NCBI GenBank assembly: GCA_964036045.1
Contig: OZ038378.1
Span: forward strand, 4,402,001-4,466,000
Direction of reading: 5' to 3'
Length of the DNA stretch: 64,000 nt
Origin: Eutreptiella sp. 'Long Island Sound 2002'
Lineage: Eukaryota > Protista > Euglenida
Position numbers and translations under genes: made by a program. Position 1 is the first letter of the stretch. Each line of letters begins with the position of its first letter. Of this stretch, positions 1-64,000 are shown piece by piece. Below the pieces are notes generated by a model that was given only the letters and a program-made list of their open reading frames with translations, was not told the DNA's origin and made no database searches.

Positions 1-1928
1 GTGCTGGTTGTGCTTGGGTTCGGATGGGTTGCCCACCATCGCCATACCTTGTCGGAGCTGTGAAGGGGTAGTCAGCCACTGCTGAGCAGTCAAGCACGAA
101 TAAAACTGTGGCAATTGTCATCTTAGACTTTCTTGACTGAGATCTTGGGAAACCCAAAAATGTGCTAATTAGGCCACGAACCCTAAAGGCGGGAGAGCTC
201 AGACAAATGCAATGGGAGGGGGTGCACACTCATTCTAGAAATAGGCAGGGGAAATTGGGATTTCAACTCCAAGGGGGCGATTTAATAAAGCCCCCAGAAC
301 TTGGGGGGGGGGGGTTGGGGAAAAGGGCTCAATTGACAGGGACCATTATTTCCATTGGCGCCGAAAGTCGCCAATGTCTACCACAAAAAAGTCCATAATG
401 CATGCATGTCCACCACATGTTGCTGGAACAATACTATGTATAGTTCTCCCAGGGTATGTGCATACAAGCCTACCATCAACCCCTATCCCCAACGAGATTA
501 TATACCGAGTTGGTGAAACACACATGGTTATCCCTATCCACCACATAGTGCATATTGGTTTATCATGCAATCGAGCCCTTCACCTTGTTTAGCTGCCGCC
601 TGTTGACACAAAGTGATTCATACTACTAGAAGGTGGGCACAGCAGGTATGCGGTCACCCTTATTATCAAGTTAGCCTTAGGGCTAAGGTAACCAAACTGG
701 TGGAACCAATAAAATCTTACAACCCGCTCCACTCAGCTCATGTAACTGGTTTGAGCATCCCAAGTGGTCTAGGTGGGAACTTTGGAAATAATCCTTCTTG
801 ACCACTTTTTGACCCACAGGTGAACCCTGCTAGCCACACCCTAGCATGGGCCCAGTGCACCACTCCTCGGATCCAATGGGGCCCCAGATTGGCAAAAGCT
901 GCCAAACACGATTGCAAACTGGTTTTTCATCATCTTGGTTGGTTCCGATGCAAATGAACCCCACCACAGACATACTATGTACCCTAAACTGCTAGTGACT
1001 AGTATTTTTTGGCCATTTTAGACAGTCCTTGTTTTTGGAACTTGCCACCTACAATTACAGCACCCACCCCAGGCAGCCAGTATTGAGTTTCTTCCTCCAA
1101 CTTTGCAGGATTGCGCTTCTTGCCCAACAATTCACCAAACAATTGGGATGACTCCAAAGCACCATGACAGCATTCTGAATTGTTCCCATTTCGCATGTTC
1201 TTGCAGTTTGCTGCTTGCTTGCTTTTGCAAGAAAGGATAGCTCCACCCTACACCTTGCACACATATTGCATGCTATAGACCATGCGGTGCACAAATACGA
1301 AACTGCACCACACACGTTGTCCCATTTTTCAGCCTTTTTAGACCTTTTTTGGGGGGCCACAACGGGTCACTGCAAGCTCAAAATGGGTGAAGAACACTTG
1401 TTTGGGCACCCCAATAGTTTTAGGATGACTTTTGGAAAAAGGTGTTTTCGACCCCCTTTTGACCCCATTTTGGTCCCAAAATGAACCTTTTTTCAACGTC
1501 CGTCGACCGTTTTTTTGGGGGGGGGGAGGGGGGGGGGGGGGGGGGGCAAAACATTTCACCACATTCTGAAAAAAAGACCAAAACAAATTGTTTGAGCATC
1601 CCAAGAGCCCCAGCAAGAATTGTGAAAAAAATCACCTCGAAGAGAGGTTGTTGGATCAAGCGCACGCACGTGCGTCGTATACCCCCTTTTTGGGGGTCGT
1701 TCGCATAGCATACCCCACGCATGATATTGGATGTCCCCTTATAAAATCATTATTTTGCCCAATAAAACGATCCCCTAATGGATTTTGTGATTCCGAGGCC
1801 TCCATCCCCTGAAACTGGATATCACATTTTTTTTTGATGGGGGGGGATTCAAAAGTTTGTGCTCCGAAGGATTTGAACGAGGGTTGGGTACAACAAAGCT
1901 TACAGGTCGGCCGGTGCGGCCAGCGATC

Positions 1929-1996
1929 TGTCGGCCGGGAATTGAACCGCTGACATGGCTGTTGGCGGTTGATTGCATTACCACTCAACCGCTGCC
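1929..1996 (-). pseudogene. Degenerate tRNA-Gly(GCC)-like sequence (tRNA relic or SINE head)
   Basis: Minus strand reads ggcagcGGTTGAGTGGTAatgcaatcaacCGCCAacagccatgtcagcGGTTCAATTCCCGGCCgaca. A-box and B-box are at tRNA spacing and the 3' end resembles tRNA-Gly GGTTCGATTCCCGGCC. Acceptor and T stems no longer pair. Confidence 0.45.
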
Positions 1997-3221
1997 TGTT
2001 CTGCTACACTTCGGGCTCCCCACTGCTTGTAGCCGAGTCTGCCACTGAAAAAACCCAAACTGTGTGTTTCTGTTTTGCCTGCCTGCTTGCCTGACTGACT
2101 GCCTGACTGACAGCTTGCCTCATTAACCGCTTGATTGGCTGACTGTCAGCCTCTCCTTGAGGTGCACTGCCGAAGGCAATAGACTTTAACACTTGTTGAC
2201 CCCTAGGTGCCCAAATAATGGGTTTCAGTCTGCTTCGAGCCCTTGGTGACCGTGACCGTGGTTGCCCTCGAAGAGTTCTGAATTGCTTGAACGTGGGCTA
2301 TTCGGTGACTGAAATGGGGTCCAAAGTAAGGGGGGCGCCCAGTTGGAGCCCTTGACACCCCCCACCCCAACCCCGCCCCCCTCAAAGTGGCCAAAATGTT
2401 TATATGGTCCCGACCATAATGCGTGCCTATATGGGGCACTTCCGTAGGCGGCAGGTTTTTTTTTGCCCATCATAAGGGGTCGGGAAAATTGTTTACCCCA
2501 GGTGTTTATGCTCAAAATGCACAGTCTTTTGTGGTGAATCTAAATGCACATTGAAAACATGATGAAAAAAGACCCCAAGTGCAAGTGGGGTTCTAAGAAA
2601 CAAGGGGGATCCTTCAGGACTTTTTTTTTGTTGAGGACCGCCCTTATGGACCGCCCGTGACAGCACTTTCCAGAGGCAAATGCTGGCCATTTCTGTCCCC
2701 CCGTTGGGCACCCCCGGGAAGGCATGGGCTGTGTAGCCATTCGGCCGAATTGTGGAGCAATGGCAGGGTTTAAGGAGCCACTTGTGATTTTGTCCCCGTG
2801 CTGAGCACTGGGACCAGAGACGGTAGGGGTTATGTATCCACTTTGCCCACATGTGGGCCCCTGAGACGGCAGGGGTGGGATATTGCACCAATGGAGCGCC
2901 AACCCATCATCAGAATCAGACAAAGCTATCTCTGGGCCTCAGAAATCCTGGGCCTACTAGGGGGTAGTATGCCCAGCAACATTCCAGCAACACTGCAGCG
3001 CGCTGTCTGCAGACTCTTGTGAAGACAGGTCCTTGTGCTCTGTGTCAGTTCACCCCGTTGATCCAAGTGGTACAGTGGACCCCAATAAGTTGAGTGATTG
3101 TGTGCCTACTTTCCTGCTGTGTATCCTGGGCTTAAGGTTATGAAAGGCGACAAGGAGGTTTTGGGGGTGGGGGTGGTGAGCCAACTGCATCAGATGACTG
3201 CTACACACTCACACTTTGTAG

Positions 3222-3344
3222 GTGCCTGTGGAGAATCTCTTGGGCAAAGAGAATGAGGGCTTCAAGGTCATCATGGCCAACTTCAACCATGAGCGCTGGG
3301 CGATCATCTGCGGTGTCAATGGCGCCGTGCGGGGCGTGATTGAG
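3222..3344 (+). CDS. Acyl-CoA dehydrogenase, penultimate exon (upstream exons not found in window)
   Basis: tttgtag| acceptor, then VPVENLLGKENEGFKVIMANFNHERWAIICGVNGAVRGVIE (typical ACAD middle/C-terminal boundary motif), then |gtgcgt donor; 123 nt, phase 0. Confidence 0.9.
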
Positions 3345-3425
3345 GTGCGTGTGGCCTGGTTCCCCCAAGTGCCTGCGCTCATTGTAACCGGTGCATGGTC
3401 CATGTCTCGGGAACAGCCTCTGCAA

Positions 3426-4098
3426 CAAGGGGGGGCGGCCTGTTCGAATATGGACCCCCCCCCCCTCCAGACCCCCCAAAACTTCTCGTACCCACCTTTC
3501 TGCCATTTGAAATGATGGGCCCGCCGGTGCCGTAGGCGCCGAAGAAGTTTTTTCCGGGCACATGGCATGTGGTGAACATGTTTTCCCACCCCATGTGTGT
3601 ACACTCCAAATGCTCAGAGTACATTGGGGATTTCAGGAGGAGTGCAGAGTTTGCGTAGTTTAAATACACATTTCCCTCTCCTCCGGTGTCAACTAACACA
3701 TGTCCTCACCTGTTCTTCCCCCCTGCGTTTTTTTTGCATTCCGCTTGCTCATGTTTCAAATATCCAGTACACTCTTTCTCATGCCTCCCAAGAAACCGAA
3801 GCAAATGGGGTACACTGAGTATGCTTGTCAGTGTGGCACTGCACTTCGCTATGTCACTAATGCCTTTTAGTGAAGGGCAGTGGGTGAGTCAGGCCATCTG
3901 GGCTGCCTGCCCAAGTGTTTGGAGGTGCCTGATCCCCCCCCCCCCTTTCATGCCCCCCGGGACCCCCCCCCCCCCTCAGCACTCCCCGTGGGCACCCCCC
4001 ACCACCTCCCACACCTCCCACCAACAGCCCGCCCCTCCGGGACCCGAAAAGTTCTTCAACACGGTTGGTGTCTATATTGGAACAGGCCGCCCCCCTTG
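3426..4098. mobile_element. hAT-like MITE (673 bp) inside the ACAD intron
   Basis: ~30-bp TIRs (caaG7cggcctgttcgaatatggac vs revcomp caaG6cggcctgttccaatatagac). Exact 8-bp TSD ctctgcaa at 3418-3425 and 4099-4106. Confidence 0.85.
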
Positions 4099-4764
4099 CT
4101 CTGCAACTGCAGTGCAACACAGCGTCAGTCGCTTGTGCTGGTGGCAATGCTTTCAGTCACTGTAGACCTGCCAGTTGTTCGTGACATCATCGTCAGAAAC
4201 ACCACCGGCCGCCGATGTCAATATCTTGTTGAGTTGATGGGAGCCATTTTGCCCATGGGTTCTGTGCGTCAAATACAACAAATGCACCTACAATGACTTG
4301 CTATCGAAGAATAAACATTTTGCAGCACTTGGCAGGGCATCCCGACCGGGGACTGAACTATGGAAGTTTTGCTCGATGTCCTCTGGACCAGCCACAAACC
4401 GACCAAGACACGCACGATGTGGCAACCTCTCCAGAAAGCCTCCCTCCTTTTTGGGTAGGCTTTCCAAAGGGAACACAGGCACCCGCCCCTTCGAACCGAC
4501 AAGAAGTTTTGGAAAGTGAGCCGCCACCGCGCCGACTGCTGAAGCGCGCGCTGCGAAGGCGCCCTCCTTGTGTCAGAGAGAAGGAGGGAAAGAGAGGGGC
4601 AAGGGGGGCACGCAGTGTGTATGTATCAATGAGTGTGCTATTGTTGCACTTTGTCCAGCGATCATGCAAATCAAAATGACGTTGAAGAGTCGACCAAATG
4701 AGAAATGGTGCCCCAACCCATGCCCTGTCACACCCAACACTCGCAGCATCCCCCACCAATGCAG

Positions 4765-5178
4765 GAGTGCATGAAATGGGCGCATCAGCGCAAGGTATTC
4801 GGGCAGAGGCTCATCGAGCAGCCGGCCATCCGGCAAAAAATGGGCGCAATGATCGCGCAGCTGGAGGCCGTCCAGAACTGGACCGAGAACATAACGTACC
4901 AAATGAACAACATGAGCTACGACGACCAAAGCAAATATTTGGCCGGCCCCATGGCCCTGTTGAAGTATCAGTGCACGAGGGTCGCCGACTTCGTCAGCGG
5001 CGAGGCGTGTCAGGTCTTTGGAGGGAGAGCGCTGACCGTCACTGGAATGGGGGCCCTTGTGGCACGCTTCCGAACGTCGCAGAAGTTCTCGGCCGTGTTG
5101 GGCGGTTCGGAGGAGATTATGAACGATTTGGGGGTCCGTCAGGCAATGAAGTTCATGCCGGAATCTGCAAAATTGTGA
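4765..5178 (+). CDS. Acyl-CoA dehydrogenase, last exon
   Basis: aatgcag| acceptor in phase 0; ECMKWAHQRKVFGQRLIEQPAIRQK...EACQVFGGRALT...VLGGSEEIM...L* matches the ACAD C-terminal domain (RxxFG, GG, GxxEI motifs). Confidence 0.92.
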   Translation, partial: ECMKWAHQRKVFGQRLIEQPAIRQKMGAMIAQLEAVQNWTENITYQMNNMSYDDQSKYLAGPMALLKYQCTRVADFVSGEACQVFGGRALTVTGMGALVARFRTSQKFSAVLGGSEEIMNDLGVRQAMKFMPESAKL

Positions 5179-5659
5179 GTCTGCTCTTTGCAACACCGAA
5201 GGCATACCCATGCGGGGCACGAAGCCTCGTGCTGCTGAAGCTGTTGACGGTTGGCAGTAAGTGATAGCAATTGCTCGTTGACGATACCTTCCACCTCCTT
5301 TAACCCTCTGCATCGCCCTCCCTCCCCAACCTCCCCAATCCCCTCAACGCGTGTTACAGGCACCCGTATCCCCGTTTTAGTCTGCAGTGTGCATATGTAC
5401 ATGGGCACAGAGGCGCGCGTTTAATGCTGCCAGCTTGTGCTGCGGGGGCGGGTGTCGTGGATTTCGGGGGGCCTGTTTGCATGTGCTATGCTGATGCATT
5501 GCAAGATTTCCACAAAGGTGGCGTTCGGCGTGTCCTCTTGCTCCGATTCCCTACTCAGTATCTGTGTCAAGCCTCATCTGTGTGGGTTGCCTGCGTCTCT
5601 CAGCCGGCTTAACCTGATTTTTTCGGCCCCTGTCTGCACAGCTTTACACCTTTTAACGA

Positions 5660-6040
5660 GATGCACCTCTTCGTTGTACAGATTGTATTGACAAGCACAC
5701 ATGTGACAACGGGACCCTGCTTTAAGTCTGCAACTGTGTCACATTGTGCACACTAGTTGCTCATTCTGATTTTGCTATTACCGGACAGTTGAACAGAAAG
5801 AAGGACATGTGTTGTTGAGGGTGGATACCTGGGGTGGTGACCATCGCCGTTCATGGCTTTCCGCATTTTTGCATGATGTCTAATCTGCAGGGAAGGTAGT
5901 TTGCAACAGTTCTTGCGCTAGGGTAGTTGGGGTCGCCTAATTTTAAGGCCATTTGGAAGGGGCGTTCCTGGGGTTTCTCCGGGGGGAACCTGGTCTAAAA
6001 GTACAGCGCAGTGCGCGCGCAGTGCAAGGATTCCCCCTAT
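5660..6040 (+). mobile_element. 3' remnant of a PIF/Harbinger-like element, homologous to 14600-14955
   Basis: Collinear, moderately diverged match to the segment after the transposase at 14.6 kb. Includes the last codons (VVQIVLTSTHVT vs IVRIALTHTHVT) and the gcgcagtgcgcgcgcagtgcaa motif. Confidence 0.65.
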
Positions 6041-7249
6041 GTTGGCATTTTTGGCGACCTTAGTGACTTTGTGATACCCACTGTGAAGGGTGCAGCTGGG
6101 GATGTTGTGACAGTATTCACATATTAGGATACAAAAGGACTTTTTTTTGCAGCCTCTAGCTTTGCCTGGGGCCCGTTTCCACTAGAAATGGCCCAAAACA
6201 GTGCTTTTAAGGCCAGAAAGAGGGCCTGGTTGGTACTACATGGCTCCCCTTGGCTTTATGTGCACTCCCAGTGTCACCAAACAATCGCCCAACAATAGCC
6301 CAACGGTTCCTGAGGCCCAAGCGTCGCCGGAAAAAATGCATCTGTCACGGGCAAAATTGGTTTTCCAAACAGCAAAGCCCAATCAAAAAAGCGCCCATTG
6401 GGTCCCCGCAAGGATGGGAAGGCAGGGCCTCCAAGGTACGTTGGAGAGACCGCCACCCCGCCTCCAAAAAAAAACCAACCTACCTACAATCCTTTGATGT
6501 GCAAGTAGGCGCTGTGTGGTGGGCCCCCTACCCTCGTTGGCGCCGCTGACGCTCCACTGTGCCCAATCCTCTTCGGCGCGTTTCAAGAGCCATTCAGGAG
6601 AGGCACACAGTGCACAGGACCCCCCTCCCCGTGGCAGACCCACCACCTCCTTGGGGGGGGGGATTGCAACGAACTGAGTCCCCGTCGCTTGATGGCCCAG
6701 TGCCTTTAACGCAGGTCAGCGGACAGCTGTAGCCCTGATGGACCCAGAACGGGCTACCTCCTCCTCCGGGGGGCCTTCGCTGTTGCGTCCATGCTGAACC
6801 TTGTGATTTTCGTACTGCTATCAGCCCCTTGCTTTTTCTGCCCTGTAGCGTCCTGCCAGTGGCAACTTGTTGCCATCCAGACTCGGATTTTTCTTGACAC
6901 CTTGAGCCTCGTGGCCTGCAGATCTGTATCCCTGCAGCTCCTGATGAGTTGCATTTGACAGCAGCCACAATGATGCCATTGATGACAATTTCAGGTGCAG
7001 GGCTGAGCAGAAAGCTGTGGTGTGATGTGTGGCCAACGACACCCCGGCAACAGCTAATACCGAATCTGCTGGGCTTGCAAAGGGCTCTTTCCTATGTGTG
7101 TTGTAAGTGGTGTACCTTTTTTTTTTTGCCATACTGGTGAGTACAAAAGAAAATCATATTGGCAAGTAGTGAAAAAACCTGGTACTCGCTCTTGCGGCAA
7201 AAAAAAAAGTTACTGGACTGACAACGAAAAAACATTAGCACTCGCCTGT

Positions 7250-8060
7250 ACGGCAGGTCTGTGGTGGTTACAGCGTTTCGGCCATTTTAGCCTGAATTTG
7301 GTGAAAAGGTTGGTCTATCTCTTCCAAAACATACCAGAAATATGTGCTCTGTGAACTGAACCCCCCAAACAGGGGATATATGATGTGGTGTTGCATTTAT
7401 ATTGCATTTATTTTACAAAAAAGTGGCCCAAAAAGACTAGGATAGTTTTTGGTGGATGCAATTTCCCAATTATTTTAGCCTAAAATCCTCCAAGATTTTG
7501 GTCTAGCTGTTCCAAAACACATGAAAAACATGTTGCCTGCGATCGAAGACCACACAAACGAGGGTGTGGGCTGGAATTGGGAGTATGATGTGTTGTGGTT
7601 TCATTTTATGGGCAAACAAAGGCCCAAGACAGATGTTTAGGGAGTTTTTGGTGGAAACAGTTTTGCGGCCATTTTATCCCAAAATCATTCAAACGGTTGG
7701 TCTACCTGTCCTCAAACACACCATAAACATGTTTTCTGTGATGATGGAACACCAAACAAGGTGGGTGAATGGGGCTTATGATGTGTTTTGGTAACATTTT
7801 ACAAACAACAAAATCTGCTCCATGATTAGGATCCCATAAGGGGGGCACAATAGGGGGTGTGATGTTTTTTTGTTCCTTTTTATGGGCAAATAATGCCTAA
7901 AATGGGTTTCTGTGATTGATGCAGCTTTGGGGTCATTTTAGCCTGAACTCACTCAAGGTTGTTGTAGTTGTTTGAAAGCACACTAGAAACCTTGTTTCTG
8001 ATCAAGGTGCTCAAAAACCCGGGGGCACTAAGTAGGGGTATGATGTTTTTTGGTTATGCA
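7250..8060. repeat. Degenerate tandem repeat, ~190-260-bp period, ~4 units
   Basis: Recurring ttttagcc...ttggtcta...aaac...atgatgtg blocks starting near 7286, 7473, 7671 and 7937. Confidence 0.6.
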
Positions 8061-9164
8061 ATATGCGCCAAAATGCTCCAAAGCAATTATTTGGGTAAGT
8101 GTTTCGTCTGTGGATCAGCATCAGTATCGGACAGGTGCGTGTGTGGGCTGGTAAGTCTGAAAAAACTCCAATGGCATTTTATGCCCCGGGATGTAATGCA
8201 ATTTGGTGGGCAATGCATTTTTCAATTTTGCACAAAGTTTCTAAAATGCTGCGTATCAAGACTCCAGAATTCAATTACCAGCACTTCTTCATCATGAACA
8301 GGTGATGTTTGTGGAAAGGACTGTTGTGAAACAGAGAAGAAGGGATGCCCCAAGCATGAAGTGATATATAATCACCCTTTTTGAGCAAAGGTTGTTCATT
8401 TTATGCCTATGTATGCTAGAAATTGGTCTATTTTTGCTATGTGACAGGAGTATGAGATTGAGTGTGCAAAATATGTGGATTGGCACTCAAGTTTACATGT
8501 TTTTGTGCTTTTTTTTGCCTCTCAACAAGGCGTCATGCAACATTTCAGTTAGATGACCGGTTACAATTCTTAAAATAATATCTTTCCCCAAAACGGCATT
8601 TGTGATTCATATTCGAGGTTTTCTTTTGCTATGTATGATGATGGTGCACCATATTGTCAACATATGGGAATGCCATGCACGCAGTGCGCACGCAATGCGA
8701 AGTTTTGGATGTCGGCAAATACTCCAACCCTAATTTCGGCCCCTTTTCACAAGTTTTTCGTTCCGTACCAGGGTTTTTTTTAGCTTCCTAAGCATTTACT
8801 TGGGGTGCACTATTCGCAAGGTTGCCGGGAGTGCTGTGTGCGCGCGCAACGTTTTTTCATGTTTTTTCTTGCATTACGGTCCGTGACCCCTGTTTTGTTG
8901 CCTGCCCCCGTTCTATGACACAATTTTACGGTTGAAGCGCCGTAAAATGTTTACCTATGCAGGCACAAACAACGCGGCAGCGGTAGGCAATTCCAAGACT
9001 TGAAACAGGTATGCTTGTGTGTGTGTGTGCGTGGGTTAATGGCACAGGAAATGTAAAAAGTCGGTGCCGGGCATCAGGCACTGTTGAATGGTGACCTACA
9101 GCTACATACGTGGCATAAGCATTGTCCTAAAGGACTGTGCAAGTATGTCAGTTGTTTACTGCTA

Positions 9165-9920
9165 CCCCCCCCCCCCTTGTCTAAGCTACGCCCTTGTCCA
9201 AGCTACAGTAGGCGTAGGGACCGTATTAATTTGGTACCTAATTTTAATTCGGTACCAAATTTAGTGCAACCACATAAGACATGGGTTTGACGAATTTGCC
9301 GGGTACATAGGGTCATGTACACATTTGTTGTGAGTGTTTGCCCACTTGAACCCACATAACTCTGATTTTGGGGGTATTTGTGCATTATATTCCCCCTTCT
9401 TGCACTAGCTCACCATGCAATCTTCTCTTTTTGAACCCGGACGCCCGGTTATTTTCACTCGTTCCACCGGTGAGCGTGTGGATGCCACAATGAAGGGACC
9501 ATCGGAGAAGGGGGGCCAGTTTGCGGTGTTGGAGTACATGAAGGCTGGGCAGGTGGTCACACACCCCTGTGCCCCCCTTCAAAAGATTGAGTTCTTCATT
9601 CGGTCCCTGTCCCCTTCCCCGGAACCAACCTCATCATTGCAAGAAGGGTTTCCAAGCCGAACATTTGTAGGCTTCTCATGCTTCATTGCTTGTGAGAACA
9701 TGGGTGTGAACCTGAATTTCCATGTTTCAATCGCTTTCTTGTGTTTGCATGCCTTTGGGAACATGGGTGGAGGTTGAGGTGCACTCATACTATGCGCTCA
9801 TTTACGTGTGTGTCGGTAGTTGTATATGTCGCGCACAAGCTACGCCCGTGTCCAAGCTACAGTAGGCGTAGGGACCGTATTAATTTGGTACTTTGGCGTA
9901 GCTTAGACAAGGGGGGGGGG
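9165..9920. mobile_element. MITE with poly-C-initiated TIRs and TA TSD (756 bp)
   Basis: TA|C12ttgtctaagctacgcc ... ggcgtagcttagacaaG10|TA. Internal ~55-bp direct repeat at 9184-9238 and 9838-9891. Confidence 0.85.
9415..9650 (+). other. Micro-ORF (~55-aa conserved beta-rich module) carried by the MITE; homologous to 23656-23830
   Basis: FEPGRPVIFTRSTGERVDATMKGPSEKGGQFAVLEYMKAGQVVTHPCAPLQKI aligns without gaps to FPPGTNVMFIRSTEEPVLVQVVGHSEHGDAYRHITYDCDGKTVLHNRASVQRL (20/53 identical by hand). Confidence 0.6.
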
Positions 9921-12900
9921 TACTATCGTTGTCGTTTACGGCGCTTCAGCCGTAAAATTTTTATGGCGCTACTGCCGTAGATATTTTACGGCTGAAGCGC
10001 CGTAAAATGTGTTTATCGTCTTTTTCCCGTCTCCACTGGATTCTAGATCGGCGTCCAGATGCTGTGTGTCACCAGGGGGCCCAGAATGGGACTCCTGTTC
10101 GGTGTGACTGTCAAGGGACGCCGTGTACAGTGTTGTACCCAAGTCTGAGGCCCTTCCGTCACCAGCAGCACTGTCTTCTTCGTTTTGAGGTTGTTCGCGT
10201 GCTGCTGCTGGCCGGGCCCGTTTACCACCACGCGGTGCCATTTTGTGCTACTTTTGTGTCTGCAACAGGGTGGAGGGTGCAATTTCACCCTCGGTGCACC
10301 AAGTTGCAGCACCTCTGTAACCCCTTCTGGCAGGTTGCGGTGCACACCCTATTCGGGGGAGGAAACGGGCATGCATGGCGGTTTGCCCCCCGTCTAGCAC
10401 TCGTGGCCACATTGGCATCTACACGGAGTGGCACACTGCCAGTGAACAGACCCCTCTGTCAAGGTCCTGGGAACCAAGTGCAACTACAAACGGTGGTATT
10501 TTCCTACAAAATAGTGCATACCTGTAACAAATAAAAATTGGCAAGAATGCACACAGCTGAAATGCGACACGAACGAAGCCACAATTGTCTGTGTTCCATG
10601 TTGGTGAGCCAAGATGGTTTCTGGCGCCAGTGTCAAACCGCCGGTAACTGCCAGGTTAGTGTGTGTTGTAAATGCGAATAAAACACATTTCATGTCCCCA
10701 GATGGGGTTTTGGCATACCACCTGAAAAATGGGTTTTTCGACTGTCTAATGGTAACCGATTATACCCTTCTACAGGTGTCTGTGTCACATTTGCATTCTT
10801 GCCACTACGGACATCAATGCCTGATGATGGGCTGAAAGACAAAACACCGGACTATGATCAAATTTACGGCGCTTCAGCCGTAAAGTTTTACGGCGGAGGC
10901 GCCGTAAAACGGCGACGGACGACAAGCGCTACCACGCTACGTGGTGCTGGTTGGATACTGCAAAACCCCTGTAAGCACAGGGCTCTGCACATCAATGCTT
11001 AGCAAGGGTCTTTGTCACCCCCTTTTCACGTATGTATTTTCTGTTGAATTGTGACATACCTTGGGGCACGTTTCTTTTGCGGTGCATTTTTTTACGGCGC
11101 CGACGCCGTAAGTTTTCCCAAACAAGGGAATCTGCTGCAAACCCCCATGTTTGAACGATGTGCTCGCGTTTTCGTACGTTTTTTTGAGATTTACGGCGCC
11201 TGCATTTTGGGGGGGACTCCCGGCAACCTTGCGAATAGTGCACCCCAAGATTTAGGATGTGGTATATTTAAATTGTCAACCATTTTTGCCCATTTTCAAC
11301 CATTTCCCCCTATTTCCTCCCCCGCATGGGCGTTAGCGCACGGGGTGCGCCTAGGCATCTTTGAGGGAGAGTTATTTTGGGCCTTCAACCTTCCGGTGCT
11401 ATTGAGGAAACCGGGCCAATTATCCAATCCATGCATGTTCAGAGTGGGCAAGTTGAAGGCAGTTTCGTTGTTCTCATGTGGGCTTTGCTGCTTCGCCGTG
11501 CTACTAGACAGGTGACAGGTATTGTTGGGTGAGTATCCGAGCCTCTGCGTGCGCAGCATGCACGCAGTGCGCACACGTTGCAAGAACTTGGCCCATGTTG
11601 ACATTTTTTTGCCGTTGATGGTTACATAGAGTGCAATGGAAAGGTGGAGAACACGGTTCCAAAGTATGGTTTATACCTTGGTCGCTTTCATGGTGTAAAA
11701 TGCACAACATAAACTAGCTGAAAAGGAGAAACACAATTTCGAAATCCGCATTTTGTATACTCTTAGCGTTTGGCAAGACATCATCCTTTTTCTAGATTGC
11801 AAAACGGAGATGGTAAATTACTAAAAAGAGCGTTAAAAGTGGAGTATCACCTTGCCGTATTGGGTCGGTACTTTGTGCTTTTGAGCACGATTTTTTTTTT
11901 TTGCTTCGATGGTGTCCATGAAAAAAGTTCTTGGAGTTCCCGGGTGGGACTAACAGAGAGTTTCTTTTTGTGTTTCAAGTAAACTAAGAGGGAGTGTTAG
12001 TGCGCAGGGTGCACGCACGGCAAACTTTCGGGCTACTTCTGATTCGCGCATGTTTTGGGGTTGGATTCTGCCCCTCGGATGGGTGAATGGGTGGGTGCGT
12101 GGGATGGGGCAATTTGGGATGATTTCTCCTCATAGATTTGCCTATTTCTAGTTGGGGATATGGTGCGGCGCCTTTCCGGTTGGGGATATGGATTGGCCAG
12201 CCCCTTTCCCTCACCTATTGTCCCCCAATTCGCCCAATCAAATGTGTTTCCGGGCTACAAGGTGCATCTATGTGTATTGTGAAACAGGCACGCTGAGCTG
12301 GGCACATGGTACATGGTACATCCAGCCTGTCTGTTTGCTGCAGAGCATGAGTTTTTGCCCCTCGTGTCTTCCTGTCCGGTGGCGGTTGGCGGCGAGTGGT
12401 CCCTATGGTCCCTGCGGGCGGTCTTTACCAAAAAAAAAATCACGCTTCTTAAGGACCCCCCTTTGAGGTCCCATTCCTCCCTCCTCCTCCCTCCCCTTCC
12501 TCTACCCATTTGAACATGACATGTGTGCCAAAGAAGCAATAGCCTCGATTGGAAGCATCATATTGGCGCTCCGGCGGTTGGATTTGGTGGGCTTTCTAAA
12601 ACACATGCTCTAAGAAGCTCTCTTGTACCATAACAATGGCAAGGCCCTAGCCGGAGGCCGGTCAATGGAAATGGCCGTAATGTTGCCATTTGAGACGCTA
12701 TCAAAGTCTCTTGCATAGAGTTGCCACCATTGTTTTCCAAAAAGATGCCACTGGAAAGGGGCTCAAAAACTGCCGTTTCAGCCTGCTTTTTGTGTTTTCG
12801 GCCGAGAAATTCAGGATGAAGGCTAGTGTGCCAAGCTAGTGCTTCTAAACGGAACCATTTTATGGAAGAAGGAGGCAAGGCATCGCAATGCACCACAAAA

Positions 12901-14179
12901 TGCAAAGCAAGCAACGATTGTGTGCGTGGGCACGCACCCTTTGACTTTTTTGCTTGTTGGGAGAAATTGGCTTGGCTGGACGGTGTAGCCGAGCCACCTA
13001 CCACACTGCTAGGAACTGCTTGGCATTGCATCCTCCTAGGAACGCAAATAGAAGGTTCCCAAGTCCCAGTTTAAGGCAAGGGCTAGGCGGGTGGAGGGAG
13101 TGAAGGTGAGTCTAGGGGTACTGGGAAAGGGTTTCATGGTTTGGGTCATCCATATCAGGCGAAAGCTATTGCATGCCTCCTTTGTTACTTTGCATTGCTT
13201 TTATGGCCAATCATCGTGGAAAAGGAATGGGTTCTTTGGAAGAACCGGGTTGGCAAACGGGCTGCTACCTTGGATTTTTCCAGCTGATTGTCCTGATACA
13301 CGAAATGGATGTTTTGGACCATCAAAATGGCCGTGGCATGGAGCCACAGCTTGGAAGACACCTTGTTTGCCCAATTGCATTCCTTTTGTGGCCCAATCAG
13401 GAGCTTCGTTTAGAAGCACTAGCATCGAGCACCCAAGCAAACCCAGCCCTTGCTAGGGGGGTATTCTGGATGAGGAAATTTGTTTCATCTTTCAAGAAGA
13501 TGGCAAAATTTTTTGTGCCGAACGTTAAAAGACATTCATAGTGCGGCATGCGCCATCCATTTGCACAAGATGTGGTGCTGCAAATTGCTAGTGGCCCGAT
13601 TGCTCGCACAGGTAGAAGTATCAAATGTGTTTTTTTAATGACGTTTCTTAGCCTGCTTCTTAAGCACAACATGGTGATCAGGTTTTTGTGGTTTTTCTTT
13701 TGCTTGCACTGTGCTTGCAACACACTGTTTACATGGTGGGTGTGCATGTGGCAGTTTGAGCCTTGGGCTTTGGAGGGTGGCAAAACTTTCTGAAACAATC
13801 CCCCCCCCCCCCCCCCGGCTAGTTACGGAGATCTTGTTGCCGCCCCAAGATGCCATTTTGGGGTGTGTTGCAAACTTTGGTTATTGGCCTGTATACTCAA
13901 GAGCCTACAATCTTAATACTTAGGATGAAGCGGACAAAAAATAAGCCGAATATGGCCATTTTTGACACCCTTTGGCTGCTGAGAGCTGCCAACGGCTCCG
14001 TTTGGGGAACCCTAGGACCTCTTGCATCCTCTCTAGTTAAATTCCTCTTATCATGGGGGCGCCTCAAGCGCAGTGCGCGCGCAGTGCAACTATTTGGGCG
14101 TCTGGCCGTACTAGAGACCCATACTTTGAGATACTAGGGGCCCCTAGGGGCATCATGGTGACAACAGGGTGCTCTGAGG

Positions 14180-14640
14180 AGGCTTGGTGGGCAAGTGTGC
14201 ATCGTGTTCGTTCTTACTTGAATGGTGTTGGCTGAAATTCGATGGGCGGAAAGATTGTCGGAGTGGAACCACGTCTTGTTTAATCCTAAATACGCCGGGT
14301 GCGTATACAAAGTTACGGTTGCCATTGACAGCTTGGGCAACATCGTTTGGATTTGTCCGTTGGCCCCGGGGACATCGGCGGATGTTCTCATTTGGGATCG
14401 CGAGGGGCCCAAAAGGGTGAAGGGACATTATATGGATTATGAGATTGGCTCCATGGATGGTGCATACAAGGGGCGCCTCCATGTGGCATGGCCATTTATC
14501 GGTCGAAAGACGTTGACCGAGCGGCAAAAGGAGTACAATGATGTTCATGGTTTCTATAGGGCACGCATTGAGCACTGCAATATTGTGAACTGCAATATTG
14601 TACGGATTGCATTGACACACACACATGTGACAATGTGACT
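14180..14640 (+). pseudogene. PIF/Harbinger (DDE_Tnp_4-like) transposase remnant, internally deleted
   Basis: VTVAIDSLGNIVWICPLAPGTSADVLIW...GSMDGAYKG...PFIG...QKEYNDVHGFYRARIEH carries the PG..D, D.AY and R..IEH pattern. Frameshifted upstream and truncated after IEH. Confidence 0.8.
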
Positions 14641-15250
14641 TTTCTTTGATTCTGCAACTGTGTCATGTTGTGCACACAAGTTGCGTATTCTCAATGTGTA
14701 CTTAGTTGACAATGGAACAGAGAGACAGTTGTGTGTTCTTGAGGGTGGCGACCAATGCGCTGTTCATGGCTTTTCCAGTTGTGCATGATGTGTGTTATGT
14801 GAAGGGAAGGTAGTTTGCAACTTTCTTGAGCTAGGGCAGTTTGGGTCACTTAATTCTAAGGGCGTTTCCAAGGGGTGTGCTTGGGGGCTCTTCAGGGAGA
14901 ACATAGTCTAAAAGTAGCGCGCAGTGCGCGCGCAGTGCAAAGATTCCCCCCATGATAACATTTCGTGCAACAAGGAACAACAAGCCAAAACTCAATGTCT
15001 TCAACCCGGTGTTTCAGAATTGATAATTGTTTTTGACGGTCATACCAATGTGCACACCAATTGAGCACGGATTTGGCGTGGCGTTTGTGTGGTCAAAGCA
15101 TTAGTGCTTTAGTGTGTAGTGTTTAGATTCATCCTTGTACAATGAAATAACATTTCCCCCGTCCTCCCCCCCCAGATTGATCAGTCATGCTTTTCCCAGT
15201 TTAGCTAGGGTGAGCGCCCCTGTGATGGTGTCCCAGTATTGTTTTCCAAC

Positions 15251-15642
15251 ATGGCCAAGCGTGGACCTATGCTGGAGCAGGTGGCTGACAGCGACGGTGT
15301 GAGTGACGAGACCACGTCCATGGGGCTGCAGGATGCCTGCCAGGAGCCCGCTTTACCTGACGCCTTGGACCTGGGCAACGTCCTGATTGACTCCAAGAGT
15401 GCCCCCCCCCTGAATCCCAGGCATGACTGCCCCCTCGAATGCAGAAAGGCGTCCCCCACACACCCAGAAGAGCCACCGCACCAAGTGCGCGTCACCTTTG
15501 GGGCCGACATCATGTCAGAGCCCGCGTCTGCTGCTGTATCTTCACCGTCAGTCCTGCTGGCGGTGTTGAAGGGACTATGCTGCTACGGTTCCTTCGTGCT
15601 CTGCTGGTTGGTGCAGCTCAGCCTCCACCTGTACATTTGCAG
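15251..15642 (+). CDS. Orphan multi-pass membrane protein, exon 1
   Basis: ATG after a pyrimidine tract and AG; open frame ends in hydrophobic LLAVLKGLCCYGSFVLCWLVQLSLHLYIC; phase-2 donor ag|gttctg joins in frame to 17742. Confidence 0.65.
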
Positions 15643-16439
15643 GTTCTGTTTGCTGCAGGCGTTATGGCAACGCTGGGCCCCCATGTCTCTCCCTTGCACA
15701 CCCCAGCGCCACACTCTTGATATAGCGCATGGCTTCAGGTGGAGTTGAATCCCAACCTGGAAGGGAGGGCTGGGGGTCCTAAGTTCCTAAGGACACAGGT
15801 TGTTTCTGTTGCATTGTGCCGCCTTTTTGGATCACCTCAGTTGCGGCTCCAACAACCGTCAGTCACCATCAACAACGATGCAGCAGCGGTTGAAAAAGGG
15901 GGGACGGTGTGCAAAGGGCTTGGTCTGTGGGGCTGTGCAAGGGGGATGGGGATGTCTGGGGAGGGTAGCTGTGTGGCTGGGCAAGGGAAAGTGGGGGGGG
16001 GCAATGGAGAGCTGTGCCAAGGAGACTGCAAAGCAACGATCAGGGATTTCGGTGCAGGCTTACGCCTTCCAAAACTGTGAATTTTGGAGCGTGCTCTCCA
16101 CAATTCTGATGGGGGAAGGGGCGTGACACAGAGCCAAGGGGTTTCAAGAGAGTTGGGGCGGGGGGAGTAAAGGCGCGAGCGCAGAACTGCTCTGGTGTAC
16201 ACTGTGAGTACAAGTGCAATTGGGGGTGGGGTGCAGGTCAGGCACGCAAATATGAATGGGCATGAATGTATGAGTTTTGTATGGCACCAGGTGAAGCACA
16301 GTCACTCCCATGTCACACTGTCACATTTATGGAAGCCTCCCCCCCAATGCCCAACACACTCATCTGCAAAGTATGATGCGCACACCTCGAACCCAGGGCT
16401 TTCCCACCTCTTTCACAGAATTGTTGCCCCACAGTAACC

Positions 16440-16623
16440 GCACCATTGAGGTGCATGCGCCACCCCACCCCCCTCGATGTGACCCTGTGGTGCCAAAGGG
16501 ACACAGTGGGGCAAGGTCTGAGCCAGCACAGCCAGCACAGCAACGGTCAACCCAGAGACGTGTGTGGCGGTTTGTGCGCAAACAGTGACATCGCGCCTAC
16601 TTTACTGGGAACCAAAGGACACA
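16440..16623 (+). repeat. 184-bp dispersed repeat, copy 1 (copy 2 at 18871-19054)
   Basis: Direct copies differing at only 2 positions that I can see. Confidence 0.9.
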
Positions 16624-17001
16624 AACTGCCACGGAAGGGGAAGAATAACGTCGGAAACCCCTCTGTGGTGAAGGGCTGTGCGTATACACGTGTATATGCG
16701 TCTACGTATGCGTGTATGTATATCTCTTGGGGACGGACAGGAATATGCCAACACGGAGCGTTTTCAGGGATCGCCGTGATTGTTGCCTCGTTTGTGCCCG
16801 CTGAGTGTCGCAAAGGGAGGGGTATGTGGGGTATATTCGGAAAGCCCTTGAAAAGGGCTATTTGGAACACCCTGGGTCTGCATGTTGTACTAACAGTATG
16901 TTTGAGATTTTTGTCTATTTTGGACAGTGCCTGTGTTGCTTGCTGGCTGTTTTTGTCAACAGACAGCCACCATGTCCGGATACAAATTCACGCCACGTGC
17001 T

Positions 17002-17553
17002 GTTTTTATGTATGCGCGTGTACGTTGTGTACAGGGTGTGTACAAACCATCAGTGCACCCAGCGTTCCAAAATTGTCACGGCCCCCCAAAACCTCAAACC
17101 CCCAAAATCCGAAAGAATGCAACAGGTGCCATGAAAGTTAGAAACTCTGAGCTGGTCATGCAAAGGTTGCTTGCATGTCCTCCACCTCAAGAAACCAAGC
17201 TGTGACTGCACCCTGATTTTATTTTAATTTTGTCACTTGGTGTGTACAACGTGCCGAAAGTGCATACAATTGGTAGGCTACTCCAGTCGTGGCACACAGT
17301 TTCTACAAACTACAGACCGCCGGACCCCTGTGCATGGATAAACGCTGTTGCTGCCCTGTGTTTTGGGAAGGGGGCCAAAGGCGGCCTGAAAAATGTTGTC
17401 TCTTCGCGTCTGCAACATGCCGACAGTGTCTACAATTAGCAGGCCGCGCCTACTTGTGGTGCACAGTGTGTACAAACTGCAGACCATAGGACCCCTATGC
17501 ACGGGTAAACGATGTTGCTCCCCTATACACAACGTACACGCGTATACACAAAC
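17002..17553. repeat. Segment bounded by a 32-bp inverted repeat, containing a ~165-bp degenerate tandem duplication (MITE-like)
   Basis: 17005-17036 vs revcomp of 17521-17552: 3 mismatches. Duplicated block ~17245-17360 / ~17412-17525. No TSD identified. Confidence 0.5.
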
Positions 17554-17741
17554 TCCCTACACAAACATGGTGTTAGTATACACGCAAACAGAAACGCGCG
17601 CATACGTACATATCTGCTGTGGTGTGAGTTCCAGGGCCAAGTGAGCACCCAAGATGCTGCATTACAAGACACCACCTGAAAAACACTCTAGCAACCCCCA
17701 CAGAGTCCTCATGGCCGTGTAAACCGCCTCCACATATGCAG

Positions 17742-17868
17742 GTGGACAGAAGCAAACGTGGCTGGCAAATGGACTGTGTCGTCCGGCGAAGGAATTGCCA
17801 TCGTTGCTGGCGCCATAGCGCTGGCAATCGTCAACGTCCTGAGACGTTTCGCCATCTATTTCCGGGAG
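17742..17868 (+). CDS. Orphan multi-pass membrane protein, exon 2
   Basis: atgcag|g TGG...: WTEANVAGKWTVSSGEGIAIVAGAIALAIVNVLRRFAIYFRE |gtgtgc; phases 2 and 0 fit both neighbouring exons. Confidence 0.75.
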
Positions 17869-18041
17869 GTGTGCAGCATGCTGTCTATCTGCATCCTACA
17901 CAGACCCTCCCAAGACAATCCTGCCAACTTCCCAAATTCTTTCGTAGACGCTCCGCATACCGTTCGCAGAGCCCTGGCCTCCCACACCCTTCGCGTACCC
18001 CTCCCATACCCCTTCTGCCCCCTTCCACACCCTTCGTGCAG

Positions 18042-18449
18042 ATGCTTCGGGCCGCTCACGTTTACAAGGCCTACAGCGTGTTGATAGAGGAGCACGGACG
18101 GGACGTGCTGGAAGGGTCAGAGGAGCAGTGCCTGCGCCTACAGTTGTGCGTGCTGCTGGGCCTCGTGGTGGCGGCCATCCTGGTCAAGGTTGTGCTGACG
18201 GTCCTGTTGGTGCTCTCTGCCATATTTCTGGCGGGAGCAGGTGCGCACACCGCGGGCGCTGCCACAGGCATCCCCTTTGTGTTCCCGTTGATTGCCCTCC
18301 TGTACGTCCTGGACATGGACTATACGTTTGGGGAGTGGCTCTCCAATACAGTGCGGCACGCGGACAGTGAGCGCAAGAGAGTGGAACGGAGGCATAGACC
18401 CAGCCAGAGGCATTCCAAGTCCCGAACCAGCATCGAAAAGGCGCGTTGA
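18042..18449 (+). CDS. Orphan multi-pass membrane protein, exon 3 (spliced protein ~308 aa)
   Basis: Pyrimidine tract plus gtgcag| acceptor; MLRAAHVYK...LCVLLGLVVAAILVKVVLTVLLVLSAIFLAG...IPFVFPLIALLYVL... then a basic tail and stop; GC3-rich coding-like codons. Confidence 0.8.
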   Translation: MLRAAHVYKAYSVLIEEHGRDVLEGSEEQCLRLQLCVLLGLVVAAILVKVVLTVLLVLSAIFLAGAGAHTAGAATGIPFVFPLIALLYVLDMDYTFGEWLSNTVRHADSERKRVERRHRPSQRHSKSRTSIEKAR

Positions 18450-18870
18450 ACTGTAGTTCAGACTGTTGTGACCCCCCTCATCCAATGAGCCTTGTGTTGG
18501 TGCACATCATGCCCCGCAATTCTGGGGCTGTCATCAGACACTGCGAACCAAGCTGCAGCGCCCTTCCTGCAGCGTTCAGATTTGCCACTTCTGGGGCCAT
18601 GGCTCACACGGCTGCAGAGCGCAGCAAGCGCCCGTCACAGTTTCTATCGGAGGTACTCAGATGGCATGCGTGGGTCTGCCTCGGTGGAAGAAGGCAGGGC
18701 ACATTCTGTTTGTTACTACACGTTTGTTAATACCGGTCGTTCCAAAGTGTACGCCTCTCAGTTTGCATTGTGTTTGACGACAGCCGTTTCAAGACGTTGC
18801 TGGTTGTGTGGTCCTGGTCGCCGATATTAGCAATGGCACGGTGCACACCGCCACGTCAGGAATGAGAACT

Positions 18871-19054
18871 GCACCATTGAGGTGCATGCACCACCCCACC
18901 CCCCTCGATGTGACCCTGTGGTGCCAAAGGGACACAGTGGGGCAAGGTCTGAGCCAGCACAGCCAGCACAGCAACGGTCGACCCAGAGACGTGTGTGGCG
19001 GTTTGTGCGCAAACAGTGACATCGCGCCTACTTTACTGGGAACCAAAGGACACA
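18871..19054 (+). repeat. 184-bp dispersed repeat, copy 2
   Basis: Near-identical to 16440-16623. Confidence 0.9.
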
Positions 19055-20960
19055 CATCTGAAGCAGGGCTTGGCTTGAAGCAGTGCTCGCTTGAACCCCC
19101 CACCCCCCCCAAACCGGGTGTCCAGCACCCGCCCCTCTCCCTCCCCTTCCTGATTCGGCCTGGCATGCGGTCAGGATCGTGCTGGTTATTTGAAAACGTG
19201 ACGTCATGGCCTTCCCCTTCCATCACTTTTGCCCATTTGTGAACCTTACCTCAAAGTGGTACGTTTTCGTTCAGTGCTCATGTCTGATATTTGGCCGGAA
19301 GTGTGTTGGAGGAGGTACCCATGGCCATGCCAAATGATGTTGGGGCACGGGTCCGTGGGGTGGTTTGGCTTCAGTTGAGTTGCACAGGCTCTGGGTCACT
19401 GGGCCTCCCTTTCACTCCCCTCATGCCCAACTGTGGCAAAAACCTCTTGAATCATGAGATGTAATCAGACCTGAGCAGAGCACTGTGCATAAGGACGGTG
19501 CGTAAGTGGCGTGCCTGATTCAGTTCGTTTGAAGGCTCTGATGGCGTTCACACCAAACACATTGTCCCTGTACTGCATCTCTCTTGCTTTCGATCGTTGT
19601 TGACACACTGCAATGGCTTCGTGCCCTTTGCTGTTACGGGGCGGGGGCTGCTGGCATTCCGGTTGTTGCCAAATGCCTGGGTCAATGTAGTTTTGCCAGT
19701 TTGATGAAAGTCTTGCGTGCGTGGTTTTCCGTGATTTTCGAAGGAAGTGCAAAATAGGAAAAGATAAATAGGAAAAGAAAAAATAAAGGGAGGGTTAGGC
19801 TAGACCCCTGCATTGCTGCACACATCTGCATTCACCCCTGTTCAGCCCTATCTGTACCAGGATGCTGCATCTGGCATCAAATGAATGGCAATACCTCATT
19901 TCTCACGGTCAAAGAGCACTTCCTTTTTCACATGGGATGTTGGGGAGAAAGAATGGTTGTCATGATTGGGTTGCCGAGAAACAGGCCAGCGTGCCACCCT
20001 TTGGGGCAGAAGCTTGGAAACGTGATATACCCAGTAATGGCCCCTGGAATGGGGTGTCCAGCCAGAGGCTTGGCGTGGGGTTCTGGGAGCAACCTTGGCA
20101 GGCGGTTTGGCTGCACATGTGTTTGCGGCACGGCGAGCCCCATATGGGCAATGCAGCCCTTGTGGCACGCCCAATCCCTCCCTCCGAACCTCCACCAGTC
20201 CAACCAGATTGTTCCTCCAGCTTTGTGGCGAACTGGAGTGTTGTTTGGTGTCACGAGACCTCACATATGCCAAAAGGTAGTTATTGGCGGTGTGATGTTG
20301 CAGTCAGAATGTTGCCGTGGCAAAGCTCACTTGCTTCGTCACATTGAATACATCCGAACACCTTCAAGGTATCACACGTACGTCAGCACTGCGCCCCTGT
20401 TTCGGCAGTCGTCGGCTGTGGGTCTTCTCTAGCCGAGGGTAGAAAGGGGTGTACGTTGGGATAGGTAATACAAAAGTACCGTGTCGGGCACGCCCCGGGC
20501 AAACACTCCCCTGTGCACGGAGCAAAGGTGTAGTGTGTACCATCAAGTGGTACTTTCCAAGGAATGTAGTGATCTAATGAGAACCACCCAAAGATACCCG
20601 GTTGACTATCCAGGTGCCACACGTGATGACACAATGCCATAGGCCTTTGTGCACACGATGTCCGACGCTCGAGTCATTTCCGGCTGAACAACACCAGTCA
20701 GCCCATGCACTGCATACACTGCTGCAGCGCCGCCACTGCCACCCACTGGCCATATCTGTCATGGATGAAGGGCACGGGTCAGACATGTACTGATGTTGTG
20801 GTTCAGGAGGATGGCATCGTGTCCCCTGTCCTGATTCCCATCTTTTAGTGGTGTCCTATCTTTTTAGGAACCCTCAGCCTTTGACACCAGTGAAGCATGC
20901 TCAGTCACTCGAAGATTTTTGCTGAATAAGCTATCTTTCTGCCCCCCTCCCGTCCCTCGC

Positions 20961-21040
20961 TCCCTCTCCCTCTCCCTCCCTCCCTCCCTCCCTCCCTCAC
21001 TCCCTCCCTCCCTCTCTCTGTCTCTCTCTCTCTCTGTGTG
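20961..21040. repeat. (CCCT)n/(CT)n microsatellite
   Basis: Directly visible. Confidence 0.9.
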
Positions 21041-22239
21041 TGTGCCTCCCTCCTGATGGCCTAAACCCTTTTACACCACCGGCGATATGGCATTGAATTG
21101 GGGCGGCGCTCCCTTCAGTATGACAGGTACGTTGAAACTTCCCTTTTTGCAACCCTTTGGCAGGCAGGCGCAGCAGTGGTACCCCCTTTACGAGAACAGC
21201 GCCCTTGTCAGAACAACAGAAGGTCTTGTTTCTGCAACTTTTGGAACAATGTCCTACTTTGCCCTTTGTAAATACCCCCCCCTCCTTGTCACAACAACAT
21301 CAGGGGCTGTTTCTGTCGAATTTTGCGATTGTAGCGTTTTTCTTGCACACCTCTATTGCTGCGTCCCCTCGTCGCATGGTTGTCTGGAGACAACAGAGAG
21401 CAAAGCTCGTCACATTCGTGGACACAGACACCGCATGCAAAGGACAATTTTGGGTTCAGGGCCTGCGCATATGGAGGCACCAGTCCATGCAGACACTGAC
21501 CAGAATCGCCAGTCAAGTGCTGAATGAAGGCTGGTCCATCAGAGAGGATCGATATCGAGCTTGCACGGCCACTGTACATTACCTCAGGAACCACTCTATC
21601 ACAAGTGGCGACCCAATTTCAGGCCTGAAGCGGAGATGCAAGCACCACCCACCCTCACCAGAAGTATGAGACAGACAGACAGACAGTGCCAGCAAGACTG
21701 CAGTGGTCACTGAGCTTTCACTTGCATTTGAGCATTCCGGAGCTGTGTCCTCCCTTTTTTTCATTTGTACTCTGCACACCGCTGTGTTGCGTGGCCCCTA
21801 CTCTTTTTGTGCTTCCAGAGCACGCCGGGAATCCTACGGGCGTGGCAGTTTCCCCTGTATTTCCTGGTTTCAGATCCCGCCTCTTTACATTACACGGACT
21901 TGGCGCCCCTGCTGCCTCCACAGCCTGCCACCAATGTGGCTGCTTTTCAAGAACCCCTACCCCCCTTGGAGCAATGGATCCGAACCTGTGTGGAACTGCC
22001 GGGCATGGCCCGCAGATGGGTCCCTGACCCACTTCAGATGCACAACACCATGCTGTACAGCATGCAGCTGGCCCAGGCTGTGCCCCAGTTGAGTGGGGAA
22101 TGGAGGGTCATGGGCAGGCGAGAGCAAACGTAACTGTTTTTGCGGGGGGAGCCTCTTGTCATACAGGATAGGTGCCCTTCTCACCTCACAGGGGCTGGCC
22201 GTCAGCGGCTGGCCCGTGGTGGGAGCCATGTGTGCCTAA

Positions 22240-23040
22240 CCCATGAACCATTGCTCCTTAAAATGAACTCCTTCCGCTTCATTACATGTTAAGTCCGATA
22301 GCGCACTGCTTTGAGGGACAATCATAAACTGGACAGCTCTGAACGTTGATTTGGAGAGAAATGTCGAGAACCATGAGATGAGCGGCCCTCGCCAGCTCGT
22401 ATTGGTCTGGACCCTCCACAAAAGGTTGACGTTCAAGTGGCACACGTCCAGCATGTTTTCAAGTTGTGTTCCAAGATTTTCGCGTCCAGATTCCTCTTTT
22501 TCAGGGGGGCATTTTCTGGTGTGGATCTTTTTCCCTGTGTAGGTGCCATATTTGGCCAGTACAGGGGTTCCTCTTCGCAGTATGTCTTACCACACAATGT
22601 ATCACCTAATGTGTTGGTGACACTACAGTTGGCGCAATCGGCTGCTGCGCATTAGCTGCTGAGCTGTCCACCCTGCTGAGCTTACGCTTCAGGGAAGTTG
22701 TCCTCCAGTGCGCACAGAATGCGCCCCTCGGGGGTTATGAGGAAGCATAATTTGTGCATGGGTTTAGTGCATCAACAGTCTGGGAGATCACAGTGACCAC
22801 CCTGCTTCCCATTGGAGAGGTTGGCTGGTATTCTGCGTTAATCCCCAGGGCTGTCACCTGTCGACTGGGCGTGCTTGTTCCAAATGCAGAAAAACAGTAC
22901 AAGGGCCCGTCCGGACCATTTGTATTGCACGGATTGGGTCTAGGAAGACGGAGATTTTCCCCACTTTTCAGCTCAATTGCCACCATGGTCTGCTGCACAG
23001 CAGCAACAAACACAGGAGTGACATCCAGGAAAGTACAAGA
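22240..23040 (-). pseudogene. Decayed coding-like segment, Cys-containing, product unknown
   Basis: Protein-like stretches interrupted by stops: NTNGPDGPLYCFSAFGTS...VISQTVDALNPCTNY and CAAADCANCSVTNTLGDTLCGKTYCEEEPLYW. Confidence 0.3.
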
Positions 23041-23482
23041 AGGGCCATACCCCTGAGAAGGGACCCCCCCCCCTTTTTACCTTTCCGGGCTCCCACATTA
23101 TGTTCGACCCCCCACCACCACCTCCTTGCTTATGGCCCTCATCCCCCCCCCCCACCCTGGGTATTTTGTTGAAAATGAAATTGAGCAAGGGATCATTGTT
23201 GTTGAGCCGTTTTTGGGCCACATGCTTCAGGTCCCTGGCCCCCATTTCCCTGGTGACATCACAAGCACAAGCAAAGCGGGTATCTGGAAGGCTGTTGGTT
23301 CAAGCAGTTGCAGTCTGTACTAACCCTGCTGCCAAGAATGCAGTACAACATGTTTTGCAGCTGTGAGGATTCCTGGGGCAACACATTGTACTTGAGACTA
23401 TCTGTCTGGTTTGATGCCATTTCAGCAAAGTTCATTCTTCATCAGGCCGCTGATGACTTTGCACGCAGTGCGAAGTTTTGTA

Positions 23483-23946
23483 CCCCCCTGTCGTTCCCCA
23501 CCCCTTGTCGTTCCCCGGGGGGGGGGGGGTCACTTGGTCAACCCAAAATTTTTCGTTGCGGCTCATTGTGTTGTTGTGTGGGTGACTGTGTTGTGGGGCA
23601 CTGCCATTTGTATCCCTTGCACTCATGGCAGGACATTTTGCTCATTTTCACTGAAATGGAACTTGCAACCATGTTTCCCCCTGGGACAAATGTGATGTTC
23701 ATCCGCTCCACGGAGGAACCTGTTTTGGTGCAGGTCGTTGGACATTCGGAGCACGGTGATGCATATCGCCACATCACTTATGACTGTGATGGCAAGACCG
23801 TCTTGCACAACCGTGCGTCTGTTCAGCGCCTCTCCGTGCTGCAATTTCTGTGCCTGCAAATGTGCGTGTACGGTGGTGGTGGTGCAGTCCCCAGGGGGGG
23901 GGGGGGGGCGTCTTCCCTGGGGTGGGGAACGACAAGGGAAGGGGGG
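23483..23946. mobile_element. Degenerate poly-C-ended MITE carrying a second copy of the micro-ORF (23656-23830, +)
   Basis: TA|cccccctgtcgttccccacccc at left; ggggtggggaacgacaagggaagggggg at right (imperfect inverse). ORF homologous to 9415. Confidence 0.6.
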
Positions 23947-26296
23947 TGGACGGCTGGAAACCAAAGTTTCACAAGAAACTTCTGTTTTGACCCTTGCTCA
24001 GAGCTTTTCTGTTTTTAAGCATGGAAGGGCAGTACACGATTGTCGGATGAATATGACTTGTAGAGCAGTGCAGTGCTGTGCCAGGGGTGCGAAACAAAAC
24101 ACCAGGCTCCCATGCTGGGGATAGGGACATGGGTGTAGCATTGCGACTGGAGTGCCTCAGGGCGATATCTTGTGGCGAACCTCCCTTGGAAATATGGCAC
24201 TTTGGCACCTCACGTTGGGTGCAAGCACGGGTCTATCTATGCAAATTGCCTGCTTGAATTTTGCTGTCCTGACTTTCAGCGTCTTGCACAAAGGGGGGGG
24301 GGCAAGTGTTGCTGTTCTCCTTGGGGTTTATTTGAAGAGGCCAATTACCTCAGGCTATTTTGGCTTGCTTCCCGTTATGCTTCCTGTCCTGATCCAGCCT
24401 GACTGCTTGGCCCCAAGGAGCCATGGAATTAGCGTGTACACTTGGGGGGCGCACCGTGTGCTGTGCGCGCGCTGTGCGAAAAGTCGGCTGTTTTTCACCA
24501 CCGGTAGCCACAGGTCCCAGGGTCCTCAATTCTGCACCCTACAGCCCATGCTGCCCATGCTGGTACACCAAGGATTTTTGGTTTTCGTCTGGTGCTTGCC
24601 ACGGGTCCCAGGGTGCTGAACTGTGCACACCCCCAATGCCGTTTTGAATGGATCATGCACGCTCCGGTAGGTGGGTGGTTTTCAGGGGTGCTTCCGGGAT
24701 AAACAATGTAATAATTGGTGCTGTGCGGAAACTCCCCCTTGGGCCAACATCCACACCGTCCACATTGTCTGAGGTGATGCACAAAGATCAAGAAGTGAAG
24801 AAAACCGTGTCTTTCAACACCTTTGACCAACCACCTTTTGTTGCATACCGGTGGATTTTTAATGCACCCAAGTCCTGCCAACACCCTATCCCCACCTCCC
24901 CTGCACTCATCTAAGGGGGGAGTATTAGCGCGCCGGGCACGCACTAGGCATCTTTTTTTGACCATTCCCCACCCGTGTTTGTCTTTGCCCCCACCCCACC
25001 AAACAAAGAATGTGGCCCGTCGTTTGCACCCAGTTTATGACGATGGCAAGGGTGGTGGTTAGAAGTGGTGGGAGTGACATTTTGTGTTGTTGAATTCTCA
25101 TATTTCGGCTTATGCAAGGTGCATTGCGCGGAAGGTTTCTGGTCTACTCGGGGGACTTCCCAAGGTGAGGATAAACTTGGCGCTAGAGATAAGATACTTA
25201 ATACAAAGGTAGCGCGCCGGGCATGTGCCGGGCGTGCGCGGGGCAAACATTCCCCCAAGGTCTCATCACCATGTCAAGCCTGATTAGTGTAGCCTCGTCC
25301 CCAACGCCAAACCTCTACTCCCTACCCCTCCCCCTAGCCAACCGGTCGTCGCATGATGACGGGATGGGATGGGGGGACCTCTCGGAGTTGTTGGAGTTTG
25401 GTGTCCACCCTCCATCCCCTTGGGACTCGGACGATGAGAAGTGGCTCGGTGCATTGGCCTTGCCCCAGCCCCCAATGTTAACTCCACCCTCCTCCCCACC
25501 ACCATCGATTCCAACTTGCACACCACCCCTTGCAACACAAGTAGGACCAATTCCACCCCCCTAAGCTCGTCACTGGCTTCCCAAATCCACCCCAACCCAA
25601 ACTCCCCTCGACTGCATATGAGGTGGCCTTGGGTGCCCTGCAAGAGGCAAGAGGCACTCGTGTCTCCCGTAGTACCATCACCACCCCCTCCGCGACCACC
25701 CAAGTTCGTGCCCAAAGATCCCCCAAGCCCCCGCAAGCCCGCAGTCCATGGTCCTTACAATGCCAAAACACTACAAATGATTCGGGACAACCATGGGAGG
25801 CGGGTGAAATACTTTGTAGACGAGGTATCGAACTGCTGTGCCATGTCCCCATGAGGGGGGCTAGTTTGATTGTGATAGAACACGGCGTTACAAAAACTTC
25901 TAAATAAGCGTTTCAATTTAAAATCACTAACCAATGCTCAAATTAGGGTGTCATTTGACCCATCAAAACATGACACATCTGTAGAATCACATTATACCCC
26001 CCCCCCCCCATACCAATACCAATCGAACCTGATATGGATGTGCTGCAGTGCAGCAGAACAATGCACTGATTGTGGTAATGACCATGCGCCTGTGACACGG
26101 GGGCGTATGCGAGCCCAGTATCCGTTGCATCATGGCCCCATGCCAATAGGTGACCTGCCGAGACTTTGCTTTAAATACTTTACTGAACAAACAGTGCTGC
26201 AGTGCAGCAGGACAATGTTGTTGGCGATGACCTATGACCTGTGTCACGGGGGTCATATGGTAGCTGAGTATCCGTTGCTTCACACCCCATGCCAAT

Positions 26297-26770
26297 GGAC
26301 CCCCCCTCTCGAAAGAAGAAACATGGCCCCCCTTGCCAATGGACCCCTCCTCTCGAAAGAAGAAACATGCCCCCCCCCCTCAGATTTTTTCACCAAATCG
26401 CACATGAATTGCCCTTTTTTGCTTAGGTCCTGAGTGTGACATTGTGTGTCTCATGCCTAATTCTCCGCCTTGCTTTGCTCTCACAGGATTTGACTATTGT
26501 TGTGCCCCAAAGCAGATACAGGGGCTAGTTCGGGTCTTTTGATTGTTGCAGTCCTGAATACACAGATACAGACGCAAACACAACACAGACACAACACAGA
26601 CAGATAGACAGACAGACAGATAGACAGACAGACAGACACTTATTTGCACTAATTGCTTCACGGGAAGGGGTATACTGCTTGCGTGTCAATGGACCCCCCC
26701 CTTCGAAAGAAGAAACATGGCCCCCCTTGCCAATGGACCCCCCCTCTCGAAAGAAGAAACATGGCCCGGG
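26297..26770. repeat. Two pairs of a ~42-bp tandem unit (atggacccccctctcgaaagaagaaacatggccccccttgcca) at ~26297-26380 and ~26690-26770, separated by a (GACA)n tract
   Basis: Directly visible. Confidence 0.75.
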
Positions 26771-27045
26771 CCATTGACAGGGGGGCGGGGTGGTAGGCAC
26801 TTGGAGATCTGCGCCCCCCCCCCCCCTTGGAATGTCGCAGTCCAACCCCCCCGCCCCCCACCCCTGTTGATCCTCGGCGATGATTTTTCCCGCAAACCCT
26901 TGGTGCTTGTGCTGCCGGCATGCGAAACGGCCCCGAACCCCCTACCCGTCCCTCCCCGTTTGACCTCACTTGGCCAAGTAGAGCCAGCGAAAGCACGGTG
27001 AGTAGGAATGCAGTCAGCCAATGGGCGCCCGACCTGTAGTGTACG

Positions 27046-27543
27046 ATGCAAACACCAGGGTTGATCAAAACAGGCCAAAAGGTAGACGACAATGGTTTAG
27101 TGGACACCAAAGTGTACCTTATTGTGATCTCGAACCAACTGCCGAACATTGCCGCATATGCACCGGGATGTGTATGCGTGGAGCGCTTTGTGACCTGCTT
27201 GCGGCCCCCTGCCCCGGATTGTGAGGAGACCGATGACCGCAAGCGGTTTGCTCTGTTCCAAAGGAGCCATGGAATTTGCCCACACGAAAAGGCCGCTAGG
27301 CCCGGCATATGGATCGCCATTTCGGTGGACGGCCCAGAAGGAAACCTACCAATATTGTTGGCTAGGCCCCAATATTCAGTGCACTATACCCGGCAATTTT
27401 CAAACCTTGCCTGCCAATACTACCATCAATATGGTGAGCTTAAGTACCCTACCTTCCTCGGCTATCTAGCTGCATGTGTGGCGAAAATGGAGGATGTCTT
27501 GCTCTCTGTTGCCCCGAAGCAGGATCGTAAAGTGTTGACCTAG
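27046..27543 (+). CDS. Unassigned 165-aa ORF (possible exon or element-borne gene fragment)
   Basis: Complex, protein-like composition (GIWIAISVDGPEGNLPILLARPQY...YPTFLGYLAAC); cctgtag acceptor-like site at ~27040; no recognisable family. Confidence 0.3.
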   Translation: MQTPGLIKTGQKVDDNGLVDTKVYLIVISNQLPNIAAYAPGCVCVERFVTCLRPPAPDCEETDDRKRFALFQRSHGICPHEKAARPGIWIAISVDGPEGNLPILLARPQYSVHYTRQFSNLACQYYHQYGELKYPTFLGYLAACVAKMEDVLLSVAPKQDRKVLT

Positions 27544-28684
27544 CCCTTCATGCGGCTGCATGGCCCCCTATCGAGAAAGATACGAGAAGATTTGATTGTG
27601 CCACGGCACCTGAAACCCAATGGATTGGCGCCATGAACAATCATTCTAGGGTGAATGACCTTTTGCGGTGGAGAAAGGTGATGCAGTGGTTTACGGGAAA
27701 AGGGCGGGTGTATTTTATGGAGCCAGCCATGGAATTCCCTAATGAAGGATAACTGTCGGCGTTTGGAGGGTTTCTAGCGGCGGTTGAAGGGTTACGAAGG
27801 GTAATTCAATTGCAAACAACGGCGGTTGAGGGGGTAACTGACAGTGGTTGATGGTTTGACCAACTTTGGTTTGAGGGTAATCGACCGGTGTACCTTGAGT
27901 TGCCTATGAGTGAATTGCCAACCAGAATCTGGCAGCACGTTACCCGGTACTCACCTACAACCCTACAACCCTGAGGCAACAGAGCAAGACAACCTTGAGG
28001 CAACAAAACAAGCGTTTGTCGGCTTCCGCTTGTGCTCAGTGCCTACCTGCTAACAGGTTCATGCGGTGCATCAGGTTTCAAGTGTATTATTTCAGAGCAT
28101 GTGTGTACATTGCAGGCTGTATCATAACGACTGTATGTAGCATAGCAGTTGATTGCTGATTGACACTTGGAACATTCGCTGGAATTGCCTCGGCGGGGGC
28201 ATCCAGTATCTGTGACCGACCATGATTGAGCTAAGCATGGCCGTCTATGGTGCATTTATGCAGCACTTGGATTGTTGTGTTTGCCTGTTGCTGGTGATGG
28301 CAACATGGCCCTGAAATGGTGTGCTGGATGGGACAAAACAGAAGGGGGGTTTGTGATATCAAAGTTTTTGGTGTAATACCATGTGAGTGCTGGGACTGTG
28401 TGGATAGCAAACATGTGGATGCGTCCCAGTGGCAATTTGACTGTAGTTGTGGTTGGCAATGGTCACGGCCATATCAGCATGTTCAATCACGATGGGATGT
28501 TGCAGATATTCCCACAATCCATAGCGAGGCACAATATTGTATGAATGGATCACGTTTGATGGTCTCATCGGCATCCACACACCATATGGTACAAATGTTG
28601 CATGAGCCATAGTTGCATGAGAATTGTCGCAATGGTTCCGAACGAAGATTCGTCACCCAAAGCCTACAACTTCTTGGAAGATGT

Positions 28685-28968
28685 TTACTCATGGACCATG
28701 AGCACACCATTACTCATGGGGGCCATGAGCACACCATTACTCATGGGCCATGAGCACATGGGCCACGAGCAAACCCTTACTCATGGGCCATACGCACACC
28801 ATTACTCATGGTCCATGAGCGCAATCTTACTCATGGGCCATGTGTACACCCTTACTCATGGCGCATGAGCACACCCTTACTCATATGCCATTAGCACCCC
28901 CTTACTCATGGGCCATGAGCACCCCCTTACTCATGGGCCATGAGCACACTCTTCCTCATGGGCCATGA
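28685..28968. repeat. 25-bp minisatellite (ttaCTCATGggcCATGAGcacaccc), ~11 units; resumes at 35025-35105 (~3 units)
   Basis: Same unit on both sides of the YR retroelement; each unit contains a 15-bp quasi-palindrome. Confidence 0.9.
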
Positions 28969-29084
28969 AAACTAAAGTTTATGCAGTAAACTTGAGTTTA
29001 AATTGGGCAAGGGGGTGGGAGGAGGGCACCTTGTGAACACTCGCCTAGTGTTTGTTTGTTTTGTGGTGTGCCGTCGTCCTGACC

Positions 29085-30101
29085 ATGCCTAAGTCTGAGA
29101 ACCAGCCAATCAGCTTTGAGGATTACATTGAGCAGGGCCAGCATAATCTGGCCACGCAGCTGCTAAACGCGTCTACGCTTCAGCAAGACACGGACAGACT
29201 CGTGACGGCGGCAAAGACAGCCGGAGTCGATACCGTTGAACTGGCAGATCGGCTGAGACAGAAGTATGGACTGAAGGGATCCATGGAGGGCATCTACGAG
29301 CAAGTCGTGGCCTTCGGGACCCTCCACAAGCGGACCTTCAACTGGAACGACTGCACATTCTACATGTCAGCACAGCATGCCCAAGTGATTGCAGGGAACG
29401 GGACCCCGGAGAAGAACCCCGCGGACGTGGTTTCAATTGAGGGCAGCTCCAGTGCCAGCGGGTCGCCAAACGACAAAGGGGTGCACGCGGACATCGAGAA
29501 AATGCGCCAAGAAATGGAGGACATGAAGCTCTTGATGGGGCAACAACTAAAAACGATACAAGAGCTCCGAGCGTCCAAGGCAGTGCCGCAGCTGCGGCAG
29601 GTGATTTTCGTACTGGAGGCGGGACAGGAGATGGAGGCCAACGAAGCGAAACCTGCCTGGGCGAGGGCGATGGCAGGGGCAATGGCAGGCTGGGCGGCGG
29701 AGAATCTGCAAAGCATGCTGGAGTCTAAGTACGAGGCAGGCATGAAGGCCCTGTCCGAAGTGTGGTCCCACCTGCTATTCGAGGTCGAAAAGGAAGAAGT
29801 CAAGGCGCAGCTGGAGGCTCGAGCCGCAGACGGAGCAAACGAGGCCAGGGGCTCGGAGAAGGCGAACCTCAAGGAGGAGGGAGCGAAGACCAGGCCGAAG
29901 ACGGGAAAATCGGCTCCGCAGCACGTGCAGGACAGACGGAGGGAGCGAGTGAAAGACCGCTTCACCAACATGGGAACACCCGAGGAGACGTACGAGTCCA
30001 AAGGCGGCAAGGTGCTCAAAACATGGAAGCCCCCGCGATATTCCTGCGACGTGTGCCGAGTCAAGCACTGGTGGTTCCAGTGCCCAGTCGAGAGCGACTG
30101 A
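29085..30101 (+). CDS. gag-like ORF with C-terminal zinc knuckle
   Basis: MPKSENQ...; coiled-coil-like middle region; YSCDVCRVKHWWFQC = CX2CX3HX4C; begins just after repeat A1. Confidence 0.8.
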   Translation: MPKSENQPISFEDYIEQGQHNLATQLLNASTLQQDTDRLVTAAKTAGVDTVELADRLRQKYGLKGSMEGIYEQVVAFGTLHKRTFNWNDCTFYMSAQHAQVIAGNGTPEKNPADVVSIEGSSSASGSPNDKGVHADIEKMRQEMEDMKLLMGQQLKTIQELRASKAVPQLRQVIFVLEAGQEMEANEAKPAWARAMAGAMAGWAAENLQSMLESKYEAGMKALSEVWSHLLFEVEKEEVKAQLEARAADGANEARGSEKANLKEEGAKTRPKTGKSAPQHVQDRRRERVKDRFTNMGTPEETYESKGGKVLKTWKPPRYSCDVCRVKHWWFQCPVESD

Positions 30102-31688
30102 ATGGAAGGGGGCCCCCGTCGCCTCGGGGCCCAACGGGGCGGCGGGCGTAGGGGGGCAGCAAGTGCCCGTGGAGGGGACAGTTGGGGGTTGGCCCTCAAG
30201 AAGATGGAGCGACTACGCACGCCAGACGCTCTGCACAGTTGGCAGACGTTTGTCGTGCTGGGATGGGAAGAATCATCATTGGGGACATACCAGTGTCACC
30301 TGCGCAGGCTGGCGGCGGTCGAGCGGCAGTTCCCACGTGATGCCAAGGAGCGGGTCCTGGAGCAGACCATACTGGAGTGCGCCCGATTGGGGAAGTCGGA
30401 GAGCACAATCAAGGGGATCATCAGCGCGGCCATTATGGCGACAGAAGTGCGGCTGGTTGACGCGTGCATCCCGGCCACCATCTGGAGATCCGTCAAGGCG
30501 GCGAAGAAGACAAGGAACGCGGCAAAAGAGCGTATCTGGGGATCCCCGATCATGCTGCTACACATGGCGGCAAGGACCAGCAGCCTGGAGGACTGGGCAG
30601 TGGTCGGGCTGGCCATCGTCTCGTTCCACCTCTTCCTGCACGTCGGAGAGGCAGTCACCCTACAACCTTGGGCGGTCGTGGATGACGCGGTGCGGTTCTT
30701 CGACTCCAAGACGAGGCAAGACTGGCAACAGAGGTCCCTCACGGCGCTTACAAGGGAGTGGCTGCAGTGGCTCCAGCGACACTTCCCAGAGCCGGCGGCG
30801 GAAGGAAGAAGACCGTGGACGACACAACAGCTGGAAAAGGGCATGCAACGCCTCCTCATCGGATCCCCGTTTGAGGGTGCCCGCTGGCACGCGTGGCGCA
30901 GAGCCGGGGCTCGGGCTATGTGGACGGCTGGGGCCACAATTCGGCAGATCGCCGTGTGGGGCCGCTGGGCGCGTGACTCCACCGCGCGGTGGTACGCGCA
31001 TCCGACCGAAACGCAGCCCGTGCAAGCGGAGGATTTCTGGCCGCGGCCCCCCGAGAGGGAGCTGCAGGCAGGTGGCGCAGCCGCACGACGACCCTACGAC
31101 TCGAGCAGCTCTGGCCGTCTGGGATACGACAGCAGTGGAAGCAAAGAAAGGAACATGTGGCCTTTGGGCCCTCAAGGACCATGCCCGGGGCCGACAGGCA
31201 CGCTGGGAATTCGGCGGCGGCCCGGGGCGGGGCGGGGAGCAAACTGCGACCGAAGGGACAGCTCGCCAAGCACAGGCAGGCACCCGGCAACGGGGGCGGC
31301 AGTTCGACAGGGGCGCGACAAGTTCGGGACGGTGGGCAGCAAGTGCCGGCCTCCTCGACCGAGTCGGCTTCGTCCGACTGCCGACCCACAGAGGAAGCCC
31401 CCACCCCCTTGCGCCTGGTCCCTAAGTTCAAAAGAGTGCGCGCTGAGGAAGCCGGAGCACAGGGCGAGTTCAAGCGAGTACGGAGAGCCACCGGCAGCGT
31501 GTCCTACTCGTCTTACTCCTCCACCACTTAGTGGAGAGCCGTGGCTGTGCATGGGCGGGTTTGGCGCTTTGTTGGCGGTGCTGGTGCGACTGGTTTCGCG
31601 GGTGCGGTGGGTTGCGGTGGTATGCGCGTCGTGCGTGGCCTGCGTGTGTCGTGTCGTTGTGCGAGGCCATGGTCATGGAAGGGCTTAG
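30102..31688 (+). CDS. Tyrosine recombinase ORF (domain ~30200-31010; first catalytic Arg appears as His)
   Basis: FL(H)VGE, DSKT, HAWRR (HxxR), GRW and ARWY follow the R-K-HxxR-W-Y catalytic order. The 3' part is low-complexity and may be frameshifted. Confidence 0.88.
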   Translation: MEGGPRRLGAQRGGGRRGAASARGGDSWGLALKKMERLRTPDALHSWQTFVVLGWEESSLGTYQCHLRRLAAVERQFPRDAKERVLEQTILECARLGKSESTIKGIISAAIMATEVRLVDACIPATIWRSVKAAKKTRNAAKERIWGSPIMLLHMAARTSSLEDWAVVGLAIVSFHLFLHVGEAVTLQPWAVVDDAVRFFDSKTRQDWQQRSLTALTREWLQWLQRHFPEPAAEGRRPWTTQQLEKGMQRLLIGSPFEGARWHAWRRAGARAMWTAGATIRQIAVWGRWARDSTARWYAHPTETQPVQAEDFWPRPPERELQAGGAAARRPYDSSSSGRLGYDSSGSKERNMWPLGPQGPCPGPTGTLGIRRRPGAGRGANCDRRDSSPSTGRHPATGAAVRQGRDKFGTVGSKCRPPRPSRLRPTADPQRKPPPPCAWSLSSKECALRKPEHRASSSEYGEPPAACPTRLTPPPLSGEPWLCMGGFGALLAVLVRLVSRVRWVAVVCASCVACVCRVVVRGHGHGRA

Positions 31689-32461
31689 GGAATTGCTGGA
31701 CGGCATTTACCCCGCCGTGCCGGAGGGTGAGGTGACTCCTGAGATTGCACAAAAAGGGATAGGATCCGTGGGTGCGGTTCCGCTGCCGGAGTGGCTATGG
31801 CAGATATATGTCAGTCCGCGACAGGAGTTTTTGCTGTCGTCGGCGGAGGAGGTGCGGAAGGTGCGGGGGGGCCACGGCTGACATGCTCAGCGCCATTGCA
31901 AGGACGGGGGCACTACAGCAACTGTCGAGGCAGGAGGCGGATGCCTTGGGCATTCTGTGGTCGCCTACGGCGGCTGCCTTCACCATCCCCAAGAATGAGA
32001 CCAAGGCGCGGCTTATCCTGCACGGGGTGCGCGCCAACCAGAGGCAGTGGGAGGGCGGGTACAAGGTGCCGCGTGTCAGCCTGCCTCAAGTGGAGTCTTT
32101 AGCGGAGGCTTTTTCGCAAGGGCTGCGTGGCTGGGGGGCCAACATTGACGTCACAAATTGTTACTGGTCCATACTGCTGCCTGAGGGGAAGAGCCACCTG
32201 TTTCGTGTGGGGGGGGAGGAGTGCATGTGGGTTTTTAAGACGCTGCCGTTTGGTTGGAGTTACAGTCCACTACTGTGTCAGCGACTGCTGGCACAGTTGA
32301 CGGGGAAGGTGGGGCTGGAGGTGGTAGGGGCGGTGCTGCGGCTCATGCACTACCTGGATGATTTTCTGGTGTTCGGCGACTCCGAGGCTGCCGTAGCTAC
32401 AAAGCTGGCAGCGTTCAAGGAAGTTCTGGCAAACGCTGGCTTCCTCATCAGTGACAAGTCG
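31669..32461 (+). pseudogene. Reverse transcriptase domain (pol; frameshift near the G-run at ~31866-31875)
   Basis: AFTIPKNETKARLI, IDVTNCYWSI, LPFGWSYSP and HYLDDFLVFG are DIRS-order RT motifs. Putative N-terminus MVMEGLRE...VSPRQE is in another frame. Confidence 0.9.
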
Positions 32462-32677
32462 CATCCATGTTAGCAGTGGCTTGTCGTCCCTCAAATCCTC
32501 ACTCAACTGGAACACCTCTCTCCTGAATACATCCAACGCCCTGTACGCGCGTCCCTGTTCCACACCCCACTTTTGCGCAAAAAGCAGCGAAAGCTGATAC
32601 ATGGTCTCTCGGAACCTGGCCTTGGAGGGCCGCTCCGCCCCAAAGGTAGCATCAGACGTTAACCTCGCCCCGACGTC
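32462..32677 (-). other. ~215-bp insertion in pol whose minus strand is an uninterrupted coding-like frame
   Basis: Removing about 214-217 nt restores ...ISDKS-(S)SQPERELVFLGK. Minus strand reads LDVGARLTSDATFGAERPSKARFRETMYQLSLLFAQKWGVEQGRAYRALDVFRREVFQLSEDLRDDKPLLTWM with no stop. Confidence 0.65.
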
Positions 32678-33506
32678 CAGTCAGCCGGAGAGGGAGCTAG
32701 TCTTTTTGGGCAAGCATGTCGACTTTGGGCGGGGGGTCATTCTGAACACCAGGCACACGTTGGAAGATGCCCTGAGTAGGTACGTGCTGATGGCATCCAG
32801 GCCGGTTACGCGAAAGTCCGTACAGCGGGTGGTGGGGAAGTTGATCTGGGCATGCAGACCGTCGCATTGGTCGAACCTATTTCTGGCGGGGCCCATTGCG
32901 CACGTGCAGTGGGGCGCAAAATGGATGCCGCGCCCGCCCACGAACCTTCTGCGGTCGCTGTCGGGTGCGTTGTGGTTTGCGGGAAGGGGCTGGTGGATGC
33001 CTACGTCACCCCCCCCGCCCCCAAAGGGGCTGTGCCCGCAGGTGTACTCAGACGCGGCGCGGGACGGAAATAGTGGCAGGCTGGGTATGTGCTCATCGGC
33101 GGGAGCACACCACTCCCTGCGTGTGCCGCTGCAGAACCAGCAAGTGCTGGAATTTCAAGGGGCGGCGGCGGCCGTAAAACCGGTGGTGGGACGAAAACTC
33201 CCGTGGGCTACGCTGCATCTGGACAACCAAGGGGTGCTCTGGGGACTGAGAACGGGGAAAGTGGGAATTGGGTTGCGGGAGCAGCGTTGGTGTGTCCGAC
33301 AAGTAATGTATGCTCTGGCAAAGGGGGGGACTTCGGTACACCTTTTGTATGTACCCGGGGCAATCATGCCGGCGGACTACCTGTCTCGGGTCCGCAGCAA
33401 TTTTTTTGGTGACAAGAGCATGGCACTGGGGTCTGCCTTCGACCAAATGGCAGATTTGTTACCTGTTTGCGCTCAGACAGAATGTTGGGGCGTCTTGCGG
33501 TTCTGA
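32678..33506 (+). pseudogene. RT thumb plus DIRS-type RNase H domain (pol, 3' part)
   Basis: LVFLGK; YSDA, NQQVLE, LDNQ and PADYLSR supply the D-E-D-D residues. Confidence 0.88.
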
Positions 33507-34163
33507 TTGCGGGCCGTGAGTCTGCGCAACTGTTGTGAGCCTGCGGTGGGTGTGCGTGAGCGTCGTGCGTGGGCCCGGCAGCAAGTGCTTGGGCTGTTGA
33601 GGGGAGTGTTGTGCAGTGCTCGTGGCAGAATTTGTTTTGCGGCACCACGTGCACTACACATGCCACGAGCCGGCGGCGCACAGCGCGATGCGGCGCAGGT
33701 GGCGGCAAAGCGGGGGCGAAGAGACGATAGACTGGTGGCGGCTCACAGGTTTGAAGAAGTATGCGAGGTGGCGAGCGTGTCATATCGAACGTGGACGGTC
33801 ACACCAGAGCTGGCGAAAAGCAAGCGCTTTCCGGTCGTGATGCGATTATGCAGACGTGTAGAGGCAACATGGCAGCGCGAGACGCTACGCAAGGTCGAGG
33901 GAAAGCCACAGGGAACGCACTCCATGGAACGAGCTGTCTTCATCCCACAGTGGACCGGGGCGACACACGGCGTACGAGTCTCCGTAGCGGTGGAAAAGCT
34001 GAAACACGGGCCACGACTGCCGCCGGGGACGCAAAGGCTTTGGGCCGCCGGCTCGCCGGCTATGGTGCGGGCGGTGGCCGCGGTGATGCGGGAAGTGCAG
34101 CAAGAGGGGGGTGGGCCCGGAGAGGCGGCAAGCGCAAGTGGAGATGTGGGCCAGCCTCAGTAA
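33507..34163 (+). CDS. Possible fourth ORF of the retroelement (218 codons, unknown function)
   Basis: Open frame directly after the pol stop and ending just before B1; first ATG at ~33660. The region is GC-rich, so a chance ORF is possible. Confidence 0.35.
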   Translation: MRAVSLRNCCEPAVGVRERRAWARQQVLGLLRGVLCSARGRICFAAPRALHMPRAGGAQRDAAQVAAKRGRRDDRLVAAHRFEEVCEVASVSYRTWTVTPELAKSKRFPVVMRLCRRVEATWQRETLRKVEGKPQGTHSMERAVFIPQWTGATHGVRVSVAVEKLKHGPRLPPGTQRLWAAGSPAMVRAVAAVMREVQQEGGGPGEAASASGDVGQPQ

Positions 34164-37100
34164 GAAGGGTGATCTTGAGTATTTTTTTTGTGTTCCTTGG
34201 TGGTGGTGGTGGTGACGGATGGTGTCGCCGACACAGCAGCAAAATGGTCACGCGACACTACGTTTTTGGGTTCAGCAATGTCCACGACTGTGCACTGTTG
34301 TCCCGTCTGCTGCGTGGATGGCAGTGAGGGGAGGTGGAAGGAGGGGCATGGGGTTTGGTGGGGCGAAGCAGCAAGTGCCAAGCCCATGGGGGGAAAAACA
34401 ATTTAAACTAAAGTTTATGCAGTAAACTTGAGTTTAAATTGGGCAAGGGGGTGGGAGGAGGGCACCTTGTGAACACTCGCCTAGTGTTTGTTTGTTTTGT
34501 GGTGTGCCGTCGCCCTCCCCCCCTCCCTAAACCACCGGGCGCGTGCTAGAAGTGCGTGGGTGAGCGCGCAAGGCGTGGCCAAGGGACGCAAGGGCCGCGG
34601 GGCGAAGTGTGGCGCAGGGGCACAGAGCAACTCGCCAGCGAGCGGCCCCGATAGGGCCGTGACACGCTTCACGGGAGAACCACCGCCCACCGCAGGCACA
34701 GGTACAGGCGCGACCGTCGCACAGGCGATGGACCAACGTATATGTGTGTTGTATAAACGTCTATCGGGACCGTGGATGTCCCCTACCAAGCACCACCCGC
34801 ACCACCCCCCGTTCCTTGGTGGTGGTGGTGACGGATGGTGTCGCCGACACAGCAGCAAAATGGTCACGCGACACTACGTTTTTGGGTTCAGCAATGTCCA
34901 CGAGTGTGCACTGTTGTCCCGTCTGCTGCTCGGATGGCAGTGAGGGGAGGTGGAAGGAGGTGCATGGGGTTTGGTGGGGCGAAGCAGCAAGTGCCAAGCC
35001 CATGGGGGGAAAAACAATTTAAACACCCTGACTCATGGCCCATGAGTACCCTTTTACTAATGGGCCATGAGCATCCCCTCACTCATGGGCCACGAACACA
35101 CCCTTACAGCCCGCAAGACGTGGCTCTAGGGGCACCTTAGCCTCTACACGCCATGGGAGGCTCTTCTTTCGCTCCTTGGTGGTGACATTAAGCTCAACCG
35201 GGGGGCCCTCATGTGATCCCTGGTTGGCGGTGAATACCACATTGAACAAAGGAGTGGTCAAGTCCGCTACCAGATGCATGCAACCTTCGGTGGGCCTCCT
35301 TCAACATTGGTCGATGTTACCAGCCCTCTTTGAACCCTCATTCAAAGCACTTTGGGAAGCCTCGCTGTTGGTCATCAACTCGTGCTAGCACCTCGTTAGA
35401 TGGGCATTGTCACCATCCTATCAAGGCATCCTACAGAGTGGAAGACTCAACCGAGACAAGGTGGGGCCATGGCTCTGGGGTACACTGCGGTGGCCGGGGT
35501 TCAGAGCACCCTGGGAAACCAAGCCAGCACAATGTTCATGATGCTGGTAGCATCATTGCCAAGCAATGCAAGCATGCCTCTTAGCCTACCTCACCGAGTC
35601 CCGGTTTTGGGACATCGCGCGACACATGCGAGACGTGGAAGCCTGGGGTGCTCAAATGGCGGCGAACTGCATCCATAGACGAGCTACGAATGTGCACCCG
35701 CGTGCAGTTCCCGCACTCCCTTCAGCACTCTTTCCCGCCGGTCCAAGCACACTGGAGGCACTTCCATGTGTTCTAGTGGTTGTAGGCACGGGTCTTCGAC
35801 AAAATGCAGCACGTTCCGTTCTTTGTCAGCAATGAGCGGCCTACACACATCGTCTCGCTCGTTAAGGCGGCCCCACCATACGCGGCTAAAGCCACGGCCC
35901 GCAACACGTGGAACCACACCCGGGGGGTCCTATCCATTCCCCCACGGGCACGGCAGCTGTTCGAAGATACCTTAGCCACGATGGAGGACCTTCGATGGCA
36001 GCTGACGCAGGCAGCCACCACCGTGGAGCACACCTGGGTCCTAGATGCCATGGCTCATCGCCGCTACGTGGCGCCGCGCAAGGGGCCCAGAGAGCCCTCG
36101 CCGCCACTGGCACCGACGCTGGTCTCGCGGCCAAGCGAAGCATGTGACATCCCAACCGCCCCTTTCTTGGAGCGGGCCAAGCAACCGATGCTACACGCCC
36201 AGTCACAAGGCGTACGGCTAAACTTGAATGCGGTGGTGCAAGCAGTCGCCCGATAGGCCACCGCCTGGAAGTCCATCTTGTTGGCACACCACCGCAAGCA
36301 ACTACGGCGGCAAACATATTTCCTTTACAGGAACGAACAACGCGGTGGTACGTAGAGGCGCAGCATGCAGTGTGCCGGATGTCCTAGTTAGCGGACTTCT
36401 GCCGGCTTTCGGCAATGGGGCATGACGGTGTACCCCGAGGCGTAGTCCATGGCAATGCGCAAGCTGAGCACGGCGTCCATGTGCTGGGAGCACGCCCATT
36501 TATTGCGGACCGCTAACGTCTGGGCGGAGGAAGCGTGTGGGTGGCACTACCTGTCTCAAGTGCATGCGGTTACCCCTCCGGCGCTACGGCGGACGACCTT
36601 GTCGGACCTGCAGCGGGTGGTCCGTGGGGATAGTGTGCAGCACGTGAAGCGCCCCAGTGGCAATGTCCGGAATGTGGCGCACAAGCGATGCAAGGTGGAA
36701 GAACCACCAGTATTGGAGGCCAGCACCCACCTCCGGGATATTCAGATCCCACTCGAAGACATGGGCGATGTTATTGTTTTAACTGGATTGTAATTCCCCC
36801 GAGAGGTCCGGGGGGACGCACACATCTGTGCAAATGGGGCGACAAAGGTGGGGCAAGGCACGGGACTCGTTCCTCCTGCCTCCCCGCCGCTACTGGCTTG
36901 GTTGGGGTAGGTCATACCGAACCCACATCCAAAACTAGCCCTGGCACTGCCCCATGAGTTGCTGCTATGTGTACTCTTAGCGGACACTTGGTGGAACTTT
37001 GATCACAAATTAAAAAAAAGGATGGAAGATCCCGCAAAACTGAGATTGGCTTTGATTCCTGCTTGAGGGGCCGAGGGGAACGTTGAAAGCCTCTTGTGTG

Positions 37101-39746
37101 ACCAAGACATAGGCTTGACCTCATGCCCATGGTCGCTAGCAGCCACCTCAAGCAGGCATAGTGCAATGCCCATGTTTGCCTCTAACCATTGGTCACCATC
37201 AAAAACGTGTGGGCGGGGATGGCCACCACCCACGTGCCTTGCATTTTGTTTAATAAGATTGGAGGGCAGCTTTTAGTGGCGAACACCCCGAGCGCACTTG
37301 TACCGATCTATGTAGTCTTGTTGGTTTTGCAACCTTTAGGACCAAGCCATAAGCACATGGAGGATGACTCTATGGTGATGCATGTATGCAGTATGACGTC
37401 CTGTTGCTTCCACGGCCACTGGACCCTCAACAACTGCACCCCATCCTCCCCCTAGTACAGAAAAGGGAGGCACAACCAGCTGGGTAGTGGATACGGCACT
37501 GTGTTGAGTTACCAGATCAGGCCAAGGGATGGGTGTAGGAAGTCTTTCCCATGCACAACACAATGGTGTACACCTTGCGAGGCAGGGCTAGTGTGGTGTA
37601 TAGCGGAGTGCAGACTGCACATGTGTAGTGCGTGCGCAATACCAAAAGTGGGGTGTCCTCATGAAGCAAATGGCTAGAAAACACAATACATGTTGATAAT
37701 TGCAAGATGTTATGGATATGTAGGGCTGTTAGCCGCACACGCTGTGTGCATAGAATTTCTAGGAGGATGGAGGAGGTTTGGTGTCACCCCATTTATTCAA
37801 TTGTCCCTTGGTCCATTTTTCTTTTCTTGACCTAGTGTCCTAGCATTACCAAGCTCGCCGTGAGCAATGCTAGGCTTGACGTGAGCTCACCATGGGCAAT
37901 CTGACAGGAGTCATTTTGGATTGTGGATTTTTGCCTTTTGTAGGTCATTCAACAGTGCCTTCGAGAGTGGTGGCAAAGCCAGAGTGGGGACGAAGGACAT
38001 TTCAGCGAAGCATGGTAGCATCACCAACGATTGCGTGCTTTTTTTTCTTGTAACTCACGTACACAATATGTGATTTACATCATTTTCAATTTCCCCCCCT
38101 TTCCACAACTGACAAAACCAGTGTACACAACTGACAGGGAAAAATTGCCCATGTTCCGCCACACACCTAGGGAGGATTGCAGCATTGCACATACACAGTG
38201 CGCAAACCATTTTGAGAAGACGCACATATGTAAAACTACCCCCCTTGAACAATGCCAATTTCCTAGCACAGGTTGTTACCAGGTCGCTCTGCAGGTATAC
38301 TCAAGGTAGGAATATAAGTTGCTCCTTCTTTGTCAACCTTGACCCGTGTCCTTGACAGGGGAAGAAGCTATGGTATGTTCTGACAGTGTACTTAGATCCC
38401 GAGATTGACTCGTACTGCTGCAAGACTATTGCAGAACTATTGCAGCTTCGTCAAAAAAAATTTCCCAGCATAGGTTGTTACCAAGTACAACACATTATTG
38501 GCAAAACTTCCCTACAAAACAACAACCTACCAATAACGTGGAATGAAATCCTCTTTCTTTATGAAGTGGCATGACTAGAATTGGCTCCCACTTGGGCATT
38601 TGACAATGACAGCTATTAAGATCAAGCAATATTAGAGAGGAAGCCTCCGCAAAGGATGAAGATAATGATGATGGTGTTTGTTGCCAAATTTGTGCGCACC
38701 GTCCACTTGATATATCTCAGGTACCACTTGAATGTGTACATCCTGCGTGCCATTGCATAGTTGTACTTTGGGTGCCAAATTTGATTGTTCATAGGTACAT
38801 TCAAGTACAAGGCTGGAGACAGCAGAATATTCAATTTGTTTAGCTTGCTGCTTTGCCCTGTTGTACAGAGGTGGTGGGTGGTTTTTTTGGGTTGGGTTTC
38901 CTTTCTGGTGGGATTTGCCTCATATGCACTCTATGCGCACACAGTGCAACAACATTGCCATGGACTGAGTGATGCAACGAACTAGCCTTGGGCGGGCTGG
39001 GGAGTAGTGAAAACCCTTCAACCCGGCCAGTGCCATGTCTTTTGTGTGACCTTCTTGTTGGTCAAGATTTGTTATTGGGGAGTTGGGTGTATGAGGGGTG
39101 GGAGTGTAGCTTTGTGGGTGAGAGTACAATGTGTATTCCCCGTGCTCATGATTACAGCATAATGCCGCCATGGTGTCCACTCCCATAGCAATAGCTGGCA
39201 AGCTTTGCTCTCAGTCATTCCTGGACAGTCAAGTACAGAGGGGTGCGTTCCACCACTGATGTGGCAACACAGGCCCAGCGGGTCCCAACACATCAGGACT
39301 ACATAATTCCAGGCATTTTCCCCGGTGTTGCTGGTGGAGTGTACACCATGTACCATAGGCCAGGCGGTTCTGGGGGTGGGGTGGGGGCAAGAAGAAAGTC
39401 CGGGGGATGGGGGAAGCCGCATGTAACAATAACCAGCAGCACAGGAAGGAAGGAAGGAGTTGCTTGCTTGATTGGTTGATGCTCTTTGGAGCAGAGATCC
39501 AGGCATGCAGCGCGGCCCTCTTGCAGTTGAGGGTGCGCTTAAGTCCGTTGTGGTTGGGGTCAGGTGATGTCTTTCCCAGCCAAAGTCTTGTCTTGCGAAT
39601 CTTCTGACCTAGGCATTTTGTTACAATACGTGGTCACAAACGATGACACTTTGCGCCCCACTGTATTGCAGCATGGATCACGACTCTGTGTCATGGTAGT
39701 TGCCTGCTTTCACATCTGCAACAACCCGAAGCCATTTGGCCACACT

Positions 39747-41898
39747 ATGATTCTACTCCCATGGGTGTTTGTGTACCTGCTGATTCCATGTGCCAATTCA
39801 TTTCTCAGCGACAGCCTTGTGGCAGATTATCTGCAGAGTCACAATTCTAGGCGTTGCTTACATGGGGTATCGGATTTGACATGGAGTCAAGGCGTGGAGA
39901 CTAGTGCTCAATCCTACGCAAATACTTGTCCCTCAGGACACTCGTCCACCTCATACGGCGAGAATATCAAGTACTCCACATTTAATCCAACATCTGAACA
40001 AACCCTTACCGGCTGGTACGATGATGAGATAGGAAAGTATGATTACAGCAACCCGGTCTTCTCTACTAGTACCGGTCACTTCACCCAGGTGGTTTGGAAA
40101 GCCAACTCTGAATTGGGTTGTGGGATCTGCACCAGTGGCTCTACTTGGCAGTACATTGTGGTTTGTCAGTATAATTCTGGAGGCAATGTTGCTGGTCAGT
40201 TTACGTCCCAAGTGCCGGCAGTCACAAAGACTGCGGGTGAATGTACGGCTGATTGTGGTACGCCAAGTCAAACTGGCTTTGATTTTACCGGGTGTTCAAA
40301 CACGTTTCCGAACTCATGCAGTCCGTCATGTAGGGCAGGATATTACACGACATCCCGGCGAGTATATGCTCTGTGCCAAAGCTCTGGTTCGTGGTGGTAC
40401 TCGGGGACTTGCATCGCGTTTACTTGTCCGACGGGCGCGACTCACACAAGTGCCAATGTTGACATGAGCACATGTCAGTCAGGCACTGGATTGCAATATG
40501 AGGGGACGTGCAGTCCCACATGCAACTCAGGATACACTGGCAGCCCCACTGCTGTTTGCGGAACTAATGCGCAGTGGACCTACGGTGGATCCTGTACTTT
40601 GGCCGCCGGGTCCACATCCACAAGCTCCACCTCTGGGACCTCCTCCACATCCACAAGCTCCACCTCCGGGACCTCCTCCACGTCTACAGGCACCACCTCC
40701 GGGGCATCCTCCACGTCTACAGGCACCACCTCCGGGACCTCCTCCACATCCACAAGCTCCACCTCCGGGACCTCCTCCACATCCACAAGCTCCACCTCCG
40801 GGACCTCCTCCACGTCTACAGGCACCACCTCCGGGGCATCCTCCACGTCTACAGGCACCACCTCCGGGGCATCCTCCACGTCTACAGGCACCACCTCCGG
40901 GGCATCCTCCACGTCTACAGGCACCACCTCCGGGACCTCCTCCACGTCTACAGGCACCACCTCCGGGGCATCCTCCACGTCTACAGGCACCACCTCCGGG
41001 ACCTCCTCCACGTCTACAGGCACCACCTCCGGGGCATCCTCCACGTCTACAGGCACCACCTCCGGGACCTCCTCCACGTCTACAGGCACCACCTCCGGGA
41101 CCTCCTCCACATCCACAAGCTCCACCTCCGGGATCTCCTCCACATCCAGCAGCTCAGGAACAGCCTCCACATCCGGCACGAGCACGTCCGGGACAAGCTC
41201 ATCAGGAACCTCCTCCTCTGGAAGCACGACGGGTGCCATCCCCAGCTGCTCAGCAACTGCTGGCAATCAAGCATTCGATACCATCAGTGCCGATACCACA
41301 ATGTGTGGGACCAGCACCTTCAATACAGCCGGCTCGTCTGCCGTGAGTTCCAACGTATACTACTCCTCAGGCGCCACTGTTTCCATTGACGCGGATAAAA
41401 CATTTGATGGGACCGGAATCATGGTCTTTCAAGAGCAGTCCACAGTGTCTGTAGCCGCGACCACTACATTCAACGTGCCGGTCTCCGTCCAGACGGCCAC
41501 GTTCACGGTCACTGCGGCCATGACATTCTCCTCCACGGTTTCGCTTTCGGGATCGGGATTCGTGGTGTCGTCCAGCACAGCATCGGTGACTTTTCAGTCA
41601 TCTGCCACAAGCATTTCAAGCTCCACATTCTCGGGCCTTGGGTTCACGGAGTACTATCAACCAACCAGTGGTCTGATGACCAGCAGTGGAAACACATGGC
41701 TGATCCCCCACCGTGTGCGCCGTGGGACTTCTGCCCGTCGCACTGACGTCTCCACAATCGTGACTGTTTCATCGTGTGGGGACTCCTTCTCAGACCTCGC
41801 CATCAACTCTGGGACGGCGCTGCTGGTGTTTGTCAACTGCACGCTGGTCAGCAACGATGCGTATTCGTCCTCGGCTGGGGCTGTGACGTTCTCCTCAG
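39747..41898 (+). CDS. CAP (SCP/PR-1/Pry-like) domain type I membrane protein, exon 1
   Basis: Signal peptide MILLPWVFVYLLIPCANS; CAP motifs HN..R..H, GENI, WYDDE, GHFTQVVWK..LGCG, VVCQY..GN; two Cys-rich repeats; S/T/G stalk; beta-rich region; phase-1 donor cag|gtgctt. Confidence 0.9.
40610..41140 (+). repeat. 33-bp coding tandem repeat (STSTGTTSGAS/STSTSSTSGTS), ~16 units
   Basis: Directly visible; in frame within the CAP gene. Confidence 0.95.
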
Positions 41899-42338
41899 GT
41901 GCTTGTGTAAGGGTCTTTCTTGTTCCATGTCCAATCTTCTTCCAGTCGAGGAGTTGGGCACCGTCAGCTTGGAAGCGACGGCGGGCACAGAGCCGCCGAT
42001 GGCGGTTGGGGTGTCGGGGACGGCGGTTGATGCTTACAAAGGGTGGCCGGAGTGCAAGGGATGGCAGTCGGAGAGCAAACAAAGGCTGTTTGAGTGACGG
42101 TGCTGCAAATTGAGGGTGATTGCAGGATGGGTAGTGTGTGCAGAGCTGCATTGGGACAGGGTAGCATTGGGTAGCTCTGGTCCTTGATTCAGAGAGGTTT
42201 CTGGAGTGCCTTCTGGTGAGCAGACTTCGCCAGCTTGCCATGTCCTGGAGCCCCTCACCCCAAAACAAGAGCTGCATTGGAACAGAATTCTCTGTTTAAG
42301 TTTGAGGTTTCTAAGGCCCCTTTGCTTCTCCTCCTCAG

Positions 42339-42610
42339 GCAGCTACCTGATTTTCGAGGAGGTCACCAGCTCGGCCCGCCCATTGTACATGAGCGGATTC
42401 AGTGCAGCCTCAGATCTCCGGCTGGAAGTGATCAGCACCGACAGCTCACTTCCCCTGTCCGTCACGCTCGCGGAGTACGTCAGCTCCGGGTCTTGTGTGA
42501 CGTCCTTCTCCAACTCCAGCATCGACGGCTGTCCATCAAATGCCACGTGTTCCATCACTGCAGGAGTGGACAGCACGAACGGCTCCCAGTGCACGATCAG
42601 TTATTCGCAG
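42339..42610 (+). CDS. CAP-domain membrane protein, exon 2
   Basis: cttctcctcctcag|gc acceptor (phase 1); SYLIFEEVTSS...CPSNATCSITAG...CTISYSQ |gtatgc (phase 0). Confidence 0.85.
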
Positions 42611-42789
42611 GTATGCACACCGAGGTCCCATCCAACGTCTCTGTCCCAACGAACCTCTTCAGTGTGGCGCCATAAAGTGATGCAATTCACCGGGTAAACC
42701 CGAACCCACCAGTGTGCCGAGCCCCCCACAAAAATACCTTTTTTTTTTTGCACCAGCAGCACTGGTACTCACCGCAAACTGCTTTTCGT

Positions 42790-42917
42790 GACACAGGCAG
42801 GACCAGTACCCCCCACAGATGTATTTAAATTGACACAGGCAGCACAGGTGCTCCCTACAGAAATAACTTTACTGACATAGGTAGCACCAGTACCCTCCAC
42901 AGAAGTGCTTTCCTGAC
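42790..42917. repeat. Degenerate 41-42-bp tandem repeat (3 units), intronic
   Basis: gacacaggcag...cacag units start at 42790, 42832 and 42874, with a partial unit at 42915. Confidence 0.7.
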
Positions 42918-44722
42918 AAAGGACAATAGACTAGCCAACGAATGGACAAGGCTCCAAGGAGGCCTGTTGTTTCCCGCATGGCCACAACATAGGGACACTC
43001 ACACATTGGTACTGCCGGATGATGATGTTCAGCAAAGCCCAGGCCCAAGCCCCTGAAGCCTGAAAGATCCACTCCACAATTTTCCCACAACTACCCCTCT
43101 GGAGGATGATGGGGCATATCCGCTGGCAATAGATGGCAGCGCCACCAAGAAACTTAGCCAGATACTTACTTTGTTTATTGGTCTGTTGTTCCCCCAACCT
43201 GTGGGATATTAGATGGGCTACTGGTTGCGTGATCATACGTGCATCTTGGCTGGCCATACTATGGACTGATCTTCTGTGGAACACTCGCCCATCTCCTTGG
43301 AGCCCTGGTGGTTTGCTCACCAATGCACCCGGAGGAGGCACCAAAAGAAACCTTGGAAGACACAGACACACTGTCCAAAATACAGTGGATGGAACATCAT
43401 TCCAAAATTGGAGCCTGCTAGGACGCCCCTATGACCTTGCAACCCGTAGCCCCTCGATTGCCCCCAGATTCAAGTCAGGCCGCACCCAAGAGCCGCTGCC
43501 TGCCAACCATGTTGTACACGTTGGATGCGCGGCCATCCAGTGTGTTCTTGGCCAACTTGGTACCCCTGGTAGGACACCACCCCACCCCCCGTATCCTCCT
43601 ACATCTGGAACAGAACAAGGATTGGGACCAGGACCGTCCGCAAGGATCCGGTTTCACTTTTGTTGTTCCCTCAGGGGGGGGTACGGCGCGCGGTGCGATG
43701 CGCGGTGCGCGGTCTTTTGGGCAGTGCGGCGGACTCTTTCCCCATAATTCCCCATTGTGCTTTTTCTCAGCACCTCACCGGCCCTGTAGCACCCCCCCTC
43801 CAGTGAGCCCATCTGCCGTGGCTGCGGGATAGGGCGCCAAGCCAGGTTGCGATGGCTGTCGCGATGGTGGACAATAGCCACGGGTGCCTCAACCCCTCCC
43901 CTGTAGGGAAAGCCACACGCCACAATCAGAGGCACAAATGTTTTCCGCAGAAGCGCACGTAGGGCGAGGGGGCGGGGGTGTGTGCATTATTTGCAGTGTG
44001 TGCCAAGTACAGGGACAGGGATTATGGACAGCGGCCCGTTGGTAGGTAACTGACAGTGGTTGGGGGGTAACCGATGGCAGCTGGCAGGAAATTGATTGCA
44101 GTTGGTGCATAACCCGTCCCAGAAGCGCCCAGAAACGGAATGACACTGGAACGCTGTCTCGGAAATTGGGAAAAGATGGAAAACGGGGGGGAATGGGGAG
44201 AAATCGGATGTTTCTTGCTTGCACTTTCGGTGGAGAAATGGGAAGTATGCAGGCCCTTTGCAGCAATATTTCCTGAGGCATGATGCCAAACAAGATCTGT
44301 GTGAGACCAAATGCCACCACATTTCACCAAAAAAGGGGCATTCCGGCCGGACCTGCGCTTTCAATATGTGTGCAATCAAGAGGATGGGGGGGAGGGGGCA
44401 CAACCTATGGCCCGACGAAGTTCCACCCATCGCAGCGGCAACACGCCTAAAAGGCGCCTTTGGGAGCCAATAAGAGGGCCTAGTTGATGCTACGTGAGTT
44501 TCTGCATAGTCCCATTGCATAGTCCCAAATACACCCGTTGGCACGAATGGAGAGCAGCATGGAAACATGGTCTCCAACAACAAACGCTCCGAATCTCTGA
44601 AACTGCAGGGATGTCACAGCCAACTCCAGGCCAACTACTGTAGGCAAGGACCCTGTTTCTGAATTGGACCAACCCCCACCAAGGACAACGGCTGCGAAAT
44701 AGCGTCAGTGGGGAAGTCAGTA

Positions 44723-45164
44723 TGGACCAAAGATGCCACTAGGGAGGTGGAAAAAAGGTTTGCAAGGGGGGGGGGGTTGAGCCCCCAGAAGGAGGGAGGG
44801 CAGGGGGTCTAGACAAAGGGGCTCCAACGTCAGATCCCTTATGTAAAGACAGTCCAGTGACTTGTGACTTGAAGACCTGAATGGGAAATGGGGCCACAAA
44901 GCGGCTTGGACGAAAAGTTTTCTAAAACTTCTTTTGGCCGCGATATATATCTCAAAACGATCCGTGTGTCTCGGGGATCGTTTTGAGGTATGTATATGAG
45001 GGTACCCCCGGACCCCTGTCCTGAGCCCTTCCGAGACCCTTTTTGGGCTGCCTGGCGTTTGAGCCCTGAAGGGAGGGGGGGTGGGGCTGGAAATGGGGCT
45101 CAAACGGCCCCCCCACCCCTGCACATTTTTTTTCGCCCACCCCTGGCCAGCATCTAAAGGTCAC
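44723..45164. mobile_element. Old MITE-like element with degenerate ~65-bp TIRs and TA flanks
   Basis: Left gaccaaagatgc...tgcaagggggg...ttgagcccc mirrors right ggggctcaa...ccccTgcac...gcatctaaaggtc. Confidence 0.4.
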
Positions 45165-45742
45165 TATAAATGCACAGGAAACCAATGGATTAGCCAGAAA
45201 AATATGCAAGAGATATCCTCGAGGAAGTGGTCATGTACTGCAAGACGAATCGCAAATCCTGCAGGTGACCAGCGCACAGTGGAGTTTAGGACATAGAGTG
45301 GGGGGAGCCTGGGGAGGGGAATTGATATAATGCATGTGATGCGATGTCGTATTCAATTGGGGGCATGATGGCGTCACTCACTTCCTGGTGATTACAGACA
45401 CACATCTTTTTGGGGTATTTCCACGAAAGAGGAACGGGAGAGTCCTGTGCACGATGTATGCACCCTGCCACCATCCGCTTTGCACGCACCGTGGAAGGTC
45501 GCCCCAGGCAGTATGCACACGCAGTCGAGCAATTAGGTTTACGACAACCGGACATCGACCCTGAAAGATGGTCCCAATTTCGAGTTTGGTTGCCCGAAGA
45601 AACGCGCCATCGCCACAGGAGATGCGAAGCTGCTCATCACGACTGCAGTCTTCTCGAGGGATTATGCAGCTTGGACCCACAACCATTATTCATCAAAAGG
45701 CTGTGCACCGTGCAGAGCCCCCCCCGACTACTTTTGTTGCAG

Positions 45743-46198
45743 GTCTACGCATCGGATGATGACAGTGATGAGGCGTTTTATGGTCTTTTCGCTCTCCTCG
45801 TCCTTCCTGTTTTGGTGTGTATAGCGGTGGCGATCGTGAAACGGAGCCATCTTGGATCGTCGAGCTTGCCGGAGCCTACAGAGGTGGCAGCCGATTACCC
45901 AGTGGCTGATTATCCAGAACCACCAGAAGAGCACCTCCCCGACCCCCCCTCTCCTTTGGTAGCGCACCAATATACAGACCCTAAAGAAGTGCACCACCCG
46001 ATCACAGACCTTGCACAAATACACAACCCCAGTACAGGGTTTGTAGGGGCACACCTTCCCACTTCAGGGTTTTCACTTTATCAGCCCCGTTCCACAGGTC
46101 TTGCACAACTGCACCCCCCTACGACCGCACTTGCACGGATGCAACCCGCAACTACACCAAATTACTACCTGACAGAAGGCACTGTGGCCTACTACTGA
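45743..46198 (+). CDS. CAP-domain membrane protein, exon 3 (TM helix plus cytoplasmic tail; spliced total ~959 aa)
   Basis: cttttgttgcag|gtc acceptor (phase 0); FYGLFALLVLPVLVCIAVAIV followed by KR; Pro-rich tail with 10-aa repeats; exon lengths 2152+272+456 sum in frame. Confidence 0.82.
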   Translation, partial: VYASDDDSDEAFYGLFALLVLPVLVCIAVAIVKRSHLGSSSLPEPTEVAADYPVADYPEPPEEHLPDPPSPLVAHQYTDPKEVHHPITDLAQIHNPSTGFVGAHLPTSGFSLYQPRSTGLAQLHPPTTALARMQPATTPNYYLTEGTVAYY

Positions 46199-46417
46199 CC
46201 ACGATGTGGCATCGGGCTGCATGCTTCTGCGTCGTGATTGGCTAGACGTGATAGACATGAATGGTTCTATCATATTGCATGAGGGCTGTCAGGTGGCTTG
46301 TGTGTATTCGAGACGGTCATATGCCCTTTATGCACAGCCATCAGGACCTGATGCTGGACGGTATTATTGTTGTTGTCAGGCTGCTGCTGCCAGTGCCCAC
46401 ACCTGCCCTCGTAGCTC

Positions 46418-46447
46418 CTAACTCTAAGCTAAGCTAAGCTAAGCTAA
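46418..46447. repeat. (CTAAG)n microsatellite
   Basis: Directly visible. Confidence 0.85.
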
Positions 46448-49400
46448 CTCTGTGCCCCACGTACAGCCATGCGGCTGCAGAAGCCGACCAGGGGTGGCGC
46501 GTGACGCGTGTGACACGCGGTATGCACGTGCGCAACTATTGGGGCGGCGGGGAGCAGGCCTGCATGTGCTCTGTGTCTTTTGTCTCTGATGTCCATCTGC
46601 ATGTTTGCGTGTGTATGTGGGGGGGGGGGGGGATCTGGCTTTTCCTGGGATCACCACCTGGAAAGTCGCGCCCGCATTGCAAGAGTCACATTCCCCGCCA
46701 GCTGCTCCCCCCGCCAGTCCCAACCCCCTGAGCCCTCCGCAGCTCTGCATGACCCACGCAGTACCTTGCGGCCCTTTCGTGTCCTGTCGTCGGTGCATTC
46801 CCGGCGCATACCAAGTGAGCGTTCGGGGCAAGAGTCCGTGTCAGGTCTGGTCGGGCGGCGCCTTCGTCGGTGACACCGCCCCGGGGGCTAAGCAGCAGAA
46901 CGTGCCCCTGATGCGCACACTCCGAATAAGACCGGCTCCCAGTGATTTGAGACAGGCAACCCCCGGCCCCGGGCAGTCTCAGAGAAGCGCATGCACACCT
47001 CAGCCCAGGCCACGCCCGCAAGAGGGGAGCGGGCACTCCGCATGTCCTGCGCATGCCCAAAGCAGAGACCTGCTCAGTGCAGAGGCATCTGTGCCGCCCC
47101 TCACCCGTGGTTCTCCGTCTCCTTTGTCTGAGGAGGCCCCTTCATGAGTGCAAGGCAATGCAAGTGGAAAGTCCATCCAGGTGCCAAGTGTCAGTAGCCA
47201 ACACACCAAAAACCGTCATTTTCTAAAAATGAGGCGGGGGGCCATCGGTCAGTGTAGTATTCGGGCAGCAGGGGAGGAGGCGCACAAATCCGCACGGGGT
47301 GCATGCGGCATGGGAGGCAATGCAATGAACGACAGCGTTTACCAACTGCCAATGTTTGGTCTACGGTCATTGTTCCATGCCTGAGGTGTATGTGCCTTGT
47401 ACCATGTGTTTAGACCTGCGTAGCGTTGGATCCCAATTGTGCCATGACCTCAACCGCAGATTGCAATCTACCCTTCAGCTTGGCGTTGGACTTTATGCAC
47501 CTTGGATCGCCACCCAATTTTTTTCGTCGCGCTCTGCTGCACCGCCCTGCGTGCCGCATTTACGGCTGACCTTAAATATTAAATATACCGAATCGGGTTT
47601 TGCGGACCGAGAGAAGTGCCACAGAGAGTAGCATTTCCAAGTCAAACGCGCAGGGTGCAAGGTTCTCCGCGTATTTAGGACGCCTCCGGTTTCCGTGCAT
47701 GGCTGGCTCTGTGCACTGTTCGCAGTATTTTGCATGCAGGCTGGGCTGGAATGTTTTTCAGGTGGGCCGGGCGGCCTCAGAGACTTGTCTCATAGACACG
47801 CATCGCCCTGCTCCATCCCTTGCCGATATTCTCGATGTCAGTGGCCCCCAGCGGACTGAAGCGCTTTATTTGACACGAACCGCTCCGGGCCAGAGGTGTT
47901 CAAGTGGTGCCAAAAGAAATGCGCCGCCATTCTGGTTAGAGCACAGCCAGGGATATGCACCCACCCGAACTCAAACCCAACACAGCAGGCGATACACAGC
48001 CCGTGGCATGTAGCCACCTAGTCAACTCTGATACTGCAGGGCAAATGTCGCCTCGTGCGCTGAAGCATTGTAATGCCGCACGTTGCATAACCCCTTGCCC
48101 CTCTGGGCAAGTTGGACACGTGTCACGAATGCCGTTCCCTGTGTCAACTGCTATTTCCGAACGTGGCAGTCCAGGTTTCAGGATTGTGCCGTCGGTTCTT
48201 CATAACATTTCGAACACAAGCATGCTCTGCCCCATTTTGCATGCGTGCATTTTTGCCGTGGTGCTCAGGTGTCCACAGTCTTTAGTTTGGCGCAGAGGGG
48301 CACCCAGCTGCGGACCCTCAGCCCCCCCCCCCCCCTTAGAAATGAGGCCACAAATAGGGGACAGCAGCTTGCGCAGGGCAGGAATGGAGGTGGAAATGGC
48401 TTCCTTCCATTTGTCAAATATGTTGCTGCTGCGTTGGAAAGCAGTGCAACGATAGAAAGAGCTGCATGCAGTCATAGAATCCATACCCATACCCAGAATC
48501 CATACCCATGGGCCCGAGGCAGCGATGAAGTGCAATTAACATGACGGCGACCGCTGCCTGCATGCCACCGGAGGATGTGGAATGCATGACATGCAGGGCT
48601 GCAACCCCACTGGGGTTGTGTTGCAGAACTACTGATGGCTACAGGGGAGTGGCAGAAGGATGATGTTGGTTTGGGGTGCGATGGGTAACAGGAATGCCAT
48701 CAAGAAAAATGACAAAATCATGGCCATTGGCACGTGTTTGGGTGAGCAACGTATCGTCTGGACACACACAGGGATTGGGCGTACTCTCTGCCACAGATCA
48801 GCAGCAGATACAATGTGGATGGGATTCTACAGAATCTGGAAACCTTGGCAATGTGATATATGAACCACACCCCTCATACCGGCAACTCTAAGGTCCCCGT
48901 GAAGACAATGTCGATGAAGACAATGAAAGGGTCAGAGAAAAGTACAAAGAAATCAAATGCAAAGAAGGCAATGGTCAGACACTTGAACATTGGCAAGTAG
49001 CATCGTGCAGCAGAATCTCAGCATCTGAGCACAAAATACATGGAGGAATGCCAAAGACTGGCCGAAATGCTGAGGAGGTCTAGGCTATGCTTGCTATCGC
49101 AAGCACCGCGCACAACTGTTCCCCACGAGTGACCCCTGAAACCAACAATTCCCATACACCACACCCCACTATGCTCAAAATGTTCGCAATGTCATGGAGG
49201 TGCCATGGAGGTGTGTAATTGCTCACCTAAAAATCACCACTCCTCCCAAGCCAATGTTGATACTTCACTGCTTTTTACAGAGCTCCAAATTTCAGCAAGC
49301 CAAATACCATAAATGAGCATGAAGATAAAGCTCTAGAAAAACCTGTCAAGACTCTCTGTGGCGAACAGTCTAAGGACATGCATCGTGCGCTCGCAAAAAG

Positions 49401-50046
49401 TCAAGCCATTTTGGACCCCTCAACCACAGAGTTTGTGCAGAGTGCATGAGCATAGACCACAGGAAGTGCACTTTGTTGCATCAATCTCCCTCTTTTTTCG
49501 ATGGGAATTTGTGGTGGGGGGCTATATGTAATGCACTTGCAGCATAGAAATCAAAGCGCGGCAGACCCTAGGCATTTATTGGAGGAGATTTGCTTCCATT
49601 ATTTGTGTCACGTGAAAGGCCTGTCGGAATCCGTTTTAGGTGTCTGCAACTGAGTTCTATGAGCACATTGCTTCAAGAATTGTGAAGTGCCAATGCAAGA
49701 GCACTATGTTTTGGTGTTTTTCTGTTAATCGCCAAATGGAAAAATGGGGCCATTTCCTAGTCAAATAGTCTAAAAGGTGCGCGCTTGGCTTGTGCGGTGT
49801 AAGTGCCCCCCCTTTGTGGCCCTGGTTGTTTATCAACCCCACCTACGAAAAAGATAAGAAGCTCCCCTCGGCATGGCACTAATTTGGCTTTACCGCCTAG
49901 ACGAGTCTCAAACAAGTAGTATACAGGATAAAAGGGTGTGCATCTGCAGTGTGGGGGGCAAATGTGTACTAGTATCAAGTCATTGCACTTGGTGGCATGA
50001 GGAAATGTTATTGGTGACGGTAACGGCCCTCTGTGGAGAACAAGCG

Positions 50047-50210
50047 GCCTTGGTGGGTATGACAGGTCTTGTGACAGTGCTAGTGGGTATGACCGGCCTT
50101 GTGCGGAGTGCACAAGGCCTCAATGGGTATGACCTGCCTTGTGCACAGTGCAAGGGACCCTCAATGGGTATGTCTGGCCTTGTGTAGAGTGCATAAGGCC
50201 CTCAGTGGTA
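50047..50210. repeat. Degenerate ~40-bp tandem repeat (ggccctcaatgggtatgacctgccttgtgcagagtgcacaa-like), ~4 units
   Basis: Recurring tgggtatg...cttgtg...agtgc. Confidence 0.7.
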
Positions 50211-51858
50211 GTAAAGGAAAAAGCATACCGAATTTGGCAGCGCTATCTGCAGCCACAATATTAGATTTTCTTTATTGCTCCAAGAAGTTAATAGGCATGG
50301 TGGCTCCCCCTGGGCATCATGCATGCAGGGCCCAATATCTGACAAACTGGGTCCCCCAGCATTCAGCTAAACAAACCCAGAAACCTCCCAATTTGTAGCG
50401 CACTGTGCACAAGATAGGGGATCAACCAAGAGAAGGGCATTGCATGTGTGCATGTTACGATTCTGGAGCGCCTTTGGAGTCCAACATGCCTCTAACTTTA
50501 ACCATGCAGTGTACCTTGCAGATGTGTTTCTCAATGAGATTCACTTGCACAATTTCCTAGACTCTGGCAGTTTTGTAAGAAAACTGAATGGCTGGAAGTG
50601 CCTAGGTGGGTCCTCCAGTTGATCAGACTGACCCTTGATCGCCAAAGTGGCCATTTTGCACGTTTGGTGTTTTTGACCATTTTGAATGCAATGTATTGTG
50701 TGACTCCCCTCATTTCAATGCTTGATAATGATGAATGGGAATTTGACAAAGACTGCATGCACCAAATACCTCCCTTTACATTGCATTGCATCCAAACTGG
50801 TTTGATGTGCATGCTCACACCGGGGCAACAGAGGGGCCGTCATTTGGTCAAGAAGGGTTGTGCCCACACCTGATCAGGGATGATTGGCAGCCTTTGATGG
50901 GACCAAAGTGCCAACCCATTGGGGCCCTAGAAGCATCGCAGATGCCCCAAAAGGCATGTGTTTTATCGCTGAAAAAAATTAGAACAAAGGGACAATTGGT
51001 TCAGTGCGTTAATGTTGTGAGCCATTTTCCGAGGCTTTGCTTTTCCCACTGGACCTGGAACCCTGGCAGTGTATTGCCCAGGTTAGATTGTACTACCCAG
51101 GACAAACCCTCGTTTTATGTGTATCAGCCCAGCATGAATCGTTGCATAACCTATGACAGTAATGGAGTCAATGGATATGATGGTGCAAGGCTTTTGACTA
51201 AAAAGCCATTGGAAGCATGCAACACATCCGGTGCTAGGCCGAACAATAACCATTCGCCTGTGGCACCAATTGCGGGGACAAGGGGACAGTGGTAATGACC
51301 TTAGAATCAGCAAAAGGGTGTCCTTGGATCGTACCTACAGAAAAAGAGGATCACTGGCTGGGCAAAAAGGACACGGTCCGGCTGCCCTACGAGGCGTCTT
51401 TGTGGGGTATTGGAACCAACATGGTGGTTTGAATTTACACCTCGCCAAGCAGATCACTCGTGCTCTGCTGATGCCTGGTGTGCTGTCATCTTTCCCTTCC
51501 CTTCTGTTGCTTCAGCCCCTGTTCTTCACGGCCCCTCTCATCTGTGCGACACTCAGGGGGACCAAGCAGCTTTGGGTCTGGGCTGGGGAATTCAGGTGTT
51601 CAGGCCTCTGAAGAGGAAACATTGAATACTCATCCAACACCCAAGCACTATGGCAGCTGATAGTCCAGGCAATAGACCGCCCACAATGTCCAGCGGCAGA
51701 CGGCATAGCCCCCTGCCCCCAGTCAATCAATGTGCTGCTGTTCTGCAGCTTGCAGGCGAGACGCTTTGTGGGCATGCAAGTGGGACGGGTCGCAAAGGGC
51801 ATGTGGAATGGGCTGAGGGAAGATGTTTGACTGATCAAACCCTTGCTCTGCAGACCGC

Positions 51859-52165
51859 ATGGCTTCAACACTGCTAGGCCTTGTAAGGATAATCGCCATA
51901 CTTGCTTGCCTGTCTTGTATGGTGTGTGCTGCCCACGAAGGTGCAGTGCCACACGTTGACGAATCTATTCCAGTGGTGCGGGCCGGCAACCCAGGCCACA
52001 GCAGCAGCTGCCTTAATGGCACGGAGTTCATCGTGACGCTTGCGGATGATTTTGAGGACTACGGAATTGTGGATGCGATGAATGCGGAACTGGCAGTTGA
52101 CTCAGAGAACCTGTGCCGCTTTCTGCACTCCACGGTGCTCCTACCTGCCTGCCTGCTGCTGCCAG
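51859..52165 (+). CDS. Subtilisin-like serine protease (S8A), exon 1: signal peptide and start of I9-like propeptide
   Basis: MASTLLGLVRIIAILACLSCMVCAA signal-like; EFIVTL typical of I9; ccag|gtgagg donor (phase 1). An alternative phase-0 donor at 52135 is possible. Confidence 0.7.
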
Positions 52166-52345
52166 GTGAGGGGGCGGGGACGGCCCTCCGCCCTCCTTCT
52201 GGGAGCGTTTGTCCATTTCGCTGCCACTGCTCCTGACCGCCACCAAGTGCCCTCCGACGTTTGCAACTGACAGGATTTGCCCCCCAACTGCTTCCCAATC
52301 ACCAGGAACCGCTTTGTATTGCATCCTGATACACAGACCTTGGTA

Positions 52346-52716
52346 CAGGGGGGGGGGGATTTCGCCAGGGGAAAATTTCGCCGTTAAGAAAAGTGGCGAA
52401 ATTTTCCCCTGGCGAAATTTTGGCATAACAGTTCCATCCTTCACCACAGCTGCAGGCATTGTGTTTCCTGAGCAGGGCCAGGCGCGATTACGAACGCGCC
52501 TGTGCCTGTTGATGCCTTGAAAAAGAAGCCTGCACCTTCTGCACCAGTTACTGGATCGTCTGTATCAGATTTCATATCATTTTTCGAAAATTGAGAGACA
52601 TTTTGCGAGACACATGCTTGCTTGGGGCTTTGGGGATTTCAAGGGTGGCGAAATTTTCCCCTGGCGAAATTATCCCCTGCGAAATTGTCCCCGGGCGAAA
52701 TCCCCCCCCCCCCCTG
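52346..52716. mobile_element. MITE (371 bp), CAGGG termini, TA TSD, in subtilase intron 1
   Basis: TA|caG11atttcgccaggggaaaatttcgc ... gcgaaattgtccccgggcgaaatC13tg|TA; internal GGCGAAA/TTTCGCC repeats. Confidence 0.85.
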
Positions 52717-53005
52717 TATATTTGGGTGATACACACTCCCCTGATTACACCTCTAGTAGGTCCTGAGTTGTATCGCTGGCAAAAGATCGGCATGCGGAAG
52801 TGAAAAACAGAAACTGAGGAACGCGCCTGACGATGCGGAGGGCATCATTCTCAATCATATCATCAACACGAACACCACCACCATCCCCTCGACGGCTTTG
52901 GTTTGCTGTTGCAGATTGAAACCTTTCAGCTCCAGTAGAAGTTTTGATTGATTTGGCTGATGTATGGAAACTCTACAGTTGTGCATGCAAAGTTGCAGCA
53001 GTTGT

Positions 53006-53128
53006 CAACTGGTCAGGCTACATGGGGTATCCCACAGGGCACCATATGAAATCCTACAAAGTTGCAGCTCAACTGGGTGGGATTTCATATGGTGCCCTGT
53101 GGGATACCCCATGTAGCCTGACCAGTTG
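53006..53128. other. Perfect 49-bp inverted repeat with a 25-nt loop (intronic hairpin)
   Basis: 53006-53054 is the exact reverse complement of 53080-53128. Confidence 0.95.
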
Positions 53129-53197
53129 TGCCCCTGCCTGTGCCCCCTCTCCTGCCTGCTGCAACTTTGCTCTTCGGGCTGCCCCAGGAAACGGCAG

Positions 53198-53610
53198 AGA
53201 GGGCAGCGGACGAATTGAAGGCTATGAGCATCTGCATATCTTCCGGCGTTGATGTCGAGGCTAAGCTGGAGGCGCTGCGGAATATGGTTGGCGTGGAAGC
53301 GATTGAGGAGAATGAGGTACTGGAACTGGAGGCAGTGCCATGGCATCTGGATCGAATTGATCAGATCCGTCTGCCTTTGGATGGGCGATACGCCCCTCTG
53401 CGGAGCGGGCGGGGGGTTTACGTCTACGTGGCAGACAGTGGAGTCGATGCCTCGCATCCGTATCTGCGTGGTCGTGTGGCCTACGGGTACAGCGCCATCC
53501 CTGGGGAGAGCGCAACGAGGGACGGCCATACCCACGGGACCCACGTGGCTGGCATTGTTGCCTCGAAGATATACGGTGTTGCCAAGTCAGCCATGGTCGT
53601 GCCAGTGAAG
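53198..53610 (+). CDS. Subtilisin-like protease, exon 2 (5' boundary 53188 or 53198)
   Basis: LEALRNMVGVEAIEEN ends the propeptide; PWHLDRIDQ; VYVADSGV (Asp); HGTHVAG (His); YGVAK...VPVK |gtcgaa. Confidence 0.9.
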
Positions 53611-54166
53611 GTCGAAGCTTTTTCCATTTCCGCCTCCATCTCCCTCTCAATCTCCAACAAAACCCACGTCCATAAGCATGGCCATAAAGAAGAGCAAGGG
53701 ATGCGAAGACGGGTACAGCCGGGTATAGTGATAGAGATTGGCATGGGACTGAGAGAGGTCGCATGATGGGCACCGGGATGGAGATGGGGATGAATATGGG
53801 GATACGCATTGGCACACGAACAACGATACAGCAGTGTGCATTTCGCAGCAGGCGCAGGGGCATAGGCATCGGCACAGGCAAATGTAGTCGGGATGGGGGT
53901 GACCATGGCATTTGTGATCTTACTTGGGATGGTGATGGGGACAGGGATCGGGATGGGGAGCATGAAAAAGAATCGATACTGCAGGCGCAGGTATCGGCAG
54001 AAGCGTGGTATTCGGGAAAGGAATCTGACAGGAGGGGCGTGCCCGGCATAGGCACGTGCACAGGTACAGGGACAAGGGTCGCCTCATCATCCCCGTTCCC
54101 GCCTCCATCATTCAATGCCCAATCATTGCTGCTGTTGCCATGCCCACCCCTCTCACGCTCCCTCAG

Positions 54167-55165
54167 ATATTCAACAGCCGAGGAGGAGGGACCATGGCGG
54201 GGCTGCTCCATGCCATCAACTGGGTGATCACTCGCAGGGTGTATCACCGCAGGCCGACGGTGTTGAGCATGTCGCTGGGTTCGCGGTCCAACGGGTACTA
54301 CGCCGGCGAGCGGGTATTGCAAAAGGCCTGGCGCGCTGGCGTCATCATGGTCGTCGCCGCCGGCAACGCACGCACCGATGGATGCACCTACTGGCCCGGA
54401 CGGTCCCGCTTTGTGATCAACGTGGGCTCGACGGACTGGAACGACCGCCTGTCCTCCTTCTCCAATTACGGGGCGTGCGTGGACCTCTACGCCCCGGGCA
54501 CGCGCATCACCAGCACTGTGCCTGGGCGAAGGCTTGCGGTGAGGTCCGGGACGTCCATGGCCTGTCCGATCGTCAGCGGGGCCGTTGCGATGTATCTGGA
54601 AGGCCGTCCCCATGCAAAGCTCCGGGAGGTGAGAGCCGCTCTGATCCGGAACGCCGTGGGGCGCAAGGAAGTGGTGCCCGCCCGCCGGATACTGCTGGTC
54701 CACGTGCATGACCGCGTGGCGGCGGTTTCCCAGAACGCGACGGCGGTTGCCCAGAACGCGACGGCGGTTTCCCGAAACGCGACGGCGGTTTCCCGAAACG
54801 CGACGGCGGTTTCCCGAAACGCGACGGCGGTTTCTCGAAACGCGACGGCGGTCGAACAGAACGCGACAGCGGTCGACCAGAACGCGACGGCGGTTGCACC
54901 AGACGCGACTCCCGCAGCTGAACACGCGACCCCCTCTGCCCCCGCCGCGCCGCCGGCGGCAAAACGCAGGCGTGAAATGGGGTTGCAGAGTGTGCACGCC
55001 GCCGGCCGCGCCGCGTCGGGGAACAGGCCCGTCCGCACGTGGGCCCTTACATTCGTGGCCTCGACTGTGATTCTTGCGGTGCTTGCGGTTGTGTTTGCAG
55101 GCCACGCTCTCGTCCCCGCAACGCCCCGACCTCACATTGGTGTGGATTTTGGTGATGGGTTTTGA
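54167..55165 (+). CDS. Subtilisin-like protease, exon 3: catalytic Ser, glycosylated stalk and TM segment
   Basis: cctcag|ata acceptor; SMSLG, VVAAGN, FSNYG, DLYAPG, GTSMACP (proteinase K-like); 21-bp repeats; WALTFVASTVILAVLAVVFAG. Confidence 0.92.
   Translation: MFNSRGGGTMAGLLHAINWVITRRVYHRRPTVLSMSLGSRSNGYYAGERVLQKAWRAGVIMVVAAGNARTDGCTYWPGRSRFVINVGSTDWNDRLSSFSNYGACVDLYAPGTRITSTVPGRRLAVRSGTSMACPIVSGAVAMYLEGRPHAKLREVRAALIRNAVGRKEVVPARRILLVHVHDRVAAVSQNATAVAQNATAVSRNATAVSRNATAVSRNATAVSRNATAVEQNATAVDQNATAVAPDATPAAEHATPSAPAAPPAAKRRREMGLQSVHAAGRAASGNRPVRTWALTFVASTVILAVLAVVFAGHALVPATPRPHIGVDFGDGF
54716..54930 (+). repeat. 21-bp coding tandem repeat (NATAVSR-type heptads; 8 N-A-T sequons)
   Basis: Directly visible: aacgcgacggcggtttcccga. 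Confidence 0.95.
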
Positions 55166-55659
55166 TGCTCCGGCGGAGCGCGAAGCCCTGCCCGCGGCCC
55201 TGCTCTATGCCCCGGTGGCTGATGAGCATGGGGCGCGGTTTCTCGAAGGTGCCCTGACCTGCACCTCAGCATGGCGAGGTAAGCGGACTCGCGTGCCCGG
55301 AGACCATCACATCTCCGCTGTGCCAGTGCGGCCATACAGAGACTTCGCATCAGTCGTTGTCACAAATAGTCGTCTCTGTTTGCCGCCGCTTGTTGCTGAA
55401 GCTTCCGACGCTTGTTGCTGAAGCTTCCGACGCTTGTTGTACAGTACGTATGAGTAAGTGTGGGTGTGAGCTTGCCCCCTGTGACTGGGCCAAGAGATGC
55501 TCCTACTCCTGACGGCAGGGACGGAGCAGCGTTTTCGTCCTGCCCGTCGGTTCCTCTGGCTTTCAGGCATTTGGAGGGGCAGCGAGTCCCGCTTGCGCAG
55601 ATGTTCCTGCCACTGACTGCCTTGTATTTGGGTGTGTCTGGATGTGTGTGTGCGTGCGC

Positions 55660-55661
<2 letters not shown>

Positions 55662-55711
<50 letters not shown>

Positions 55712-56369
55712 AAGAAGGCGCCTAGCGTGTATCATGCACTGCTTTTATGGCCTGCCATGACACGCGCCTGACGAGAATCCTTGCACTCAGCGCCTTCTCT
55801 GTGCCTGTTTGTCACGTTCAACGCGTCGTGTTGCAACACCACCTCACACCACACAACACAACACAGCACAAGAAAACGCAACCGTGTTGTGGTGTGGTGT
55901 GTTGTGTTGTGTTCTGTTGTGTTGTGTTGTGTTGTGTTGTGTTGTGTTGTGTTGTGTTGTGTTGTGTTGTGTTGTGTTGTGTTGTGTTGTGTTGTGTTGT
56001 GTTGTGTTGTGTTGTGTTGTGTTTTTAATTGTGTGTTTTGGTTTGTTTTGTGTGTAGTCATGCTGTGTTTTGCACAGCGCATCTGAACTATACAGCTGGT
56101 GGCCAATTCCGTGCAGTCATGGTGCGTTTGTATCCTATGGTCCCCCAACCCCTGACGTCCATGCAGCGTCATACAACCATAGTCAGCGCAAGCCTGCTGC
56201 CAGGTTTTGTGAATGAGGGCGAGTTTACACTCCTCCGAGACATGATCCCTGCGGCAGAAAGGGGCAGTCTGTGTTTGTGTGTCGTTCTGTACACTCCCGG
56301 CACCTTTTTTCATTGCTGCTGTTGGAAGTCGTTGGAATTGTTGTACAGTCAAGCAGGGGCGTGCGTGTA

Positions 56370-56442
<73 letters not shown>

Positions 56443-56870
56443 GGTGTGTGTGCGCGCGCAGGTGCACGGGTGTTGCTCGCTGACCATGACCAGGATCACC
56501 GTTGCTTGCCCCTGACTCATCTCGCTGCTTCCTGTGTGTATTGGCTGGGCTTTGCTGGGCTGCGCTTGCCTTGCCTTGCATGGCTGGTGCTGCAAGAGGC
56601 AGGAAAGTCGCCTTGCCTTGACCAAGTGCTGAGATTGCACTTGCGGCCTCCTGGATGCAGAAAACGAGCTGACAATTGTTGTGCACCCTTTGTTTTGACT
56701 GCTGCCTGACGAGACACGTACGTTCAGTGCAGCGGTCTCGCGTTCGTTTCGTTGCACATCGCATCTATCGGTTTGCGTGTACATGTGTGTGTGTGTGTGT
56801 CCGTTTCAGAGTCTGTTGTTTTTGCCTTGCCTTGCCTTGCCTTGCCCTGCTTTGCCTTGCCTTGCCTTGC
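55662..56870. repeat. Microsatellite cluster: (TG)n 55662-55709, (GTGTT)n ~55899-56024, (TG)n 56372-56441, (CTTGC)n ~56823-56870
   Basis: Directly visible. Confidence 0.95.
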
Positions 56871-59444
56871 TGCTGTTGCTGTGACTGCCTCAGTGTGTAC
56901 ATTCGTGCGTATATTAGTTCATGTGTGTGTGTGTGGGTGTGCAGATTCTGCAACTCCGAAGCCCCGCACCCTGCTTGCTGTGAAGTCTAGCACTATGGCA
57001 GCGTGTAGCGCCCCAGCGGTGCCTCAAGCCCGGTAGTGAGGGTGGTATGTGTGACGGTCATTTTGTGCCCACGTGTCCACCCCTTTTGTGTTCGTGCTTG
57101 CACGTGCACTGGTGTATGCGCTTCCTGGCATGTATGAAGTGCTTGTCGGCATTTGGTCGGATTAGCACTCACGTCAGGTCTGCAACCTGTCTGACAAATC
57201 GGGTGCACGTCTATACGCTGCTCTCCATTGTCAGTCACTCTTTCTTCTGCGCCCTTAGATCTTACCACCGCTTGTAACGCTGACCCCCACAAGTTGCACG
57301 TGGAATGCTCCCCTGCATTGGTGCGGCCCGAACATCCACTCCTTTACGGTGCATTTGATGCAGCATTCTGCACGTTGGCCCGCTCCCGTGGGCAACCGCA
57401 TTCGCCATAACCAGTGGAATCGGGACTGGGCACTAACGCCACGGCGCAACGCCGCATGCCAAGCAAAATGTGCGGTTCTCCAGGGAATTCTCCTTTGCTT
57501 TCTCCGAAGCTTTCGGTACTGGTGCCTTTTGGTCGTTCAGCACCGCGGCGGGGCTCACCACACCACTGCAGGCAGACCCTTTTGGCCCGCCCCTCTCGCG
57601 CCCATAGGTCATACGTCACGCAGGATCGTCAGTTTCACTCCATGACCTGATGTGACCACCACCGTGCACGTTCAAGAGACACATGTGGCGTTCGCATCCA
57701 GATTGCCGACAGGCATTGCGGGGCCAGGCCGTGGGCTTGCATGAACGTGCATCCTTTTTGTAGATCCGACTCGGTGACGCTGACACCTGCACATGTGAAG
57801 GGACCCCTGTCTGCTTTTTGGTGTGATCCCCATTCCTCCCACGAGCACCCCCAAATGTGCCGACTGTGCTTGGGATTTCCCTCTCCTGGATTCAGTGCAG
57901 GGCACCATAAGGTAGAGGCAGCTGCAGTTCTATCACTGCCTGCCACTGCAAGGAGTGCAATTGCTGTCATTCCTCAGTGTCATCTTGTTCAAAAGCCTTG
58001 ACCTTGACGCCTGATGCCCGGCCATGTGTCGTTCATAGTTCATAAAGCCCTTGTACTGCAGAAAGGCACTGGTTCTCTCAGCGTGAGAGCGGTACATCAT
58101 TAGCGTCATGTTTCTGTGCTTCTCCAATTGCAGGTGTCCTTGCATGTGCCTTGGTGCTGCTGGGGCATTCAGGGTGTTTGGGACAGGCGCGCAGTGCAAT
58201 GTTGTGAACACACCAACCTCAATATGTGGGCGGTGCAGATTTATGTCATGGGGGGTGGGTTGCGCCCCATTAAAGCACCCCACCCCCTGATATGTGGAAT
58301 GGTACTCTCAGGCGCGGATGGAAAAATGGAGTGGGAGGGAGGCAGGGAGGGAGGGGTATTTAAGATGGGATGGGCACAGGGCATCCTGCTCCTTGGGCAG
58401 GCAACAGTGAAATCGTAGCTCCCTCGGTCGCTCACCAGGGGGCCACTGGAAAAAAAGTTCGCAGGAATTTTTTTTCGAACCCCCCCCCCCTCCGGGGGTA
58501 CCCCCCGAAAAAAAAAGGTACTGCAGGTTTTTCACCCCATGTGTCTATACTCAAAATACTCAGTCTTTTCAGGAGAGCGCAATAATGGATGAAAAACATA
58601 TTAGACCAAATATCAACAGTGTATGTTGTAATTTGTGTCTTTTCTTTTGTGGGAGATGTGTGTAACAAAAAAATCGTCACGTCGTGTAATTTTTTTGGGC
58701 GGTAAGTTGTGTGAACCCGTTAGGCACATTGCCGAAAAAATAAAATTACATGACTCGACGATTTTTTTGTACACGAGTTACATTTTTCACATATCAATAC
58801 CATCCCTGAGCAGAGGGTTGTCAGAGTTGGCTTTTACCTGAGTTAAAAAGCAGTGGTGCTGTGTTTGGTGAATACCAAAAAACCTGGGGTAATCTTTTTT
58901 TTTAGATGCGAAATCTTTTTTTTAGATGCGCTAAAATTTAAGAAAAGTGCTAAAATTCACGTCAAAACAGCTAAAAAATCAGCAAAAACATCTAAAACAA
59001 AGATTTCGCATCTGAAAAAAAGATGCTCTACTAAAAAATAAGATGCCAACAAAACCTAAAATCTAAAACAAAAGTCATTTGCATGTTTAAAAGCGTCAAA
59101 AAATCAGAATCCTTTTTTTACATGGCCAGGTAAAAAGTGAGATTTTGGTAAAACTAAAAGAAAACAAAGCCAGGGGGTGGGAGGGGAGGCAGAAATGCAG
59201 TTCCTAGGGGCACCCGACTGGACGAATCATACACATTCCTTGGCGAACCCTGAATGACAAGGCACAAAGCAAAGAACGGCAAAGAATGCCAAACGTCCAC
59301 GTTGACCGCCATATGAAGATATTTCGAAAGAGCAATACTTGGGAATGAAATTATGTCCAAAACTGTGCTTGAAAACTACCTCTACGAGGCAACACCATTC
59401 GCCTTTGTGCACCGGAAAAAGCCTCTAAACAAAGTCTGAGCAAG

Positions 59445-59820
59445 GAATCTGAACGTTGGGATTGATTAGGCAGACAACAAAAGCTGTAGAAAATCAACAT
59501 ATAATGCAGGAACGGATGTGTTGAATGCAAGCTTCTTAGGAGTAGTTCACTAAGGCTGGCAGACACTGTACACTGTAGAAGAAATGAGCAGAAAAAACCG
59601 TGAAAAAATCTCCCTCGGAGCAAAGACTCAGCAAGGAATCCGGAACTTGGGACGAACTGAGCAGACTGCCAAAGCTCCAAAAAATGAGCATACAATGCAG
59701 AAACAGATGTGTTGGGATGCAAATGTCCCAAGAGTTGATGACCATGGCTGTCAGACACTGCAACAATGCACAGGAGAGTGAATAGCACGTTGTATTGCAA
59801 AAGAAATGAGCAGAAAAAAC
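59445..59820. repeat. Degenerate ~190-bp tandem duplication
   Basis: gaac.tggga...aatgcag.aac.gatgtgttg...ggctg.cagacactg...aagaaatgagcagaaaaaac occurs twice. Confidence 0.65.
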
Positions 59821-59911
59821 TTGGCTGGATCACTCTGCATCTAAAAGGACGTCCCCACTCAGCAACTATGACACACTGCTTGTGTGGACGGGCAAACAGT
59901 GGGGATCACTG

Positions 59912-61780
59912 TCATTCCTCTTCCATGTACTGATCATACACCTGCAGAAAGACACGCTGCCTCTTGAAAAACTTCTGATGCAATGCCATGATGCAATGAT
60001 GCAACCAGATTCTCCATAGCACCATCTTTGCTTTCCCAGTGTCTATGTTTTTCGGCTCAATTTGGCCAATGTTTCTCTCATGAGTTGACCCTTGCATCAC
60101 TTGCATCGCGCTCTACAACTGTGTTAAATAACTAATGTAGTTTATGATGCCCCATTTTTTCATTATTTTTACCGTTTTGTGCAGGTTTCGAATGGAACAG
60201 TGAGTACCCATAGTTTGGAGGCAACACACCACACTGTCGCACCGTGGAGATGCGTTCGAATCCCGGCATGTTGTTCTTCAAACTTTCACGGAGTTGAACA
60301 ATGTTGTATTCTCTGGGTGCATCCATCTACGTAGGGTGGTGTAACTAGGCCGAACCTTCTTGAATCATGTGTTCTTCAGCGCTTTCGGTAAAAATGTGTA
60401 GGGGTTGGAAGAACTCTATTCGTAACTGACAGATCTTTTTGATGCCTTTCGCGCTCCTAGCCACTCTAATATATCGAATTCGAGTAAGGGCCATAGCTTT
60501 GCATCGGCTTCCACCACCCATGTCTAATAGTGAACCAAGATACTCTGTTTTGGGGCATGTGAAATCACCGTTTCGTACCTTGATCCACCAATCATCTTCC
60601 TTCAGATAGTTGGTGCGAAGCAGCACACTATCAATGTGTGCTTTTGGAATGCTACCACGTTTAAGCAGCTGACCAGTGGCCGGTCTTTTCTTCAAGAGGC
60701 AAACTACTTGTGACATTATTTTCTGAAATATCGCTCACGCATTGCTGATTACAGGCATAACATATCATAATCGCAGAGATCCAACCCCTTTTGCCGGATA
60801 GCTAGAATCGTTGTTCAGCCGCACCTCAGGTTCATGAAATGATCACATTTTGTGTCATGCGTACAAGCAAGCAGAGCAATATGTGATGTCGCTGTCCTTT
60901 GCGGCATTGGTAGGACTACGTAACATAGTACAAATAGAACACGATGTCTACCTTTAGGCGCACAAGTGAGTCCAAAGTTGTTGCCATTCTTGTATGCACT
61001 TCAATAGAATACGGGTGTTCTTTTGAAAACACGAACCGCTGCGCGCCCAAATATCACATACAGCCTGCCATGACCAAAGGTGTGCAAACAAATGCTCATG
61101 TATACTTCTTGATAGCACTGGAAGTTTAACAAACTCCAAGTCTGTGGCAATGGAAGTGCGGAGAGGAATGACAATTGGCTGGCTTCCAAAACACATAGAG
61201 TTGAAACCGAGTTGAAATGTTTGAAAACAGATCAAAATGAGTAAAAGTGAAGATATGCCATTTTCAAAAAGACAATTGATGCACAATACCCGGGCAGAGT
61301 ACATTCCCTTCTGGTACGGGTGTCCAACACCACGAAATTTACGCTTGCCACACCCTTTCTTCTGTGAATGGCCCCGTCGGTGGATTTTGGATGCACTGAG
61401 AGAAAATTAATTTCCGCTGCATGTGTGCATGTATCCGGTGAAGTATTTTTGTTCTGTTGTTGTGTAGTGCGGTGATCAGCATGTGAGAAAAATATCAAGT
61501 GTCGTCAGAGCATGCAGCATTTGATGGGTTTTAGCTAGCGAAGCAGGAAGTCCTGTTAGCTTGGGATACGTACCGGGTGCATGATTTAGATGCCGATGAA
61601 TGTTAGCAGGTCATCTCCTATCGTAGCTTGTTGGTCGATATGATGTGTCTTAGCCCACGCAAACTGCACCCCCTTTTGGAAGAGAAGGACCCAAAAAACG
61701 ACAGCCCGAAAAACTATTCTTTTTGGACATTTGCAGCACACATGACCCAGGTACCACCGAGAAAACACAATTTTACCCAA
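59912..61780 (-). pseudogene. Decayed multi-exon gene of unknown product
   Basis: Protein-like blocks (KIMSQVVCLLKKRP...EDDWWIKVRNGDFTCPK...; MDAPREYNIVQLRESLK...) lie in one frame separated by TAG stops; plausible GT-AG intron at 60120-60172. Confidence 0.4.
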
Positions 61781-61902
61781 ATTGCTGGTTTTTTCCAGTT
61801 TTTGTTTTGTTAAAATAAACTATTATTTTGTCTGATTTGAAGGGTGTGTTTTACCAATGTTGTCGTTTTTGTATTTCGCAAAGCAACTAGTGCGTGCCGT
61901 TT

Positions 61903-63953
61903 CAAGAGCTCATTTTCAAAAATGACATTCTGCGGGTCTCCAGTTGCACCTATGTTTGTCCTGCGAAATAAATTGCTTTTTTATGTCCCTGAGTGCGCGA
62001 GGCCTCGCGCACTCAAGGTCACGGAAACAGTTGTGTACGGAAGACAACAAAAACAGGACACGAAGTACACAACGTACGAACACTGAAATAAAAGCTCGGC
62101 AAAAATGTAGAAGCCCTTGAGGGCATATAATTGCATTCGCGTCGAAGGCGAGTGCACGAGGCCTCGCGCACACATGACTGCAAAAAGAGGCAAAACACTT
62201 GGGTTAATGGTGACTTACTTCTTCTTCGGTCCAGCAACCTTAGCCAACCTGGAACCCAGGTTTCTTGCCACCGCACTTGTCCCACTTGGGGAGGCAACGG
62301 TACCACGAGACGGCTGGGCACCAGAACGCGAGGGCGGCTTGAAGTCTGCACTAGCACTCGCAGCAGTCTTCGCTTTCTTCTTCCGCTACTCCTTACCAGA
62401 TTCGGGACTTGCATCGAAGTGAGCGGCATGCCCGCTTGCGCTTCGGCTGGGTCTCCAGTACTTGCTCCGGATCCTCTTCTTCTTCCTCCTCGTCGGCATC
62501 GTCGGCGTCTGATTCCCCGGGCTTGTCCGATTCCTTCTCTTTTCCTTTCGCCTGCTTCTTGCTACTCGAGGGGGTTTCCTTTTTCGGCTGCAGTAGCCTG
62601 AGTTGGTACAACTTTGGCAGTCTTCTTCACCTTGGCTTGCATTGGCAAGGTAGGTGCAGGCGCAACAGGCTCAGTGTCATCAGCGGGGGCCTCAGTCACA
62701 ACCTCTTCTTGGACGGCTTCTGCAGCATGCACCTTCTGGTGCCCTTCATACCCTCGGTTGGTGTCCAAAACCCACAGTGGAATGCCACGCAGAAGCCACT
62801 CTTCTTGAGTATCCCAAGTTGCAGCTGTTGCTCCCTGCTCCGTCTGATCAGCCTCCAACATGTACCGCATGATGATTGCATGCTGCAGAGCACCTCCAAC
62901 GGCATTCGCAAGGTCCTTTTGCTTGATCGCTGACACAACCAGAAACCCCACTTTAGTCCTCCCCGACTCGTCCGACATTGCAATCCTTGCGGCCATAGCA
63001 GGCGTGTCGTCCACAACAACCACTGCATCAGCATGCCCACTGTCCAAAAGATATTTGTCCAGGTACCACAGCACGTGAATCAGAGGCATGAAACCACCGA
63101 GGTTCTTGTTCTGCATCTCTTCGAAATGTCCAGCGGAATACGTCACATAGTTCAGTAACTGTAAATGTGATGAATAAAGACGAATAACGGAGGCAGCAGT
63201 GCGCGAGGCCTCGCGCACACAACGGCATAGAAACCGGCGAAAGAAGCAGATATACCTGCTTATCCCAGCGACTCGTTGTTCCGATCCACATACAGTGCTC
63301 GTCAAACTGATACATGTTGCTTGTCACGGGACCCGATAACCAAGAGTATACCGGCAACCGGGCATGGTACAAAGGCACTGTGGTTGGATCCTTGTCCTCC
63401 TCCATACGCCACAGCCTCTGCATGTCGCGGCCAATACGGTGCACAACATCAGCCTCGCCATGGAAAAAGACGTCCTTCCCCAGCATCATCACATCCAACA
63501 GCCACTTCGGAACAAATCTTGCAGAGTCATATTCAACAAAAAGGTCAGCATTGATGACCCACAACGGGTACTGCAAATCCCGGAAACGGGCTGGTGATGT
63601 CTCTGCAATATCCTCAATAAGGCATGCCGTCAAAGCGAATTTGCTCCCTTGCTCGTCCTGCTTGGAGACATTGATCACGTCGCCAGTACTCAGCTGTGTC
63701 TGTGGCGGTGCCGATGATGGTGCCTCGGTCTTCCTTTGCAGTTGCTTCCGCACGGCCAGCGTCTGCGGTAATGGAGGTGCCCCCTTGTCCCCAGTCCGCC
63801 ACAGAGGTGCACTGGTCAACGTCTTCCACTTTGGCCACGGCGACCGGAACCTCGCACTTTTTGCGTCCTCCCAATAACCCCAATTTCCCAGCCCAATCTT
63901 CAGTTGCGTCGTGCCCAGCGCTGCGACTTCTGCTCGGATCTTCGCATTGGCAG
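61903..63953 (-). pseudogene. Disabled multi-exon gene of unknown product (exons 63953-63256, 63158-62219, 61960-61903)
   Basis: tgtacag|, cag|gtatat...tttacag| and aa|gtaagt...tttcgcag| junctions keep frame. A globular region is followed by an acidic/basic low-complexity tail. Apparent frameshifts near 62590 and 62435 and an in-frame TAG near 62388. Confidence 0.6.
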
Positions 63954-64000
63954 CTGTACAGATGTGAAAAAGGTGGTTGAGTGCGCGAGCCCTCGCGCAC

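Follow-up and report, generated by a model that had tools for sequence, protein, structure and literature searches.

A defective retrotransposon of VIPER/TATE-like layout in a minisatellite and its probable integration by conservative recombination at N-A-N-C tetranucleotides

A 6.05-kb retrotransposon with a putative tyrosine recombinase (YR) occupies positions 28973-35024 of the window, i.e. of the whole stretch of 64,000 nucleotides analysed here. With a probability of about 0.85, it is a defective YR retrotransposon of the DIRS order, similar in layout to the VIPER/TATE elements, whose family integrates by conservative recombination at N-A-N-C tetranucleotides and has no preference for satellite DNA; its landing in a minisatellite would be a matter of chance, the family not targeting this repeat. 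The family is new and of an ordinary kind, and its insertion mode is the one already thought to operate in DIRS-order elements. Its copies resolve, to the nucleotide, where a YR retrotransposon with split direct repeats integrates, and the result was checked against paralogous empty sites.

The element encodes, in this order, Gag, YR and RT/RNase H, and carries split direct repeats arranged as A1...B1-A2...B2 (Table 1). The two copies of repeat A are 99% identical and those of repeat B 98% (34201-34404 compared with 34817-35020); a solo A-B unit was found at another locus, L004. The earlier note had placed the tetranucleotide AAAC at the left, internal B1/A2 and right junctions, and it is indeed present at 28969-72, 34405-08 and 35021-24; repeat B being duplicated, its terminal bases account for both the internal and the right AAAC, and the left one alone is an independent coincidence, which a single copy would show with a chance of about 1 in 300. 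Features of the DIRS order found here are an RT, an internal B1-AAAC-A2 circle junction in an element that opens with A1 (5') and closes with B2-AAAC (3'), and no target-site duplication.

Table 1. Features of the element and of the flanking minisatellite (positions in the window).
Feature	Position	Strand	Basis or remark
Left part of the 25-bp minisatellite (about 11 units); a 15-bp near-palindrome in every unit	28685..28968	.	TRF; motif matches on both strands
Left junction 4-mer AAAC, target-derived (variant satellite unit; consensus GCAC)	28969..28972	+	varies in other copies, where it equals the 4-mer of the paralogous empty site
Split direct repeat A1 (5' terminus)	28973..29080	+	99% identity with A2
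Gag-like ORF, 338 aa, C-terminal CX2CX3HX4C zinc-knuckle-like motif	29085..30101	+	ORF and Pfam search; codon-position variation
Putative tyrosine recombinase ORF, defective in this copy	30102..31531	+	Pfam Phage_integrase below cut-off; R / HxxR / Y motifs; private indels
RT/RNase H ORF, broken in this copy	31657..33506	+	Pfam RVT_1; intact counterpart in L005
Displaced, inverted 214-bp piece of the element's own sequence	32461..32674	-	blastn against the L004 and L008 copies
Split direct repeat B1, with terminal AAAC	34186..34408	+	repeat comparison
Inverted repeat across the B/A junction	34399..34441	.	ssDNA fold
Split direct repeat A2	34409..34516	+	repeat comparison
Unique spacer between A2 and B2; A2-spacer-B2 forms a SIRE-like unit	34517..34810	+	solo A-B unit at L004 2589-2958
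Split direct repeat B2, closed by the AAAC of the element (35021-35024)	34811..35024	+	AAAC at all 11 right ends seen
Right part of the 25-bp minisatellite (about 3 units), same register as the left part	35025..35104	.	TRF

The Gag-like ORF matched no Pfam family; its variable sites among copies, 41, 37 and 73 at the first, second and third codon positions, display a third-position excess. The following ORF is assigned to the tyrosine recombinases on a sub-threshold Pfam match (Phage_integrase, E 2.6e-4, 21.3 bits with a cut-off of 27.1 in the window copy) and on the R...HxxR...Y motifs seen in the alignment of the other copies, and is therefore called putative; a profile search of PDB sequences gave no match at E up to 1, the AlphaFold2 model, built from a shallow alignment, had a pLDDT of 36, and no integrase or endonuclease domain was found in the element. 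In the window copy the box I arginine, present in the other copies, is replaced by histidine, and the tail is out of frame owing to a private 1-bp deletion near 31051. The RT is recognised by Pfam (RVT_1) with E 1.2e-13 in the window copy, where the broken frame was searched solely as separate uninterrupted pieces, and with 3.9e-13 in the copy L005, which has an intact RT/RNase H ORF of 722 aa. The frame is broken in the window copy by one extra base in a G-run near 31865 and by the displaced 214-bp segment: as the L004 and L008 copies show, the regular place of this segment separates the YR ORF from the RT ORF and corresponds to about 31657 of the window, while in the window copy it sits about 800 bp downstream in inverted orientation and interrupts the RT. 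The window copy is dead. Two other candidates were discarded: a called ORF downstream of the RT/RNase H (L004 11766-12305), whose variable sites (42/23/18 by codon position) follow no coding pattern, and, for a second YR family at the locus L001, an RT upstream of the element, which is of LINE type (zf-RVT).

The junctions of other copies were obtained from 12 further loci of the same assembly (ENA ERZ25074135), whose copies are 88-98% identical to each other; 12 junctions were sampled, compared with roughly 100 copies in the assembly, where the YR cluster by itself comprises about 100 member sequences. The left 4-mers of the 12 main-family junctions are AAAC (five), AACC (two), TAAC, GAAC, AATC, TATC and GACC. 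An invariant AAAC, as proposed in the earlier note, is contradicted by this variation, the left core differing from AAAC in 7 of the 12; all 12 have A at position 2 and C at position 4, a coincidence with a probability of about 1e-15 by chance given the base composition. All 11 right ends available read AAAC, with which repeat B terminates, and at each of the seven informative (non-AAAC) junctions the target-derived core stands on the left and the element's AAAC on the right. A truncated copy, L010, belonging to a 74%-identical subfamily and outside the main-family count, has TGCC on the left.

Paralogous empty sites were found for five copies (L005, L009, L008, L002 and L007); all are colinear with the joined flanks and contain one 4-mer, with no target-site duplication. 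The 4-mer of the empty site is the one found at the copy, AAAC for both L005 and L009 and GAAC for L008. As a sixth case, the duplicated left flank of L011 documents the AAAC of the target for the left side alone, and the satellite register in the window likewise fits a single 4-mer in the target. The proposal of a tyrosine recombinase exchange at a short AAAC core is supported as far as a YR retrotransposon, a very short shared core and the lack of duplication are concerned, and not supported as regards the constancy of AAAC.

These junctions can be accommodated by a scheme modelled on the one published for DIRS elements. The B/A junction (...CAATTT-AAAC-TAAAG...), carried on a circular or single-stranded cDNA, would recombine with a genomic tetranucleotide of the form N-A-N-C, AAAC being the commonest, in a reaction presumably catalysed by the YR. 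The effective exchange point lies immediately 3' of the C; an exchange at this position leaves the target 4-mer on the left and brings the element's AAAC to the right, with no duplication. The core tolerates mismatches at two of its four positions. Target flanks of 16 nt per side have no significant extended similarity to the element's own junction (p about 0.14 on the left and 0.79 on the right). L002 and L005 inserted independently into one host repeat, at an identical position, which indicates a target recognition beyond the 4-mer that the N-A-N-C model does not explain.

The asymmetry of mismatched cores provides a simple sequence test of how these recombinases resolve the exchange, and bears on a possible variant of the mechanism, in which a single-stranded or hairpin-folded cDNA is joined by the exchange of one strand followed by replication, as for the CTX phage and integron attC sites, instead of a double-stranded circle with two exchanges. 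Two exchanges over a 4-bp overlap, with random segregation of the heteroduplex, would predict a 50:50 distribution, whereas all seven variants are on the left with AAAC on the right (two-sided p about 0.016). Moreover, an inverted repeat with 19-nt arms, one mismatch and a 5-nt loop spans the B/A junction, the exchange point falling after nucleotide 10 of its first arm; folded as ssDNA it reaches -13 kcal/mol, with z of -9.1 for the minus strand and -7.3 for the plus strand, and the cDNA of DIRS-1 is mostly linear, single-stranded and integration-competent (PMC7192593). However, the asymmetry is based on seven junctions, and the same pattern would be generated if both cuts lay no more than about 1 nt from the C, or if mismatch repair were biased. 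The hairpin is without covariation, the copies being too similar, the diverged L010 has an uncompensated change in it, and two sites bound by protein on duplex DNA would explain the inverted repeat just as well. The exchange of a single strand is considered unlikely; if true, the integration of a folded single-stranded cDNA by YR retrotransposons with split direct repeats, through one-strand exchange completed by replication, would represent a eukaryotic counterpart of CTX-phage and integron attC recombination, and a sequence-level footprint of the single-stranded cDNA intermediate reported for DIRS-1.

Much less probable is that the family recognises the palindromic 25-bp satellite unit, at a fixed register and with an invariant AAAC, in the same way as TATE, which occupies a single position within the telomere repeat (PMC6681497), recognises telomeric hexamers. 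The observations made on the window itself are accurate: the palindromic arms described earlier are part of a 15-bp near-palindrome, CTCATGG-G-CCATGAG, matched on both strands; the copy lies exactly in the satellite register, since the flanking units are 6102 bp apart, corresponding to a 6052-bp insertion plus two 25-bp units; and the flanks do join into a correctly sized unit with no other duplication, TRF identifying a single continuous array of 12.0 copies with a 25-bp period across the join when the element is removed and one 4-mer is kept. However, the window was chosen because of this feature and cannot count as evidence of enrichment. All the other copy junctions examined lie in unrelated, non-tandem DNA, and the satellite is absent from the 12 fetched loci (about 230 kb). 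Furthermore, left cores vary, and the satellite consensus at the insertion register, GCAC, is devoid of the required A at position 2, the window copy having used a variant unit that happens to read AAAC. The tempting claim of the satellite as a targeted safe haven is thus removed.

The least probable reading, a 4-bp target-site duplication produced by staggered cutting with a bias towards AAAC-like targets, would fit the identical flanking 4-mers of four both-ended copies (among them the window copy, L005 and L009), with L006 and L011 carrying AAAC at the left end only, but the same AAAC at the internal B1/A2 junction indicates that it belongs to the element, the left and right 4-mers differ in seven junctions, and both the paralogous empty sites and the satellite register reveal one target 4-mer.

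Conservative recombination at N-A-N-C remains the preferred reading, and the element resembles VIPER/TATE in gene order and repeat layout when set against the published descriptions of these elements. The same layout has been described for VIPER/TATE (PMC6681497), which also produce no target-site duplication (PMC12278014); the order Gag-like, YR, RT/RNase H, the A1...B1-A2-B2 repeats, the lack of methyltransferase and hydrolase domains, the zinc-knuckle-like Gag motif and a solo A-B unit resembling the short derivative SIRE are all shared. TATE keeps to one repeat, whereas this family does not, and, while VIPER/TATE are elements of kinetoplastids, the neighbouring genes here seem to be split into exons and include a GAF/HisKA/HATPase_c kinase, which hints at a host other than a trypanosomatid. 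In DIRS1-like elements the three bases of the circle junction (AAT, AAC or AAA) recombine with the same triplet in the genome, and no duplication arises (PMC3266345; PMC7192593); a core that recombines from the circle junction and flanks the element on both sides is shared, and (A)AAC is of the same type. However, DIRS1-like elements possess inverted terminal repeats, an internal complementary region and a methyltransferase domain, whereas direct repeats and no methyltransferase match are found here, and the target core need not be identical to that of the element, only A-N-C being fixed. Split direct repeats of the A1...B1-A2-B2 type are also present in Ngaro and PAT-like elements, and solo A-B units in Ngaro elements of Cafeteria (PMC8547959); the order in these groups is Gag, RT/RNase H and YR, with an additional hydrolase (Ngaro) or methyltransferase (PAT), while in the present family the YR precedes the RT and no extra domain is found. 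The junction structure reported here can help the annotation of DIRS-order elements, whose ends are often mis-set.

No close sequence relationship to any named protein was detected for the family. Word-based protein searches with the YR and the RT/RNase H retrieved only copies from the same assembly, the 24-nt B/A junction had no exact match among JGI metagenome contigs, and Rfam and tRNA scans of the window revealed no RNA genes. In a HMMER search with the RT/RNase H the nearest non-self matches were 29-41% identical, with no named protein among the 20 inspected, and the nearest RT (41%) came from metagenome contigs. Two distant RT relatives weakly match the model of the C-terminal (RNase H) region of the hepadnaviral polymerase, echoing the link reported between the VIPER RNase H and hepadnaviruses.

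The window element, a probable tyrosine recombinase (YR) retrotransposon of 6052 bp (28973-35024), contains four coding segments, all on the sense strand; its broken ORFs were queried piecewise, each piece being uninterrupted, and no Pfam family was found for the Gag-like ORF. The split direct repeats A1 and A2 are 99% identical, B1 and B2 98%. AAAC links B1 to A2 and is found also directly after B2 and directly before A1, as the earlier note had read it; since repeat B is duplicated, its final bases account for both the internal and the right AAAC, so the three do not represent three independent events. The order Gag, YR, RT/RH and the A1...B1-A2-B2 repeats are shared with VIPER and TATE of kinetoplastids (PMC6681497); the element fits the VIPER-like structural definition, and is set beside VIPER/TATE by this described layout. 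The closest non-self RT proteins among 1.8 billion representatives have 29-41% identity and are unnamed; two of them show weak matches to the hepadnaviral polymerase C-terminal domain, a hint that recalls the reported affinity between VIPER RNase H and hepadnaviruses. The element is a new family, of a kind and with an insertion mode already known.

Features of the window element, left junction 4-mers of the family and empty paralogues of its insertions (L001-L012, further loci)
Feature	Location	Strand	Details
25-bp satellite	28685-28968 and 35025-35104		flanks element on both sides
A1	28973-29080		split direct repeat
Gag-like ORF	29085-30101	+	338 aa; CX2CX3HX4C motif at its end
Second ORF (YR)	from 30102	+	sole Pfam match Phage_integrase, E 2.6e-4, under curated cut-off
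Reverse transcriptase, two pieces	3' of YR ORF	+	Pfam RVT_1, E 1.2e-13
B1	about 34186-34404		split direct repeat
A2	34409-34516		split direct repeat
B2	about 34811-35020		split direct repeat
Left 4-mer AAAC	window, L005, L006, L009, L011
Left 4-mer AACC	L001, L003
Left 4-mer TAAC	L002
Left 4-mer GAAC	L008
Left 4-mer AATC	L004, solo A-B unit
Left 4-mer TATC	L004
Left 4-mer GACC	L007
Empty paralogue of L005 (left AAAC)	window, near 16900	-	4-mer AAAC
Empty paralogue of L002 (left TAAC)	that of L005, same position of same repeat		4-mer AAAC
Empty paralogue of L008 (left GAAC)	L007, near 12838		4-mer GAAC
Empty paralogue of L009 (left AAAC)	window, near 23721	-	4-mer AAAC
Empty paralogue of L007 (left GACC)	in L005		diverged; 4-mer GATA

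The 11-mer GCAGCAAGTGC occurs at five sites in the window (30156, 31336, 33578, 34368 and 34984), all on the + strand and confined to the element and its sense strand, with a chance expectation of 0.13. It lies directly after the YR ORF start, within the tail of the YR ahead of RT, past the RT/RH stop, and 37 nt ahead of the ends of both B1 and B2; it is kept at matching positions in L001-L009 and could serve as a signal for processing, for protein binding or as a splice acceptor.

Searched by words, the recombinase retrieved about 100 member sequences of roughly 90-96% identity, all in ENA assembly ERZ25074135, from which 12 loci were sampled. Nine full-length copies, that of the window among them, have a mutual DNA identity of 88-98%; variation at codon positions 1/2/3 is 41/37/73 in Gag and 70/65/162 in RT/RH, and this third-position excess indicates that coding constraint acted on the lineage. 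The copy in the window is nevertheless dead: its recombinase has His in place of the first catalytic Arg, which other copies retain, and private 1-bp indels are found near 31051, 31865 and 33008, the last two possibly being assembly errors, since both fall in homopolymer runs. Furthermore, a 214-bp piece whose normal site is at the start of the RT ORF (near 31657) is displaced about 800 bp downstream, where it interrupts RT in inverted orientation (32461-32674); template switching or recombination could have produced it, as an artefact confined to this copy. GTCG/TCG microhomology is present at its breakpoints. Among the other loci, L006 carries a nested 7.4-kb insertion within RT (11648-19096), L011 is truncated inside B2 (13352) and has its left flank duplicated 0.8 kb downstream, and L012 (12470-12642) stops directly after B1-AAAC, without A2-B2, its 5' part being shifted by about 8 kb. 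In L004 (2589-2958) a solo A-B unit, about 370 bp long, has AATC on its left and AAAC at its right end; it is comparable to SIRE, a VIPER derivative, or to the solo A-B repeats of Ngaro.

Because dispersed repeats abound in the genome, the fetched loci and the window include uninterrupted paralogues of the targets of several insertions. Left flank, left 4-mer and right flank were joined, with the right AAAC omitted, and aligned to the paralogues; the joined flanks of L005, L002, L008, L009 and L007 all aligned without gaps at the insertion point. In L011 the downstream duplicate of the left flank terminates in AAAC, followed by non-element sequence. These comparisons indicate that the target has one 4-mer, the left 4-mer being target-derived and the right AAAC element-derived. 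Target-site duplication is absent in this family, as it reportedly is in VIPER and TATE (PMC12278014).

The right end is ...CAATTT-AAAC, followed by unrelated sequence, in 11 of 11 cases. The left 4-mers vary, and the AAAC that the earlier note proposed as invariant is not so; A at position 2 and C at position 4 are found in all 12, a pattern with a chance of ~1e-15 from base composition. L010, outside these 12, is truncated and belongs to a subfamily of 74% identity; its 4-mer is TGCC. In the published model for the DIRS order, the internal copy restores a B/A (or ITR/ITR) junction to the cDNA, and the recombinase crosses it with a short matching genomic sequence, producing no duplication; the 3-bp junctions of DIRS1-like elements include AAT, AAC and AAA (PMC3266345; PMC7192593). 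The family most likely conforms to this model, with core (A)AAC: the B/A junction would recombine with a genomic 4-mer, catalysis by the YR and the form of the cDNA substrate both being presumed. The short-core integration without duplication that was suggested previously is supported. As an addition to the model, the match between element and target is inexact, and only A and C are fixed. Cores differing at position 3 have the target base on the left in every case, placing the effective exchange point directly 3' of C.

The simple model leaves two observations unaccounted for. The first is the asymmetry of mismatched cores: 7 of 7 carry the variant at their left end and AAAC at their right, yet both arrangements would be expected if a strand exchange on each side of a 4-bp overlap were followed by random segregation (two-sided p ~0.016). 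Both cuts could lie within one base of C, or repair could be biased. Exchange of a single strand, with replication finishing integration, is a third and unlikely explanation. Two observations agree with it: the B/A junction lies within an inverted repeat of 19 bp (34399-34441; one mismatch, 5-nt loop; ssDNA fold z -9.1 and -7.3), and DIRS-1 cDNA is reported to be mainly single-stranded (PMC7192593). The second is the site shared by L002 (6873) and L005 (6872), where a dispersed host repeat, present as two diverged copies, was hit at the identical nucleotide; the insertions are independent, as identity is 73-82% between the flanks but 96.8% between the elements, whose deletions also differ. An empty copy of this repeat lies at 16830-16970 of the window, minus strand. 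Right flanks start with ATGT in three cases (L002, L005, L012), a hint of a wider motif, AAC|ATGT; together with the shared site, this makes recognition beyond the 4-mer likely. Yet the targets, taken overall, are not significantly similar to the junction of the element itself.

Satellite targeting by the family, which the earlier note had put forward as possible, is refuted. In the window the structure described earlier was recovered: unit spacing across the element is 6102 bp, equal to the 6052-bp insertion plus two units; TRF, with the element deleted and one 4-mer retained, gives a single array of 12.0 copies spanning the join; and a 15-bp near-palindrome lies in the unit, matching on both strands. 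However, no tandem array was found at the family's other insertion points, the satellite motif is absent from 12 of 12 loci, and at the register of insertion the consensus unit reads GCAC, lacking the invariant A, the unit actually hit being a variant. Unrelated flanks and varying cores, the two results that the earlier note had named against its own proposal, were thus both obtained. The window copy is no evidence of enrichment, since the window was selected for that feature, and its satellite setting is incidental.

Gene fragments near the copies include an ammonium transporter, seemingly in pieces, a GAF/HisKA/HATPase_c kinase, and BTB and CAP domain proteins; this content does not look like that of a trypanosomatid. 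In the window, an uninterrupted 849-aa ORF with a CAP (cysteine-rich secretory protein) domain (39564-42113) contains an in-frame tandem repeat of 33 bp x 16 copies (40611-41143). A LINE-type reverse transcriptase ORF (RVT_1 and zf-RVT; L001, 2666-5677) lies 1.2 kb upstream of the L001 YR element, and many further dispersed repeats are common to the fetched loci and the window, where a 21/63-bp minisatellite (54720-54909) adjoins a simple-repeat cluster comprising (GT)n twice and (GTGTT)28 (55632-56452).
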